Below, piece by piece: positions 1 through 64,000 of a stretch of DNA of 64,000 nt. The notes under the pieces are model-generated. The model ran no database searches, was not told where the DNA came from, and saw nothing but the letters and a program-made list of their open reading frames with translations. The stretch lies in sequence record DRR723986_14244; one strand, written 5' to 3'. The translations under genes were made by a program, and so were the position numbers. Within the stretch, counting starts at the first letter, position 1. The number at the start of each line of letters is the position of its first letter.

Positions 1-43
1 GCCTTTAAAGGCTAATTTTAGACTATAATTTAGAACTGATATT

Positions 44-256
44 ATGAGAACACTACAAGACATAGAAGATCAAATTATAAGACTTACACTTAGCATAAAA
101 GTAAATTACCCAGAACTTTATGCTACGCTAGATGAAAACCCAATAACAATTCCTTCTAAAACCAATCCAGAATTAGATAAAATAGCGATGGAAGATTATT
201 TAGAAAGTCTCAAACAAATACTTAAACAATACACTAAAACTCATAATAAGCAATAA
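44..256 (+). CDS. small hypothetical protein (70 aa)
   Basis: ORF whose stop overlaps the next ATG (TAATG); no family recognised. Confidence 0.6.
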
Positions 257-1140
257 TGGCATTTATAGATTATTATAAAATATTAGGTGTCTCCAAGACG
301 GCTTCTGAAAACGATATAAAAAAAGCATATCGTAAGTTGGCTCGTAAATACCATCCAGACCTCAATCCAAATGACAAGGAAGCTGAGAAAAAATTCAAGG
401 AAATAAACGAAGCTAATGAAGTGTTGAGTAATACAGAAAATCGTAAAAAATACGATGAATACGGTGAGCATTGGCAACATGCGGAAGAATACGAAAAAGC
501 GAAACAACAAGAACACTATCAAAGAAGTACGGGGAACCAATATGGCGGCTATTCTGAAGAAGATTTTTCAGATTTCTTTGGTTCTATGTTTGGTGGACGA
601 TCCTCTCAGTCTCGCGGCCAACAGGTAAAATTTAGAGGCCAAGATTTTAATGCCCAATTACAACTTAATCTAAAGGACGTTTACACCACACATAAGCGCA
701 CGCTAACAGTGAACGATAAAAATATCCGAATCACAATCCCTGCGGGTGTTGAAAATGGACAGACTATTAAAATTAAGGGGCATGGTGGTAAAGGGATAAA
801 CGGTGGGCCTAATGGAGACTTGTATATTGAGTTTTCAATTGTTAATCTAACACCTTTTAAAAGAGATGGAGATAATTTGTATACAACCGTAGATTTAGAT
901 TTATATAAAGCTCTTTTAGGAGGCCACATAACGGTTGATACCTTTGATGGTAAAGCAAAACTCACCATAAAACCAGAAACTCAAAATGGTACAAAAGTAA
1001 AACTCAAAGGAAAAGGCTTTCCGAAGTATAAAAAAGAAGGGCAGTTTGGTGATTTGTATGTGACCTACAACATAAAAACACCTACAAAACTAACCTCCAA
1101 AGAAAAAGAGCTCTTTACTGAATTATCAAAATTAAGATAA
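256..1140 (+). CDS. cbpA: DnaJ-class chaperone CbpA (J domain plus DnaJ C-terminal domain, no Zn finger)
   Basis: N-terminal J domain with HPD motif (KYHPDLN), G/F-rich linker, followed by a CbpM-like gene. Confidence 0.9.
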
Positions 1141-1141
1141 C

Positions 1142-1438
1142 ATGGAAACAACACACCTTATTTCAATACAGCAATTTTGCACCCATTACAATGTTCCAAT
1201 AACGTTTATTAATGCATTACATGAGTACGATTTAGTTGAGATTACCATAACCGATAAGACAACCTATTTAAAAACCAATCAGCTTAACGACGTAGAAAAA
1301 ATGATGCGTCTACACTATGATTTAGATATAAATTTAGAAGGTATTGATGCTATCTATAACCTTCTTAAACGCAATGAAGCATTGCAAAACAAAATTACAA
1401 GACTTCAAAACCGTTTAAAATTTTATGAAGGCCTGTAA
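1142..1438 (+). CDS. cbpM: chaperone modulator CbpM (MerR-like HTH)
   Basis: 98 aa, RLHYDLDINLEG motif, coiled-coil tail, directly after cbpA. Confidence 0.85.
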   Translation: METTHLISIQQFCTHYNVPITFINALHEYDLVEITITDKTTYLKTNQLNDVEKMMRLHYDLDINLEGIDAIYNLLKRNEALQNKITRLQNRLKFYEGL

Positions 1439-1837
1439 TTATCCACCTCGTCTATTGCTATTGCTATTAGATTGTCGTCTTGTGCTACCAGTATTGCTTC
1501 TTCTGGTAGAATGGTATTCTCTTATATTATCACCGAAATAATTATTAACGCGCACCTGTTTGGCACGTCTTAAATTAACAGTATTAAAGCGTTGAGGCAA
1601 TACATTTACAGTAACCCAACCACCATTATTGAGATAGATATACTGTCTAAGCGTTAAATCGTAGTACACATAATATTCTGGGAAATAGATATAACGTACA
1701 TTAACGACACGATTAGGATAAAACCAAGCTGGTGTTGGTTGTGCTGGTCTAGAGGATATAATTACTGGTCCGCAACTTTCTAAACCTGTAATAGTAACCA
1801 AAAAGACTATTATCAAAATAAATTTTGGTACTTTCAT
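1439..1837 (-). CDS. hypothetical lipoprotein
   Basis: Likely start at MKVPKF (1837), lipobox-like LESC, Tyr-rich core, R/S/N-rich tail. Confidence 0.65.
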   Translation of the reverse strand: MKVPKFILIIVFLVTITGLESCGPVIISSRPAQPTPAWFYPNRVVNVRYIYFPEYYVYYDLTLRQYIYLNNGGWVTVNVLPQRFNTVNLRRAKQVRVNNYFGDNIREYHSTRRSNTGSTRRQSNSNSNRRGG

Positions 1838-1886
1838 GATTCTTTTATTTAGACTATAAATGAACTCATAATTAAGTAATACTGAA

Positions 1887-1900
1887 ATGACATTGCTCAT
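1887..1900 (+). promoter_or_regulatory. FNR/Crp-like box upstream of mscS
   Basis: ATGACATTGCTCAT, 22 nt before -7-like TATTTTTA (1923). Confidence 0.65.
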
Positions 1901-1949
1901 TTTTAATCATAAAGCCATCACCTATTTTTACCTAACAAATTAATTTTCA

Positions 1950-2870
1950 ATGACAACAATAGAAGTTATAAACCAATGGATTAAAGACCATCCGTTTATA
2001 TGGAGTATTCTCAAGTTTATAATTATACTATTCATTGTTTTAACTATTATTCAACTTATTAGACGGTATTTAAAAAAAAGAATATCGAGTACTGTTGTCC
2101 GTTATAAAGCCCAAAAAGGTATAGAAATATTGGGCTACACATTGTTAGTTATTTTGGCAATTACGTATTTCTCGGGTTCAATAAAAGACTTTACTATAAT
2201 CATAGGTTTATTTACCGCAGGTCTTGCCTTTACCTTACAAGAACTTATTTTGAGTATTGCAGGTTCCTTATATATTTTTCTCGTAAAAGTTTATAAACCG
2301 GGTGATCGTATTGAAATTAATGGTATTAAAGGAGATGTCATTGATGTAGATAGTATTTATACCACAATGATGGAAATTGGTGAATGGGTCAGTAGTGATA
2401 ATTATAGTGGTAGAATTGTTAAACTCAGTAATGCCTTTGTTTTTAAAGGACCTATCTATAATTACTCACAAGATTTTCCATTTATATGGGATGAATTTAA
2501 TTTACCAATTCGTTATGGCTCTGATATAGATTTGGCAAAATCCATCATTATTAAAATAGCTAAAGAAATACTTTCGGACTTTGTCATAAATTCAAAATCT
2601 GAATGGCAAAGTGTCGTTAATAAGTATTACATTGAGGATGCACAAATAGACCCAACTTTGGCAATAGCACTAACAGATAACTGGATTCAGTTTAACCTAA
2701 GGTACATAGTAGATTTTAAGAAACGTCGTTTAACAAAGCATCTTTTAAATGACAAAATTAGAGCTGAATTTGAAAATACAAACGGTAAAATAATTTTAGC
2801 ATCCACAACGATAGAATTGGTAAAAATTCCCGATCTAAATATTAATTTAGATACCGATAAAAAAACCTAA
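1950..2870 (+). CDS. mechanosensitive channel, MscS family
   Basis: 3 TM segments followed by YKPGDRIEINGIKGDV beta domain. Confidence 0.9.
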   Translation: MTTIEVINQWIKDHPFIWSILKFIIILFIVLTIIQLIRRYLKKRISSTVVRYKAQKGIEILGYTLLVILAITYFSGSIKDFTIIIGLFTAGLAFTLQELILSIAGSLYIFLVKVYKPGDRIEINGIKGDVIDVDSIYTTMMEIGEWVSSDNYSGRIVKLSNAFVFKGPIYNYSQDFPFIWDEFNLPIRYGSDIDLAKSIIIKIAKEILSDFVINSKSEWQSVVNKYYIEDAQIDPTLAIALTDNWIQFNLRYIVDFKKRRLTKHLLNDKIRAEFENTNGKIILASTTIELVKIPDLNINLDTDKKT

Positions 2871-2892
2871 ATAGAAGATAAGCCAATTTTTA

Positions 2893-4860
2893 ATGGAAAA
2901 CGAAACAGAAAAACGCCACAGTCATAGTGGTATTTTGGGAAATACATCAGAACTCTTTTTTGCTATTCTATGCGGCAGTTTTCTGCTAATTGGTTTTTTA
3001 ATAGAAAAATTTACTGCTACAAATGAATGGTATGCGCTATGGAGTTATATCATATCCTATTGTTTTGGAGGCTTTTTTATAACTATTGAAGCCACTAAAA
3101 AAATCGTAAAAGGTGGTTTTGATATCGATTTTTTAATGATAGCAGCAGCTACAGGTGCAGCATATATAGGTAGTTGGGCAGAAGGCGCACTACTTCTCTT
3201 TCTTTTTAGTTTAGGTCACGCTTTAGAGCATTACGCCATGAATAAAGCAAAAAAATCTATTAAAGCGTTAAATGATTTGTCACCTAAGACTGCACTCGTA
3301 AAAAAGGGAGGAAAACTGCAAGAAATACCCATTGACGACTTAAAATTAAACGATATAATTGTTGTAAAACCGCATACAAAAATTGCTGCAGATGGAGTAA
3401 TAATTAACGGCAGTAGCAGTGTAAATCAAGCACCTATTACTGGCGAAAGTATGCCTGTTGACAAAATCTATACTGAAAACACTGAAAGTTTACCAGAGTT
3501 CAATCAAATAGACAAAAAACATATTGTATTTACAGGAACCATCAATGGAGACAGTAGTCTTGAAGTTTTAGTGCTGAAATTAACCGGTGACTCTACTGTC
3601 GCACGATTAATAAAAATGGTAAGTGATGTAGAGACTCAAAAATCACCCACGCAGCGACTGACCAAAAAATTTGAAAAATGGTATGTACCCTTAGTCATTT
3701 TAATGGTATTCTTATTATGTTTTGCTTATCTCCTCATTGACGAGGAATTTAATGCAAGCTTATACAGAGCTATTACCGTGTTAGTGGCCGCAAGCCCATG
3801 TGCCTTAGCTATTTCAACACCTAGTGCTGTGTTAAGTGGTATTGCTAGAGCAGCTCAAAAAGGTGTTCTCATAAAAGGTGGAAAAGCCCTAGAAGATCTT
3901 GGTGAAATTACAACAATGGCCTTTGATAAAACTGGTACCTTAACCGAAGGAAAACCTAAACTTACCAATGTTATTCCTCTAAATAATTTTAATGAAACAG
4001 AATTTATTAAAATCGTTTTGGAAGTGGAAAGTTTAAGCAACCACCCACTCGCCAAAGCCATAGCAAATGATATAAAATTTAAGTATAATATTGAATCTCA
4101 AAACAAAGCTACTAAGGTCCAAGCCATACAAGGAAAAGGCATCAGTGCACAATACAACGACGCTGATGTTTATATAGGCAATGTAAAATTAATGGAGAAT
4201 GTAGGTATACATATCGATGCTGCTATTCTCATAAAAATGGAAAGTCTATTAAGTGATGGTCAAACCGTTATGATTGTTGCTTTCAAGAAAGCTGTAATAG
4301 GTTTAATTAGTGTTATGGATGTACCACGACTTACGGCAGCTTCAACATTAAAAAAACTAAAAGAGATCGGAATTAAACATATGGTAATGCTCACAGGAGA
4401 TCATCAAAATGTTGGTAATGCCATAGCCAAACAAATAGGGCTCACAGAAGCTAAAGGAAACCTTTTACCCGAGGATAAAGTTCATGAAATAAAAGAACTT
4501 ATTAAGACCCATAAAAAAATTGCAATGGTTGGCGATGGTGTTAATGATGCCCCAGCAATGGCCTTGAGTACGGTAAGTATAGCCATGGGAGCTGCCGGAA
4601 GTGATGTAGCATTAGAAACTGCAGATGTCGCTTTAATGTCAGACAAAATTGAAAATTTACCTTTTCTTATAGGTCTAAGCAGACAATCTAAACGTACCAT
4701 AAAACAGAATATTTTTATAAGCTTAGGTGTTGTAACCTTATTGGTTCCTGTAACTATTCTAGGACTTACAAATATTGGCTTAGCCGTTGCTTTTCACGAG
4801 GGATCAACCCTAGTTGTAGTCTTAAATGCATTGAGATTGCTTCGTTATAATCTAGACTAA
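2893..4860 (+). CDS. heavy-metal P-type ATPase, P1B-4 type (Co/Zn/Fe2+)
   Basis: TGES, SPC, DKTGTLT, HP, GDGVNDAP and HEGST motifs. Confidence 0.92.
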   Translation: MENETEKRHSHSGILGNTSELFFAILCGSFLLIGFLIEKFTATNEWYALWSYIISYCFGGFFITIEATKKIVKGGFDIDFLMIAAATGAAYIGSWAEGALLLFLFSLGHALEHYAMNKAKKSIKALNDLSPKTALVKKGGKLQEIPIDDLKLNDIIVVKPHTKIAADGVIINGSSSVNQAPITGESMPVDKIYTENTESLPEFNQIDKKHIVFTGTINGDSSLEVLVLKLTGDSTVARLIKMVSDVETQKSPTQRLTKKFEKWYVPLVILMVFLLCFAYLLIDEEFNASLYRAITVLVAASPCALAISTPSAVLSGIARAAQKGVLIKGGKALEDLGEITTMAFDKTGTLTEGKPKLTNVIPLNNFNETEFIKIVLEVESLSNHPLAKAIANDIKFKYNIESQNKATKVQAIQGKGISAQYNDADVYIGNVKLMENVGIHIDAAILIKMESLLSDGQTVMIVAFKKAVIGLISVMDVPRLTAASTLKKLKEIGIKHMVMLTGDHQNVGNAIAKQIGLTEAKGNLLPEDKVHEIKELIKTHKKIAMVGDGVNDAPAMALSTVSIAMGAAGSDVALETADVALMSDKIENLPFLIGLSRQSKRTIKQNIFISLGVVTLLVPVTILGLTNIGLAVAFHEGSTLVVVLNALRLLRYNLD

Positions 4861-4908
4861 GAACTTCTATTACGTCATTAATTATATTCAATTTATAGTC
4901 AACCTAAA

Positions 4909-4922
4909 CTGATATCTCTCAT
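4909..4922 (+). promoter_or_regulatory. FNR/Crp-like box
   Basis: CTGATATCTCTCAT, 22 nt before TATTTTTA (4945). Confidence 0.65.
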
Positions 4923-4965
4923 TGGCAAGGACTTTTACATTTTCTATTTTTATAAAAAACAGAAA

Positions 4966-5556
4966 ATGCTCACATTCAAAAATTATAATATTGCTGATTG
5001 GTTTTCTTTTTACCGCATTTTTGCCGCTCCATTTTTGATAGTATTAATTTGGTTAGACTATCGCTTACTCTTTACATGGTTGCTTCTCATAAGTTATTCT
5101 ACTGATGCTATAGATGGTTACTTAGCGCGAAAATTGAAACTAGTGAGCGCTAGAGGGTCTCAACTAGATTCTTTTGGTGATCAAATAACCTTAGCTATAG
5201 GACTTATTGGCTTATTTTATTTTGAAAACGAATTTATAAAAACCAATCTTACCTTAATAATTATTGCGTTTATTCCTTATATATTACAAATGATTATTGC
5301 TTATATAAAGTATGCAAAAGCCACTGCTTTTCACACCTATTTAGCTAAATTATCTGCCATAATGCAAAGTATATTTATACTTTACTCCTTATTCTTTTCA
5401 CCTCAATACCATTTGTTTTACATTATGATAATCATTGGATTATTAGAAACGTTTGAAGAGATTATACTTATTTTTATGCACAAGCACTGGACATCTGATG
5501 TTAAAGGCATCATTTGGGCCTACAGAGATCAACGACGCAAAAAACAAAAACAATGA
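4966..5556 (+). CDS. CDP-alcohol phosphatidyltransferase family protein
   Basis: DAIDGYLAR...GSQLDSFGD signature. Confidence 0.9.
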   Translation: MLTFKNYNIADWFSFYRIFAAPFLIVLIWLDYRLLFTWLLLISYSTDAIDGYLARKLKLVSARGSQLDSFGDQITLAIGLIGLFYFENEFIKTNLTLIIIAFIPYILQMIIAYIKYAKATAFHTYLAKLSAIMQSIFILYSLFFSPQYHLFYIMIIIGLLETFEEIILIFMHKHWTSDVKGIIWAYRDQRRKKQKQ

Positions 5557-6812
5557 GGTCCTTTTCTCTATTCACTATTGTGTTACTTTGCTTTGCGATT
5601 ATAATTGTTGATACGCTTGCTTTTTTTTGGCTTCAATCTATTACAAGTCTTATTGATTGGCCTTTAGTAAGAACGACAATTCATAGTCTTTTTTGGATAT
5701 TTACCATAGGACTAATCCTCTCTATTTTAGCTTTAAAACTAACCTTAGATAATATCAATCCTATTAGAAGGCAACAACTCATTTCTAGATTCTATGGTCT
5801 GGCTGTATCGTCTTTTATACCTAAACTGATTTTCGTTATTATCATCTCAATTTTATATTTTAGTAATTATCTTTTTTCTGATAGTGAATCGCTTATCCTG
5901 GTCAATATTATTGGTTTACTTTCTGGTTTTCTTCCATTTTTTGTCATTTTATATGGTATTTTTAAAGCGGTTTATAGATTTAAAGTTTATCATGAAAAAC
6001 TAACATTCGATTCTTTACCACGATCATTTCATGGTTTAAAAATCGTTCAAATTTCAGATCTGCATTTAGGTAGTTTTAATTATAGATTTAAAAAATTGAA
6101 TGAAGCTGTTGAGAAAATCAACCATCTTAAACCAGATTATATTGTATTTACAGGTGATTTAGTAAATAATTATGCCTGGGAACTTAGAGGATGGGCCAGA
6201 GTTTTTAGAAAGCTAGAGGCTAAAAAAGGTAAATATGCGATATTAGGAAATCATGATTATGGTGATTATAGTCAATGGGAATCTCCTTCTGCTAAAGAGA
6301 AAAATTTTAATGACATAAAGAACTTTTTTACAGATATAGGCTTTAATCTTTTATTAAATGAATCTGAAATAGTTAAAAACAAATCCGAAGATATTGCTCT
6401 AATTGGAGTTGAGAATTGGGGGAAACCACCGTTTAAACAATACGGAGATTTAAATATGGCTTTATCTTCTGTAAGGCATATTCCTTTTAAAATTCTGCTC
6501 TCACACGATCCAACGCATTGGTCAGAAAAAGTAATTGATAAGACAGACATTGCTTTGACACTATCAGGACACACACATGGTATGCAAGCTGCATTTCAGT
6601 ATAAAAATTTACAATGGAGCCCAATAAAATATAAATTTAAACAATGGGCTGGATTGTATAAGCATAAGGACCAATATCTCTATGTAAATAGAGGTCTTGG
6701 ATGGCTCGGTTTTCCTGCGAGAATTGGTATGCGACCAGAAATTACAGCCATAGAATTGCAATGTCGTAGCGAACTGATTAAAATCATAGTTTTCTCACTT
6801 TTAATTAAATAA
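5553..6812 (+). CDS. membrane-anchored metallophosphoesterase
   Basis: DLHLG, GDLVN, GNHDY, SHDP, GHTHG motifs; ATG at 5553 overlaps the upstream stop (ATGA). Confidence 0.9.
   Translation: MRSFSLFTIVLLCFAIIIVDTLAFFWLQSITSLIDWPLVRTTIHSLFWIFTIGLILSILALKLTLDNINPIRRQQLISRFYGLAVSSFIPKLIFVIIISILYFSNYLFSDSESLILVNIIGLLSGFLPFFVILYGIFKAVYRFKVYHEKLTFDSLPRSFHGLKIVQISDLHLGSFNYRFKKLNEAVEKINHLKPDYIVFTGDLVNNYAWELRGWARVFRKLEAKKGKYAILGNHDYGDYSQWESPSAKEKNFNDIKNFFTDIGFNLLLNESEIVKNKSEDIALIGVENWGKPPFKQYGDLNMALSSVRHIPFKILLSHDPTHWSEKVIDKTDIALTLSGHTHGMQAAFQYKNLQWSPIKYKFKQWAGLYKHKDQYLYVNRGLGWLGFPARIGMRPEITAIELQCRSELIKIIVFSLLIK
6774..6787 (+). promoter_or_regulatory. FNR-like box
   Basis: CTGATTAAAATCAT (perfect TGAT-N4-ATCA), 22 nt before TAACTTAG (6810). 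Confidence 0.7.
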
Positions 6813-6840
6813 CTTAGATAAACTATCATTTTCAATAGCC

Positions 6841-7296
6841 ATGATTAGAACTCTAAACAAACCCGAACAATTAACGCTTTTAGAAAATAACTACATTGGT
6901 TATCTTTCTTACATCTACAGAAACAGACCCTTTATAGCGCCAATTACTTATTTTTTCAATAAATCTGAGAATGAAATTATTGGTTACTCTGCTGAAGGTC
7001 ATAAAGTAACAGCAATGCGTAAAAATAATAACGTGTGCCTTAATGTTTCTGATGTTGATTCTGTTAATGAATGGAAATCTGTTTCTGCTCAGGGTGTATA
7101 TGAAGAATTAGAAGGTAGTTCTGCTAAGGCCAAACTACATGAATTTTCTTTAGGCGTTAAAGATTTAATTATTAAGAAAGAACATAGAGAACTCGATTTT
7201 ATCAGTCAATTTTCAAGTAAAATATATAAAAATGATATGCCTGTAATTTTTACAATAAAGGTTGAAGAATTAACTGGTAAAATGCGAAAATCATAG
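6841..7296 (+). CDS. pyridoxamine 5'-phosphate oxidase-like flavin-binding protein
   Basis: 151 aa, G-x-L-S...PITY...GHK...NxxVC...WKSV pattern of the split-barrel family. Confidence 0.8.
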   Translation: MIRTLNKPEQLTLLENNYIGYLSYIYRNRPFIAPITYFFNKSENEIIGYSAEGHKVTAMRKNNNVCLNVSDVDSVNEWKSVSAQGVYEELEGSSAKAKLHEFSLGVKDLIIKKEHRELDFISQFSSKIYKNDMPVIFTIKVEELTGKMRKS

Positions 7297-7301
7297 ATTC
7301 T

Positions 7302-8071
7302 ATGTCAGCTACAACAATTACAAATATCACACCTGAGAATGTTATTACAGAATCACTTTTCTGCATTAAAGACATTAAAAAACCAGGATTTGAAAGTAAA
7401 CGTAAATGGTTTATCAAGCGCTTTAATGAGGGACTTAGACTAAAGATTTTAAAAGACCTATCTGGTAAAATGATAGGTTTTATTGAATACGTACCTACAG
7501 AGTTTGCATGGCGACCAATCATTGCGGAAAAATTTATGTTCATTCATTGTATGTATACCGCTTCTAAAAAGATAGAAACCTTGGGTATGGTACATTATTA
7601 ATAAATGAAGTGATTAAAGATGCAAAGTCACAAAACATGTCTGGTGTCTGTGTAATGACTAGTGAAGGATCTTGGATAGCCAACAAATCTATTTGTGAAA
7701 AGGCAGGATTTACCCAAGTCGATAAAAGAGGTCGTTTTGAATTACTATCATATACTTGGAACACAGAAACTTCTGAACCAAAATTAATTGATTGGACACA
7801 GCAGCAACAACACTATAAAGGTTGGCATTTGGTTTATGCAGATCAGTGTCCATGGCACGAAAAATCGGTAGAAGCCTTGCTACATGTAGCAATGGATTTT
7901 GGGATTGATCTTAATATCACAAAACTTAAAACTGCAGAGCAAGCCAAAGAAGCTCCTTCTGGTTTTGGGGTTTTTAGTTTACTCTACAATGGACGTTTAT
8001 TGGAGGATCATTACCTAAGTGCCAAAAGATTTAAAAATATTCTTAAAAAAGAATTAATACAAACTAGGTAA
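7302..8071 (+). pseudogene. frameshifted GNAT/YoaP-like protein
   Basis: Two ORFs (7302-7601, 7610-8071) join into one protein if one A is added to the A-run at 7566-7570 (...ASK-KDRNLGYGTLLINEVIKD); C-terminal QCPW and APSGFGVF YoaP-like motifs. Confidence 0.75.
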
Positions 8072-8073
8072 GA

Positions 8074-8087
8074 CTGATACATATCAT
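8074..8087 (+). promoter_or_regulatory. FNR-like box
   Basis: CTGATACATATCAT, 22 nt before TAAATTAG (8110). Confidence 0.7.
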
Positions 8088-8141
8088 TTTAAAAAAAAAC
8101 TTCAATTTTTAAATTAGGTAGCATATTTAAAATGTGCTATT

Positions 8142-8210
8142 ATGAAAATCTATATCAAACTTGCTATTACGGTCGTAATATTAATATTATTTACAATTTT
8201 TCTCTTATAA
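8142..8210 (+). CDS. putative 22-aa membrane peptide
   Basis: MKIYIKLAITVVILILFTIFLL*, just downstream of the boxed promoter; below the ORF-track cutoff. Confidence 0.35.
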   Translation: MKIYIKLAITVVILILFTIFLL

Positions 8211-8247
8211 CCAAAGTTGTGTCCAAACCAACTAATTACTATTAGTT

Positions 8248-9327
8248 ATGAAATATTTTTTTGGCTTTTTAGTATTAATACACGGCATTATTCATCTCAA
8301 AGGATTTATTGATGCCTTTTTTTCTAGTGGTATTAACCAACAGGTATTAGGAATTTCTAAACCTATCGGGTCACTTTGGCTTCTCACCTTTGTACTATTC
8401 GTTATTTCAGTATTGCAATACTTAACCGATAAGAATTGGTTTTATATAGCGTTTATTGCAGTTGTTTTATCTCAAATACTAATAATAATGAATTGGGATG
8501 ATGCAAAATATGGATCAATATTAAATATTATAATTTTTGTAGTTGGATTTATAGCTTATGGCGAATATAAGTTTAATGCTAAGACAGAGGTCGAAACTTC
8601 ATCATTAATAAATACTGTAACAAAATCAAACAAATTTGTTTCGTTTAATGAAAATGATAAACTCCCAGAAGTAGTTGAAAAATGGTTGGCAAATTCTAAT
8701 GTAAGCGGTCATAGAGAAATTTCTACCGTTAAACTCAAACAAAAAGGTGAAATGCGAACTAAAATTGATGGAAAATGGTTGCCATTTAAAGCGGAACAAA
8801 CGTTTAATCTACAAGACCCGTCTTTTATGTGGGTCACTAGCGTAAAAGCCGCTCCTTTACTCAATTTAAATGGACGTGATAAATTGCAAAATGGTAAAGG
8901 TGAAATGTTAATAAAACTAGCTTCTTTAATACCTGTTGTTAATGAATCCTCTAATGCTAAAATTAATCAAGGAGCCATGTTACGCTTTCTTGCCGAAATA
9001 TGTTGGTTTCCACAAGCCGTATTGCGTCATTATATCTCTTGGGAAAACATTAATAGTAGTTCTGCTAAGGCATCGTTTACTTATAATGATGAAACGGTAT
9101 CTGGTATTTTTAGATTTAATAAAATGAATGATTTTGTTTCTTTTGAAGCTCAGAGGTATTATGGCGGTAAAGAAGATTCTAGTCTCGAAATCTGGTATAT
9201 TGAAACACAAGATTACAAGACCTTTAATTGTATTACAATTCCTTATAAAAATAAAGTCACGTGGAAACTAGACAAGAAAGATTTTCATTGGCTAACGCTA
9301 GAAATAACAGAAATAGATTACAACTAG
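8248..9327 (+). CDS. membrane-anchored hypothetical protein (DUF6544-like)
   Basis: 4 N-terminal TMs, then LKQKGEMR...RFLAEICWFP...AQRY soluble domain. Confidence 0.65.
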   Translation: MKYFFGFLVLIHGIIHLKGFIDAFFSSGINQQVLGISKPIGSLWLLTFVLFVISVLQYLTDKNWFYIAFIAVVLSQILIIMNWDDAKYGSILNIIIFVVGFIAYGEYKFNAKTEVETSSLINTVTKSNKFVSFNENDKLPEVVEKWLANSNVSGHREISTVKLKQKGEMRTKIDGKWLPFKAEQTFNLQDPSFMWVTSVKAAPLLNLNGRDKLQNGKGEMLIKLASLIPVVNESSNAKINQGAMLRFLAEICWFPQAVLRHYISWENINSSSAKASFTYNDETVSGIFRFNKMNDFVSFEAQRYYGGKEDSSLEIWYIETQDYKTFNCITIPYKNKVTWKLDKKDFHWLTLEITEIDYN

Positions 9328-9812
9328 TATCCTAATTTATTTTTGGTATTTGGCACTTCCCATTTTATCATTTCTTTTAAAAACTCATCTACCAATTCTA
9401 TAATTATCTTTTTTGTGATATTAGTAGGATTATAAACGTCTAATTCTATACTGCTCTTATCAATTGGTTGTTGTTCTACGTAAGGGAAAAGAATGAACGT
9501 ATGCACATCTCCCGTATAAGATTGTGAAAAGATTAATGCGCCTCCTTGTACAAATTGATATGCTGGTATTTGATTGGTGCAGTCAATAAGTTCCTTTGGA
9601 AACGAATCGAAGGTAATATTTACAGCTTCATTTGTGCCAATCCAATTTAATTCTTGCACCTTCCAACCTATATCATATTGTTCGCAAATGGCTTTTAAGG
9701 TATTACTAATAAGTGCTTTTGTTTTTGTTTGCCAAATCGTCTTTTTGTCTACCACAGTCTGTATAGAAACCTTATAGTCGTTTATGCGTTCTTCTAAATG
9801 CTCAATTTTCAT
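9324..9812 (-). CDS. hypothetical protein
   Basis: 162-aa ORF at the end of the mla-like operon. Confidence 0.7.
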   Translation of the reverse strand: MKIEHLEERINDYKVSIQTVVDKKTIWQTKTKALISNTLKAICEQYDIGWKVQELNWIGTNEAVNITFDSFPKELIDCTNQIPAYQFVQGGALIFSQSYTGDVHTFILFPYVEQQPIDKSSIELDVYNPTNITKKIIIELVDEFLKEMIKWEVPNTKNKLGY

Positions 9813-9825
9813 GTTTAATTTATTT

Positions 9826-10818
9826 TTAATCTATACTCTTCTTTAATTCTTTCTGTGCTTGTCGCTCTAATTTTTTGAAATAACCACGTGTTAAAAAGTT
9901 ATGCTTTAAAGCTTCCATATTCTGATTAAACTTATCCGTTCCCTCATTAATATTTTTAATTGTAGTTTTTAAATTATTAACTAAAGTGGTATCGTTTAAA
10001 ATATAATTATAAGCGCCATCACTACTATTTATTTTGTTAACAATATCATTAATATTGGTTAGTATATTATTTATTTCATTACTAGATTCATCAAGGTTAC
10101 TAACCACAGTTTTTAATTTTGAGCCAGAAATTGAATCGTTTAACATCATAGCCAAAACCGTATTATCATTAGTTTTTATAGAAGAAATAATTGCATTCAA
10201 CTCATTTATAGTATGCGTAGCTCCGCGACTTGCTTGTTTTAAATTATTAACTGATTGTTTTAGGTCTTGTGCCATAATTGTATCATTCAACAACAATCCT
10301 ACAGTTCCTTTACCTTCTAACATCGCAGTAGTTATTTTTAGTAAATCCGAGGTTAAAATAGCCGCATTCTCAGAACTAACGCTCAATGTACTTAATATGT
10401 CATCTGCACCAATTTTACTGTAAGAATCGATAAAATCGCCATTTGTAATTACGGGAGCAGTACCTTCTCCTGGTACAATATTTACAATCATATTGCCAAC
10501 TAAACCATCTGATCCTATAGTTGCAATTGCATCTTTTTTGATATGTGTTATAATTTTTTTATCAATATGCATATCTATTTTAATTGTAGAGTCATTAATC
10601 ATTGTAATACCCTTTACTGTACCTATATCTATACCAGCGTATCGCACATTATTCCCTTTCTGTAAACCATTTACATTTTGAAAGTAAGAACTCACAGTAA
10701 ATGTCTTTCTAAACATATCCTGCCGTTGTCCTATAAGGTATACCGCTACCATAAACAGTATCGTACTTATAATTACAAAGAGTCCTAGTCGTATTTTTTG
10801 TGAGCTTGAATTTTTCAT
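9826..10818 (-). CDS. mlaD: MlaD/MCE family substrate-binding protein
   Basis: N-terminal TM, GLQKGNNVRYAGIDIGTV MCE motif, helical tail. Confidence 0.88.
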   Translation of the reverse strand: MKNSSSQKIRLGLFVIISTILFMVAVYLIGQRQDMFRKTFTVSSYFQNVNGLQKGNNVRYAGIDIGTVKGITMINDSTIKIDMHIDKKIITHIKKDAIATIGSDGLVGNMIVNIVPGEGTAPVITNGDFIDSYSKIGADDILSTLSVSSENAAILTSDLLKITTAMLEGKGTVGLLLNDTIMAQDLKQSVNNLKQASRGATHTINELNAIISSIKTNDNTVLAMMLNDSISGSKLKTVVSNLDESSNEINNILTNINDIVNKINSSDGAYNYILNDTTLVNNLKTTIKNINEGTDKFNQNMEALKHNFLTRGYFKKLERQAQKELKKSID

Positions 10819-10820
10819 GA

Positions 10821-11582
10821 CTAATGTTTAAAAAATGCTTTAATCTTTGGATCTTTAGATGCAGATAATTCATTGAACGTACCCACAGCATAATCCTTAC
10901 CGTCTATTAGTAATATCATTCTATCAGAAATAACTCTAGCACAATCCACATCGTGCGTTATTATTAATGATGATGTTCCATATTCTTTCTGAATGTCTTG
11001 TATTAGAATAATAATCTCTTTTGCCGTAATTGGATCTAAACCACTTGTTGGCTCATCGTACAATATTATTTTAGGTTGTAATATCAATGTTCTGGCTAAT
11101 GCAATACGTCGTTTCATACCTCCAGATAATTCAGCTGGCATTAAGTCAATAGCATCTACTAATCCTACACTTTCTAATGCCTCAATGACTAATTTTTCTG
11201 TATCCATATTATCACCAAATTTATCGGTATGTCGTCTTAGAGGAAATTCTAAATTCTCTCGTACAGTCATAGAATCATAGAGTGCACTACCTTGAAATAG
11301 AAAACCTATATCAGCTCTCAAAATATCTAATGCTTCTCGTGTTAATTTAGTAATATCGTTATCCATAACTGTAAGAGTTCCACTATCTGCTTCCATTAAA
11401 CCCACTAAACATTTTATCATTACGGATTTGCCTGATCCAGACTTACCCATTATCACCAAATTTTCACCTTGATATAAGGTCATATTAAACCCATTGAGGA
11501 CATGATTGTCTCCAAAGCTTTTATACAAATCCTTTATCTGTAATACTTTAACGCGGTCTGATATGTTATTCTTGGATGTCAT
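10821..11582 (-). CDS. mlaF: ABC ATPase, MlaF family
   Basis: GKSGSGKS, LSGGM, YDEPTSGLDP. Confidence 0.88.
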   Translation of the reverse strand: MTSKNNISDRVKVLQIKDLYKSFGDNHVLNGFNMTLYQGENLVIMGKSGSGKSVMIKCLVGLMEADSGTLTVMDNDITKLTREALDILRADIGFLFQGSALYDSMTVRENLEFPLRRHTDKFGDNMDTEKLVIEALESVGLVDAIDLMPAELSGGMKRRIALARTLILQPKIILYDEPTSGLDPITAKEIIILIQDIQKEYGTSSLIITHDVDCARVISDRMILLIDGKDYAVGTFNELSASKDPKIKAFFKH

Positions 11583-12361
11583 AAATCATAAAAAATATCA
11601 GTAACAAAAACAGCTATAAAATCTATAATAAAGAGTAATAAGGATGTAAATACTACAGCAGAGTTTGCCGCTTTCCCAACACCTGCAGTTCCTTTTTTAC
11701 AGTAGTACCCTTTAAAACAACCCACTAAACCAATTGCTAGACCAAAAAAGAAAGATTTGGCTGTTGCTGGTATTATATCACCAAACTCCAAAGAATCAAA
11801 AACCTGATTAAAGAATAACATAAATGAAACATTACCTTTAACGTTTTCAACCAAAAATGATCCAAACAATGCGATGGCATCTCCAAACACCACTAACAAT
11901 GGTAACATAAACGTTACAGCCAATACTCTTGTTACCACTAAATATTTAAATGGATTTGTGCCTGAAACTTCCATAGCATCAATTTGCTCTGTTACGCGCA
12001 TTGAACCCAATTCTGCACCAATACCAGACCCTATTCTACCTGCACATACCAGCGCTGTAATTATAGGGCCAATTTCTCTTACAATTGAGATTCCAACCAT
12101 AGAAGGCATCCAAGAAACCGCACCAAACTCCATTAAAGTGGGTCTTGTCTGTAGTGTTAAAACTAAGCCTATAATAAATCCTGTAATACCCACAAGTAGT
12201 AAGGATCGGTTACCCATATGATAACACTGTCGGGTAAACTCCTTAAATTCAAAAGGGCGTTTTAAAGCTTCCTTAAAAAAGCGACCTGTAAAAAAAGACA
12301 ACTCACCTATTTCAATGAAGAAAGATTCAACCTGAGTTTTTATGGTGTTAAATACCAACAT
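11579..12361 (-). CDS. mlaE: ABC permease, MlaE family
   Basis: REIGP...GRIGSGIGAELGSMRVTEQIDAMEV signature. Confidence 0.92.
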   Translation of the reverse strand: MLVFNTIKTQVESFFIEIGELSFFTGRFFKEALKRPFEFKEFTRQCYHMGNRSLLLVGITGFIIGLVLTLQTRPTLMEFGAVSWMPSMVGISIVREIGPIITALVCAGRIGSGIGAELGSMRVTEQIDAMEVSGTNPFKYLVVTRVLAVTFMLPLLVVFGDAIALFGSFLVENVKGNVSFMLFFNQVFDSLEFGDIIPATAKSFFFGLAIGLVGCFKGYYCKKGTAGVGKAANSAVVFTSLLLFIIDFIAVFVTDIFYDL

Positions 12362-12411
12362 TTAATACAGTTTATACAAAGTAAATTTAAGGTAATAGTA
12401 GCATCAAGTAA

Positions 12412-12448
12412 ATGATATACATCAGCTATAAGGACTGATTGATATCAT
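12412..12448. promoter_or_regulatory. two back-to-back FNR-like boxes serving divergent promoters
   Basis: ATGATATACATCAG (12412-12425; minus -7 TAAATTTA at 12382-12389) and CTGATTGATATCAT (12435-12448; plus -7 TATTTTAG at 12471); both 22-nt spacing. Confidence 0.72.
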
Positions 12449-12480
12449 TTTAAAGTAACTTAAATACCTCTATTTTAGTA

Positions 12481-12717
12481 ATGAAAATCATAAAAATGAG
12501 AGCAACTGTACACATAGAAAATATAGAGTGTTGTGGTTGTGAGAGAATTATTAGTAGTCTTTCACGAATTTCAAATATTAGTGATGTAGAAGTCAATTCT
12601 TTAGCAAAAACAGTGTCTTTTAATTATCATACAAATCATGATTTTGAAAATGCTAAACATGTGCTTTCAAGAATTGGATATCCAATTGTTGGTAGAGAAA
12701 GCCAGCTATATCTATAA
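12481..12717 (+). CDS. heavy-metal-associated (HMA) domain protein
   Basis: ECCGC metal-binding motif, LSRIGYP terminal loop. Confidence 0.75.
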   Translation: MKIIKMRATVHIENIECCGCERIISSLSRISNISDVEVNSLAKTVSFNYHTNHDFENAKHVLSRIGYPIVGRESQLYL

Positions 12718-12745
12718 GAGCTCTTAATCAAAATTCATTGATAAC

Positions 12746-13663
12746 ATGTACAAGTATTATCTATCAATATCAATTCTCCTTCTAATTTTCTTTAAGTTAG
12801 GTGATATCTCTGAGTTAAATTCTGAAAATCAACTTATTAAAGGAACTTATATTCAAATAAATAAAGATTCAATTACTATTAATAATAATGTTACGATTGA
12901 CACGTATTTTACATTCATTGATTCATTAGTTACAAAATATGATTCACTGACGTCCTATCCACTTTCTGAGCATTTATTAGTTAGGTTAAACCCATGGATT
13001 ATAGATACTCTTAAAAACACAGATTATTATTTAATGAAAGTAAAGGATTCATTCATCTACGATCAAAAAAAGATGATTGCATTACCAAAAGGAAATATGA
13101 TAATAATACCTGATTCGCTCAATGCTGGCAAAATGCAATCTAATTTTAAAAACACAATGCTTGATATTAACATACCAGAGTTTAAATTCCGTATCTATGA
13201 AGATTCCATTTTACTATATGAATTTCCGATTAGAGTCGGTCAAAATAGAAAAAGGTACTTAGAAATGTCAGGAAGAGTTCAAGATTTAAGGACGATTTCT
13301 GGAGAAGGTAAAATTGTAAATCATATTAGAAATCCTTGGTACATAAATCCAGTAGATAATCACCGATACAAATTCACTAAACGTGATGATGGAAAAACTA
13401 CAAAACTGCCTCAAATACCTTTCATTGAAACTGAAATAAACGGTTTTAGACATGGTCAATTAATTCATCCTACAACAAATCCAAATACGCTAGGCAAAGC
13501 GCACTCAAATGGTTGTATTGGAACCAATGAAGCAGATGCCTGGATTATTTATTACTATGCGCCAATTTCAACACGAATACATATCAGATATGATTTACAT
13601 CAAGAAAATGAAAAAGGAGATACAATTGTACTTAAAGATATTTATAACTTAAAAAAATCTTAA
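12746..13663 (+). CDS. L,D-transpeptidase (YkuD family)
   Basis: INIPEF..., IHPT...LGKAHSNGCIG catalytic motif. Confidence 0.85.
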   Translation: MYKYYLSISILLLIFFKLGDISELNSENQLIKGTYIQINKDSITINNNVTIDTYFTFIDSLVTKYDSLTSYPLSEHLLVRLNPWIIDTLKNTDYYLMKVKDSFIYDQKKMIALPKGNMIIIPDSLNAGKMQSNFKNTMLDINIPEFKFRIYEDSILLYEFPIRVGQNRKRYLEMSGRVQDLRTISGEGKIVNHIRNPWYINPVDNHRYKFTKRDDGKTTKLPQIPFIETEINGFRHGQLIHPTTNPNTLGKAHSNGCIGTNEADAWIIYYYAPISTRIHIRYDLHQENEKGDTIVLKDIYNLKKS

Positions 13664-13667
13664 TCAG

Positions 13668-14663
13668 CTAATCCGTTAGCTCGTTCTCAGTATTAATGTT
13701 CTTTTCCCAACAATTGAGATTATAAATTGTAGTTTCTGCAATATTAGTCAAAGCTTCTTCAGTTAAAAATGCATGATGACCAGTAATTAAAACATTTGGA
13801 AAAGCATGTAAATTAATCAGCATATCATCGTCATATGGAATATCTAAAGAATGGTCTTTAAAAAAGACTCCCTTCTCATTTTCATATACATCTATACCTA
13901 ATGCACCTATTTTTTTAGATTTTAATCCTTCAATGATGTGACTAGTATTCAAAACAGCTCCTCTTGCCGTATTTATTATCACCACACCATCTTTCATTTC
14001 TGAAATAATATCTTCATTGATAAGATAATGAGTATCCTCATTTAATGGTACGTGTAAAGAAATAATATCTGATTCAGCGCATAAATTCACCAAAGATGTG
14101 TACTTCATATTATATTTATTTTCCAATTCTTCATTTAGATCTATATCATATCCCAATAACTTACAACCAAATCCATGCATAATTTTACTCATCACAGATC
14201 CAATTTTACCAGTTCCTATTATACCAACAGTTTTTTCGTTTAAATCATATCCTACTAATTGATTTATATTAAAATTAAACTGAGATACGCGTCTACTGGA
14301 TTCAATTAATTTTCTATTAATTGCCAGTAATAAGGCGACTGCATGTTCCGCAATGGCATAAGGAGAATACGAAGGAACATTAGCCACTTTTATGCCTAAT
14401 CTTGAAGCCGCTCTTAAATTCACATTATCATACCCAACTGAACGTAAAGTGATATATCTTACACCAAAATCCTTTAGTTTTTCGATAGTTAAGAAACAGG
14501 CTTCATCTGCTGAAAAAATAGATATCACATCATAACCAACAGCCTTTATAGCTGTTTTAGACTTTAAAGCATCCTTTATAAATGTAAGGTTATGTTTTTT
14601 TGAATTTGCTTGTTTTAAATATGGAATTTCAAATTCCCTAGCACTATAAACTAGAACTTTCAT
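13668..14663 (-). CDS. ldhA: D-lactate dehydrogenase-like 2-hydroxyacid dehydrogenase
   Basis: VPSYSPYAIAEH, GTGKIG, INTARG, DVYENE, TGHHAFLT. Confidence 0.85.
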   Translation of the reverse strand: MKVLVYSAREFEIPYLKQANSKKHNLTFIKDALKSKTAIKAVGYDVISIFSADEACFLTIEKLKDFGVRYITLRSVGYDNVNLRAASRLGIKVANVPSYSPYAIAEHAVALLLAINRKLIESSRRVSQFNFNINQLVGYDLNEKTVGIIGTGKIGSVMSKIMHGFGCKLLGYDIDLNEELENKYNMKYTSLVNLCAESDIISLHVPLNEDTHYLINEDIISEMKDGVVIINTARGAVLNTSHIIEGLKSKKIGALGIDVYENEKGVFFKDHSLDIPYDDDMLINLHAFPNVLITGHHAFLTEEALTNIAETTIYNLNCWEKNINTENELTD

Positions 14664-14713
14664 GGCAATTGTTATTAGATAAGTAAAACTATCTAATTCT
14701 TAAAAGCCTTGAA

Positions 14714-14727
14714 ATGATATTGCTCAT
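14714..14727 (-). promoter_or_regulatory. FNR-like box upstream of ldhA
   Basis: ATGATATTGCTCAT, 22 nt from minus-strand TAGTTTTA (14684-14691). Confidence 0.65.
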
Positions 14728-14748
14728 ATTAAAAGCACGGTGAAGCAA

Positions 14749-14777
14749 CAAAAAACCCACAACAGGCGTTGTGGGTT
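14749..14777 (-). terminator. intrinsic terminator, probably the pre-integration tRNA-Ser terminator
   Basis: AACCCACAAC/GTTGTGGGTT stem with T-run on the minus strand, just beyond the duplicated tRNA 3' end. Confidence 0.7.
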
Positions 14778-14784
14778 CAATTTT

Positions 14785-14813
14785 GCGGAGAAAGAGGTAA
14801 GTGAACCTCTTTC
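14785..14813. repeat. att site (tRNA-distal end)
   Basis: 13-bp copy of the tRNA 3' end plus GAACC after a 5-bp gap; perfect 9-bp inverted repeat GAAAGAGGT-N6-ACCTCTTTC (14790-14813). Confidence 0.88.
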
Positions 14814-14857
14814 GTAGTGCCTTTATTTATTACTGTTTCAGTCCTGTACCATTGTTG

Positions 14858-14876
14858 GGTCACCTAATAGGTCACC
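14858..14876. repeat. putative integrase arm-binding tandem repeat
   Basis: GGTCACCTAATAGGTCACC, identical to 36362-36380. Confidence 0.8.
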
Positions 14877-14904
14877 TTTATACCTTGTAGTAAAGATAAG
14901 GAAT

Positions 14905-15093
14905 TTACTTGATTAATCCTTGTACTTTACTGATTTCAAAGCCCATAAAGTCGCAAAATTCATCGATAGTAACTAACTGATGAGCTTCTTTGTTTAGGCG
15001 TTCTTTAATCGCTTTGATTATTGTTCTGCCATAACGCTCACTCTTTCCTGTTACTACCTGCACGTCTTTAGGGTAAATACAGATTCTACTCAT
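14905..15093 (-). CDS. small hypothetical protein, possibly DNA-binding
   Basis: 62 aa, IYPKDVQVVTGKSERYGR HTH-like segment, at the element end. Confidence 0.65.
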   Translation of the reverse strand: MSRICIYPKDVQVVTGKSERYGRTIIKAIKERLNKEAHQLVTIDEFCDFMGFEISKVQGLIK

Positions 15094-15302
15094 TCACTTT
15101 AAATTTAAAATTAATACTCTAACTATACTTTATCCATACCGTTGCTATAAAGCACTTATATACAATATACGACTAATATCCCATTGAAAAAACTAACTAA
15201 ATCGGAAGTTTTGGCAACTTATAAACACTACGGAAGCACCCTAATACATTGACAGTCAATAGCTCGTATATTTGATATTCATCATCAAAAAATATATTAG
15301 TT

Positions 15303-16052
15303 ATGGCAAAATTAAAAGGTATTATTAAGTTAGAAGGAACGTTAGACAATCTAACTTTTTACAAAGCAAAAGAGGGTTATTTAGTAAAAACTAAAGGCGG
15401 TGTTTCTAAAGAGCGTATTCAAAATGACCCAGCGTTTGAACGTACTCGTGAAAACGGTTCAGAATTTGGAAGTTCTGCATCATCTGGTAAGTTATTGAGA
15501 ACATCAGTTAGAAACTTGATGATTAGAGCAAAAGATAATCGAGTTTCAAGTCGTGTTACTCAAAAAATGACACAAATTAAAAATTTTGATACAACCTCTG
15601 TAAGAGGACAAAGAAATGTCGCTACAGGTTTAGCAACACCAGAAGGTAAAGCTACATTAAAAGGCTTGGATTTCAATAATAGAGCCATTTTAAGTGCTGT
15701 TTTATTCGCTCCGTTTACTGTAGATGGTGCAACTGGTGAAATTACGATTCCAAATTTAACACCTACCAATGATATTGCCTATCCAAGTGGCGCAACACAC
15801 GTAAGTTTAAGTTCAGCATTTCTAAAAGTTGACTTTGATACAACAGATAACGCAATCGAATACAGTCCAACTGTAAATATTCCGATTGATTCAACCTCTG
15901 CAACTCAAACACTAACGCCCGCAGGTGTTCCAACAGGCACAGGAAACGATATATTCGTTTTATTGGTTGAGTTCTTCCAAGAGATTAACGGTGTTCAGTA
16001 TCCGCTTAAAAATGGCGCATATAACGTTTTAAATATCGTTGAAGTAGCATAG
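15303..16052 (+). CDS. hypothetical element-backbone protein
   Basis: 249 aa, basic N-half and beta-rich acidic C-half; -7 box TATATTTG at 15267 and terminator downstream. Confidence 0.8.
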   Translation: MAKLKGIIKLEGTLDNLTFYKAKEGYLVKTKGGVSKERIQNDPAFERTRENGSEFGSSASSGKLLRTSVRNLMIRAKDNRVSSRVTQKMTQIKNFDTTSVRGQRNVATGLATPEGKATLKGLDFNNRAILSAVLFAPFTVDGATGEITIPNLTPTNDIAYPSGATHVSLSSAFLKVDFDTTDNAIEYSPTVNIPIDSTSATQTLTPAGVPTGTGNDIFVLLVEFFQEINGVQYPLKNGAYNVLNIVEVA

Positions 16053-16074
16053 TTTCATTCTGACCTTTGAAGCT

Positions 16075-16110
16075 GAAAGAGTCCTATAATTTTTATTGTA
16101 GGGCTTTTTC
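16075..16110 (+). terminator. intrinsic terminator
   Basis: GAAAGAGTCCTATAAT/ATTGTAGGGCTTTTTC hairpin followed by T-rich tract. Confidence 0.6.
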
Positions 16111-16139
16111 TTTTGCCATAATTTTTTTGAAGAAAAGAA

Positions 16140-16750
16140 AAAAGACAGCCAATGTTAAAGGTAGCGTGGATGATGCTGTCAAGGTTTTTGGGTAAAAGTT
16201 TTTTACTCTAAAATCTTGAAACCTTTTACGAGTGCTTCATAAAAAAGTTTTATTCAAAACCCGTAGGGCTTGACCTTTACAGTATCGAGCGTTGGCTGAT
16301 GGAAGCTACCTATATTTGCTTTCTTTTTTATTTTATTACCTCATCTTACTTTTCCTAAAATGAAAGTTAACGAAATGAAGCAAACAAAGATTTGAGGTAA
16401 GGAATACTTGGACTTAACGATGATTTTGTGCAGTTGAATGAGATAACGTCATTTAGTTTGTAGTTCCAATGTGAGCGTGGGATAAGCGGATATTTTACAT
16501 AATACCAGTTATAGCTACGAAAATATAATAATACTGCGTTAGCAAACCTCTGAAAGGATTTTTGCTACTATAACTTCTATTATGTAACATAGCTTGGGAT
16601 TGGTTTTGTGGCGTAATAATTGTTTGAGCGTTGGCAATGGCTCTTTGCTTTTTTATTGTACCAATTTTATAAAATAACGACGTTTAAACAAAACAAGCAA
16701 TGTGCCATTATAGCTTTAGATACAAGTATTATGACATAAAACCAATTATG
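16140..16750. other. hairpin-rich non-coding region (possible origin/oriT/ssDNA signal or ncRNA)
   Basis: No ORF; at least four long imperfect inverted repeats. Confidence 0.5.
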
Positions 16751-16863
16751 CATTGGCGTGCGGAACAACACAAAAGACAGAGGATTTTGAGGTACGAAAA
16801 AACTGGGTTTTGGGTTGTGGGGAATAAAAAAGAGCCTTCCGAAAAAGACTCTTTCATTTTTGT

Positions 16864-17304
16864 TTAATGGTCGTGGTTTGAATGGTCATCACTTTTTTCT
16901 TCACCAGATTGATTCATCATCATTTCGTGGTCGTATTTACAACAACCTGGTAAACCATCATATGCTTCTTCATCACCTGCTACTTTTTCGGTATCATAAC
17001 CTGAAGCTGCGATTGCTTTATGGATTGCCATTGCATCGGTTTTTGTATCATCAAAAGACACATCAATCTTCTTTTTATCGACATCCCAATTAGCACTTGC
17101 AACACCTTCAACACCGTTAGCTGCTTTTTCGATAGTGCTTTTACACATTCCGCAATTTCCTCTTACACCAAAAGACAGGTCTGTCATTGCCATATCTTTA
17201 GACATTTCAGTAGTTGTGGTTTCTGTTTCTTTTTTGGTTTCGTTTTTACAACTTGTTAAACCTAATGCTGCTATTACAGCTACACTTAAAATTACTTTCT
17301 TCAT
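16864..17304 (-). CDS. HMA-domain lipoprotein (Cu/Hg chaperone-like)
   Basis: Lipobox LTSC, GNCGMC, LPGCCKY, His/Met-rich tail. Confidence 0.85.
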   Translation of the reverse strand: MKKVILSVAVIAALGLTSCKNETKKETETTTTEMSKDMAMTDLSFGVRGNCGMCKSTIEKAANGVEGVASANWDVDKKKIDVSFDDTKTDAMAIHKAIAASGYDTEKVAGDEEAYDGLPGCCKYDHEMMMNQSGEEKSDDHSNHDH

Positions 17305-17336
17305 TGTTTAAAATTTAATTGTTATTACTTGATTTA

Positions 17337-19109
17337 TTATTCTATTACTTGTTTTACTTCACCACAGGTTAGCATTGCTTCGCCAAAGTATGGATTGATT
17401 ACTTTTTCTTCTTTACTCAACCAATATGCACCATTGTTGTTATCTGCCATTGGGCAAAATTCTACATAGACCTTTTCATCGACACCAAATAGTTGTACAG
17501 CATTGATTAGATGTGATGATAAATGTTTAAAATGGTCTCTTTGTGATTTTATATCGGACGTTTCAGAAATTGAAGTTGCAGAAGATTTTATTTCGCCTTC
17601 TAATGACATCCAATGGTTATGCGCCTTATTATCTGACAACAATTTCATATCTACTTTATTCAATTTATTTAATAAAGTTGTTGCGTTTGCTGAAGTACTT
17701 TTTGAATCTTCTTTTACTAAAGCATCTTTTAAATTGATATACTCATTGAAAACAGCTTTTAACTGCTCTTGAAATTTCATTGATACTTTCAAACGCTCAT
17801 TCATATTAGTGTGGTCACTTTCTTTGTTGGGTGAATTGTTATCCATACCTAAATGACCTTCGTGTCCAGTCATTACTTTGCCACCATCTTTATTCATCAT
17901 AGACTTTTTGCCTTGTAATTGTGCTGCTGCATCAACCGTAAATGTTCCGTTAGTCACTATTTCATTTCCAACTAATAAACCTTCTAAAACTTCATATTCA
18001 TTACCTATTTGATTACCTAAAACTACTTCTTGCATTTCAAAAACGGTTTGGTCTGGATTTGTTTTTAAGTAAACCACAGAGCGTTCTCCAGTCCATAACA
18101 CAGCAGATGCAGGAATCGATAAGATTTCTTTATTTTCATTCTTAACACTATCAATATTTGCAGACACAAACATTCCTGGTTTAAATACATCATCTTTATT
18201 ATTTAGAACTACACGTAAGGTTATTGTTCTTGTTTTACTGTTCAAAATTGGGTCTATGAAATCGACTTTTCCTTTAAATACCTTATTTGCATTTGCATTG
18301 GTAGATACAGAAACTTCTTGACCTTTTTTAAATAACTCTATCTGGTTTTCATAGACATCAAAATTTGCCCAAACCGTGTTGAGATTGGCAATCTTCAATA
18401 ACGGTTGACCTTGTTTTATGAAATCGCCTTGCTCTACTAATTTTTCGGTAACTGTTCCTGAAACGGTTGCATACACAGGAAAGTTTTCTTTCACTTTTTG
18501 GGTTTCTTCAATCTGATTGATTTGATTTTCAGAGAGCTTCCATAACTTCAATTTATTACGAACCGCTTTGTATAAAGCTGGTTGTGATTCTTTTAAAGAT
18601 GCTGCTGTAATGAGTTCTTGTTGTGCTGCATACAATTCTGGCGAATAAATAGTTGCCAAAAGTTGACCTTTATGAACTTCTTCGCCTGTAAAACTCACAT
18701 TCAAATGTTCAATTCTACCTGAAAAGTAACTTACCTGTACCGCATTGGCTTCTTCATTTTCGGCAATCTTACCAGATAGTTTAATGGTATTGCCTTCTGC
18801 ATTGCCTTTACCGACAACAGTTGTTTGAATATTAGCCAAAGCCATAGCGTTTTCTGTAAGCTTAAATTGGCCTGCTAATAAACCATCACTTCCGCTTTCT
18901 GCAGGAATTAAATCCATACCACAAATGGGGCAATCTCCTGCTGCTGGTTGCATAATCTGTGGATGCATTGAACAGGTCCATAGTTGATTGGTTTCTGTAA
19001 CTGCATCGTGATTATGGTCTGTATCTTCTTTTGATGAGCCACCAAACAGTATCCACCCTAAAAGTAGACCTACAGCTAATATTCCGAGATAAACTATATA
19101 TTTTTTCAT
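17337..19109 (-). CDS. CusB-like RND periplasmic adaptor with heavy-metal-binding and DUF3347-like domains
   Basis: WTCSMHPQI...CPICGMDL, MFP core, C-terminal FCPMA...NPYFGEAMLTCG. Confidence 0.88.
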   Translation of the reverse strand: MKKYIVYLGILAVGLLLGWILFGGSSKEDTDHNHDAVTETNQLWTCSMHPQIMQPAAGDCPICGMDLIPAESGSDGLLAGQFKLTENAMALANIQTTVVGKGNAEGNTIKLSGKIAENEEANAVQVSYFSGRIEHLNVSFTGEEVHKGQLLATIYSPELYAAQQELITAASLKESQPALYKAVRNKLKLWKLSENQINQIEETQKVKENFPVYATVSGTVTEKLVEQGDFIKQGQPLLKIANLNTVWANFDVYENQIELFKKGQEVSVSTNANANKVFKGKVDFIDPILNSKTRTITLRVVLNNKDDVFKPGMFVSANIDSVKNENKEILSIPASAVLWTGERSVVYLKTNPDQTVFEMQEVVLGNQIGNEYEVLEGLLVGNEIVTNGTFTVDAAAQLQGKKSMMNKDGGKVMTGHEGHLGMDNNSPNKESDHTNMNERLKVSMKFQEQLKAVFNEYINLKDALVKEDSKSTSANATTLLNKLNKVDMKLLSDNKAHNHWMSLEGEIKSSATSISETSDIKSQRDHFKHLSSHLINAVQLFGVDEKVYVEFCPMADNNNGAYWLSKEEKVINPYFGEAMLTCGEVKQVIE

Positions 19110-19113
19110 TTCT

Positions 19114-19821
19114 TTATTTTTTTCGTTTTAATAATTTCTTAATTGAAGGTGACGAGGTGTACCACAACAAAAACCCACTTAAAACGGTTATCAATCCTAA
19201 AAGTGAAAATGCTCTCAAAACAATGGTATTAAAATTGTCTCTGCCTTCATAGTCCATAGTATGTGTCATCCAAAGAAAATCAAACCAACGCCAAGAACGA
19301 TGTCTTACGGTTTGAAATTTTCCGTCGCTTACAGAAACGTATGCTTTTAGTGCTTCATCTGTTTTATATGAGATAACATAAGCAGGTAGTAGTTTTTCTC
19401 GATACTCGTGGTGTTTTCCAGTTTCAGTAATTTGCTCAACAGATTCTACCTCTAAACCACTTTTCATATGGTTTTTGGCAATATAGAGTGCCTCATCCTG
19501 CGTAATACTATTTTTTGGCATTCCATCTAAAGCATTATACAATTGCTCTTTATTTATCCAATAGTACGGTGCATTATCAATATCTCTTAATTCAATAGTC
19601 TTTATTCCATTTGAAACATCCATTTCTGAAGGACTTATTAAACTATTAAATGCTTTGGGTTGATACTCCAAGTTTTTAAATTGGTCTCCGTGTATTTCAT
19701 CGATGTTCGTCCAACTAAAGTATAAACCACTAATAGTCCAAAACAGGAATTGAATCCCTAAAAAGAGACCCAAATACCTGTGGGTTTTTCTAATTTTTAA
19801 CGCCGTATGTCTATTTACCAT
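19114..19821 (-). CDS. PepSY-associated TM protein
   Basis: HRYLGL...WTISG and WFDFLWMTHTMDY motifs. Confidence 0.75.
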   Translation of the reverse strand: MVNRHTALKIRKTHRYLGLFLGIQFLFWTISGLYFSWTNIDEIHGDQFKNLEYQPKAFNSLISPSEMDVSNGIKTIELRDIDNAPYYWINKEQLYNALDGMPKNSITQDEALYIAKNHMKSGLEVESVEQITETGKHHEYREKLLPAYVISYKTDEALKAYVSVSDGKFQTVRHRSWRWFDFLWMTHTMDYEGRDNFNTIVLRAFSLLGLITVLSGFLLWYTSSPSIKKLLKRKK

Positions 19822-19827
19822 AACAAT

Positions 19828-20559
19828 TTAATTTATAAGCATTAATGTCGCCATTACAATCATAATAGCATTTTCAATAAAAGTGGCTTCTGTCATAGGT
19901 AATTTTAAAGCAGTACCTAAACACGCACATCGTATTGATTTTTTGTCCAATAATGTTTTTGTTACTCCAATTGTTGTTATCCCTAATACTATTAGTGTAA
20001 TTATTAAAGCTATATTAATTTCAAACCGCATTAAAAACATCAGTCCTAAAGCTGTTTCAATAAATGGATAAACTTTCCCATAAAAAGGAACACGTTTAGC
20101 TAAAGGGTCGTACATACGAAAGGATTCAGGAAAACCTTTTAAATCTAACATCTTGAAAAAACTAAAAACGATGTAGAATAAGCCCATAAAGTCCAGCATA
20201 AACTCGCTCCAACTCCAATTTTTATAATTTAACAATACGCTTGCTGACGCTATATAGAAGATGATGAGTAATAGTGGTTTAAGTTGTTGTAATTTGCTTT
20301 TTTCTTCTTCAATCTCAAAACTTGAAGATTGCGTAGACGTAAAAACATTCTTTATTTCTTTTTGAGTTATGGTATATTTCGATGCTAAAGACTTTTGAAG
20401 TTCTACAATATCAATATGTTTATCCATAGTTATTGTTGCTTCTTGATTTTCAAGATTAACTTCGACATCGGAAACATCATCTATATCTCTTAAACTGTTT
20501 TCTACAGATGCTTTACAACTGCCACAGGTCATTCCTTTTATTTTATATATATGTTTCAT
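19828..20559 (-). CDS. HMA domain plus MauE/DoxX-like membrane domain protein
   Basis: GMTCGSC N-terminus; CACLG in the membrane domain. Confidence 0.8.
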   Translation of the reverse strand: MKHIYKIKGMTCGSCKASVENSLRDIDDVSDVEVNLENQEATITMDKHIDIVELQKSLASKYTITQKEIKNVFTSTQSSSFEIEEEKSKLQQLKPLLLIIFYIASASVLLNYKNWSWSEFMLDFMGLFYIVFSFFKMLDLKGFPESFRMYDPLAKRVPFYGKVYPFIETALGLMFLMRFEINIALIITLIVLGITTIGVTKTLLDKKSIRCACLGTALKLPMTEATFIENAIMIVMATLMLIN

Positions 20560-21281
20560 TTTTTTGGTAGCTTTAATGTTACTGTTTGATTAAATGATAA
20601 ATCATCAATATGACCAGCAATAGCATTATCATCAGTTTTAAAATGCATATGCATATTGGTAGTATGATGAGTGAAAACTGCTTTATGCTTTGTGGAATAG
20701 AAGCCTATAATTTGAACTCTTCTATTTGCTAAAGTTCCATTTAAACCAGATTCCTTATGCTTTTTATGGTTGTGGATAGTATCACCATCTTTCCAATTTA
20801 TGACGTGCCAATCCACAGAGGCGATTATACCTTCTAATAAGAAAGGAAATGGTTCTTCAGTATTGATTCCACTATTTGTGGCGAGTTCAAAAATTTGTTC
20901 TTCTAAATCACTTTTTGTCTTACTATTCTCGATTTGAAAAGTATCCCATTCTTCCACTTCAGCATATACTAATAAAGACGCTTTTAGACTATAAGAATCT
21001 TTAATTTGCAAGCTACTATCAATCACAAAGCTGTTGCTCGGTTTACTATCAAATATTTGTATTTCACCTTTGAGATTATCTACAGCACCAAGAGCATATA
21101 GATGTTTCTTTTTTGAAAGTGTATCTAAACTAATTACGGGTTGAATGTTACCAGACATTATTGTTCTTAAAGCTCCCGAATGTTTTACTAATATTGAGAC
21201 TTCTTTTTTGTGTGTGTTTTGGCAAGAGGTAAAAGCAATTACCATTATTACCAATACGATTATATATGTTGATTTATTCAT
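20556..21281 (-). CDS. acetolactate decarboxylase-like lipoprotein
   Basis: ALGAVDNLKGEI, GFYS, HMHF...GHIDD Zn-site pattern; lipobox FTSC. Confidence 0.65.
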   Translation of the reverse strand: MNKSTYIIVLVIMVIAFTSCQNTHKKEVSILVKHSGALRTIMSGNIQPVISLDTLSKKKHLYALGAVDNLKGEIQIFDSKPSNSFVIDSSLQIKDSYSLKASLLVYAEVEEWDTFQIENSKTKSDLEEQIFELATNSGINTEEPFPFLLEGIIASVDWHVINWKDGDTIHNHKKHKESGLNGTLANRRVQIIGFYSTKHKAVFTHHTTNMHMHFKTDDNAIAGHIDDLSFNQTVTLKLPKK

Positions 21282-21284
21282 AGT

Positions 21285-22520
21285 TTAATTAGTTAAATAA
21301 TTAATTATAGTAGTTTGTACAAAGTAGGTCTTCACAGATTCTATTTGGTTCATTTGAAACTTTAGCTGTAACTCTTGAATGTCTAAAACATCATTAAAAT
21401 CAATCGTTCCTGTTTCATAGCTTTTGATTAAAATATCTTCTGCATCTTTTGCTTGTTTTAGGTTTTTAGTTTGAGTAGTATAACTTATTCTTGCAGAAAT
21501 ACGCTCATTAATCGCCTTGCTTAAAAGTGTTTCCAAAGTGTTTAATCGTTCCTGCTTTTGAACTGTTATTTCTTGCTGTTCTAACTCGTTTTGTTTGGTT
21601 TGGGATTTATATTTCTTATTGAAAATTGGGATTGACACCGAAACCATTGGCATTACAATATCCTTTCCGTTATCGCTGAAATCCATATTTGGCCTTTCTG
21701 AAACATTGATATAATCTAATCCAAAACCAATCATTGGACTGCTTTCTTTTTGATTTAATAATTCTGATTGCTCTATGGATTGATAGAGCTTATCATATTT
21801 TAGTAATTCAGGATGTAATGCTAAATTTTCAGAAGTAATATCAAAGTCTTCAGAAGGTATCATTACACTATCTACCACATTCACGGTAACATCATTATCT
21901 CTATTCAATAGATTATTGAATTTGGTTTGTTCTGCTAAAAATTGTTGTTGCAATACATCTTTTAATTGTTGCATTTCGTTTTGACGCATTTGCAATCGCA
22001 ACACATCTACTGCGGATGCTTTACCAACCTCAACAGAAGTTAATGCCAACGTCTCATAAGTTTCTAATAGTTTAATGTTTTCAGTTAAGACCTCTTGCTT
22101 TGCTTTGTTCGCGTATAGATTATAATAGGATTGTGATACCGAAGCCATTAGTTTTCGCTTTGCGATAACAATGTCCTCGTATTTAGCATCTGCCAATGAA
22201 CTCACATAATTTTCTCTCGATGTAATGGTTCCGAACCACGGTAACATTTGTTTAGCAGATACTTTAAAGCGTTGTGCACCTGTTCTGGTTTCCGGTTCAC
22301 TTACAAAGTAACCAACTCCAAATTCGGTGTTCGGAATGGTATTGACTTCATTCACTTTTTCAGAAGCTCTTTTGTATTGTAACTCAAACTTTTGAATTTC
22401 TGGATTGTTTGTTAAGGCTTCATCTATGAGTACTTCTAATTGTTGTGCATTTCCTTTGAGAACAAAGAATAACGAACAAAGAAAAAAGACTGTTTTTATG
22501 TGTGATTTTATGTGTTTCAT
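21285..22520 (-). CDS. TolC/CusC family outer-membrane factor
   Basis: Signal peptide, ALTNNPEI, QMLPWFG, SIPIF repeats; adjacent to RND pump. Confidence 0.88.
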   Translation of the reverse strand: MKHIKSHIKTVFFLCSLFFVLKGNAQQLEVLIDEALTNNPEIQKFELQYKRASEKVNEVNTIPNTEFGVGYFVSEPETRTGAQRFKVSAKQMLPWFGTITSRENYVSSLADAKYEDIVIAKRKLMASVSQSYYNLYANKAKQEVLTENIKLLETYETLALTSVEVGKASAVDVLRLQMRQNEMQQLKDVLQQQFLAEQTKFNNLLNRDNDVTVNVVDSVMIPSEDFDITSENLALHPELLKYDKLYQSIEQSELLNQKESSPMIGFGLDYINVSERPNMDFSDNGKDIVMPMVSVSIPIFNKKYKSQTKQNELEQQEITVQKQERLNTLETLLSKAINERISARISYTTQTKNLKQAKDAEDILIKSYETGTIDFNDVLDIQELQLKFQMNQIESVKTYFVQTTIINYLTN

Positions 22521-25500
22521 TTTACAGTTCTTTTAAGTTGAACTTCGGCTTTCCAGCTATATAATACTGGTACTACAAATAAGGTTATTAAGGCTATAAG
22601 CATTCCACCAAAACTTGGTATTGCCATAGGAATCATAATATCGCTACCACGTCCTGTTGATGTTAATACTGGTAATAATGCTAATATGGTTGTAGCTGTT
22701 GTCATTAAGCAAGGTCTGATACGTTTTTCTCCTGCTTCTACAACAGATGTTCTTACTTCCTTTTTATTATCTGGTGTGTTTCTATTGAAAGTTTGAGTTA
22801 AATACGTTGCCATAACTACACCATCATCCGTTGCAATTCCGAAAAGAGCAATAAAGCCCACCCAAACTGCAACACTTAAATTAATAGGATGCATCTGAAA
22901 TAAATCACGTAGATTTTCGCCAAAGAAATTGAAGTTTAAAAACCAATCTTGACCATAGAGCCATATCATTAGAAATCCGCCTGCAAATGCTACTGCAATA
23001 CCTGTAAATACCATTAATGATGTACCTACAGAACGGAATTGGAAATACAGAATTAAGAAAATAATTGCTAATGCTAAAGGCACAACAACCGACAAGGTTT
23101 TTTCGGCTCGCAACTGATTTTCGTATGTTCCTGTGAATTGATAATTAATACCTTTTGGTACTACTAATTCGCCATTATCTATTTTTTCTTGAATTAAGGC
23201 TTGTGCATTTTCTACAACACTTACTTCTGCAAAACCATCCATTTTATCAAATAATACATAGCCTACTAAAAAGGTGTCTTCACTTTTAATTACTTGTGGA
23301 CCTTGTTCATATTTTATTGTTGCCAATTCGCTTAAAGGAACTGGACTGCCTTTTTCTACTGGTACATAAATCTGTTTTAAGTCGGTTGGATTAGCTCTTA
23401 ACTCTCTTGGGTATCGAACACGTACACCATAACGCTCTCTACCTTCAACGGTTTGGGTTAATACCATTCCGCCAACTGCAACTTTAAGTACATCTTGTAC
23501 ATCTTGTATTGAAATACCATAACGTGCAATTTTTTCTCTATCAATATCAATTAACAAATAGGGTTTCCCTACGATACGGTCTGCAAAAACAGCTTCATCT
23601 TTTACACCTTCAGCTTGTTTCAAAATATCCTCTAACTGCACACCAAACGCTTCAATTTGTTTTAAATCTTGACCTTTTACCTTGATACCCATTGGCGCTC
23701 TCATTCCTGTTTGAAGCATTACCAATCTGGTTTCAATAGGTTGTAGCTTTGGTGCAGAGGTAACACCAGGCAATTTGGTGACTCTTACAATTTCATTCCA
23801 AATATCGTCTGGTGATTGTATTTCTGGTCGCCAATTTCTATAAAACTCACCATCATTATCTTCTATTAATTGAGAGTTTTTAATTACGCTCAAAGTAACA
23901 TCTTTAGTATTATTTGGATTTGCGATGAATCGTCCATCTTTCAATTCAAACAAACCATCTTCATTTATTTTATAGCGTTGACGTTCTTCGTTTTCATTAA
24001 GCATATATTCTGGTTTGTACTGAATGATATTTTCATACATTGATAATGGCGCTGGGTCTAAAGCTGATTCTGTTCTTCCTGCCTTACCAACTACGGTTTC
24101 AATCTCTGGAATACTGGCTACTGCCATATCTAATTGCTGTAAAACACGTTTGTTTTCTTCTACACCAGAATGAGGCATCGAGGTTGGCATTAGTAGAAAT
24201 GAGCCTTCATTTAATGAGGGCATAAACTCTTTGCCTGTATTTTTCATAATGAAAAATCCTGCAATGACAATAGCTGTTGGGACAGACAAAAAGAGCAACT
24301 TATTATCTAAACACCACTTTAAAATACGTGTGTAGTATTTTATAAATAATGAGAAAACACCTAATAAACCAAAGCAAATAACACTCACAAAAATGAGATT
24401 CCAAAAAATGCTTTTATCAATGCCTAATGGTCTCCAGTATTCTGCTAACAAGAATACAATAGCTGATACCGAAATAATGATATTGATAAGATTAGCTTGC
24501 TTGTCTGTTATCTTACTTTGAAGATTGAGAAGTGCTGTAATTCCAAACGCTATCAAAATCAATCCTAACCAATATCCATAGACTATTGCTACAATTCCCA
24601 ATGCTATTAAAACGCCATTTAAAACATATTTAAAAGTGTTATTAATGCTTTTCTTTCGGAATAAAAATGCAGCGAAAGGCGGAATTAAAAATAGCGCTAC
24701 AATTATAGAAGCTGTTAATGCAAAGGTTTTTGTGAAAGCCAATGGTCTGAATAGTTTTCCTTCTGCACCAATCATCGTAAATACAGGAATGAAACTAATA
24801 ATGGTGGTCATTACTGCGGTTACGATTGCACCAGATACTTCGGCTGTTGCGTTGTAAACTACCGTGTTAATGGATTGTGTGCCATCATCTTCATCTAAAT
24901 GTCGAATTATATTTTCTGATAGTATAACACCAACATCGACCATTGTACCAATAGCAATAGCAATACCAGATAATGCGACAATATTAGCATCGACACCAAA
25001 GAGTTTCATCGCTATAAATACCATTAAAACTGCTACTGGCAGTAGTCCAGAAATTAATACGGACGCTCGAAGATTAAACACCATAATGATTATGACCAGA
25101 ATGGTTATAAGTATTTCTAAAGTCAATGCCTCATTGAGTGTACCTAAAGTTTCTTGTATCAATTCTGTTCTGTCATAAAAGGGTACTATGGTTACTTGGG
25201 AAGTTCTACCATCCGCCAATACCTTTGAAGGTAATCCTGCACTTAATTCATTAATTTTTTCTTTTACGTTATTAATGACTTCCATTGGATTTGCACCATA
25301 ACGAGCAACCACAACAGCACCAACAACTTCTGCACCTTCCTTATCTAAAAGCCCTCTACGTGTTGCAGGACCTAAAGAGACTTTTCCAATATCCTTAATT
25401 TTAATCGCTGTATAGTCTTCTGAAGTGACTACTGCATTTTCGATGTCTGAAATGGATTTCACATAACCCAAACCACGCACTAAATATTCGGCTTGGTTAA

Positions 25501-26224
25501 TTTCCAAAGTTTGTGCACCAATATCTTTATTGCTTTCCTTAACCGCTTTTACAACGTGATGCAATCCAATATTATACTGACGCATTAGTTCTGGATTTAC
25601 ATCCACTTGATATTCTTGAACATAGCCACCAATAGAAGCAACCTCTGAAACACCACTTGCAGAGGACAACGCATACTTTACATAGTAATCCTGAATACTT
25701 CGTAATTCCTGTAAATCCCAACCACCAGTTACATTACCGTTTTCATCACGACCTTCAAGCGTGTACCAAAATATTTGTCCTAATCCTGTGGCATCTGGAC
25801 CCAATGCAGGATTAACACCTTCGGGTAATAAACCACTTGGTAAGGAATTAAGTTTTTCGAGAATACGACTTCTGCTCCAGTAAAATTCTATATCCTCTTC
25901 AAAAATGATATAGATGCTTGAAAACCCAAACATAGAGGAACTACGAATGGTTTTCACTCCAGGAATACCCAATAATGATGTGGTTAATGGATAGGTTATT
26001 TGGTCTTCTATATCTTGTGGGGAACGACCATCCCACTTGGTAAATACGATTTGTTGATTTTCACCTATATCTGGTATGGCATCTACAGCAACAGGATTGC
26101 TTGGTAAGAATCCTGTATCCCAATTGAAAGGTGCGTTGACTGTTCCCCAACCTATAAAGAGAACTAATAATAAAACTGCTACGAGTTTATTTTCTATTAA
26201 AAATTTGATGCTTTTATTTAGCAT
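22517..26224 (-). CDS. CusA/CzcA family heavy-metal RND permease
   Basis: VDAIPDIGENQQIV, ALGPDATGLG, AIGTMVD, RIRPCLMT. Confidence 0.93.
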   Translation of the reverse strand: MLNKSIKFLIENKLVAVLLLVLFIGWGTVNAPFNWDTGFLPSNPVAVDAIPDIGENQQIVFTKWDGRSPQDIEDQITYPLTTSLLGIPGVKTIRSSSMFGFSSIYIIFEEDIEFYWSRSRILEKLNSLPSGLLPEGVNPALGPDATGLGQIFWYTLEGRDENGNVTGGWDLQELRSIQDYYVKYALSSASGVSEVASIGGYVQEYQVDVNPELMRQYNIGLHHVVKAVKESNKDIGAQTLEINQAEYLVRGLGYVKSISDIENAVVTSEDYTAIKIKDIGKVSLGPATRRGLLDKEGAEVVGAVVVARYGANPMEVINNVKEKINELSAGLPSKVLADGRTSQVTIVPFYDRTELIQETLGTLNEALTLEILITILVIIIMVFNLRASVLISGLLPVAVLMVFIAMKLFGVDANIVALSGIAIAIGTMVDVGVILSENIIRHLDEDDGTQSINTVVYNATAEVSGAIVTAVMTTIISFIPVFTMIGAEGKLFRPLAFTKTFALTASIIVALFLIPPFAAFLFRKKSINNTFKYVLNGVLIALGIVAIVYGYWLGLILIAFGITALLNLQSKITDKQANLINIIISVSAIVFLLAEYWRPLGIDKSIFWNLIFVSVICFGLLGVFSLFIKYYTRILKWCLDNKLLFLSVPTAIVIAGFFIMKNTGKEFMPSLNEGSFLLMPTSMPHSGVEENKRVLQQLDMAVASIPEIETVVGKAGRTESALDPAPLSMYENIIQYKPEYMLNENEERQRYKINEDGLFELKDGRFIANPNNTKDVTLSVIKNSQLIEDNDGEFYRNWRPEIQSPDDIWNEIVRVTKLPGVTSAPKLQPIETRLVMLQTGMRAPMGIKVKGQDLKQIEAFGVQLEDILKQAEGVKDEAVFADRIVGKPYLLIDIDREKIARYGISIQDVQDVLKVAVGGMVLTQTVEGRERYGVRVRYPRELRANPTDLKQIYVPVEKGSPVPLSELATIKYEQGPQVIKSEDTFLVGYVLFDKMDGFAEVSVVENAQALIQEKIDNGELVVPKGINYQFTGTYENQLRAEKTLSVVVPLALAIIFLILYFQFRSVGTSLMVFTGIAVAFAGGFLMIWLYGQDWFLNFNFFGENLRDLFQMHPINLSVAVWVGFIALFGIATDDGVVMATYLTQTFNRNTPDNKKEVRTSVVEAGEKRIRPCLMTTATTILALLPVLTSTGRGSDIMIPMAIPSFGGMLIALITLFVVPVLYSWKAEVQLKRTVK

Positions 26225-26333
26225 TGGCTTTGATAATTAAACAATTAGACATTGGTGTTTGAAAAACACCGAATACAGCAAATTATCCTTACGACATTGC
26301 AGTCATAGGATAAAAGAGTCTATTGTTTAAAAA

Positions 26334-26747
26334 TCAAATTAAGTATGTCTCGTCAATCTTGTAGAGTTGCCTGACGACGAGTGGCGGTTTATATTCTTCG
26401 TAAGTAGATACATTATTGTCTAAACCTTCAAAAAGGTTAATAAAAGTATAAACAAATGAAGCGATGAATACCTGTTGCTCAAATGAGATTTTGTCAACTT
26501 GCAATTGTAATTCGTCTTGACCTTCAATTGCTAATTGTTCATCATCACAACAATTTTTCTTGGTAATAGAACATCCTTCGGTTGAAGGCTTTTCCATTTC
26601 CATTCCGCACCCTTTGGCTTTTTGAAAGATAGCAGTTTCTACTAAAGTATCTCCACAATAATGCATATTCACAGTAAATGACATTGTAGAGCATAACACT
26701 ACAAAAGCCATTGCTAAAGACATTATTTTATGGAAAAATTGCTTCAT
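26334..26747 (-). CDS. HYC_CC_PP family protein
   Basis: MHYCG, KNCCDD, YKPP motifs; likely start MKQFF (26747) just after -7 box TACCTTTG (26757-26764). Confidence 0.8.
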   Translation of the reverse strand: MKQFFHKIMSLAMAFVVLCSTMSFTVNMHYCGDTLVETAIFQKAKGCGMEMEKPSTEGCSITKKNCCDDEQLAIEGQDELQLQVDKISFEQQVFIASFVYTFINLFEGLDNNVSTYEEYKPPLVVRQLYKIDETYLI

Positions 26748-26819
26748 ATCTATTTGCAAAGGTATAAAATTTTAACAACTATTGATTTTGTTTAACAGAA
26801 GTTTAATTGACTAATCTGC

Positions 26820-28772
26820 TTAATCCCAACTCATTCGTTGTAATCGAACTGCATTTAAAATTGCTAATAATGCTACTCCTACATCTGCAAAAACAGCTTC
26901 CCACATTGTGGCTAAACCACCTGCTCCTAAAATCAAGACAATAACTTTAACACCAAATGCTAAAATGATATTCTGCCAAACAATTTTACGTGTAGAACGA
27001 CTAATCCTAATAGCCCTCACTACTTTTGATGGTTGGTCTGTTTGAATAATGACATCTGCTGTTTCAATAGCTACATCACTACCTAAACCACCCATTGCAA
27101 TACCAACGTTACTTGCAGCTAAAACAGGTGCGTCGTTTATACCATCACCTATAAAAGCTATTTTGTTTTCAGGATTTTTCTTTAAAATTTCAACTTCGTT
27201 TAACTTATCTTCTGGTAATAAACCACCTTTAGCATTTTCAATATTTAGTTCTTTAGCGACTTGTTGCGTAATGGAATCTTTATCACCGGAAAGCATCATA
27301 ATATTTTTAATGCCTACTTTGTGTAATTCTGTAATAGTTTCTTTTGCATCCTCTTTTAATTCATCCGCTATTACTACATAACCTGCAAATTGATTATCGA
27401 TTGCAACTAATACTATAGATTCTACAATAGTTTCCGTTTCACTTGGAATATCAATACTATTGGTAGTCATCAAGGCTTTGTTACCTACTAAAACAGTTTT
27501 ATCGTTTACTATACCTTTTAATCCTTTACCAGCAATTTCAGAAACTTCTTTTGCTTCATAGCTATTTTCAGTTCCTTTATATACCATTATGGCTTTAGCT
27601 ATTGGATGCGTGGATTGTTCTTCCATCGCCATTAAATATTGCATAAATTCGGTTTCTTTCCAACCGATTGCTTTTACTTCTTTGATTTTAAAAACACCTT
27701 TGGTAACGGTTCCTGTTTTGTCCATTACCAAAGTATTTATCTTGGTCATTGCATCTAAAAATGAAGCACCTTTAAATAAAATTCCATTTTTTGAAGCTGC
27801 TCCCAAACCACCGAAATAACCTAATGGTATTGAAATCACTAACGCACAAGGACAAGATATTACCAAGAAAATTAATGCTCTGTATAACCAATCTCTAAAT
27901 ACATAATCATCTACAAAAAAGTAAGGTATAAAAGTAACACCAATAGCTAAAAACACTACAATTGGTGTGTAGATACGAGCAAACTGTCTGATAAACAATT
28001 CTGTTTTAGACTTACGAGCTGTTGCATTTTGAACCAAGTCTAATATTCTCGCAATAGAACTATCTTCAAAGATGTTGGTTACCTCAACTTCAATAACGCT
28101 TTCTAAATTAATACTACCTGCATAAACCTTTGCATCTTTCTGAATAGAATCTGGTTTGCTTTCTCCTGTTAATGCTGCGGTGTTTAGAGATGCTTTTTCG
28201 GATAATAAAATACCATCCAATGGAATTTTTTCACCTACTCGAATTTGTATTTTCTCGCCAATATTTACAGCTTCGGGCGATACACTTATATAATCACCAT
28301 CACGAAATACATTGGCTTCTTTTGGCCTAACATCTAATAAGGCTTTAATATTTCCTTTTGCTCTATTAACTGCTGCGTTTTGAAATAATTCTCCTACTGC
28401 ATAAAATAGCATTACTGCCACACCTTCGGGATATTCACCAATGATAAACGCACCAATGGTGGCAATAGACATTAAAAAGAACTCGGTAAAAACATCGCCT
28501 TTTATAAGACTTTTCCATCCTTCTTTAATTACAGGAAACCCAACTGGAATATATGCTAAAGTGTACCAAACTACTCGAATCCATCCTTCAAATTGAGGAA
28601 TGGCATCAAAATAATCTACAGCAATTCCTACGATTAGCATCACAAAACTTATAAGTGCTGGAATGTATGTTTTGAATGCACTTCCATTTCCGTGGTCGTG
28701 ACCATCATCGTGAGAATGTTGTTCTTCTGAATTTGGTTTTAAATCTCTTAAATTGACTTTCTTTTTTTTCAT
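26820..28772 (-). CDS. Zn/Cd/Pb P1B-type ATPase (ZntA/CadA-like)
   Basis: His-rich N-terminus, TGES, SCPCAL, DKTGT, GDGINDAP, FADVG; likely start MKKKKV (28772). Confidence 0.92.
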   Translation of the reverse strand: MKKKKVNLRDLKPNSEEQHSHDDGHDHGNGSAFKTYIPALISFVMLIVGIAVDYFDAIPQFEGWIRVVWYTLAYIPVGFPVIKEGWKSLIKGDVFTEFFLMSIATIGAFIIGEYPEGVAVMLFYAVGELFQNAAVNRAKGNIKALLDVRPKEANVFRDGDYISVSPEAVNIGEKIQIRVGEKIPLDGILLSEKASLNTAALTGESKPDSIQKDAKVYAGSINLESVIEVEVTNIFEDSSIARILDLVQNATARKSKTELFIRQFARIYTPIVVFLAIGVTFIPYFFVDDYVFRDWLYRALIFLVISCPCALVISIPLGYFGGLGAASKNGILFKGASFLDAMTKINTLVMDKTGTVTKGVFKIKEVKAIGWKETEFMQYLMAMEEQSTHPIAKAIMVYKGTENSYEAKEVSEIAGKGLKGIVNDKTVLVGNKALMTTNSIDIPSETETIVESIVLVAIDNQFAGYVVIADELKEDAKETITELHKVGIKNIMMLSGDKDSITQQVAKELNIENAKGGLLPEDKLNEVEILKKNPENKIAFIGDGINDAPVLAASNVGIAMGGLGSDVAIETADVIIQTDQPSKVVRAIRISRSTRKIVWQNIILAFGVKVIVLILGAGGLATMWEAVFADVGVALLAILNAVRLQRMSWD

Positions 28773-28782
28773 CAAGTTAGTT

Positions 28783-28989
28783 TTAACAACAACTTTTATT
28801 TTCTTGAATTGGTGGACAGGGAACTGTTCCATAAGAACAATACACACAACAATCACCTTCGTTTGGTTTTAGAACCGTTTTACAATGCTCACACTCGTAG
28901 AAGAATTGACAAGCATTTGTTGGCATATCTTCTACTTTTTTATGTCCGCAGTTAGGGCAAGTGATTTCCGATTTTAATATGGTTTTCAT
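28783..28989 (-). CDS. GDCCVxC domain protein
   Basis: CPNCGH...GDCCVYCSYGTVPCPP. Confidence 0.88.
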   Translation of the reverse strand: MKTILKSEITCPNCGHKKVEDMPTNACQFFYECEHCKTVLKPNEGDCCVYCSYGTVPCPPIQENKSCC

Positions 28990-29582
28990 TAATTTTCTTT
29001 TTTGTTAGTTACTTTATAACCTGTTGCGTTAATTGCTTTCTCAATCTCCAATTCATTGGTTTTAGTTTCGTCAAACTCAATGATTGCGTTACCATTTTCG
29101 TATGATGTTTTTGAGTTTACAATTCCGTTAAGTTTATTTACTTCGTGGTTAACGTGTGCTTCACAACTGGCACAAGTCATTCCACTTATTTTATACTCTA
29201 TTGTTTTTATATTTGATTTATCAACTATTATGATTTGTTTTTCGGTTTTTGGATATAACATACTTGAGTAGTATGGGAAAGCCAACATCACAATTGCAAA
29301 AGCTGTTACAATGCCTAAAAAGGTTTTTGACTGCATAAATTTTGGTTCTTTATCCGTTTCACATTCACAGTCGATTTCTTTTTCTGGTTTTAATTTTTGA
29401 TACCAAGCAAAGAGAAGAACTAATATAGTTAGCCCTATTAAGTAAGGTCTAAATGGTTCTATCCAAGAAAAAGTTGAAGCTACACCACTTGTTCCTGCAA
29501 TTAATGCCAAAACAGGTGTGATGCAACACAATGAAGCTGTGATTGCTGTTAGGATACTTGTAACCGCTAATTTATTTTTCAT
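28989..29582 (-). CDS. merTP: mercuric transport protein MerTP (MerT-MerP fusion)
   Basis: ASLCCITP in TM1, C-terminal GMTCASC HMA domain. Confidence 0.88.
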   Translation of the reverse strand: MKNKLAVTSILTAITASLCCITPVLALIAGTSGVASTFSWIEPFRPYLIGLTILVLLFAWYQKLKPEKEIDCECETDKEPKFMQSKTFLGIVTAFAIVMLAFPYYSSMLYPKTEKQIIIVDKSNIKTIEYKISGMTCASCEAHVNHEVNKLNGIVNSKTSYENGNAIIEFDETKTNELEIEKAINATGYKVTNKKEN

Positions 29583-29941
29583 TCTATATCTAATAATTTT
29601 TCAATGTCTTTTGGAATAGGCATACGTTTTAATGGTGGTACGTTTGCGCCACCAGTATTACCAAGTGGAACGTGATTTATAAATGATTTCCAGCCACCCA
29701 CAAACAACCTAACTATTTGACCTATTACTTCTTTAGTATCTTTTTGTCTAAATCCAAATTTTAGCATTAGCCAATGTGAATAGGTATGTTCTATAGGATA
29801 AGACTGTCCTATTATATGACTACGCTCTAAATGAAACCAAGCATAACCAAACTGTTTATTTTCTAAACATAAACTGTATTGTTTTATTTCTTCGTTATAA
29901 GCCTGTTTAAGATGTTTAGGTATTTTAGTATTAAACTTCAT
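29579..29941 (-). CDS. DUF3703-like protein
   Basis: AWFHLERSHIIGQ...PLGNTGGANV; likely start MKFNTK (29941). Confidence 0.75.
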   Translation of the reverse strand: MKFNTKIPKHLKQAYNEEIKQYSLCLENKQFGYAWFHLERSHIIGQSYPIEHTYSHWLMLKFGFRQKDTKEVIGQIVRLFVGGWKSFINHVPLGNTGGANVPPLKRMPIPKDIEKLLDIE

Positions 29942-29978
29942 ATCCACTAATTTTGGATAAAAGTAATTTAATAGTAAG

Positions 29979-29993
29979 TGCAATGGAAGTGCA
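29979..29993. promoter_or_regulatory. putative metal-regulator operator, copy 1
   Basis: TGCAATGGAAGTGCA; 13/15 identical to 32993-33007. Confidence 0.5.
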
Positions 29994-29997
29994 TTTG

Positions 29998-30411
29998 TTA
30001 TCCACTACACTTATCACATATACCTTTTACAACCAAGTTTACATTTTCCGAAACAAAGCCATCAGGCACTTTAATTTGAGGGATTTTATGGTTTGTTAAG
30101 CAAATGGTTTCATTGCAATTGTTACAATGGAAGTGTAAGTGTAAATCTGTTTTTATATCACAACTACAACCTTGTTCACACAATGCATATTTAGTAATTC
30201 CTGTGCCATCATCAATTTGATGTACAATATCCTTTTCTTCAAAAGTTTTAATAGTTCTGTATAAGGTAGTTCTATCTGCTTTTTCAAAAGCATTTTCAAT
30301 GTCACTCAATGTTACTGCTATCTCTTTTTCTGCAAGAAACTTATATATAAGCAAACGCATTGCCGTTATGCGAATATCTTTTGACTCTAATAATTGTTCT
30401 ATTGTTTCCAT
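29998..30411 (-). CDS. Fur family transcriptional regulator
   Basis: DRTTLYRT wHTH, HLHFHCNNC, C-terminal CDKC. Confidence 0.9.
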   Translation of the reverse strand: METIEQLLESKDIRITAMRLLIYKFLAEKEIAVTLSDIENAFEKADRTTLYRTIKTFEEKDIVHQIDDGTGITKYALCEQGCSCDIKTDLHLHFHCNNCNETICLTNHKIPQIKVPDGFVSENVNLVVKGICDKCSG

Positions 30412-30413
30412 AA

Positions 30414-32600
30414 TTAATCGTGGTGTTCGTTTCCAAATGGTTTAATAATAAGTCCTACACTAAATATAAAACCATCTGTTGGCGCATATATTTCTGGGAA
30501 AACAGGATTTTCGTGAGGTGGTAAAACCAAAGGTGAAAACCTGCTTTGTCTTCTATCTGTAAAGTTTTCAAAATTTACAAATACACTTCCTAATTTAAAG
30601 TTACGCATAACCAATAAGCCCATAGTTACAAAGTCTGTAGTCTCTGTTCCATTAGATAAAAACTGTTTGCCTGTATAAAAGGTTTCGTAACCAATTCGCC
30701 ATTTTTCAGATTCGTACATTAATACACTACCTGCGTTGTGCTTTGCGGTTAATGGCTTCTGTGGATTACCAGGTAAATAATTTAGTTTAGTATCAATAAG
30801 CGCATAGTTTAAAAACCATCTAAAGTCTTTGTATGTAAATTTTATATTTGTTTCTGCTCCTTTACTAAATATTTCATCTGTTGCATTTTCAAACTGAAAT
30901 AATCCATTATCTGTTGAATTTAAAAGCAATCCATCATTTATTGCAGTCACATAGAATAATTGATTTATAGAAAAACCAATCTCATCAGATAAACGTGTTT
31001 GATAATTCAAATCAAAATTAACACCATAAGAACGTTCTGCATCTACTGTAGACTTATTTATTGCAAGCACATTTTCAAAATTGATATATTCTGCTTCCTC
31101 TGTAAAAATATCTGGAATCTTATACCCTAAACCTCCACCAATTCTACTTGAAAATCCACTATTATTTTTATAGAGTAGTGAAATTCTTGGAAGTGGAAAG
31201 AAACCGAAATCAGTATTATAATCTGCTCTTAATCCAGTTTCCAATATCCAATTATCTGATATGTCGAAGATATTATTTGCAAATGCTCCAAAGGTTACAT
31301 CTTTTTGGTCTCGCTGTAATGGTGCGTTATCATTTTCATCGAAATTTGAGGTATATAGATTAGCTCCAACTATCCAATCCGTTTTTTCTGATGCTGTATT
31401 ATATGTGATTTCAGTAAAAGTATTTGTTTGTTTGCCATCAAAATTAAAATCAGGAACTGTTAAATTTCTATCGAAAAAAGAGACACTATTTTTAAATTCT
31501 AATGAACTTATAGAATCTAATTGAGTTTGATATACCAATTGACTGCTTAATCGTTTTGAATTGTTCTCTTCTGTGTATTGATGAATACCATCTTCACCAT
31601 TTTCAATTTTGGTAATATCTCCGCCAATTCTATCATCATACGTTCCGTTTAATCCAAACCAAAGTGTTGTTTTATCTGATGGATAATAAAACAATTTAGG
31701 ATTAAATGAAATTGATGTCGTTTTTGGTAAATTACTAAAACCATCATCTTCTGGGTCATACGCTTTTTGATAGTGACCAGAGCCGTAAAGTGAAACACCG
31801 AATTTTTCATTTCGTTTGCTATAAAACACATTGGCTGTACTTCCTAATGCTTGTGTCTGCGTGAGCATTATGTCTAATGCAGGTTCTTCGTCTGGTGTTT
31901 TAGATACCATATTTACTAATCCTGCAATAGCACCTCCACCGTAAAGTGTTGATGAACTTCCTTTAATAATCTCAAATTGTTGTAAGTCTAAAGGTGGTAT
32001 TTGTAAAATACTTAATCCACTTGAAAAACCACCATATAATGGAAACCCATCTCTTAAAAGCTGTGTGTATCTACCATCCAATCCTTGAATACGAATATTG
32101 GTACTCCCACTACTTAATGATGTTTGTTGCATCTGTATTCCTGTACTTTCACGAAGCACCATAGAAATATTAGTAGGGTTCATTATTGCTTTTTCTCCTA
32201 ATTCCTCTGCACCGATAAACTCGATACGTGTAGGTATTTTTCTTACGGTTCTCGTACTTCTTGTAGATTGCAATACTACTGCATCTAATTGATTGCCACC
32301 CTCTTTTAGTTTAAACATTAATTCATTATTACTTGGAATTTGAATTGTTGTCTCAAATGTTTCAAAACCTAAAAAGGAAATTATTATTTGATGCTTACCA
32401 TCTGGTATTTCTGTAAAAGTTGCAATTCCGTCAAAATCGGTTACTGCTCCTTTTTCTAATGCTTCAAAGTAAACCGTAGCACCAAATAAAGGCTCGTTTT
32501 CAGCTTCTGTTAGAACTTTTATTTGTATGTCTGATGTTTGTGCCTGTAACGATAGGCAAAGTATTAATATGAGCTTTATGCTCAATATGTATTTATTCAT
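30414..32600 (-). CDS. TonB-dependent receptor
   Basis: Signal peptide, carboxypeptidase-regulatory-like N-domain, plug (IRIQGLDGRY; EIIKGSSSTLYGGGAIAG), beta-barrel. Confidence 0.9.
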   Translation of the reverse strand: MNKYILSIKLILILCLSLQAQTSDIQIKVLTEAENEPLFGATVYFEALEKGAVTDFDGIATFTEIPDGKHQIIISFLGFETFETTIQIPSNNELMFKLKEGGNQLDAVVLQSTRSTRTVRKIPTRIEFIGAEELGEKAIMNPTNISMVLRESTGIQMQQTSLSSGSTNIRIQGLDGRYTQLLRDGFPLYGGFSSGLSILQIPPLDLQQFEIIKGSSSTLYGGGAIAGLVNMVSKTPDEEPALDIMLTQTQALGSTANVFYSKRNEKFGVSLYGSGHYQKAYDPEDDGFSNLPKTTSISFNPKLFYYPSDKTTLWFGLNGTYDDRIGGDITKIENGEDGIHQYTEENNSKRLSSQLVYQTQLDSISSLEFKNSVSFFDRNLTVPDFNFDGKQTNTFTEITYNTASEKTDWIVGANLYTSNFDENDNAPLQRDQKDVTFGAFANNIFDISDNWILETGLRADYNTDFGFFPLPRISLLYKNNSGFSSRIGGGLGYKIPDIFTEEAEYINFENVLAINKSTVDAERSYGVNFDLNYQTRLSDEIGFSINQLFYVTAINDGLLLNSTDNGLFQFENATDEIFSKGAETNIKFTYKDFRWFLNYALIDTKLNYLPGNPQKPLTAKHNAGSVLMYESEKWRIGYETFYTGKQFLSNGTETTDFVTMGLLVMRNFKLGSVFVNFENFTDRRQSRFSPLVLPPHENPVFPEIYAPTDGFIFSVGLIIKPFGNEHHD

Positions 32601-32649
32601 TGAATTGTATTTGTAATTAACTAAATAATTGATTTAAAATCGATTTGTT

Positions 32650-32967
32650 TTAGCTTATTACTTGTGGCGGTTGCCAAATGTTGGAAAGGAAGTTAAACCT
32701 GTAAATAGGTTGATATGTAGAAATTAACTCCGTTGAAATTTCAATATTGAGTTTTAAATCAAATTTCTTGATTGGTTCGTAAGTAATTGTCATACCACAA
32801 CAATTGCAAATACAAGTTACAGGACAAGAATCGTCACTATCTTCTTGATGGTTGTGATTAACACTTATGTCGTCTTGATGCTGGTCTTCTATGTTTTGAC
32901 CATCAGAACAAGGCTTTGTTGAAAGCAATAGTATTATTAAGGATAATATGATTGTTACGAATTTCAC
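32650..32967 (-). CDS. DUF6660-like small Cys/His-rich protein
   Basis: Signal-like N-terminus, PCSD, HNH, CPVTCICNCC, C-terminal IWQPP; GTG start 5 nt after -7 box TATCTTTG. Confidence 0.75.
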   Translation of the reverse strand: MKFVTIILSLIILLLSTKPCSDGQNIEDQHQDDISVNHNHQEDSDDSCPVTCICNCCGMTITYEPIKKFDLKLNIEISTELISTYQPIYRFNFLSNIWQPPQVIS

Positions 32968-32992
32968 AATTACAAAGATAAAAATTTAATAA

Positions 32993-33007
32993 TGCAATGG
33001 TTGTGCA
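32993..33007. promoter_or_regulatory. putative metal-regulator operator, copy 2
   Basis: TGCAATGGTTGTGCA, 12 nt upstream of the -7 box of the DUF6660-TBDR-fur operon. Confidence 0.5.
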
Positions 33008-33017
33008 ATTATTTTAT

Positions 33018-34547
33018 TTAAGCCACAACTTTAGCTTTCTCCTTTATAGTTTCAAGATGTTTTGCCATATTACTTTTACACCATTCCTCACGAGCTAATT
33101 TAGGTGCGTGACCTATCGCTTTGGTTAATTCCTCTGTCATTATAGTTTCAACCACATCTACATATTCTTCTGTTGTAGAAATACTATCGTGTATTGTATA
33201 TATTGGTGCATCTGGATATTCTATTGATATACGCTTTGCTATAACATTTATCATTAAGTAACTCTCAATACTCTGCAACAATCTTGGAAGTAGCGATTTG
33301 TCCTTACTCTTAATCTGTCTAAACACCTCATAAACGTTTGGAAACATCTCCTTAAACATCTTCTTTGGTTTTGCATCCTCTTGCCCCAAAAACCTATTAT
33401 CTGTAAATAGCACTTGAAATACTGCTGTTTTTACTTCCTTACGGTTTGAGAATGTTTCCCCTAAACGTAGACTAAATTGTTGTTCTAAAAACTCATAAAG
33501 TGTCCCACTCACCACAAGATTTATATACTGACTAAACTCATTATTCATAAGGGTTTTATCAATATCTCCTAACATAATGTAAGAATCAGTATCGTGTACC
33601 TTTATGTGAGATATACTCAATCTATCATCAATCTTACCATCAACCTTATAATTATTATCATTTATACTATTAAAAGAATAAAAAGGTCGGTTTTTGGGGT
33701 CGTCGAATCTGATTGATAACTCTTTTTGTGTATTTGGCTCATTTTTTTGCTCAATCCAGAACGAGCGACTCAACAATATAGTGCTTAAATAAGGTTGGCT
33801 ATTTTTAATATCTATCGAAATTAATTTTTGGCCATCATACGTTACTGCATTTCTGATAACGCTTCGCATATTAGTAAGATTGGAATGGAAGCGATATACA
33901 TTATCATCGTGCAACAAATAATAATCTTTACGGCTTATTTTTTCTACGCTAATTTTTGCGTGATTTAATTGGTCAATAGGTCTTTTATATTTGACTTCGA
34001 CCTTACCATAGTTATTAAACTTTTTGGATTGCCACAAAGATTTGTTGTCTTTCTTCAACGCATATTCTTCGGCTAAAAAATTATTGACGTAATCAATATC
34101 AATTTCTAATTTTTCATCAAACCATTTTGTTAGGTAGTTTAGATGGTTTACTGAAACTGCTCTATTGTTACGTTCAACTTTTAATTTCCTGTGAAATGTT
34201 TGGTCGCTAATAGAATGAATAGCTACTTCGCATCTGTATTCTTCAGTAAGTCTAAACCCTTTTGATTTTGAGCCAACAAAATATTGATTATCTGTTTCTA
34301 TAATTTTCGCAACGTTGATAAGATAGTTTAAGTACTCTTTATAATTAGAGATTTTGTCCTGTAAGATTTTTGCACTTATAGATACAAAGTCATCATACAT
34401 TAAATCTTTGTTGTAGAGTGTAAGCGCATTTATTAAATGAATAACATATAATAGCTTATCTCTTTTGTGTTTGTACTTTTTAAAATTAGGTGGGTAATCA
34501 TAAACAATTTGGTCTATGTCTAAATTCTCTGGTATGTATAATCTCAT
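33018..34547 (-). CDS. divergent family-A polymerase / T7-RNAP-like protein
   Basis: Motif A-like SIDIKNSQP (D246), motif B-like R369-x3-K373-x7-F381, motif C-like TIHDS (D454), YRFHSNLTN, LLQSIES; no exonuclease domain evident. Confidence 0.65.
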   Translation of the reverse strand: MRLYIPENLDIDQIVYDYPPNFKKYKHKRDKLLYVIHLINALTLYNKDLMYDDFVSISAKILQDKISNYKEYLNYLINVAKIIETDNQYFVGSKSKGFRLTEEYRCEVAIHSISDQTFHRKLKVERNNRAVSVNHLNYLTKWFDEKLEIDIDYVNNFLAEEYALKKDNKSLWQSKKFNNYGKVEVKYKRPIDQLNHAKISVEKISRKDYYLLHDDNVYRFHSNLTNMRSVIRNAVTYDGQKLISIDIKNSQPYLSTILLSRSFWIEQKNEPNTQKELSIRFDDPKNRPFYSFNSINDNNYKVDGKIDDRLSISHIKVHDTDSYIMLGDIDKTLMNNEFSQYINLVVSGTLYEFLEQQFSLRLGETFSNRKEVKTAVFQVLFTDNRFLGQEDAKPKKMFKEMFPNVYEVFRQIKSKDKSLLPRLLQSIESYLMINVIAKRISIEYPDAPIYTIHDSISTTEEYVDVVETIMTEELTKAIGHAPKLAREEWCKSNMAKHLETIKEKAKVVA

Positions 34548-34810
34548 TAAGCACTCTTGTTTTGGGTTAAAATTCTAACTACATCGTCATACTCATAGTA
34601 CATTGTTTTACCCATTTTGGTAAAGGGTAGTGTACCATTGATTCGTAAATTTTGCAACGTACCTGGTGAGATATTTAATAGCTCACGTACGTCCGCTGAT
34701 TTTAACCACTTTTTTTGCTCTGTTTGGCTTCCTAAAATTGTCTTAAGTTCTGTAATGATTTCCTGTTTTAGAGTCTTTAAATCATCCTTTGTAATTACTT
34801 CAAATGTCAT
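34547..34810 (-). CDS. excisionase-like HTH DNA-binding protein
   Basis: WLKSADVRELLNISPGTLQNLRING HTH_17-type motif, next to the integrase. Confidence 0.85.
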   Translation of the reverse strand: MTFEVITKDDLKTLKQEIITELKTILGSQTEQKKWLKSADVRELLNISPGTLQNLRINGTLPFTKMGKTMYYEYDDVVRILTQNKSA

Positions 34811-34993
34811 TCTATATAAAAAATATTAATAGGTATTAACTACCTGATTTCTAACATACAATATACGCCAAAATCACCTTTTATAAATGAAAAGTTATTG
34901 ACAGTTATTAACGAAATAGGTGAACTTTTTAACAAGAAACCACCTGTATTACAGGCAGTTTCAGGTATAAATCTCTATTTTTAGATTAAATTG

Positions 34994-36244
34994 TTATTGG
35001 GCTATCTTATTAGTGTTTGGTCGAGTATTTTTATCAGCAAACTTTTGTTTCAAAATTGCCATATCATCGCTTACTTTTCTATCCAATATTTTAGCATAGT
35101 GCTGTGTCGTTTTAAGTGATTTATGCCCTAACATTTTGCTTACTGATTCCATTGGCACACCGTTAGACAATGTTACAGTAGTTGCAAACGTATGACGAGC
35201 TAAATGGGTGGTTAAGTTTTTATTGATACCACACAAGTCTGCTATCTCTTTTAAATAGGCATTAGACTTTTGATTGCTCAATACAGGAAGTAAAACATCT
35301 TTTGTAACTGCCTCTGGATGATTCTCATATTTCTTTATAATTTCTAAAGCGGTTGGAAGTAGTGGAATGTTACTGCGTGTATCTGTTTTAGTACGCTTTG
35401 TCTTTATCCACTTATCGCCATCAATACCAAATACCAAATTGTCTTTTGAGAGCTTCTTAACGTCGCTGTATGCTAAACCAGTAAAACAGCAGAATATAAA
35501 AATGTCTCTTACTTGCTCTAATCTATTGGTGTGTAACTCTTTTTCGAGCATTGTTTGTATTTCTTCTTCTGAAAGAAATTGACGTTCTACTTCCTTTAAA
35601 CGTACTTTATAATTTAGAAATGGGTCTTTTTTAATCCAATCATTAGCTATTGCTATACGTACTATCTTTTTAAAATTCTTGATATACTTGATTGTGCTAT
35701 TATGCCCGCAGTTTCTAACGGTTTTTAAATAGAACTCAAAATCTGTTATATACTTGTGGTCTATTCTGTTTACAGGTATATCACTTACATTGTACTGATG
35801 TTGCATAAACTCTTGCAGATGCTTGCATACGGTTTTATAGCGTTCTAAAGTTCCTGCCGAAAACTCTCTACCTACTAATTTTTCAACTTGCTTGTTGTGA
35901 TTTTTAAAGATGGTTATAAGTGTTCGTTGTTTTTGCGCAACGCCTAAAAACTTGTTTTTAAGGGTTTCTGTAGTAACCTCTTTGTTATCTTGAATTAAGT
36001 CTCTTTGGCTTTGATATACTTTTGTAGTTAGAGAATCTAAATAGGCATTTAGTTCTCGTATATCTTCTGTTCTTCCAATAGCTTTATTGGCTTCAACGCT
36101 CCATTTCTCAATCTCAATGGTACGTTTTGTACTAATCTCTGTACGCTTACCATCTATGGTAATACGTAGGTAAATAGGGCATTTGCCCTGTGCATCTACT
36201 TTACTCTTTTTTAAGTAGAATAATAATCCAAATGTTTTGTTCAT
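34994..36244 (-). CDS. tyrosine integrase (Bacteroidota IntDOT/NBU-like)
   Basis: Arm-binding N-terminus (PIYLRITIDGKR), TGLAYSD, RTKT, HLARHTFAT, LGHKS, TQHYA. Confidence 0.95.
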   Translation of the reverse strand: MNKTFGLLFYLKKSKVDAQGKCPIYLRITIDGKRTEISTKRTIEIEKWSVEANKAIGRTEDIRELNAYLDSLTTKVYQSQRDLIQDNKEVTTETLKNKFLGVAQKQRTLITIFKNHNKQVEKLVGREFSAGTLERYKTVCKHLQEFMQHQYNVSDIPVNRIDHKYITDFEFYLKTVRNCGHNSTIKYIKNFKKIVRIAIANDWIKKDPFLNYKVRLKEVERQFLSEEEIQTMLEKELHTNRLEQVRDIFIFCCFTGLAYSDVKKLSKDNLVFGIDGDKWIKTKRTKTDTRSNIPLLPTALEIIKKYENHPEAVTKDVLLPVLSNQKSNAYLKEIADLCGINKNLTTHLARHTFATTVTLSNGVPMESVSKMLGHKSLKTTQHYAKILDRKVSDDMAILKQKFADKNTRPNTNKIAQ

Positions 36245-36247
36245 TCT

Positions 36248-36380
36248 GGTGACCTTTAATTATACATTAATTTACAAAATATCGAGGTCTTTTAATTGAT
36301 ATATTATACTGATTTATAAACAGTTATAAACAATTAGGTGACCTAATTAAGGTTGTAAAAAGGTCACCTAATAGGTCACC
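36248..36380. repeat. GGTCACC arm-type repeat cluster
   Basis: GGTGACC at 36248; palindrome AATTAGGT-G-ACCTAATT at 36332-36348; GGTCACCTAATAGGTCACC at 36362-36380. Confidence 0.8.
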
Positions 36381-36427
36381 AACAGAATGGTTTTTAATAC
36401 ATATTTTGATGTTTTGGGTAAAATAAA

Positions 36428-36459
36428 AAGTCCCATAAACATTGAGTTTACAGGACTTT
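36428..36459 (-). terminator. element-supplied tRNA terminator
   Basis: AAAGTCC...GGACTTT hairpin followed by a T-rich tract on the minus strand. Confidence 0.55.
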
Positions 36460-36479
36460 CGTCGATTTTGAATAAATCT

Positions 36480-36567
36480 TGGCGGAGAAAGAGGGATTCG
36501 AACCCCCGGAGGTGTGACCCTCAACAGTTTTCAAGACTGCCGCATTCGACCACTCTGCCATTTCTCC
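36480..36567 (-). tRNA. tRNA-Ser(TGA)
   Basis: GGAGAAATGGCAGAGTGG...GCAGTCTTGAAAACTGT...GGTTCGAATCCCTCTTTCTCCGCCA; long variable arm, encoded CCA. Confidence 0.97.
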
Positions 36568-36720
36568 TTTAGCGGATGCAAATATAAAATCCTTTTTTTT
36601 GTAGCCAAAAGGATTTACAGTTTTTTTTATTAATTATAAAAATTAGTAACATTTAAGAAAGCATTGTATTTTCGGCACAATATATGTTATGAATAACGTT
36701 ATTATCTAAAGTCAATATTT

Positions 36721-37500
36721 ATGAAACATTACTTATTATCATTAGTACTTTTAGTTACCAGCTTAACTTTTGGTCAAAATAATACTATCGCTGCAGGCGA
36801 AAAACTAGTGTTTACAGCATCATATAATATGTCTGGAATTTTAACTGATATTGCACAAGTTAAAATGGAAACAAGCGAGGTTAAAACTTCTAAAAACACC
36901 TTACTAAGATTAAAATGTACTGCGGCTACATATAAGAAATGGGATAATTTTTTTAAAATCAGAGATTTATATGAAAGCTACGTTAACCCAAAATCATTAG
37001 TTCCTTATTTATACAAACGAGATATTAGTGAAGGTGGTTATTATAAGTTTATGCAATACAAATACAATCATAAGTCTAAACTGGTTAAAAGCCTCAAAAG
37101 AAAAAGACGTAAAGATGGTGTTAAGTGGGACGAAAATAATACAATAAAAATTGGTGCTAACACTAAAGATTTAGTGAGCACATTATATAATATTCGAAAT
37201 TTAGATATTCATAAAGCTAAGCCAGGTGATTCTCAAGATTTTAAGGTTTTATTTGACAACAAAGAAACGGTGATAACCGTTAAATATATTAGTAAAGAAA
37301 CTATTTCCACTAAAATAGGTAAGAAAGAATGCTATAAACTAGCAATCTCAATAAAAGGTAGTGATATTTTACAAGGAACAAATGCAAACTTAATTTGGCT
37401 TACAGCAGACGAACATAAAATCCCTGTATTTGCAAAATTTAAAATACCAGTAGGCAATGGTGAATTAAAAATTGTATCAGCAACAGGACTTAAAAGCTAG
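36721..37500 (+). CDS. DUF3108-like secreted protein
   Basis: Signal peptide, GEKLVF, FFKIRDLYES, IWLTADEHKIPV. Confidence 0.7.
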   Translation: MKHYLLSLVLLVTSLTFGQNNTIAAGEKLVFTASYNMSGILTDIAQVKMETSEVKTSKNTLLRLKCTAATYKKWDNFFKIRDLYESYVNPKSLVPYLYKRDISEGGYYKFMQYKYNHKSKLVKSLKRKRRKDGVKWDENNTIKIGANTKDLVSTLYNIRNLDIHKAKPGDSQDFKVLFDNKETVITVKYISKETISTKIGKKECYKLAISIKGSDILQGTNANLIWLTADEHKIPVFAKFKIPVGNGELKIVSATGLKS

Positions 37501-37504
37501 TAAT

Positions 37505-37834
37505 ATGAAAAAATTATTTATTGTTCTAGGGTTTATTGCAGCCATTTTATCTGTAGTGTTGGCAGTTACACCGCTTTCAAATTTAGCAATCTTCCCTATC
37601 GTTATTGCTTTTCTATGTGGTCTTATTATTGTATTTATTTCTAAAAAACAAAAGGTAAAATCAAAGTCTATACAATATATTTTCCTGCTTGTTATTATTG
37701 CTTTAGTTCTTACAATCTATAAGGGTGTATTTAATTCTTCTGAAGTCGGTGATACAGAGCAATTAGAACAAAGGGCAGAAGAAAACTTAGAAGACTCCAA
37801 AGAATTACTTGAAGGGATAGAGATGGATGAATAA
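37505..37834 (+). CDS. small membrane protein
   Basis: 3 TM segments, acidic tail; start MKKLF (37505). Confidence 0.65.
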   Translation: MKKLFIVLGFIAAILSVVLAVTPLSNLAIFPIVIAFLCGLIIVFISKKQKVKSKSIQYIFLLVIIALVLTIYKGVFNSSEVGDTEQLEQRAEENLEDSKELLEGIEMDE

Positions 37835-37912
37835 ATTTCAAACAAATTCATTCATTAGGAAGGAAAACATTTCATTCATTTAACTTATTTTAGCAGAAAT
37901 CTCAAATTTTAA

Positions 37913-38944
37913 ATGAAAGTTTTAATTGCATCTGCACTTCTGTTTGTTGGTTCTTGTGCTACACTTAGACATAGCGAAAAAATAAATAATCTTAAAGATG
38001 GTATTACTTTCGAGGATGAAACTACGGTTTCTGAGTATGTCAATACTATAAATACGCTAGATTTAAAAACTCACTTAGAAGAAGTATCGTCAGATAAATA
38101 TAATGGTAGAAAAACTGGTGAAGTTGGACATAATGAAGTATGTAATTATATAAGAAGTTATTATCAATCACAACAAGTTTCTGCTCCAAAGACGCATCCT
38201 AATTACTTTCAGAAAGTTCCAAAGGAAATCTTACCGTACGATTTAAACGATTCTCAAAACATAATTGGTTACATCGAAGGATCAGAATTCCCAAACGAGT
38301 ACGTGTATATTGCAGCTCATTCAGATCATGAAGGTATAATTAAGGGTGAAATATACAATGGTGCAGATGATAATGGATCAGGTACAGCTGCAGTGCTAGA
38401 GATGGCCGAGGCATTTAGCAAAGCAAAAAGTGAAGGTAATGGACCTAAACGTAGCATTGTGTTTTTACATGTCACTGCAGAAGAAGTAGGACTTCATGGA
38501 TCTAGATATTACATCAATAATCCTGTTTTTCCACTTGAAAATACCGTCGCTACGCTTAATATAGATATGATTGGACGCACTGATACAAGGCACGAAAATA
38601 ATGATGAATACATCTATCTTATAGGCGCTGACAGGATGAGTACAGAGCTTCATTATATAGCAGAAGAAGCAAATAGAACATTCACTAATTTAGACCTAGA
38701 TTACACCTTCAATGATGAAGGTGATGTAAATCGCTACTACTATCGATCTGATCATTATAACTTTGCTCTTAAAGGTATTCCGGTGATATTCTTTTTTAAT
38801 GGAGAACATGAAGATTATACACAACCAACAGATACTGCGGATAAGATTAATTATACGTTATTGGCTAAACGAACTAAATTAATTTTTGCCACTGCATGGT
38901 ATTTAGCTAATTCAGATAAGCGACTCAGTGTAAAAATAATCTAG
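37913..38944 (+). CDS. M28 family peptidase (lipoprotein)
   Basis: AHSDH, GADDNGSG, AEE, NIDMIGR, RSDH. Confidence 0.9.
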   Translation: MKVLIASALLFVGSCATLRHSEKINNLKDGITFEDETTVSEYVNTINTLDLKTHLEEVSSDKYNGRKTGEVGHNEVCNYIRSYYQSQQVSAPKTHPNYFQKVPKEILPYDLNDSQNIIGYIEGSEFPNEYVYIAAHSDHEGIIKGEIYNGADDNGSGTAAVLEMAEAFSKAKSEGNGPKRSIVFLHVTAEEVGLHGSRYYINNPVFPLENTVATLNIDMIGRTDTRHENNDEYIYLIGADRMSTELHYIAEEANRTFTNLDLDYTFNDEGDVNRYYYRSDHYNFALKGIPVIFFFNGEHEDYTQPTDTADKINYTLLAKRTKLIFATAWYLANSDKRLSVKII

Positions 38945-39068
38945 TGTTAAAGTTTGTTAAATGAAAAATTAACCAAACTCATAACTTCTATAATTTTGTA
39001 ATTTTAGTCGCTAATTAACTAATTGTGAGCTAATTCTTACTAAAAAAATTGTTAACTATTACTATTCT

Positions 39069-40649
39069 ATGAAAAAACTACTTTCTATTTTTTGTGCTAC
39101 CGGATTAATGATAAGTTGCGGTACATCTTCTAAAAGTTCTGCACCAGCAGCAAAAGCGCCTGAAGTTGAAACGGTAAATCCAACAAAATATGCATCAACT
39201 ATTACATCTGATGAATTAAAGACAATGTTGTATAAATATGCCTCAGATGAATTTGAAGGTCGTGAAACAGGGGAGAAAGGTCAAAAAATGGCTGTTGAAT
39301 ATTTAAAATCACTATATGTAGATATGGGTATTCCTAGTCCATTAGGTGGTGATAATTACTTTCAAGAAGTACCTCTTGAAAAACAAAGTGTTTCAGAGGC
39401 AATATTATCAGTGAATGGCAAAAGCTTTGAAAGCTTTAAAGATCATATTGTGTTAAGAGCTTCTGGAAGTAACAACTTCTCTATTAATGACATAGTTTAT
39501 GTTGGTTACGGTATAGATGCTGATGACTATTCAGATTATAAGGATATTGATGTAAAAGGGAAAATTGTATTAGCCAAAGCAGGTGAACCGAAAGATGAAA
39601 ACGGTAATTATGTAACCTCAGGAACTACTGAAGACACAAAGTGGACCAATGGTCGTCAATCATTATCCAGTAAAAGAGATGCTGCAAAAGAAAACGGAGC
39701 TGCTGGATTATTATTTATGGACGATAGTTTATTTGCAATGTATGCACCTTATTTTCAAAGACAAGCAGCATCTGGTCGCTCTGGTAGACTTTCCTTAAAG
39801 AGCAATGAAAAAGAAATGATGATGCTTATGATAACACAAAACTTAGGTAAAGCAATATACAATGTTATAAACGAAGATAGTTCACCAAAAACAGTTAATA
39901 CTCAGCTAAATTTAGCAATTGAGAATAAATCAGAAAGTGTTTCCTCAGAAAACGTATTAGCCTTTATAGAAGGTTCTGAAAAGCCTGAAGAAATCATAGT
40001 TATATCCGCACACTTAGATCATGAAGGTATTAAAGAGGGTGAAGTTTACAATGGTGCTGATGACGATGGATCTGGTACGATAGCAATAATAGAAATAGCA
40101 GAAGCTTTTAAAATGGCTAAAAAAGAAGGGCATGGTCCAAAGCGTAGTATTTTATTTTTGCATGTAACTGGTGAAGAAAAAGGTTTATTAGGTTCTAGAC
40201 ACTATACCGATAATGACCCTATTTTTCCCTTAGAAAACACTATTGCCAATCTTAATATTGATATGATTGGCAGAACAGACCCTAAGCGAAAGGAAGGAGA
40301 TAGAAATTATGTTTATCTTATTGGAAGTGACAAGTTAAGTACAGAATTACATGAGATTTCTGAAACAGTAAATTCAAAATTTACCAACGTGGAGCTTGAC
40401 TATACTTACAATGACGAGAATGACCCAAATCGTTTTTATTACAGGTCAGATCATTATAATTTTGCGAAAAACAATATTCCTGTAATATTTTATTTTAATG
40501 GTACACATGATGATTATCATAGACCATCAGATACACCAGATAAAATAGAATATGACTTGTTAGAAAACAGAGCCAGATTAGTATTTCATACAGCATGGGA
40601 AGTCGCTAACAGAGACATAAGAATAATTGTTGATAAAGCGACAGAATAA
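39069..40649 (+). CDS. M28 family peptidase with PA insert (lipoprotein)
   Basis: SAHLDH, GADDDGSG, GEEKG, NIDMIGR, RSDH. Confidence 0.9.
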   Translation: MKKLLSIFCATGLMISCGTSSKSSAPAAKAPEVETVNPTKYASTITSDELKTMLYKYASDEFEGRETGEKGQKMAVEYLKSLYVDMGIPSPLGGDNYFQEVPLEKQSVSEAILSVNGKSFESFKDHIVLRASGSNNFSINDIVYVGYGIDADDYSDYKDIDVKGKIVLAKAGEPKDENGNYVTSGTTEDTKWTNGRQSLSSKRDAAKENGAAGLLFMDDSLFAMYAPYFQRQAASGRSGRLSLKSNEKEMMMLMITQNLGKAIYNVINEDSSPKTVNTQLNLAIENKSESVSSENVLAFIEGSEKPEEIIVISAHLDHEGIKEGEVYNGADDDGSGTIAIIEIAEAFKMAKKEGHGPKRSILFLHVTGEEKGLLGSRHYTDNDPIFPLENTIANLNIDMIGRTDPKRKEGDRNYVYLIGSDKLSTELHEISETVNSKFTNVELDYTYNDENDPNRFYYRSDHYNFAKNNIPVIFYFNGTHDDYHRPSDTPDKIEYDLLENRARLVFHTAWEVANRDIRIIVDKATE

Positions 40650-40666
40650 AATTTGTTATACCAAAC

Positions 40667-40697
40667 AAAAAAAGCCTTTCAATACTGAAAGGCTTTA
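40667..40697. terminator. bidirectional terminator
   Basis: AAAGCCTTTCA/TGAAAGGCTTT hairpin between convergent M28 gene and tRNA-His. Confidence 0.75.
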
Positions 40698-40703
40698 TTT
40701 TTG

Positions 40704-40778
40704 GGTGGAAGATGGGACTCGAACCCACGACATCTGGTACCACAAACCAGCGCTCTAACCAACTGAGCTACAACCACC
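40704..40778 (-). tRNA. tRNA-His(GTG)
   Basis: GGTGGTTGTAGCTCAGTTGGTTAGAGCGCTGGTTTGTGGTACCAG...GGTTCGAGTCCCATCTTCCACC; G-1 present, CCA not encoded. Confidence 0.95.
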
Positions 40779-40836
40779 ATTTTAATTAGGATGTAAATGT
40801 AAAATATTTACATTTTTCTACAAAGTGTTTTTTAGC

Positions 40837-41559
40837 TTATTTTAAATCAAAAAGACTATTAACCGCAGGATACCTTTCAACCGTAAACCCTTCAGCATAC
40901 TCAACACCAATTAGTCGACCTAAATTACGTGCGCGATATTCAATACTATCAATAAAATTCTTGCTCGAAATTGGTGTCTCTGGCTCATCACTGTTCGGGT
41001 CAAAAAATTGGGTTTTATAAGCTAAAACAGATTCCAGTTTTTTATCCATATATCCTGTTACGTCTAATGCTATATCTGGTTCTATATCTTTCCATTGAAT
41101 ATAGTGATAAACTGCTTTTGGTCTCCATGCCTCTTGCAATGAATCATCATCTTTATATACTGTTTCAATTTTTCGCAATCCACTCAGAAAGCAAGCATCA
41201 CTAACAAGAGCACTCCCTTTACCATGATCTATATGTCTATCCTCAATTGCGTTGCATAAAATTATTTCTGGTTTAAAATACCTAATCATTTTAATTAGCT
41301 CTAACTGATGCGCTTTATCATTAACAAAAAAGCCATCCGCAAATCTCATATTTACTCTAGATTGTACACCTAATATTTTACCAGCATTAAAGGCTTCTTC
41401 ATCTCTAGTTTCAGCGGTTCCACGTGTACCTAATTCACCTCTGGTGAGATCTATAATCCCAACCTTATTTCCATTGGCAACCTCTTTAGCTATTGTAGCT
41501 CCGCAACCTAATTCCACGTCATCTGGATGTGCTCCAATGGCTAATACGTCTAATTTCAT
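40837..41559 (-). CDS. bshB1: bacillithiol biosynthesis deacetylase BshB1
   Basis: AHPDDVELGCG, LTRGELGTRG, RHIDH. Confidence 0.85.
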   Translation of the reverse strand: MKLDVLAIGAHPDDVELGCGATIAKEVANGNKVGIIDLTRGELGTRGTAETRDEEAFNAGKILGVQSRVNMRFADGFFVNDKAHQLELIKMIRYFKPEIILCNAIEDRHIDHGKGSALVSDACFLSGLRKIETVYKDDDSLQEAWRPKAVYHYIQWKDIEPDIALDVTGYMDKKLESVLAYKTQFFDPNSDEPETPISSKNFIDSIEYRARNLGRLIGVEYAEGFTVERYPAVNSLFDLK

Positions 41560-41711
41560 ACTTCTTTTTTGTTTTCTCGATTGTCAAAAATATTAAAAAG
41601 TAGATAGATTATCGATTTCTTTTTATAACGCAAACGGTTTCGATTGAAAAAACGATAAATAAATAATTAAAATACTAACTAAAATTGAAAAATTCGTAAA
41701 TCAATAAAAGC

Positions 41712-41725
41712 ATGACATTCGTCAT
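41712..41725 (+). promoter_or_regulatory. FNR-like box upstream of SLC13-pckA
   Basis: ATGACATTCGTCAT palindrome, 22 nt before TAACTTTA (41748). Confidence 0.7.
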
Positions 41726-41781
41726 AATAATTGGTTGCTATTGCCTGTAACTTTACAGTATACTTACAGATAGTAGATACT

Positions 41782-43620
41782 ATGGGCTTAATGTTAGCAA
41801 TTTTAATAATTACAATCGCCTTATTCATTTGGGGAAAATTTACGCCAGACATAATCGCTCTAATTTCTATGATTAGTTTGTTTATTTTTGGAATTTTAAC
41901 ACTCAACGAAACACTAAGCGGCTTTAGTAACTCAACGGTAATTATGATTGCTGCACTCTTCATAATCGGTGAAGGCCTATCTCAAACTGGTTGGACAGCA
42001 GTGGCAGGTCAAAAATTTATTAAAATGGCTGGTAAAAGCACAACAAGACTCCTATTAATTACCACTTTAGGATCTGGTTTACTATCTGGTGTTGTTAGCA
42101 ATACTGGTACAGTTGCAACACTTATGCCTGTTACAATATCATCTGCATGGAGTATTGGAACCTTACCTTCAAAATTACTGATGCCTGTTGCATTTGGATC
42201 TAATACTGGTGGTTTACTAACACTAACAGGTACACCACCTAATATTATTGTAAATAACACCATGCTTGAAAGTGGACTAGAGGGGTTTTCATTCTTTGAA
42301 TTTGCTTTAATAGGACTTCCGTTATTATTAATAGCACTACTCTACTTCAGATTTGTGGGCTATAAACTACTACCTAATAACAAAACGAATAACAAACCTA
42401 TAGACATAGGCACCACTTTACACAAATGGATCGAAGCTTATAAAGTTGATGATGATTATTATAGGCTGAGGGTAAGATCAGTATCTCCATTACTTAATAC
42501 TAAATTAGGCGACTGGGATTTTGAAAACACTTATAAAGTCTCAATCATTAGAATAAAAAGAAGACATCCAAGTATAATAAAAGGAAATGATCCTTTCATT
42601 GAATTCCCAACAAATAACACAGAATTTTTATATCACGATATCATTACAGTAAAAGGAGATACAAAGGCCATTAACTCCATAATGATAAAATTTAGATTAG
42701 GTCTTTTACCACTAGAACCTATTAAAGACGAATTAAGAAATAATCTTATTAACCAAGAGGTGGGAATGGCAGAAGTTTTAGTGACACCTAAATCTGTGCT
42801 AGTTGGAAGAAAAATAAGGTTAGGGAATTTCTTTAAAAGATTTGGTGTGCAATTAATGGCAGCATCTAGAAACAATGTCCCGTTTACGGAGAGGGAAATT
42901 ACTATTAAAGCCGGTGACGCCTTCTTAATAAGAGGTATTTGGAGTGACATAGAACAATTAAAACAACATCACGAAAATCTTGTCATCTGCGGTAGCCCTG
43001 AGGGTATGGCCAAAACCATCACAAATATTACATATAAATCCTATATAGCGCTAATTGCATTAATCCTTATGATTGTCCTTTTAGTATTTAAAATTGTACC
43101 TGGATCTATTGCGGCACTTATTTCAGCAGGCATTATACTAATTACAGGTTGTATACCAATTAGTAAAGCTTATAAAGGCATAAGCTGGATAAGTGTTATA
43201 ATGATAGCCGCAATGATACCAATGGGCTTAGCGCTGCAAAAAACAGGTACAGCAAAACTTATTGCAAACGGACTTGTTGATACTTTAGGCAGCCTGCATC
43301 CTTTAGCATTATTAGCAGGTGTGTTTTTGTTAACCACAGGCTTTAGTCAAGTAATAAATAATTCAGCTACGGCAGTATTAATGGCTCCAATAGTAATAAT
43401 TGCAGCAAATAGCTTAAGTCTTTCGGCCGCACCATTTATGATTGCTGTGGCTATAAGTGCTTCGACGGCTTTTTTAACTCCAGTTGGCACAACAACAAAT
43501 GCAATGGTTATGACATCTGGAGGATACAAATTTATTGATTACGTTAAAGTGGGTGCGCCATTGCTCCTGCTATTCCTAATAACAACATTAACATTAGTGC
43601 CAATTATTTGGCCATTTTAA
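41782..43620 (+). CDS. SLC13/DASS family permease with TrkA-C domains
   Basis: GGLLTLTGTPPN, INNSAT, AFLTPVG, GGYKFIDY; likely start MGLML (41782). Confidence 0.88.
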   Translation: MGLMLAILIITIALFIWGKFTPDIIALISMISLFIFGILTLNETLSGFSNSTVIMIAALFIIGEGLSQTGWTAVAGQKFIKMAGKSTTRLLLITTLGSGLLSGVVSNTGTVATLMPVTISSAWSIGTLPSKLLMPVAFGSNTGGLLTLTGTPPNIIVNNTMLESGLEGFSFFEFALIGLPLLLIALLYFRFVGYKLLPNNKTNNKPIDIGTTLHKWIEAYKVDDDYYRLRVRSVSPLLNTKLGDWDFENTYKVSIIRIKRRHPSIIKGNDPFIEFPTNNTEFLYHDIITVKGDTKAINSIMIKFRLGLLPLEPIKDELRNNLINQEVGMAEVLVTPKSVLVGRKIRLGNFFKRFGVQLMAASRNNVPFTEREITIKAGDAFLIRGIWSDIEQLKQHHENLVICGSPEGMAKTITNITYKSYIALIALILMIVLLVFKIVPGSIAALISAGIILITGCIPISKAYKGISWISVIMIAAMIPMGLALQKTGTAKLIANGLVDTLGSLHPLALLAGVFLLTTGFSQVINNSATAVLMAPIVIIAANSLSLSAAPFMIAVAISASTAFLTPVGTTTNAMVMTSGGYKFIDYVKVGAPLLLLFLITTLTLVPIIWPF

Positions 43621-43631
43621 ACTTTAAACTC

Positions 43632-45269
43632 ATGGAAACATTATTAAAAGAACCGATTATGAAAACAAGAGATCTTACAAAGTACAGAATTAAAGATGCC
43701 AAGGTACATTGGAATTTATCGCCGGAAGAATTACAAGCCATTACCATTGAAAAAGGTATGGGTAGAGAAACAGCGAACGGAACATTAGCTATTAACACAG
43801 GAAAATTTACGGGACGTTCTCCTCAAGACCGATTTTTAGTTAAGGATGATTATACCGAAGATAGAGTTTGGTGGGGAAAAACCAATAAAGGTATTTCACC
43901 TGAAAATTTTGACTATTTACAAAATGAAATTGAAAACTATTTAAGCGGAAAGGAAATATTTGCCAGAGATGGATATGTATGTGCTGATCCTAAGTATAGA
44001 CTTAATGTTAGAACCATTACCGAATATCCTTGGTCTAACATGTTTATTTACAACATGTTCTTAAGACCTGAAGCTTCTGAATTAGAAAATTTTGAAGAAG
44101 ATTGGTTAGTATTATGTGCTCCTGGATATGAATGTACAGAACCATCTAAATACGGGATTAGACAAGGCAACTTTTCAATTTTAAATTTCACTAAAAAGAT
44201 TGCTTTAGTAGGTGGATCTGCTTACACAGGTGAAATGAAAAAAGGGATTTTCTCTGCGTTAAATATGATTTTACCTGTAGATAAAAATGTTCTTCCAATG
44301 CACTGTTCTGCAAATGTAGGTGAAGATGGTGATACTGCAATTTTCTTTGGTTTATCAGGTACAGGTAAAACAACTTTATCTGCTGATCCGGACAGAAAAT
44401 TAATAGGTGACGACGAGCATGGATGGACAGCTGAAAACAGAATATTTAATTTTGAAGGTGGTTGCTACGCCAAAGTAATTGACTTAACTGAAGAAAAAGA
44501 ACCTGAGATATATAGAGCAATTAAACCAGGAGCAATTTTAGAAAATGTAGTATTTAAAGACAATAATGAAGTTGACTATTTTGATAGTTCTATAACTCAA
44601 AATACACGTGTTAGTTATCCTATTTACAATATAGATAATATTCAGGTTCCATCTTATGCAGATAATCCTAAAAACATCTTCTTCTTAACTTGTGATGCCT
44701 TTGGTGTTCTACCTCCTGTATCTAAGTTAACACCAGGACAAGCAGCATATCATTTTATTTCTGGATATACTGCAAAAGTTGCTGGTACTGAAGCAGGTAT
44801 TACTGAGCCTGTACCTTCATTCTCTGCATGTTTCGGTGAGCCATTTATGCCATTACACCCAACTAAATACGCAGAGATGTTAAGTAAGAAAATGCAAGAA
44901 GCTGGTGTTAATGTTTGGCTACTAAACACAGGCTGGAGTGGCGGTCCTTACGGAGTAGGCTCACGTATTAAATTAAAATATACTAGAGCGATGATTACTG
45001 CAATTTTAGAAGGGAAACTGGATGATGTAGAATTTGAACAACATCCAATATTTGGTTTATTTATGCCAAAAGAGTGTCCTAATGTACCTGCAGAAATGCT
45101 AGATCCAATTAACACTTGGTTACAAAAAGGTGCTTATGTGAGTAAAGCTATTCAGTTAGCACATTCATTCCACTTAAATTTTGAAAAATTTGTAAGTGAG
45201 GCATCTGAACATATTATAGAAGGCGGTCCATTAATTGATGAACATCATCACTTAAACGACCACGTTTAA
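43632..45269 (+). CDS. pckA: PEP carboxykinase (ATP)
   Basis: TGRSP, YTGEMKKG, MHCSAN, GLSGTGKTTLS, GDDEHGW, EGGCYAK. Confidence 0.96.
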   Translation: METLLKEPIMKTRDLTKYRIKDAKVHWNLSPEELQAITIEKGMGRETANGTLAINTGKFTGRSPQDRFLVKDDYTEDRVWWGKTNKGISPENFDYLQNEIENYLSGKEIFARDGYVCADPKYRLNVRTITEYPWSNMFIYNMFLRPEASELENFEEDWLVLCAPGYECTEPSKYGIRQGNFSILNFTKKIALVGGSAYTGEMKKGIFSALNMILPVDKNVLPMHCSANVGEDGDTAIFFGLSGTGKTTLSADPDRKLIGDDEHGWTAENRIFNFEGGCYAKVIDLTEEKEPEIYRAIKPGAILENVVFKDNNEVDYFDSSITQNTRVSYPIYNIDNIQVPSYADNPKNIFFLTCDAFGVLPPVSKLTPGQAAYHFISGYTAKVAGTEAGITEPVPSFSACFGEPFMPLHPTKYAEMLSKKMQEAGVNVWLLNTGWSGGPYGVGSRIKLKYTRAMITAILEGKLDDVEFEQHPIFGLFMPKECPNVPAEMLDPINTWLQKGAYVSKAIQLAHSFHLNFEKFVSEASEHIIEGGPLIDEHHHLNDHV

Positions 45270-45283
45270 TAATTCCATGACGG

Positions 45284-45312
45284 AAAAGAGCCCAGAAATG
45301 GGCTCTTTTTTA
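45284..45312 (+). terminator. intrinsic terminator after pckA
   Basis: AAAAGAGCCCA/TGGGCTCTTTT plus T-run. Confidence 0.75.
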
Positions 45313-45323
45313 TTAAAATTAAA

Positions 45324-46043
45324 ATGAAGACACTTACAATCCTAGCATCACTGCTTTGCTATTCAGCATCTTTATTTTCTCAAAATCCTACTGAAGATTT
45401 CTTAGGCTCATGGTATACTTACGGAAGCAATCATCGTTTAAGTGAAAAATATAGTATAACCCCTTACGGAGAACTTCGATTATATGAACCTTCATCAAAC
45501 TATAATTTAACCTTTTTATCTTTTAGAGCAAACTACCACATCAAGGGTAATCAGTCCATTGGTCTGGGTTACGCCTATTTAGATATTGATACTGTTTTTG
45601 AATTTGACAATCAGCCAAATGTGCAAGAAAATAGGATTTTTGAACAATACGTCTTCAACCATAATTTAGGCAAACTAAAACTGCAACATCGAGGTCGATT
45701 GGAACAACGATTTCAAGATTTCACACCTAATTCAGAATTGCAAAATCGATTCAGATATAAAATACAGGCTAGGTATGATATCAATAAAACCTTGTTTTTA
45801 GTAGTGTCAGAAGAACCTTTTGTGAACTTTCAAGATCAGGTTTTTCACGAAAATAGATTCTACACTGGCTTAGGTATAAATTTTCTCAAAAACTCACAAT
45901 TACAAATTGGTTATTTAAAGCAACATATCCGAAAAAATAATCTAAATCGAATTCAGATGGGTATAAGTATACAAACTGATGCCAGAAAACAAAATACTAT
46001 AGTAAATCTATCGCATTATTTATATCGCGCTTTATGTCCTTAA
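45324..46043 (+). CDS. DUF2490-like outer-membrane beta-barrel protein
   Basis: Signal peptide, ENRIFEQ, HRGRLEQRF, NRFRY. Confidence 0.75.
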   Translation: MKTLTILASLLCYSASLFSQNPTEDFLGSWYTYGSNHRLSEKYSITPYGELRLYEPSSNYNLTFLSFRANYHIKGNQSIGLGYAYLDIDTVFEFDNQPNVQENRIFEQYVFNHNLGKLKLQHRGRLEQRFQDFTPNSELQNRFRYKIQARYDINKTLFLVVSEEPFVNFQDQVFHENRFYTGLGINFLKNSQLQIGYLKQHIRKNNLNRIQMGISIQTDARKQNTIVNLSHYLYRALCP

Positions 46044-47139
46044 TATTTTCTATTCCTACTGAAAAACGAATCAATTGATCACTAATTCCCACCTTGTCAC
46101 GCTCCTCTTGAGTTAATAAGGCGTGTGAAGTTAAATGAGGAGAAATAACAGTACTTTCGATACCTGCCAAACTCATTGATGATTTAATTAATTTAAGTTG
46201 TTTTTGAAATTTAATAGAATCTAAATCTTGAGTCAATTCAAAAGAAAGCATCGCCCCAAATCCCTTCATTTGGCTCTTTGCCAATTTATATTCTGGATGT
46301 GATTTTAAACCTGGGTAATATACTTTTGAAACCTTTGGATGTTTATTTAACCATTTAGCTAATTTCATTGCGTTCTTAGTTTGTTCTTTAACTCTCAATC
46401 CCAGAGTTTTCATACTTCGTTCTAGCATCCAAACCGTCATATCACTAAGATTTCCTCCTAGATTTTTACCAACATTCCAAATACGTTCAATATGTTCGGT
46501 TGTACTTGCAACTGCACCTGCACAAATATCACTATGACCACCAAAATATTTTGTTGCAGAATGCATTACCATATCAATTCCAAAATCAATTGGGTTTTGA
46601 TTTACAGGTGATGCAAATGTATTGTCCATAGATGTTAGAATACCTTTAGTTTTTCCAAGCTTAGCTATAGCCTTCATATCTGTAATGGTCATTAAAGGAT
46701 TAGATGGTGTTTCAATATGAATCAATTTTGTGTTTGGTTTAATTGAATTTTCAAAATCATTCACCGTATAACCATTGGTAAAAGTAAATTCAATACCATA
46801 TTTAGGAAACTCCTCCTTTATAAAATTAACTGTACCACCATAAAGGGTATTTTGAACCACAAGATGATCACCTTTTTGAAGAAATGTGAGGAACATTGTA
46901 CTAATAGCAGCCATTCCTGACCCAAAAATCATTGCAGCTTCTGTATGCTCTAAAGCAGCGATTTTTTTTGATAAATATTCTTGATTTGGTGTGTTAAAAT
47001 ATCTTGGATAGCGTTTTATCTCAACATCCAAAAATTCATATGACGAACTTAAATACATTGGTGATACTGCACCTTTAAATTGTTCATCTTTTACTTCACC
47101 CACGTGTATGCACATTGTATTTAATCCTAGTTTTTTCAT
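45997..47139 (-). CDS. PLP-dependent trans-sulfuration enzyme (cystathionine lyase/synthase family)
   Basis: SGMAAI, ETPSNP, DNTFASP, HSATKYFGGHSD. Confidence 0.92.
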   Translation of the reverse strand: MKKLGLNTMCIHVGEVKDEQFKGAVSPMYLSSSYEFLDVEIKRYPRYFNTPNQEYLSKKIAALEHTEAAMIFGSGMAAISTMFLTFLQKGDHLVVQNTLYGGTVNFIKEEFPKYGIEFTFTNGYTVNDFENSIKPNTKLIHIETPSNPLMTITDMKAIAKLGKTKGILTSMDNTFASPVNQNPIDFGIDMVMHSATKYFGGHSDICAGAVASTTEHIERIWNVGKNLGGNLSDMTVWMLERSMKTLGLRVKEQTKNAMKLAKWLNKHPKVSKVYYPGLKSHPEYKLAKSQMKGFGAMLSFELTQDLDSIKFQKQLKLIKSSMSLAGIESTVISPHLTSHALLTQEERDKVGISDQLIRFSVGIENIKDIKRDINNAIDLL

Positions 47140-47180
47140 GGCATAAAAATAATAGATTAATACTTAATCACTAAAATATT

Positions 47181-48053
47181 TTAATTCTTATTGAGATAAT
47201 ACATCACAATGACATGCGGTATTGTAATAGCCGCTAAAAAGGCAAAAAATAAAGTAATAAATCGGATGTCAAAACTTTCGGAAATATAAAATACTATTAC
47301 CAATCCAACTAATGAAATCAACCAATAAATAACAGAAGACTTAATATAACTAATTAAGTTACTTGCATTAAATTTACCATGTAGCGATTGTATTTGATCT
47401 TTTAAAGATGGTAGTGAATGCCATACAATAAAATATATGGCAAAAGCCCATAATAATGAAGCCAGCTTAAATAATAAAGCGAAAAGTAAGATCAAAAATA
47501 CCTCCCTAAAAAAATCAACGTCTTTTTTAAAATTGGACAGGCTTACATATCCAAAAATACAAGTCATTATAATTCCAATTACAAGAAATACCAGATAGTA
47601 ATATTTTGAGAAAGAAAATCCTGTTAACTCTGAAATGATTGAGTCAGTTGCTTCATAATTAAAATAGAAAAGAAGACCAAATATTAATATACCATATCCG
47701 GCATAAAGAAATTGATTAATTCGAGTAGAACTTTCTAATTGACTACTAAAATGTTGTTCACCAAAATGATAACAACTAAAAGCTATAAAAATCAATAAGG
47801 CCGAAAGTGGTAATTTTATGAACACAAAACATGTAATTAAAACTAATAAAACATAAAATAACAGGTATCTCGTTATATGATTTGAGGATCCTTTATTTAA
47901 AAATCTTATTAAAGCTATATCATTAGATCCATGAAAAATACCAACCGTTAAAATTAAAATATAGGCAAAATATGATTCATAAGTGTCTTGTAATCTTTGA
48001 GTTAACCATAGTAAAAAGACTGTAATAAACAAATTATAATTTGACAATTTCAT
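47181..48053 (-). CDS. blh: beta-carotene 15,15'-dioxygenase Blh
   Basis: GIFHGSND, YHFGEQH, WHS, TIPH His motifs; divergent from the rhodopsin gene. Confidence 0.92.
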   Translation of the reverse strand: MKLSNYNLFITVFLLWLTQRLQDTYESYFAYILILTVGIFHGSNDIALIRFLNKGSSNHITRYLLFYVLLVLITCFVFIKLPLSALLIFIAFSCYHFGEQHFSSQLESSTRINQFLYAGYGILIFGLLFYFNYEATDSIISELTGFSFSKYYYLVFLVIGIIMTCIFGYVSLSNFKKDVDFFREVFLILLFALLFKLASLLWAFAIYFIVWHSLPSLKDQIQSLHGKFNASNLISYIKSSVIYWLISLVGLVIVFYISESFDIRFITLFFAFLAAITIPHVIVMYYLNKN

Positions 48054-48157
48054 AATACAAAGGTATGTTTTTTTGATTATTGTTAAATTTTTTATTAAAA
48101 TTTTACAGAATTATTGTTTACGTTTTTATATTTTTGTTTCAACAAAATTAAATAAAC

Positions 48158-48898
48158 ATGAAAATACTAACCATTTTATTAGCTGATGTAAGCAAAATTG
48201 CTACTGATGACTATGTAGGCTTTACGTTCTTTGTTGGATGTATGGCTATGATGGCCGCTTCGGCCTTTTTCTTTTTATCAATGAATTCATTTGATAAGAA
48301 ATGGAGAACTTCAATCCTTGTGTCAGGATTGATTACATTTATTGCAGCTGTGCACTATTGGTACATGCGAGACTATTGGGCAGCTGTTGGAGAATCTCCA
48401 ACTTTCTTTAGGTACGTTGATTGGGTCTTAACCGTTCCATTGATGTGCGTTGAATTTTATTTAATCCTAAAAGTAGCAGGGGCTAAAAAGGCCATGATGT
48501 GGAAATTAATTTTCCTATCAGTTGTAATGTTAGTTACGGGCTATTTTGGTGAAGCAGTTTACACCACAGGTAACGGACCTGCAGTATGGGGTTTAATTTC
48601 TGGACTAGCTTATTTTGCTATTGCATATATGATATGGTTCGGAGAAGCAAAACAACTTGCGGAACAAGCGGGTGGTGCTGTATTAAAAGCACATAAAACG
48701 CTATGCTGGTTCGTACTCGTCGGTTGGGCTATTTATCCTTTAGGATATATGGCTGGTACTGAAGGATGGTACGATGGTATTGCTAATTTAGGACTGAATA
48801 TGGATGTCATCTACAACATAGGAGATGCAGTAAATAAGATAGGTTTTGGTCTTGTTGTTTACGGTGCGGCCGTTGCAGCATCTTCTGACGAAGCATAA
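48158..48898 (+). CDS. green-absorbing proteorhodopsin
   Basis: 7 TM; RYVDWVLTVPLMCVE (D88/T92/E99 DTE, tuning residue M96), H66, DAVNK retinal Lys227. Confidence 0.96.
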   Translation: MKILTILLADVSKIATDDYVGFTFFVGCMAMMAASAFFFLSMNSFDKKWRTSILVSGLITFIAAVHYWYMRDYWAAVGESPTFFRYVDWVLTVPLMCVEFYLILKVAGAKKAMMWKLIFLSVVMLVTGYFGEAVYTTGNGPAVWGLISGLAYFAIAYMIWFGEAKQLAEQAGGAVLKAHKTLCWFVLVGWAIYPLGYMAGTEGWYDGIANLGLNMDVIYNIGDAVNKIGFGLVVYGAAVAASSDEA

Positions 48899-48916
48899 CT
48901 TATCATCACATAAAAT

Positions 48917-48948
48917 AAAAAACCCCCTGTATCAAGGGGGTTTTTTTT
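48917..48948. terminator. bidirectional terminator
   Basis: AAAAAACCCCCT...AGGGGGTTTTTTTT. Confidence 0.8.
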
Positions 48949-50354
48949 ATAGTTTAATTGCCTTCCAATACCCCTTTTTAAACCAGCAAACACCTATAAT
49001 TGTAATTAATACTTCTGCTAAAGTAATAGCCATAAATACACCTAGTGGGCCAAAGTCAAAAGTTAATGCCATTAAATAAGCAAATGGTAATTGAAATAAC
49101 CAAAAACAAATAAAATTAATCCAAGTAGGCGTTCTTGTATCACCAGACCCATTGAATACATTAATAATAACCATACCATATCCATAAAAAACATAGCCAG
49201 CCGCTATTATTCTGAGACAAAGTCCACCATTTTTAATGACTTCATGCTCTACAGTGAACCATGAAATAATTTCTGGTGCAAAGATTAAATATACAATAGA
49301 AACAATACCCATAAATAGAGCACTATACTTTCCTGTTTTCCAAACAGAGTCTTCAGCTCTTTGTGGCTTTTCTGCACCTAAATTTTGCCCCACTAATGTT
49401 GCAGCCGCATTACTCATTCCCCAAGCAGGCATTAAAGTGAACATCATAACACGTATCGCGATAGTATAGCCAGCTAATACCGCACTTCCAAATTCACTCA
49501 TAATACGCATTAAAAATACCCAAGATGATGTACCTATTAAAAACTGACCAATGCCACCCAAAGAAACTTTAACCAAATTCAGCATAACAGCAACACGTAA
49601 TACAAGATCATTCATTGTCACCTTAATTTTGCTCCAACCGTAGAATAAAACCAAAATCTGGAATATAACTGCTGTACCTCTGCCAATTGTTCTAGCTATT
49701 GCGGCACCTTCTACTCCAAAAGCTGGAATGAGACCAAATCCAAAAATGAACATAGGATCTAATATAATATTCAATCCGTTAGAAAGTACTAATGCCCACA
49801 TGGCAATAGAGGCATCACCTGCTCCTCTGAAAATAGCATTAGTTAAAAACAACAGCATTATAGTAACATTACCACCAAGAAATACTTGCGTGTAACCATA
49901 TCCTTCAGCAATCAATTCTGGCTCACCACCCATTAATTGCAATATTTCCTTTGGATAAAATACACCTATGGCACTGATAACTGCTCCTACCAATACTCCT
50001 AAAAATATAACTTGCACTGCAGCTTGTGAAGCTCCTTCCCTATCATTCTCTCCAATACGTCGTGCAACGATTGCAGTTGCTGCCATACTCAAAACCAATG
50101 ACAACAGCATATACTAATGTTATAACTGACTCTGTAAGACCAATAGTTGCAACGGCATTAGCACTAACTTGTGAAACATAAAATATATCTACAATAGCAA
50201 AAATAGACTCCATGAGCATTTCTAAGATCATAGGAATAGAGAGCATAAAAACGGCACGTCTAATACTACCAGATGTGAAATTTTGCTCTTTTCCGGAAAC
50301 CGCGATTCTTAAATATTTAAAAAATTGGGATGGAGTTATTTTATTTGTTGCCAT
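48947..50354 (-). pseudogene. frameshifted MATE efflux transporter
   Basis: N-part 50354-50043 and C-part join if one T is removed from the T4 run (plus-strand AAAA 50091-50094), giving IGLSMAATAIVARRIGE. Confidence 0.8.
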
Positions 50355-50467
50355 AATTGGGATAAATATCTCAAGTCGACCTAAAAACGAGAGGTAACTG
50401 AATCAATATGGTTTCACTTATTTATTCAGTGAATTAAGAAAAGTAAAAATACTAGTTATAAAAATAA

Positions 50468-50578
50468 CTAATCATTTTTTTCAATTTTGTTATAGGCTCT
50501 TATCATAAGTAATGCCCATAGTGCTACTAAAGCTATAACTATTACAGAAAACCATAATACAATATCATTTGCTACCAT
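50468..50578 (-). CDS. putative 36-aa single-TM protein
   Basis: MVANDIVLWFSVIVIALVALWALLMIRAYNKIEKND*, start overlaps the end of the 62-aa gene. Confidence 0.45.
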   Translation of the reverse strand: MVANDIVLWFSVIVIALVALWALLMIRAYNKIEKND

Positions 50579-50753
50579 TGTCTATGAGTTTTAAGTAAAT
50601 CATTACACCTAATAACGTTGGTGCCCATAGCCCAATAAAAATGCCATGCATCTGATCTCCAGTTAAAAATAAATATTCTGCAATAAGAATTATTACTGCA
50701 CACAATAAGAGCATCATTAAGTTTGCAGTTCCTAATTTTTTGAAGTAATTCAT
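50565..50753 (-). CDS. small 2-TM membrane protein
   Basis: 62 aa, GIFIGLWAPTL motif. Confidence 0.65.
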   Translation of the reverse strand: MNYFKKLGTANLMMLLLCAVIILIAEYLFLTGDQMHGIFIGLWAPTLLGVMIYLKLIDNGSK

Positions 50754-50823
50754 TCTGAGGGTTAGTTTAAAGTCTCAAGTTAAGAAAAATAGTAGTCCTT
50801 TGACAATAATGATAAAAAAAAGA

Positions 50824-53800
50824 TTACTTCTTATAGTGCAACTGGTATTTCCTATAGGCTAAGAAAGCCAATACCGATATTATTACTAAATAAATGGCAA
50901 TAAATTGAAAACTAATTATCTGATCACCACTTGCATAGGCATGTAGCCCTGATAAATAGAAGTTAACACCAAAATAGGTCATTAAAATACTACAAAAAGC
51001 AAGGACCGACATAAAATTATACAACCATCTACCTCTTAATCCTGGCACCAAGCGCATATGGACAACAAAAGCGTATATCATTATACTAATTAATGCCCAA
51101 GTTTCTTTTGGGTCCCAACCCCAATATCTTCCCCAACTTTCATTAGCCCACATACCACCTAAAAAGTTTCCGATAGTTAACATCACCAAACCAACAGTTA
51201 ACGCCATTTCATTGATAATGGTTAATTCTTTAAGATTTAGTAGCATCTTATTCTTATTCTTTTTGGTAGTGAAAACCATTAAGAGTAAGGCTACAATCCC
51301 TAGCACCCAACCTAATGCAAATGGTCCATAGCTTGCAACAATCACAGCAACATGAATCATTAACCAGTAGCCCTGTAATACTGGTTCTAAGTTAGCGATA
51401 GCCGGATCCATCCAATTCCAGTGAGCCACCATTAAAATTATTGAAGCAACAAAGGCAGTAGATGCCATAGTTAAATCACTCTTTCTTCCAAATAAAAGCC
51501 CAAATAGCATAGTTGCCCATGCAACATAAATCATAGACTCATAAGCATCACTCCAAGGAGCATGACCAGATAAGTACCAACGGACAATTAAACCTGCGGT
51601 GTGGATAACAAAAAGACCTACTATAATTACTTTAAATACCTTAACACTAACATTTAATGCTTTGTTTCTTGAATTAAAAATTTGAAATATTAAAAGAACA
51701 AAGAACACGGTGCCTGCGTACATATACCAACTAAAAAGGCGTTTAAAAATGTCGTACTTATTATATAACATTTCTGCTTTTATTTTATCATCTGAAAGCA
51801 TTACTTCACTTCCTAATTTCTGCTGCGTCTTCTTGAAATTTTCTAAAAGACTATTAGCATTTGTAAAGTCACCATTTTGTTTGGCATTATTTAATGTCAT
51901 TAAATAAAAATTAAATCCATTATTAATAAAATTGCCGTACAAGGTATCTTTGATGGTCTCTTTATAACCTTCATTTCTATATTCTAATGAAGAAATCCAT
52001 TTATTATTTTCATCATCTGGAACAGGGAATATCTTTAATGATCGTCCTTCTAAAGCATCAGACAACAAGCTTAGTCTACCGTAAGCCTCCTTCACTTCCT
52101 TTTGAAATCCATTGGGCACTTGTGCTTTATATGCCTCTTCTAAATAAGGACCTAGTTTATTTCTCAAATCTGGCGTGAAGAAATCTAACAAACTCACATA
52201 CTTTTTATCATAGTCTACACCAATTAATGTTCTTATAGAATCTGCCTTTCTTGGTTTTAAATAAATAATAGGAACATTGTACCAAAGCATAGGACTTTCT
52301 TGCATTGACAAAAATATCTGTGTAGCATTAAAATCTCCGTAAGTATCCTTTTTACTTAATTTCCTTAGTACTTCAGAGGCATAGGTATGTACAGGCATCA
52401 TTCTGCCGCTATAGTCTTGTATTACTAATTTGGCAAACTTTTCAGCATGTACTTTTGGTACAATATTTTTACTTAAAATAGAATCAATTTGCTCTTGCAG
52501 TAAGCCTTGTTGTTCTGTAAGTGGTTCTTGTGTAGTATGATTGTGCCCATCATTTTCAGAATGCTCTTGTGCAAATCCTGAAATACTAAGAAGTAAGGCA
52601 ATTATGGTGATAAGCTTAGATTTCTTAACTCTTACTTTTTCCAACAACTTTCTCAAATCATCAAAACGTGTATGTCTCGCAAATAGAATTGCCATTAAAC
52701 CAAAATATAAAAGCATGTAGCCTGCATAGGTTAGTAATGTGCCCCAACGATCATGGTTAACAGATAATACTGTACCCTTTTCATCAGGATCAAAACTCGC
52801 CTGAAAGAAACGATAACCTTTATGATCTAATATGTGATTCATGTAAATATGATAGTCAAAATCACCTTCTTCTTTATCTATTACAGTAATTTTACTTTCG
52901 TAAGATGAATAGGCTTTTTCTGTTCCAGGATATTTTTCGGCAATAAAATCGTTTAACTTTATTTGAAAAGGCAACTCTTCTACTCTAGATCCATACTGTA
53001 ATGAAATATCTAATCCACCAACAGTCACATCTTTAAAACCGTTATGCATTCCTTTACCACCTAGCAAATTCACGCTTTTTGTTTCACCATTTGCAGTTAC
53101 GTCTAAAACAATACCGTCTTCATCGCTTTTGAGAATCTGTGGTTTTTTTACAACATCAAAAACACCTTTCACAACTCCCTTAGGAAAAACCATTACCAAA
53201 TTGTCACCTATTATGTATTGCGATCTAATCAATAATGGCTGAATACTATCCTTTACAAGCTTACCTCGTTGACTAGTTGCCATAGTAAAAACTTCACCTT
53301 CAAATGGCGATTGAATGAATAATCCCTCGTCAGTATTAGTAATATTTATAGCACCCTCTTGATATTTATTTAATGAAATTAAAATATTATGAAGACTAGA
53401 AACTTCCCCATCCTTTAAGAAATGATTGTGTGACCCTCCATCACCAGCCTCTACTATTTTTAGGTAACTCTCACCAGATTCATCTGGTATTATATCTTTC
53501 TCCGCTCCTTTAACAAACTTGCGTAATCTAAAATTTACTGGAATATTATCGTAGGTTATTGTTTCATCAAAATCATTCTTTAATCGCTCAGAAAAATCAA
53601 CCTCTCTTTGAAAATTATAGCGTTGTAAGACACCATTTATTTCATATTCACCTACAACATAAGCGGTTATAAACGTTTTTTGTGATAGAAATTGGCTCTC
53701 CGTATCGCCTTCTCTTATGCGCATCATACCTTCGTAACCAATATACCTTGTTATACCAGCACCAATAATTATCAGTATCCATGATAAATGAAGAATCAAT

Positions 53801-54045
53801 GTAGCCCACTTTTCTTTTTTCCAAAGCCTATATCTTGAAATATTTCCTATAAAATTTATAACAAAGAACACCATTATTATCTCAAACCACCATGCATTAT
53901 ATATAAGTTGTCTAGTGTAAGGAGTTGGGGAAGTTTCCATGTTCCTATCTAAAATAGTTCCGGTTGCCATGGCAACAGCAAAAACAATAAATAGTACAGC
54001 AGTAAGTTTTGTTGAGAATAAGAAATTTGCGATCTTCTTTTGCAT
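50824..54045 (-). CDS. ccsA: cytochrome c biogenesis CcsBA fusion (system II)
   Basis: ResB-like N-part, WLMIHV, WWD motif WANESWGRYWGWDPKETW, GLHAYA. Confidence 0.93.
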   Translation of the reverse strand: MQKKIANFLFSTKLTAVLFIVFAVAMATGTILDRNMETSPTPYTRQLIYNAWWFEIIMVFFVINFIGNISRYRLWKKEKWATLILHLSWILIIIGAGITRYIGYEGMMRIREGDTESQFLSQKTFITAYVVGEYEINGVLQRYNFQREVDFSERLKNDFDETITYDNIPVNFRLRKFVKGAEKDIIPDESGESYLKIVEAGDGGSHNHFLKDGEVSSLHNILISLNKYQEGAINITNTDEGLFIQSPFEGEVFTMATSQRGKLVKDSIQPLLIRSQYIIGDNLVMVFPKGVVKGVFDVVKKPQILKSDEDGIVLDVTANGETKSVNLLGGKGMHNGFKDVTVGGLDISLQYGSRVEELPFQIKLNDFIAEKYPGTEKAYSSYESKITVIDKEEGDFDYHIYMNHILDHKGYRFFQASFDPDEKGTVLSVNHDRWGTLLTYAGYMLLYFGLMAILFARHTRFDDLRKLLEKVRVKKSKLITIIALLLSISGFAQEHSENDGHNHTTQEPLTEQQGLLQEQIDSILSKNIVPKVHAEKFAKLVIQDYSGRMMPVHTYASEVLRKLSKKDTYGDFNATQIFLSMQESPMLWYNVPIIYLKPRKADSIRTLIGVDYDKKYVSLLDFFTPDLRNKLGPYLEEAYKAQVPNGFQKEVKEAYGRLSLLSDALEGRSLKIFPVPDDENNKWISSLEYRNEGYKETIKDTLYGNFINNGFNFYLMTLNNAKQNGDFTNANSLLENFKKTQQKLGSEVMLSDDKIKAEMLYNKYDIFKRLFSWYMYAGTVFFVLLIFQIFNSRNKALNVSVKVFKVIIVGLFVIHTAGLIVRWYLSGHAPWSDAYESMIYVAWATMLFGLLFGRKSDLTMASTAFVASIILMVAHWNWMDPAIANLEPVLQGYWLMIHVAVIVASYGPFALGWVLGIVALLLMVFTTKKNKNKMLLNLKELTIINEMALTVGLVMLTIGNFLGGMWANESWGRYWGWDPKETWALISIMIYAFVVHMRLVPGLRGRWLYNFMSVLAFCSILMTYFGVNFYLSGLHAYASGDQIISFQFIAIYLVIISVLAFLAYRKYQLHYKK

Positions 54046-54150
54046 AGCTACAGGCTTATTTTAAGCTCGTGCAAAGATAAACCTTTTTCATGATTTAAAA
54101 GTGCTTAAATAGGTTTCAAAAACCATTAAAATTTCTGAAAAATATTTCAT

Positions 54151-54600
54151 TTATTTTGAAACCCTAGTCTTTAAAATAGTATTCTGTTCTTCCATTAATT
54201 CTTTTAACTGAGAAAGTAACTCTATATCCTTTGGTGTTACTACAGTTGTATCTTTAGTATCTTGAGCCTTAGCTCTCAACCTATTCATAAACTTAACAAC
54301 TATAAAAACAGTGAAACCGATAATTACAAAATCTAAAAACACTTCTAGTAAAGCGCCGTATGCTATTGCTACTTCACTCGTGGTAATAGCACCTTGCGCA
54401 TCAGTTATGGCATCTCTTAAAATTATTTTTTTATTCTGAAAGTTCACTCCATCAGACAATAATGACAACGGAGGTAATAGAACTTGTTTAGCTAATACAT
54501 CAATCACTTTGTTAAAGGCTGCTCCGATAATAATACCAATGGCCATATCCATCATATTACCTTTTACAGCAAATTCTTTAAATTCTTTTAGAAGTTTCAT
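54151..54600 (-). CDS. mscL: large-conductance mechanosensitive channel
   Basis: EFKEFAVKGNMMDMAIGIIIGAAF. Confidence 0.95.
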   Translation of the reverse strand: MKLLKEFKEFAVKGNMMDMAIGIIIGAAFNKVIDVLAKQVLLPPLSLLSDGVNFQNKKIILRDAITDAQGAITTSEVAIAYGALLEVFLDFVIIGFTVFIVVKFMNRLRAKAQDTKDTTVVTPKDIELLSQLKELMEEQNTILKTRVSK

Positions 54601-54656
54601 ACGTTTTAAATTAGATTTTGAATAAAACGTAAATTTAAAAAGAAGCTATTTAAATA

Positions 54657-55046
54657 TTAGTTGTTTCTAGCTTCAAAAATTTTCAGATAAATAAATGTTC
54701 CCATTTTTCGAGCACGCCGTTTTGCATTTTCTGCAAAGTCACCTTCAAAAAGTTCGTTTATTGTTTGCGACCATAGATTTAACCAAACCCCAAAATGTAG
54801 CTCATTAATAGAATGATTGAAAGCCTTATCTACTTTAATATGAGCCTCTAATGGATCACCATAAAAACGTGTCTTTAAAAACAAACTCGATTCCCAAAAG
54901 GTCGTAAGATGTTCTAAATGAGCGTCCCAATCTTTGATTGTATCATTAAAAATTGGTCCTAACAAATCGTCTCGACGCACTTTTTTATAAAATTCGTCAA
55001 CCAATTTAAAAACGTCTTCTCTAGTTTTTATATCTTTTTTTACCAT
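54657..55046 (-). CDS. group III truncated hemoglobin
   Basis: LVDEFYKKVRRDDLLGPIF, HLEHLTTFW, HFGVWL. Confidence 0.88.
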   Translation of the reverse strand: MVKKDIKTREDVFKLVDEFYKKVRRDDLLGPIFNDTIKDWDAHLEHLTTFWESSLFLKTRFYGDPLEAHIKVDKAFNHSINELHFGVWLNLWSQTINELFEGDFAENAKRRARKMGTFIYLKIFEARNN

Positions 55047-55117
55047 GCTTAAACAAAGTTATTCTTTTAATGACGAAGTTGTTAGAGTTAAATCGTAAAA
55101 CTTAGTATTTTTACCAT

Positions 55118-55879
55118 ATGATATCAGTTGTTTTACTTGGAGCAGGCAATGTCGCTTCTCATTTATATAAAGCATTTAAAAACTCAGAGGCAATTGAAGT
55201 TATACAATGGTATAATCGTTCAATAAAATCAATATCATCGTTTAAAAATGAAGTAGATATTACTGACAATTTAAATACGTTAAAGGAAGCAGACATCTAT
55301 ATAATGGCAATTAGCGATGATAGTATATCGTCATTATCGCAAGCCTTACCCTTTGAGAATAGATTGATTGCACACACTTCTGGTAGTGTTTCAATTCATG
55401 ATTTAGACAAAAAAAATAAACGCGCTGTATTTTATCCTTTGCAAACCTTTTCAAAAGATGCAGAACTCAATTTTAGTGAGGTACCAATTTGTATTGAAGT
55501 CACCGAAAAGGAAAACCTTCAATTATTAAAGAATTTGGCTGAAGGCACAAGTAGTAAATGGTATAAAATTAATACAGAACAAAGACAAACCTTACATGTT
55601 TCTGCGGTTTATGTCAATAATTTTGTAAATCAATTATATAGAATTGCACATGAAATAAGTGACGCTAAAAGTATAAATTTTGATATCTTGAAACCGTTGA
55701 TATTAGAAACTGCAAAAAAAGTGCAGGACATATCACCTTATATGGCGCAAACAGGACCAGCCAAAAGAAATGATAAAAAAACTATTAAAAGGCATTTAAA
55801 ACTGATAGAAGACGAAGAACATAAGGCTATTTATGAACTCCTAACCGCTTCAATAAAAAAGACTCATGGAAAACGATAA
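55118..55879 (+). CDS. Rossmann-like / DUF2520 oxidoreductase
   Basis: GAGNVA, HTSGS, FYPLQTFS, QTGPAKRND. Confidence 0.85.
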   Translation: MISVVLLGAGNVASHLYKAFKNSEAIEVIQWYNRSIKSISSFKNEVDITDNLNTLKEADIYIMAISDDSISSLSQALPFENRLIAHTSGSVSIHDLDKKNKRAVFYPLQTFSKDAELNFSEVPICIEVTEKENLQLLKNLAEGTSSKWYKINTEQRQTLHVSAVYVNNFVNQLYRIAHEISDAKSINFDILKPLILETAKKVQDISPYMAQTGPAKRNDKKTIKRHLKLIEDEEHKAIYELLTASIKKTHGKR

Positions 55880-56399
55880 GAGTTACAAAGAATATTTATC
55901 AGATATCACAACATTCATTTTTGATGTTGATGGTGTATTAACCGATGGTACTATTACTGTTACTACAGATGGAGAAATGCTAAGAACAATGAGTATTAAA
56001 GATGGTTTCGCCCTTAAAACAGCTGTTGATGCCAGGTTTAATATATGTATAATTTCTGGAGGATCTAATGAAGGTGTGCGTAAACGCTTGTCTGGTTTAG
56101 GTATTAAGGATATATATTTAGGTGCACATAATAAAATAGACCAACTCAATGAATATTTAGAAAAAAACAATATTAGTACATCCAATGTGTTATATATGGG
56201 AGATGACATACCAGACTTCCCTGTAATGAAGTTAGTTGGTTTACCTACGTGCCCTCAAGATGCTGTACCAGAAATTAAAGCAATTTCAAAATACATTTCT
56301 CATAAAAATGGTGGTAATGGAGCTGTTAGAGATGTCATAGAACAAGTCTTAAAGGTTCAGAATAAATGGAATGGAAATTTTAATGCTAAATACGATTAA
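55866..56399 (+). CDS. kdsC: KDO-8-phosphate phosphatase (HAD)
   Basis: FDVDGVLTDG, IKDG, YMGDDIPD, GGNGAVRD. Confidence 0.88.
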   Translation: MENDKSYKEYLSDITTFIFDVDGVLTDGTITVTTDGEMLRTMSIKDGFALKTAVDARFNICIISGGSNEGVRKRLSGLGIKDIYLGAHNKIDQLNEYLEKNNISTSNVLYMGDDIPDFPVMKLVGLPTCPQDAVPEIKAISKYISHKNGGNGAVRDVIEQVLKVQNKWNGNFNAKYD

Positions 56400-56405
56400 T
56401 TTATA

Positions 56406-56720
56406 ATGTCGAGGAGAAGTAGAAGACATAGTACTGGATTCGGTTATATAGGTTTTGGTAACAATCAAGCCACCTTTAACCAAAAAACTAGCACACCTTT
56501 TTCTGTCTACAAAGAAAAATTAGATCTTGAAGCGCACCTGCATTATAAGATGCATTTTTTACATAAAGATCTTACTAAAGATGATAAACAAAAAATAAAG
56601 GATAAAATCAGAAAGCAAGAACAGAAGCTATTTATTAAAACAGTTATTATTAGCTTGTTCGTTTTTGCTGGTGTAGCTTATACCGGCTACTATTTAATCA
56701 ATCAAATTCTCTCTCACTAA
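56406..56720 (+). CDS. hypothetical protein with C-terminal TM
   Basis: 104-aa ORF in operon context. Confidence 0.55.
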   Translation: MSRRSRRHSTGFGYIGFGNNQATFNQKTSTPFSVYKEKLDLEAHLHYKMHFLHKDLTKDDKQKIKDKIRKQEQKLFIKTVIISLFVFAGVAYTGYYLINQILSH

Positions 56721-56728
56721 TCCCTAAC

Positions 56729-57658
56729 ATGATTCACTTTTTTAAATTAATCCGTTGGAAAAATTTAATACTAATCGCACTTGTGCAATATTTAGTTAAA
56801 TACGCTTTACTACTGCCTTTTTATGAGAGTTACCAAGTTACTACTACCCTTAGCACTTTGGCATTTACCTTGTTAGTTATTGCCACCATCTGTATTGCAG
56901 CCGGAGGATATGTTATAAATGATATTTATGATATTGAAACAGACAAGGTTAATAAACCAAGTAAAGTCATTATCAATAAACACATAAGTGAAAAGAACGC
57001 ACTAAACTTGTTTATTATTCTTAATGTTATTGGTGTTGGTCTTGGCTTTTACCTTTCAAATGGAATTGGTAAATCTGGATACTTTGTAATTTTCATCATT
57101 GCCTCTGCCCTTCTTTATATCTATTCATCTTATTTAAAGCAAATGCTGCTAGTTGGTAACGTGGTTGTATCACTGGTCGTATCATTAAGTATTTTATTGG
57201 TTGGTATTTTTGAACTATTACCTGTAATAAATGATGCTAACAGAGATATTCAAATTACTTTTTTCAAAATAATTTTAGACTACGCTGTTTTTGCCTTTAT
57301 GATTAATCTGGTGCGCGAAATTGTTAAAGATATTGAAGATATAGATGGCGATTATAAGGCTGGTATGCAAACACTGCCAATTGTTTTAGGTAGAGAACGT
57401 GCAAACAGGGTTGTATTTATACTTTCTCTAATTCCAATCTTTTCGGTAATCTATTACCTTATCACCTATTTGTTTAAACAAACTGAGGTTGTTGGGTATT
57501 TTTTACTTTTTATTATTGCACCACTAATATATGTTACTATAAAGCTATTTAGCGCTGAGCAAAAGAAACAATATAGACACCTTAGCATAGTTTTGAAGCT
57601 TGTAATGCTCACAGGAATCTTGTCCATGGTTTTATATAAATACTTTATACTAAAGTGA
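56729..57658 (+). CDS. UbiA-superfamily prenyltransferase (DGGGP-synthase-like)
   Basis: INDIYDIETDKVNKP and REIVKDIEDIDGD motifs. Confidence 0.88.
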   Translation: MIHFFKLIRWKNLILIALVQYLVKYALLLPFYESYQVTTTLSTLAFTLLVIATICIAAGGYVINDIYDIETDKVNKPSKVIINKHISEKNALNLFIILNVIGVGLGFYLSNGIGKSGYFVIFIIASALLYIYSSYLKQMLLVGNVVVSLVVSLSILLVGIFELLPVINDANRDIQITFFKIILDYAVFAFMINLVREIVKDIEDIDGDYKAGMQTLPIVLGRERANRVVFILSLIPIFSVIYYLITYLFKQTEVVGYFLLFIIAPLIYVTIKLFSAEQKKQYRHLSIVLKLVMLTGILSMVLYKYFILK

Positions 57659-57659
57659 T

Positions 57660-58250
57660 ATGCTAAACGATAAGTTAAAAGAATTCAATATTATTTTAGC
57701 CTCAGCATCACCACGTCGTCACGCATTCTTTAAAGCAATGAATTTAGACATTGAGGTGAAACTAAAATCAGTAGAGGAAGTCTACCCAAAACATCTTAAA
57801 GGTAAAGAGATTACCGATTATTTAGCACAATTAAAAGCTGAACCTTTTATAAAAGACCTTAATACTAATGATATTTTAATTACTAGTGATACTATTGTTT
57901 GGCTCAACGGTAAGGCTATAGAAAAGCCTAAGAATTCTGATGATGCCTTTAAAATGATTAAAACACTTAGTAATAAAACTCACGAAGTAATAACGTCTAT
58001 TTGTTTTACTCAAATCTCAAAACAACAGACAATAAATACAACTACTAAGGTAACATTTAAGACCCTTCAAGATGAGGAAATTTGGTATTATGTCAATACA
58101 TATAAGCCATTAGATAAAGCCGGTGCTTATGGTATACAAGAATGGATTGGTGCTATTGGTATTACAAGTATTGAAGGATCTTATAATAATGTTGTAGGCT
58201 TGCCAACTCATTTACTATACGAAACGTTAAATGCCATTGCTGAAGATTGA
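57660..58250 (+). CDS. maf: Maf family nucleotide pyrophosphatase
   Basis: ILASASPRR, SDTIV, DKAGAYGIQ, NVVGLP. Confidence 0.93.
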   Translation: MLNDKLKEFNIILASASPRRHAFFKAMNLDIEVKLKSVEEVYPKHLKGKEITDYLAQLKAEPFIKDLNTNDILITSDTIVWLNGKAIEKPKNSDDAFKMIKTLSNKTHEVITSICFTQISKQQTINTTTKVTFKTLQDEEIWYYVNTYKPLDKAGAYGIQEWIGAIGITSIEGSYNNVVGLPTHLLYETLNAIAED

Positions 58251-58283
58251 TTGAAACGTAACTTTGCTGTAAAAAGCAATAAT

Positions 58284-59216
58284 ATGAAGAAGGTACAGTT
58301 TTTCACAATCTTTTTATTACTCATAATATTTAGTTCTTGTAAAGAAGTTGTTTCAAAAAGCTCTGAAACAATAGCATTAGCAACTGAGACAAATAAGTTA
58401 GAACTAAAAAACACCGCTAAACCACTAAATAAAGAATTCAATAACTATTGGTATGGTGGTGAAGCAGAAATCTCATCTTACAAATTAGAACAAGCGCGTT
58501 ACGGTGAAATACGAAATGGAAATGCAGTTTTGGTTTATGTAACTGAAGACTTCTTGCCTGAAAAACAGGTAAAAGCAAACAATTACAGTGACGAGAATAT
58601 ATCTGTACTAAAATTAAACGCCACCAAAAATTTTAATACTGGTATTTACCCATATTCAATTATTCAAAGTACGTTTTATCCTGTTTCTAATAATTCTCAT
58701 GCTTTAAAAGTATCCGTATCCATTCAAGAATGGTGTGGCCATGTTTACACACAATTAAATAATCGTGATTTATTTGAAATAAAATCACATTCGTATTTTC
58801 AAAATGAAGCAGATCAATCCTTTCAATTAGAAAAAACATGGACAGAGAATGAATTATGGACTAAACTTAGAATTGATCCATCACAACTTCCACAAGGCGA
58901 CATAGAAATTATTCCTTCTTTAGAATTTCTTAATCTTAAACATAAGGATAAAAAAGCTTATAAGGCTTATGGTCTTTTAGAAAATGGGACATATACGCTC
59001 TCATATTCTAATTTAAACAGAACGCTAATAATAAATTTCAGCACTGAATTTCCTCACATAATTCTTGGCTGGGAAGAATCTACAGTAAATGGCTATGGAA
59101 ATTCTTCAAAAACATTAACAACAAAAGCCACTCTTCTTAATACCATAAAGACTGCCTATTGGAATAAAAACCAAAATTCAGACGAAGTACTTAGACAAAA
59201 GCTAGAATTAGAATAA
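58284..59216 (+). CDS. hypothetical lipoprotein
   Basis: Lipobox FSSC; YWYGGEAEI, QEWCGH; start MKKVQ (58284). Confidence 0.7.
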   Translation: MKKVQFFTIFLLLIIFSSCKEVVSKSSETIALATETNKLELKNTAKPLNKEFNNYWYGGEAEISSYKLEQARYGEIRNGNAVLVYVTEDFLPEKQVKANNYSDENISVLKLNATKNFNTGIYPYSIIQSTFYPVSNNSHALKVSVSIQEWCGHVYTQLNNRDLFEIKSHSYFQNEADQSFQLEKTWTENELWTKLRIDPSQLPQGDIEIIPSLEFLNLKHKDKKAYKAYGLLENGTYTLSYSNLNRTLIINFSTEFPHIILGWEESTVNGYGNSSKTLTTKATLLNTIKTAYWNKNQNSDEVLRQKLELE

Positions 59217-59260
59217 ACTTATTAGAATCTGGCTATATTTGTTAGAGAAACTAATTAAAT

Positions 59261-59806
59261 ATGTCAGATTTTATCACATCTTACCAAACTGAAATAGTTT
59301 ATTCCATAATTCTTCTGATTATACTTTTTATAGTTAGAACCATTATAGTCATTACCGTAAAAAAAATTGGTAAAAAAAGTGGAACTACTGAAGCTAGAGC
59401 CGTTCTTATTGGTCGCTATGTCACTGTAACATTTGTACTAATAGCCTTATTAATTGAAGCATTTATTCTTGGTGCAAATACACAAGATATTACCTTAGTC
59501 TTCTCGTCTGTATTTGCAGTAATTGGTATAGCTCTATTTGCAATTTGGTCAATACTTAGTAATGTTACTTCTGGTGTTATTATGTTCTTTTCTTTTCCCT
59601 ACAAGGTTGGTGATAAAATAAAAATTCATGATAAGGATTATCCGGTAGAAGCAATTATTGAAGACATTAGAGCTTTTCAACTCATTTTAAGAGAAGATGG
59701 TGGTAATCTTGTCACCTATCCTAATAACCTTATACTACAAAAAGCAGTTACCTTAATTCAAAAAGATGCTTTAGATAGTAATAGCGATGATAGTAGCATT
59801 CTTTAA
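59261..59806 (+). CDS. small MscS-domain protein
   Basis: 3 TMs, FPYKVGDKI. Confidence 0.8.
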   Translation: MSDFITSYQTEIVYSIILLIILFIVRTIIVITVKKIGKKSGTTEARAVLIGRYVTVTFVLIALLIEAFILGANTQDITLVFSSVFAVIGIALFAIWSILSNVTSGVIMFFSFPYKVGDKIKIHDKDYPVEAIIEDIRAFQLILREDGGNLVTYPNNLILQKAVTLIQKDALDSNSDDSSIL

Positions 59807-59809
59807 GTT

Positions 59810-60895
59810 ATGATAAAACGAAAAAACAGAAAAACAGAAACTCAGGATTATGTTAAGCATATAGGTAAAGTTCCTGGTACATTAATTTACACTGGCAAAA
59901 AGTCTGATAAAGAATTTCAAGTTGAGTGTTTTGATTACACTAAGGACAATGTGGAAGAATCCATACTGTTAGATATAGATGATGCGGCTAATTACAAGGA
60001 TACAGAATCTGTTACCTGGATTAATGTCGATGGTCTAAAACATATAGATAAAATTGAAGATATTGGAAAACAATATAATCTTCATCCATTAGTACTAGAA
60101 GATATAGTAAACACGACACAACGACCTAAGATAGATGAGTATGAAAACTACTTATTTGTAGTTTTAAAGATGTTGTATTATGATGAGAATGAAAATCTCA
60201 TTATCGAACAGGTGAGTTTTGTATTGGGTAAAAACTATGTGATTACATTTCAAGAATCAGAAGGGGATGTTTTTGGCACAATTAGGGATCGACTAAGATA
60301 TAATAACGGACGTATAAGAGGCTTAAAATCCAATTATTTAATGTATGCCTTAATTGATGCGGTTGTCGATAATTACTATAAAATTATTGAAACCCTTGGT
60401 AATAAAATTGAAGACTTAGAAACCGAATTATTTGAAGGACATGCCAGAGAAGATGTTAATGCAGTAATACAACAACTGAAACGAGAAATACTAAAAGTAA
60501 GACGTGCTATTTTTCCTTTACGAGAGATTGTAAGTCGTATCACAAAAGAAGATCATCCATTAATTTACAAATGCACAATAACCTATTATAGAGATATTTA
60601 CGACCACTTAATTTAAGTATCATAAAACATTGATATTTATCGTGAGATGATTTGGAGTTTAATGGATATGTATATGACAACCATAAGTAATAAAATGAAT
60701 GAGGTAATGAAAGTGCTAACCATTATGTCTTCCATTTTTATTCCACTTTCTTTTCTAGCAGGACTCTATGGAATGAATTTTAAATACATGCCCGAATTAG
60801 AATATCGAAATGGTTATTTTTTACTTTTAGGAGCCATGTTAATTATTTTCATTGGCTTATTATTCTTTTTTAGAAGTAAGAAATGGCTTAAATAA
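59810..60895 (+). pseudogene. corA: corA Mg/Co transporter interrupted by two in-frame stops
   Basis: HPLVLEDI, QRPK, YGMNF motifs; TAA at 60614-60616 and 60623-60625 in one continuous frame. Confidence 0.85.
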
Positions 60896-60917
60896 AACTA
60901 ATTACTTAATCAACTTT

Positions 60918-61345
60918 ATGACAAGACAAGAACATCTTAAATTTTGTAAAACCTGCGTTAATTGAGAAATGGATTTAAAAGTAGGATTAATATGCAAAGA
61001 AACTGGAAAGATTGCAGATTTTGAAAACGAATGTCCTTCTTATCAACTAGACGAAAAACACGCAGCACAATTAGATAATGAAGATGCCATAGAACCTCAC
61101 CAAATAGTTGGTCGATTATCTAAAAAGAACTTAGAAAAATTAAAAGAAGAGCAAATGCGGAAAATCTAGGGTATTTTCAAACGGTTCTTTAATTTGATTA
61201 TTCCCTAACATTTCAAATCTTAAAAGAATCAGCAGGCCCAATGGACTTAATATTTTACTTAATTGCTGCTGCAGAAGGCTATAAGTTTTCATTTAGAAAA
61301 ATAACCGAAAAAGAACTTCATAATTTAGAGCATAAAAAAGAATAA
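60918..61345 (+). pseudogene. degraded hypothetical gene
   Basis: MTRQEHLKFCKTCVN*EMDLKVGLIC (TGA at 60963); further breaks; apparent C-terminal remnant AAAEGYKFSFRKITEKELHNLEHKKE*. Confidence 0.55.
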
Positions 61346-61438
61346 TTACAACATCCACCATCCGTTAAACAAAACCTAAAACCAAGACCTCAAATAACTA
61401 ACTTTCATATATTTGAAGTACAACTAACTAATAACTAC

Positions 61439-63958
61439 ATGCGCCATATTAAACTCTGCCTATTTCTTATTATAGGCGTCATACTGTCTTTAAACGCCCA
61501 GCAACCAAATAAACTAAATTCTTCAGAGATTTTTGAAGCAGTCCAAAAACTTAACGTTTTAGGATCTGTACTTTATATTGCTGCTCATCCAGATGATGAA
61601 AATACACGCTTAATTTCGTACATGTCTAATCACAAAAAGGCACGTACTGCATACTTATCTTTAACACGTGGAGATGGTGGACAAAATTTAATTGGTCCAG
61701 AAATTAGAGAATTACTTGGAGTCATAAGAACACAAGAACTTTTAGCTGCAAGGCGGATTGATGGCGGTGAACAACGCTTTACCAGAGCTAATGATTTTGG
61801 TTATTCTAAGCATCCAGATGAAACTTTAGAAATATGGAATAAAGAAGAGGTTCTCTCTGATGTGGTTTGGGCAATAAGAGAGTTTAAACCAGATGTTATT
61901 ATTAATCGTTTTGACCATAGAAGAGCTGGTAGAACACATGGTCATCACACAAGCTCAGCGCTACTGAGTATGGAAGCTTTTGATTTGGCCAATGACCCAA
62001 CAAAATATGCATCCCAGTTACAATTAACAGAAACATGGCAGCCAAAACGCTTGTTTTATAATACGTCATGGTGGCGTTATGGTAGTCGTGAAGCTTTTGA
62101 TAAAATAGATAAAAGCAATATGCTAAAATTTGATATTGGTGTGTATTACCCAACAAAAGGATTATCAAATAATGAAGTAGCTTCAATGGCAAGTAGCCAA
62201 CATTTATGTCAGGGATTTGGTAGATTAACCTCTCGTGGTACTCAAGAGGAATATATTGAGTTTCTTAAGGGTGATTCTTTAAATGGTAGTGAAGATGTCT
62301 TTGCTGGTATTGACACTTCTTGGAATAGAATTGATAATGGCGCTGAAATTGGAGATATATTGAATGAAGTAGAACAGAATTTCAATTTCACTAATCCATC
62401 ATCTCACCTTCCTCAGCTACTAGATGCCTATAAATTATTACAAAACATAAATGATCAACACTGGAAAAGTATAAAAACTAAAGAAATTAAGGCTATTATT
62501 GAAGCTTGTGCTGGCTTATACCTAGAAGTGTCTTCTAATACACCAAATGCGTCACCTAATTCTACGGTGTCTCTTAGAATAGAAGCCTTAAACCGAAGTA
62601 ATGCTAATATTGATCTAGTATCTTATAACCTATCCACACTTCAAAATGGTATTTCTAAAAATATGACTATGCCAGAGAATCAGCGTTTCAATTTTGACGA
62701 AGGCATAAATATACCTAAGAATATTGGCTATACAACTCCATACTGGCTTAATAAACAAAGTACACTTGGTATGTATCATGTCGATAACCAAGAACTTATT
62801 GGATTACCCGAAACACCAAGAGCCGTTTTTGTAGATTTTAATTTAAATATTGAAGGTACTCCTATAACCATAACAAAACCTGTGGTTTATCGTTACTCAA
62901 AACCAGATAAAGGTGAATTATACAGGCCATTTGAAATTATTCCAGAAGTATCTGCAAGTTTAACTGATAAGGTTTACATTTTTGATAATGACCAACAAAA
63001 AGAAATTGAAGTCATTATAAAGGCAGGTCGTGATGCTACAGAAGGCTATGTACAAATTGCCTATCCTAATGATTGGAGTGTTTATCCTGAAAAGCAAAAG
63101 GTTGAAATTATTAATAAAGGAGATATTCAAAAAGTTGTTTTTACTGTAATTCCGCCAAAAGGTCAAAGTGAAGGATTAATTACACCTATGGTCAATATCA
63201 ATGATGAATATTATACAGATGAACTAATTGAAATTGATTATGCCCATATTCCGTTTCAAACAGTATTAATGCCGAGTGTAAGTAAAGTGGTTAGACTAGA
63301 TATTAAAAAACGTGGCAATAACATCGGTTACATTGAAGGTGCAGGAGATGTTGTACCAGAAAGTTTAAGACAAATTGGGTATAACGTAACTATCGTAAAA
63401 CCAGAACAAATTTCAGCAAATAACTTAGTGAATTTCGATGCCATTGTTGTCGGTATTAGAGCTTATAACATTCTAGATGAATTGAAATTTAAGCAGAAGT
63501 TTCTTTTAGATTACGTTAAGAACGGCGGTAATTTGATTGTGCAGTACAACACCAGCAGAAGATTAAAAACTGATAATGTTGCTCCTTATAATTTGAAACT
63601 ATCAAGAGACCGTGTTACAGATGAAAATGCATTAGTGAGAATTCTAGAGCCTAATCATCCAGTACTTAATTTCCCAAATAAAATCACAATTAAAGATTTT
63701 GATGGCTGGGTACAAGAACGCGGTTTATATTTTCCCAATGTGTGGTCTAAGGAATTTACACCACTTTTATCAATGAATGACAAAGGAGAGTCTTCAAAAG
63801 AAGGAAGTTTGCTTGTTGCTCAGTACGGAAAAGGCAACTACATTTATACAGGCCTAAGTTTTTTTAGAGAATTTCCGGCGGGAGTATCTGGTGCCTACAA
63901 ACTATTTGTTAACTTGTTATCCGCAGGGAAAGAAACCAAGCCCAAACTAAAAAACTAA
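61439..63958 (+). CDS. secreted PIG-L/LmbE family deacetylase
   Basis: Signal peptide, AAHPDDEN, LTRGDGGQN, THGHH, C-terminal GATase-like domain. Confidence 0.88.
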   Translation: MRHIKLCLFLIIGVILSLNAQQPNKLNSSEIFEAVQKLNVLGSVLYIAAHPDDENTRLISYMSNHKKARTAYLSLTRGDGGQNLIGPEIRELLGVIRTQELLAARRIDGGEQRFTRANDFGYSKHPDETLEIWNKEEVLSDVVWAIREFKPDVIINRFDHRRAGRTHGHHTSSALLSMEAFDLANDPTKYASQLQLTETWQPKRLFYNTSWWRYGSREAFDKIDKSNMLKFDIGVYYPTKGLSNNEVASMASSQHLCQGFGRLTSRGTQEEYIEFLKGDSLNGSEDVFAGIDTSWNRIDNGAEIGDILNEVEQNFNFTNPSSHLPQLLDAYKLLQNINDQHWKSIKTKEIKAIIEACAGLYLEVSSNTPNASPNSTVSLRIEALNRSNANIDLVSYNLSTLQNGISKNMTMPENQRFNFDEGINIPKNIGYTTPYWLNKQSTLGMYHVDNQELIGLPETPRAVFVDFNLNIEGTPITITKPVVYRYSKPDKGELYRPFEIIPEVSASLTDKVYIFDNDQQKEIEVIIKAGRDATEGYVQIAYPNDWSVYPEKQKVEIINKGDIQKVVFTVIPPKGQSEGLITPMVNINDEYYTDELIEIDYAHIPFQTVLMPSVSKVVRLDIKKRGNNIGYIEGAGDVVPESLRQIGYNVTIVKPEQISANNLVNFDAIVVGIRAYNILDELKFKQKFLLDYVKNGGNLIVQYNTSRRLKTDNVAPYNLKLSRDRVTDENALVRILEPNHPVLNFPNKITIKDFDGWVQERGLYFPNVWSKEFTPLLSMNDKGESSKEGSLLVAQYGKGNYIYTGLSFFREFPAGVSGAYKLFVNLLSAGKETKPKLKN

Positions 63959-64000
63959 CAACTAACTATAATGCACAACCAAAACCAACCACAACCGAAG

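Follow-up and report, generated by a model that had tools for sequence, protein, structure and literature searches.

Activators of class II CRP/FNR promoters canonically act from −41.5, and repression from overlapping sites is known for some members of the Crp/Fnr family. In rhizobia, FnrN and FixK act on common anaeroboxes. Dormancy and stress regulons are known from other sensory systems: (i) in Mycobacterium tuberculosis, DosS/DosT-DosR (DevR) comprises heme sensor kinases and a response regulator that controls a dormancy regulon of Usp, alpha-crystallin, PfkB, an Acg-type nitroreductase, an NrdZ-type reductase, a cation ATPase, and CBS proteins; and (ii) light-oxygen-voltage (LOV) proteins are tied to general stress responses, as in Brucella LOV-HK, Caulobacter LovK, and Bacillus YtvA. 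In Burkholderia cenocepacia, a TGA-N6-TCA motif appears at 17 intergenic points of the lxa (low-oxygen-activated) locus, according to the available part of its description (PMC3721108).

Here we analyzed a 64-kb window (the whole stretch of DNA under study) from a marine flavobacterium, in which every operon of a 13-kb stretch opens with an FNR-type box set at a constant distance from the promoter. The best-fitting regulator is a fusion of a receiver domain to a Crp/Fnr protein, and our literature search found no published study of such a receiver-Crp/Fnr system.

Composite promoter sites in the window and in related Flavobacteriaceae

The initial annotation had described seven 14-bp boxes set exactly 22 nt from a TAnnTT(T/A)(A/G) element on both strands. 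All seven were present at 1887, 4909, 6774, 8074, 12412, 12435, and 14714 (those at 12412 and 14714 reading on the minus strand), each with the element exactly 22 nt past it toward the downstream gene (Table 1). A scan with the composite pattern MTGA-N6-TCAT-N22-TAnnTTWR returned eight matches in the window, namely, these seven and one at 41712(+), compared with a mean of 0.03 in dinucleotide-preserving shuffles (0/100 reached eight); as the window sites themselves supplied the pattern post hoc, the expectation of 0.03 flatters the significance and independent support has to come from related loci. A position weight matrix built from the sites of relatives only, then run on the window, picked exactly the eight sites (scores, 22.8 to 27.4; P1, 26.1). 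Since 1 of 20 mononucleotide shuffles attained 22.8, this score alone does not make the weakest site (41712) significant. All eight are inverted repeats with a TGA-N6-TCA core, of the TTGAT-N4-ATCAA class.

Table 1. Composite promoters and associated genes in the window (box and −7 element separated by 22 nt in P1 to P7 and at 41712; last column, orthologs with the site)
Feature	Coordinates	Strand	Box	−7 element	Genes	Site in orthologs
DnaJ/CbpM-like pair	256..1438	+			CbpA-type DnaJ (256-1140), MerR_2/CbpM-like modulator (1142-1438) (Pfam)	8/11 (upstream)
Candidate divergent promoter	1857..1900	-	ATGAGCAATGTCAT (P1 box reversed)	TTCATTTA (degenerate)	Faces lipoprotein-like ORF (1439-1840)	
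P1	1887..1930	+	ATGACATTGCTCAT	TATTTTTA	Implied TSS near 1935; MscS (1950-2870), P-type ATPase (2893-4860) (Pfam)	MscS 0/2
P2	4909..4952	+	CTGATATCTCTCAT	TATTTTTA	CDP-alcohol phosphatidyltransferase (4966-5556), metallophosphoesterase (5553-6812) (Pfam)	Transferase 17/64 (≤300 nt upstream; orthologs with upstream sequence)
P3	6774..6817	+	CTGATTAAAATCAT	TAACTTAG	PNPOx-like gene (6841-7296), 99-aa ORF (7302-7601), YoaP-like gene (7610-8071)	7/13
P4	8074..8117	+	CTGATACATATCAT	TAAATTAG	DUF6920/DUF6544 protein (8248-9327); leader ~126 nt	4/4
P5	12382..12425	-	CTGATGTATATCAT	TAAATTTA	MlaE (12361-11579), ABC ATPase (11582-10821), MlaD (10818-9826), 162-aa ORF (9812-9324)	40/43
P6	12435..12478	+	CTGATTGATATCAT	TATTTTAG	Small HMA-like protein (probable start 12496, end 12717), YkuD L,D-transpeptidase (12746-13663)	HMA 2/3; YkuD 3/17
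P7	14684..14727	-	ATGAGCAATATCAT	TAGTTTTA	D-2-hydroxyacid (D-lactate-type) dehydrogenase (LDH) (14663-13668)	3/8
Eighth site	41712..41755	+	ATGACATTCGTCAT	TAACTTTA	CitMHS/TrkA-C transporter (41782-43620), PEP carboxykinase (43632-45269)	

That support was found in 80 related Flavobacteriaceae loci (1.40 Mb), which held 369 composite sites, with at least one in 65 of the loci. Among 549 oriented boxes in these relatives, the −7 element lay at exactly 22 nt in 270, at 21 nt in 1, and at 23 nt in none. The unbiased core TGA-N6-TCA, scanned across the 80 loci plus the window, gave 408 sites at a spacing of 22 nt and 8 to 34 sites per spacing at 18 to 21 and 23 to 26 nt (26 at 21 nt and 30 at 23 nt). 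The logo of the 369 unique sites reads AA-[A/C/T]TGAT-N4-ATCAT-TT, with information in the box and the −7 element and none in the spacer; next to it, the consensus originally proposed, (A/C)TGAY-N4-VTCA(T), is slightly narrow. The first letter of the box is T in Lutibacter and C or A in others, and the recognition helices that we compared (see below) showed no substitution matching this difference. Two-sided (divergent) promoters occurred at 20 of 388 distinct boxes, as expected of a site bound by a symmetric dimer. The relatives-only matrix also scored the reverse reading of box 1887-1900 in the window (18.0), and in 14 related loci the family of the ORF that it faces has a complete composite site, which hints at divergent use of this box.

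Conservation was uneven from site to site, as the counts for the transferase, YkuD, LDH, and MscS illustrate (Table 1). P3 sits within the 3' end of the metallophosphoesterase ORF, and the box centers of P5 and P6 are 23 bp apart. Upstream of P1, the DnaJ/CbpM-like pair are probably also island members, with a composite site predicted just before window base 1: in one related locus (L003), such a site precedes the start of DnaJ by 279 nt. Genes downstream of the boxes in relatives include tandem Usp, HPF, Hsp20, BON, Mla, CbpA, PfkB, and D-LDH. This conserved content supports interpreting the box-linked genes as a stress and low-oxygen module, the character that the initial annotation had ascribed to them.

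A receiver-Crp regulator and its PAS kinase

No Crp/Fnr protein or kinase was identified in the 64-kb window, in keeping with the earlier view that the activator is encoded elsewhere. In relatives, a regulator with REC, cNMP_binding, and HTH_Crp_2 domains (the receiver-Crp regulator, or hybrid) adjoins a HisKA/HATPase PAS kinase inside the same island, in the conserved order kinase, regulator, [site], tandem Usp. Each of genomes G002 to G005 has one full-length ortholog within a site-dense region. Synteny with the closest relative (G002) would place the regulator and kinase genes ~6.5 to 7.5 kb before window base 1, and we infer on that ground that the receiver-Crp regulator is present in this genome.

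The receiver keeps its DD/D/S/K residues (Pfam Response_reg, E value of ~1e-29), and LLIEDD, CDIMMP, FLSAKT, and YITKPF are invariant across 22 aligned orthologs. The Crp part matches solved FNR-type regulators (E value of ~1e-14) and has the recognition helix (A/T)E(T/S)xIR, while the N terminus is a receiver domain, not the Cys cluster of FNR sensu stricto. The likeliest island regulator is a receiver-fused Crp/Fnr response regulator with its PAS kinase, not a classical FNR/CRP. Response regulators had been named in the initial annotation among the proteins to test.

Among 26 regulator-adjacent kinases, 22 have a FixL-type heme PAS domain (13 of these are Lutibacter-like and so not independent) and 4 have a LOV domain. 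The heme PAS matches that of FixL (1d06; E = 2.6e-13) and conserves the proximal-His column, which we take to be the heme ligand; the LOV-type kinases match LOV domains at E values of 1e-31 to 1e-38 and contain the NCRFLQ motif. Judged from the predicted heme PAS, O2 is the probable signal for most relatives. The low-oxygen signal first suggested for this locus thus fits the majority of the kinases but not that of its closest relative, which is a LOV sensor.

Phyletic association and the FNR-like paralog

Across 151 family genomes, site counts and island genes co-varied with the receiver-Crp regulator, which was found in 72 of these. Sites followed by T[T/G], a flank rule that divides two site types statistically (site 6774 carries the “other” flank), had a median of 8 per genome with the regulator and 2 without it (AUC 0.91, p = 4e-18), in raw genome counts that, as in all our phyletic tests, leave in shared ancestry and MAG incompleteness. 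Genomes with neither this regulator nor the FNR-like paralog (n = 24) were at background (medians, 0.5 and 3.5), and those with the receiver-Crp regulator only (n = 33) had medians of 7 and 14. There were exceptions: at least 6 T[T/G]-flanked sites in 11 regulator-less genomes and at most 2 in 4 regulator-bearing ones. Of the 46 genomes in which the island MlaE ortholog was found, 39 also had the receiver-Crp regulator (odds ratio of 12, p = 1e-9); the regulator search gave no match in the other 7. Sites also clustered around the regulator gene (11/16 in G054, 8/12 in G011, and 5/10 in G118).

The seven boxes might instead be bound by a classical FNR-like paralog, either by itself or jointly with the receiver-Crp regulator. 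This protein (~225 aa) has an N-terminal CxxC..C, which suggests an Fe-S O2 sensor, and is encoded in the closest relative and in 94/151 family genomes. Its recognition helix, TESAIR, is equivalent to the TETxIR of the hybrid, and the boxes are very similar; ATGATATTTGTCAT lies upstream of its own gene, with no −7 element at 22 nt. The paralog alone accompanies ~11 extra composite sites per genome, and the median number of composite sites is 17 in FNR-like-only genomes versus 4 in those with neither regulator. Moreover, the ortholog of site 41712 precedes a 77%-identical transporter both in G054, where the receiver-Crp regulator is present, and in G067, where it was not found. Site 41712 thus probably belongs to a separate FNR-like regulon, and these patterns indicate that more than one regulator, the FNR-like paralog included, uses the same box-to-promoter geometry. 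For the island boxes, however, the associations point to the hybrid: island MlaE is not associated with the paralog (odds ratio of 1.05) and was not found in 4 of the 5 hybrid-less genomes that we examined, T[T/G] sites increase by ~3.1 per genome with the FNR-like protein versus ~8.7 with the hybrid, and the hybrid gene lies inside the islands whereas the FNR-like gene lies outside. Binding of some or all of the seven boxes by the paralog is therefore the main rival reading, though an unlikely one. The single Crp/Fnr-type activator envisaged in the initial annotation is upheld as to family but not as to number.

Promoter position and predicted strength

In Flavobacterium psychrophilum TSS maps, the −7 box occupies −12 to −5 in the available part of the report (PMC9723704), which would put the center of the boxes described here at −41.5 if the −7 box is placed likewise in this organism. 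On that footing, these FNR-type inverted repeats would occupy the class II Crp/FNR position. The metatranscriptome contigs consulted for start sites were sparse. The exact TAnnTTTG was found at 0/8 window sites and 93/346 sites in relatives. In the logo, T takes position 7 in 75% of sites, and position 8 is mostly A (52%) or G (41%) (TAnnTT being required by the scan), so the −7 elements read as a sub-consensus form of the Bacteroidota sigma-A motif TAnnTTTG. A TTG at the −33 position occurs in 50/346 sites of relatives. By sequence, the core promoters are deficient in a −35-equivalent element and hence predicted to be weak; with no −33 TTG and a mostly non-consensus −7, they should be poor unaided, which agrees with the original placement of FNR/Crp-type boxes near the −33 region of weak promoters.

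A Crp/Fnr-family or other dimer could also use these boxes as repressor operators, blocking RNA polymerase at the −35 region. The box does abut the would-be −33 position, and the one before the FNR-like gene, lacking a −7 element at 22 nt, would fit autorepression there. Yet repression has no need of phasing that is rigid to a single base, would act on promoters already poor unaided, and sits oddly with a canonical activating position; we regard it as very improbable. Least credible of all, to the point of near dismissal, is an extended promoter for an alternative sigma factor (for which rigid spacing of two conserved blocks is also typical) or a dispersed non-regulatory repeat, given that both halves of the upstream block, a 14-bp palindrome, are conserved and 20 boxes are bidirectional, the downstream block is an ordinary sigma-A −7 motif, flanks and spacers lack the conservation of a mobile repeat, and site counts follow Crp/Fnr-family regulators.

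Proposed mechanism

Taken together, we consider it likely that the island boxes from 1887 to 14727 are bound at −41.5 by the receiver-Crp regulator, phosphorylated by its kinase, and that this activates the island operons. A dimeric Crp/Fnr-family activator would bind in class II fashion, its promoter-proximal half-site abutting or overlapping the place where these weak Bacteroidota sigma-A promoters lack a −33 element. The activator would be the REC, cNMP-binding-like, and HTH_Crp hybrid (~350 aa), encoded outside the window and phosphorylated by the adjoining PAS histidine kinase, whose first PAS domain would sense low O2 (heme) or blue light (LOV). The phospho-regulator would then activate all operons between 1439 and 14663: MscS/ATPase, lipid enzymes, the PNPOx-like gene, DUF6920, Mla, HMA/YkuD, and D-LDH. 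These targets would belong to a larger dormancy-like island, to which relatives add Usp, HPF, Hsp20, BON, CbpA, and PfkB.

For the family as a whole, we lean slightly toward a one-step pathway in Flavobacteriaceae, in which a soluble PAS kinase (heme and LOV being swapped between genera) would act on a receiver-FNR activator at an invariant −41.5 on −33-less sigma-A promoters and thereby control a dormancy/stress island of 10 to 50 promoters, including every operon over 13 kb here; the FNR-like paralog would share the geometry, giving two overlapping O2/light regulons. If true, the DosR and lxa regulons have their Bacteroidota counterpart in this island.

Comparison with known systems

The sites resemble E. 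coli class II FNR/CRP promoters (TTGAT-N4-ATCAA at −41.5) in the TGA-N6-TCA repeat, the predicted position and overlap with a −35 region lacking a good −35 element, and the predicted use of a dimeric Crp/Fnr-family protein with an E..R recognition helix. They differ in having the Bacteroidota −7 TAnnTTTG rather than a −10/−35 pair, an outer box of [A/C/T]TGAT...ATCAT, spacing that is near-invariant over hundreds of sites, and a probable regulator in which a receiver replaces the Fe-S N terminus of FNR.

In gene content and layout the island is close to lxa, which, in the available part of its description (PMC3721108), is likewise an unbroken block of tens of genes (rich in Usp, small HSP, phospholipid-binding/BON-type proteins, a cation ATPase, an ABC transporter, and regulators) with the TGA-N6-TCA motif before most operons. 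Phylum and promoter type differ; that part of the source names Anr-like CRP-family proteins and separate two-component systems as candidates and describes neither a receiver-Crp fusion nor a fixed promoter distance (PMC3721108).

With FixL-FixJ-FixK of rhizobia and Caulobacter, the system would share a FixL-type PAS kinase and a phospho-receiver step, both as read from sequence, and a Crp/Fnr-type protein on TTGA-N6-TCAA-like boxes with low-oxygen targets. In contrast, FixJ (with its LuxR-type output) and FixK are replaced here by one polypeptide, with one tier fewer, and LOV replaces heme PAS in some genera, including the closest relative.

In relatives, the genes that follow the boxes include the families of the DosR regulon. 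DosR itself has a NarL/LuxR-type output, a different DNA motif, and GAF-heme sensors, whereas the output here is Crp-type and the sensor PAS-heme, so that the likeness is in gene content only. Finally, the closest relative combines a LOV domain bearing the photoactive-Cys motif (NCRFLQ) with a stress regulon, as do the LOV stress systems. LOV-HK, LovK, and YtvA systems act via PhyR/EcfG or sigma-B partner switching; the route proposed here is instead a receiver-Crp activator at −41.5.

Box geometry and promoter architecture

The initial annotation had described seven 14-bp FNR-type palindromes, and all were recovered at their positions, each followed by a -7 element, TAnnTT(T/A)(A/G), exactly 22 nt away toward the neighboring gene (7/7). 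The composite pattern of box, 22-nt gap, and -7 element had eight matches in the window (the seven claimed sites and one at 41712), compared with 0.03 expected from dinucleotide shuffles; none of 100 shuffled windows held eight or more. Because this pattern was taken from the same window sites, independent support was sought in 80 related loci, mostly of Flavobacteriaceae, retrieved with the island's metallophosphoesterase as query (the island being the gene cluster with composite sites); the closest relatives in that search were Winogradskyella MAGs, at 72 to 77% identity. When the proposed motif scan with the spacing constraint was run on these loci, the 22-nt geometry recurred: 369 composite sites were found in 1.40 Mb, with at least one site in 65 of the 80 loci. 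The -7 element lay at exactly 22 nt from 270 of 549 oriented boxes, at 21 nt from one, and at 23 nt from none, and the unbiased core TGA-N6-TCA gave 408 sites at a spacing of 22 versus 8 to 34 at each of 18 to 21 and 23 to 26. A weight matrix trained on the relatives only recovered exactly the eight window sites (scores of 22.8 to 27.4), although site 41712 is not significant on score alone, since 22.8 was reached by 1 of 20 shuffles. The same matrix scored the reverse reading of the box at 1887-1900 at 18.0, and this box may be used backwards for a lipoprotein ORF.

The logo of 369 unique sites read AA-[A/C/T]TGAT-N4-ATCAT-TT, a spacer without information, and then TAnnTTT(A/G). Crp-family proteins are dimers. 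The palindromic box was asymmetric in constraint, the promoter-proximal flank being far tighter (T at position 14 in 361 of 385, A at position 1 in 146). Divergent promoters on both sides were served by 20 of 388 distinct boxes. In the portion of the Flavobacterium psychrophilum study drawn on here (PMC9723704), the sigma-A -7 box occupies -12 to -5 of mapped transcription start sites (TSSs). Applied to our sites, that placement would put box positions 7/8 at -42/-41, centered at -41.5. This is the classical class II position of Crp/FNR activators. The leaders implied at six window sites are short, at 9 to 22 nt, and the one at 8074 spans about 126 nt. The suggestion that these are weak promoters was supported by their sub-consensus -7 elements and by the rarity of a -33 TTG: exact TAnnTTTG occurred at 93 of 346 relatives' sites and at 0 of 8 window sites, and TTG stood at the expected -33 position in 50 of 346. 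The commonest -7 form in the 80 loci, TAnnTTTA (157 of 346), may by its predominance over TAnnTTTG mark activator dependence in Bacteroidota. When the window was scanned for Rfam families and tRNAs, two tRNAs were the only hits, and no RNA element accounts for the boxes. Public runs contained part of the stretch in 19 of 21 cases, two RNA libraries among them, as contigs; their pieces on 1-16000, 27 and 12 in number, were short, of low depth, and without usable transcript starts. The boxes are very probably working sites of an FNR-type activator, arranged as in class II promoters.

Genes behind the promoters and their surroundings

The seven composite promoters, P1 to P7, together cover every gene from 1439 to 14663. 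Conservation of the site, scored as orthologues of window genes with a composite site upstream, was uneven across these genes; for CbpA it was 8/11.

Composite promoters and neighboring features of the window, with the fraction of orthologues that have a composite site upstream
Feature	Position	Strand	Genes or content	Orthologues with site
P1	1887		MscS, P-type ATPase	MscS 0/2; ATPase 1/2
P2	4909		CDP-alcohol phosphatidyltransferase (CDP-OH transferase), metallophosphoesterase	CDP-OH transferase 17/64
P3	6774		PNPOx-like gene, 99-aa ORF, YoaP-like gene	PNPOx-like 7/13
P4	8074		DUF6920	DUF6920 4/4
P5	12412	minus	MlaE, MlaF, MlaD, 162-aa ORF	MlaE 40/43
P6	12435		HMA-like gene, YkuD	YkuD 3/17
P7	14714	minus	D-2-hydroxyacid dehydrogenase (D-LDH)	LDH 3/8
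Eighth composite site	41712	plus		
Lipoprotein ORF	1439-1840			
Integrated element	14785-36494		about 21.7 kb	
Deepest RNA-library contigs	14780-15135		depth 13.8 and 12.8 (two runs)	
Direct repeat	14785 and 36482		13 bp, GCGGAGAAAGAGG	
Tyrosine integrase	34994-36244			
tRNA-Ser	36480-36567			
Blh-type beta-carotene dioxygenase	47181-48053	minus		
Bacteriorhodopsin-family protein	48158-48898			
CorA, first ORF	59810-60616		268 aa	
CorA, second ORF	60647-60895		82 aa	

Directly beside the D-LDH promoter is an integrated element, with a direct repeat and a tyrosine integrase adjoining tRNA-Ser, and a cargo that includes an RND/CusB-type efflux system, a second P-type ATPase, MerT-HMA, a Fur-family regulator, and a TonB-dependent receptor, among others. 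Just short of 14780/14784, at the element's left boundary, the deepest RNA contigs part from the window sequence; a small transcript, an excised form of the element, or a further junction could explain this. Elsewhere in the window, CorA is split into two ORFs that match the CorA profile in order, possibly owing to a frameshift, a stop, or a sequencing error.

Candidate regulators of the island

The expectation that the activator lies outside the window was borne out: Pfam searches of 59 ORFs yielded no Crp/Fnr protein, and tblastn of the window with the regulator and kinase sensors gave a best match of only E = 1.8. The islands of relatives encode a hybrid receiver-Crp regulator of about 350 aa (Response_reg, cNMP_binding, and HTH_Crp_2 by Pfam), directly downstream of a PAS-HisKA-HATPase kinase gene, in the order kinase, hybrid, composite site, tandem universal stress proteins (Usp). 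Four relatives' genomes each held one full-length orthologue within a site-dense region. In the closest relative the hybrid lies 1.6 kb past the end of the syntenic locus, which, provided that synteny is kept, would place it about 6.5 to 7.5 kb ahead of window base 1. Its receiver keeps the catalytic residues, and its recognition helix reads (A/T)E(T/S)xIR. Among solved structures, FNR-type regulators matched the Crp half (E of about 1e-14) and ordinary receivers the other half; none of the chains matched covered the two together. The family is large, with at least 7931 clusters at E <= 1e-30 among 8000 candidates scored, all under generic names.

About ten sampled genomes had two receiver-Crp regulators. 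At L051 and L057, two related loci (1147-2149 and upstream), a second paralogue, at about 45% identity, has as its partner a multi-PAS kinase of 868 aa in which a LOV domain (NCNFLQ) is present. Both copies in the complete Maribacter genome G001, of locus L034 (C1:2680724-2681765 and C1:1694382-1695367), show up only as partial matches that adjoin or overlap in different frames and are possibly frameshifted genes.

A sample of 151 genomes of the family included 72 with a match to the hybrid at E <= 1e-40. The generic composite was commoner with the hybrid but clearly not exclusive to it (median of 24.5 with versus 11 without; controls, 4 and 3), and this only moderate split revealed a second regulator. 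In hybrid-less genomes the boxes were followed by A or G, and the best Crp match was a protein of 225 aa that has CxxC..C at its N-terminus and the helix TESAIR, a classical FNR-like paralogue; it was present in 94 of the 151. Upstream of its gene (L087-L089), about 38 nt before the start codon, stands ATGATATTTGTCAT, without a -7 element at 22 nt, in what looks like autoregulation of the kind known at E. coli fnr.

Median composite sites per genome by regulator content and flanking sequence (151 genomes; shared ancestry and MAG incompleteness are ignored in these statistics)
Regulators	Genomes	T[T/G]-flanked	Other flanks
Neither	24	0.5	3.5
FNR-like only	55	2	15
Hybrid only	33	7	14
Both	39	10	21

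It is conceivable that the FNR-like paralogue, alone or sharing them, binds the seven island boxes, and this is the main rival reading, though an unlikely one. Site 41712 is kept before a 77%-identical transporter in one hybrid-bearing genome and in one where the hybrid was not found, and so goes the opposite way to the island sites. The T[T/G]-flanked pattern followed hybrid presence better than the generic count did (AUC of 0.91 over the 151 genomes, shared ancestry ignored). Of the 46 genomes with island MlaE, 39 also had the hybrid (odds ratio of 12, p = 1e-9, shared ancestry ignored), whereas MlaE and the FNR-like protein were not associated (odds ratio of 1.05); MlaE was not found in four of five hybrid-less genomes checked. 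Sites also clustered near the hybrid gene (11/16 in G054, 8/12 in G011, and 5/10 in G118, three sampled genomes). We therefore favor, with some reserve, the receiver-Crp regulator and its PAS kinase as the pair that would serve the seven island boxes. Covariation between box and helix was looked for: Lutibacter boxes start with T and those of other genera with C or A, with no matching helix change (ETFIRT versus ETLIRT/ETFIRT).

Probable signals sensed by the kinase

The first PAS domain of the kinase matched the heme domains of FixL and DosP (1d06, E = 2.6e-13), and a column that we take to be the proximal histidine was conserved in the kinases' first PAS domains. Of 26 regulator-adjacent kinases, 22 were of this heme-PAS type, 13 of which are Lutibacter-like and hence not independent; the other four, the window's closest relative among them, begin with or contain a LOV domain (NCRFLQ or NCNFLQ; E of 1e-31 to 1e-38 to solved LOV domains). 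Judged by these sensor types, most genera probably respond to O2 and some to blue light. The window also encodes a Blh-type dioxygenase and a bacteriorhodopsin-family protein. Its source probably lives as a rhodopsin photoheterotroph, a lifestyle relevant to the LOV-type kinase of the closest relative.

Regulon content and comparison with known systems

First downstream ORFs, present at 351 of the 377 sites considered, were clustered, and Pfam was run on 37 cluster representatives and all 115 ORFs of five loci. The MlaE operon lay downstream of sites in 41 loci and tandem Usp at 41 sites in 35 loci, followed by a WG-repeat lipoprotein (21), CDP-OH transferase (18), ribosome hibernation factor (13), patatin (12), a TerB-like protein (12), a PNPOx-like protein (11), and DUF302 (10). 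Also recurrent were DeoC, BON/OsmY-like, CbpA-DnaJ, PfkB, Hsp20, and M50-CBS protease families, CBS pairs, cation ATPase, D-LDH, and YkuD, and relatives' islands further contain an Acg-type double nitroreductase, an NrdZ-like reductase, thioredoxin, and peroxiredoxin. This recurrence supports the earlier idea of a stress/low-oxygen module joining unlike genes; judged by its predicted products, the regulon is a stasis and low-oxygen gene set. Homologues of the island metallophosphoesterase, 60 to 73% identical, occur in Crocinitomicaceae (Brumimicrobium), in Chitinophagaceae MAGs, and in one MAG labeled Acidimicrobiia, perhaps through a binning error; most of these loci are without composite sites.

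Flavobacteriaceae are major marine degraders of algal and particulate organic matter, where they meet steep O2 and light gradients; to our knowledge, almost nothing is known of their O2 and light sensing or their entry into stasis. No study of the receiver-Crp regulator or of this regulon in the family was found in the literature searched, subscription journals and supplements lying outside it. In the sections consulted, the F. johnsoniae RgzAB preprint (10.64898/2026.07.01.735801) concerns a single-domain receiver in an unrelated system, a term search of a CRP review (PMC10187061) gave no mention of a receiver fusion, PMC8510549 treats MalR-like proteins only, a Dokdonia preprint (10.1101/2023.12.25.573297) has nothing on this system, and the F. 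psychrophilum TSS study (PMC9723704) mentions neither Crp nor Fnr.

What is gained is a testable regulon. Its DNA site is defined, and its strict promoter architecture lends itself to genome-wide scanning; its candidate sensor-regulator pair has a domain design for which we found no studied member; and its targets abound in proteins of unknown function (DUF6920, the PNPOx-like protein, the Mla-type transporter, and tandem Usp). For activator-dependent promoters of Bacteroidota, the sites would make up the first large collection whose geometry is fixed to a single base, useful both for asking how the unusual Bacteroidota sigma-A is recruited and for inducible expression tools in hard-to-engineer Bacteroidota. 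The gene set parallels the mycobacterial DosR regulon. A close parallel is the lxa locus of Burkholderia cenocepacia, which comprises 50 genes induced up to 240-fold at low O2, with a TGA-N6-TCA motif at 17 intergenic points; the likeness extends to both the gene set and the motif (PMC3721108).
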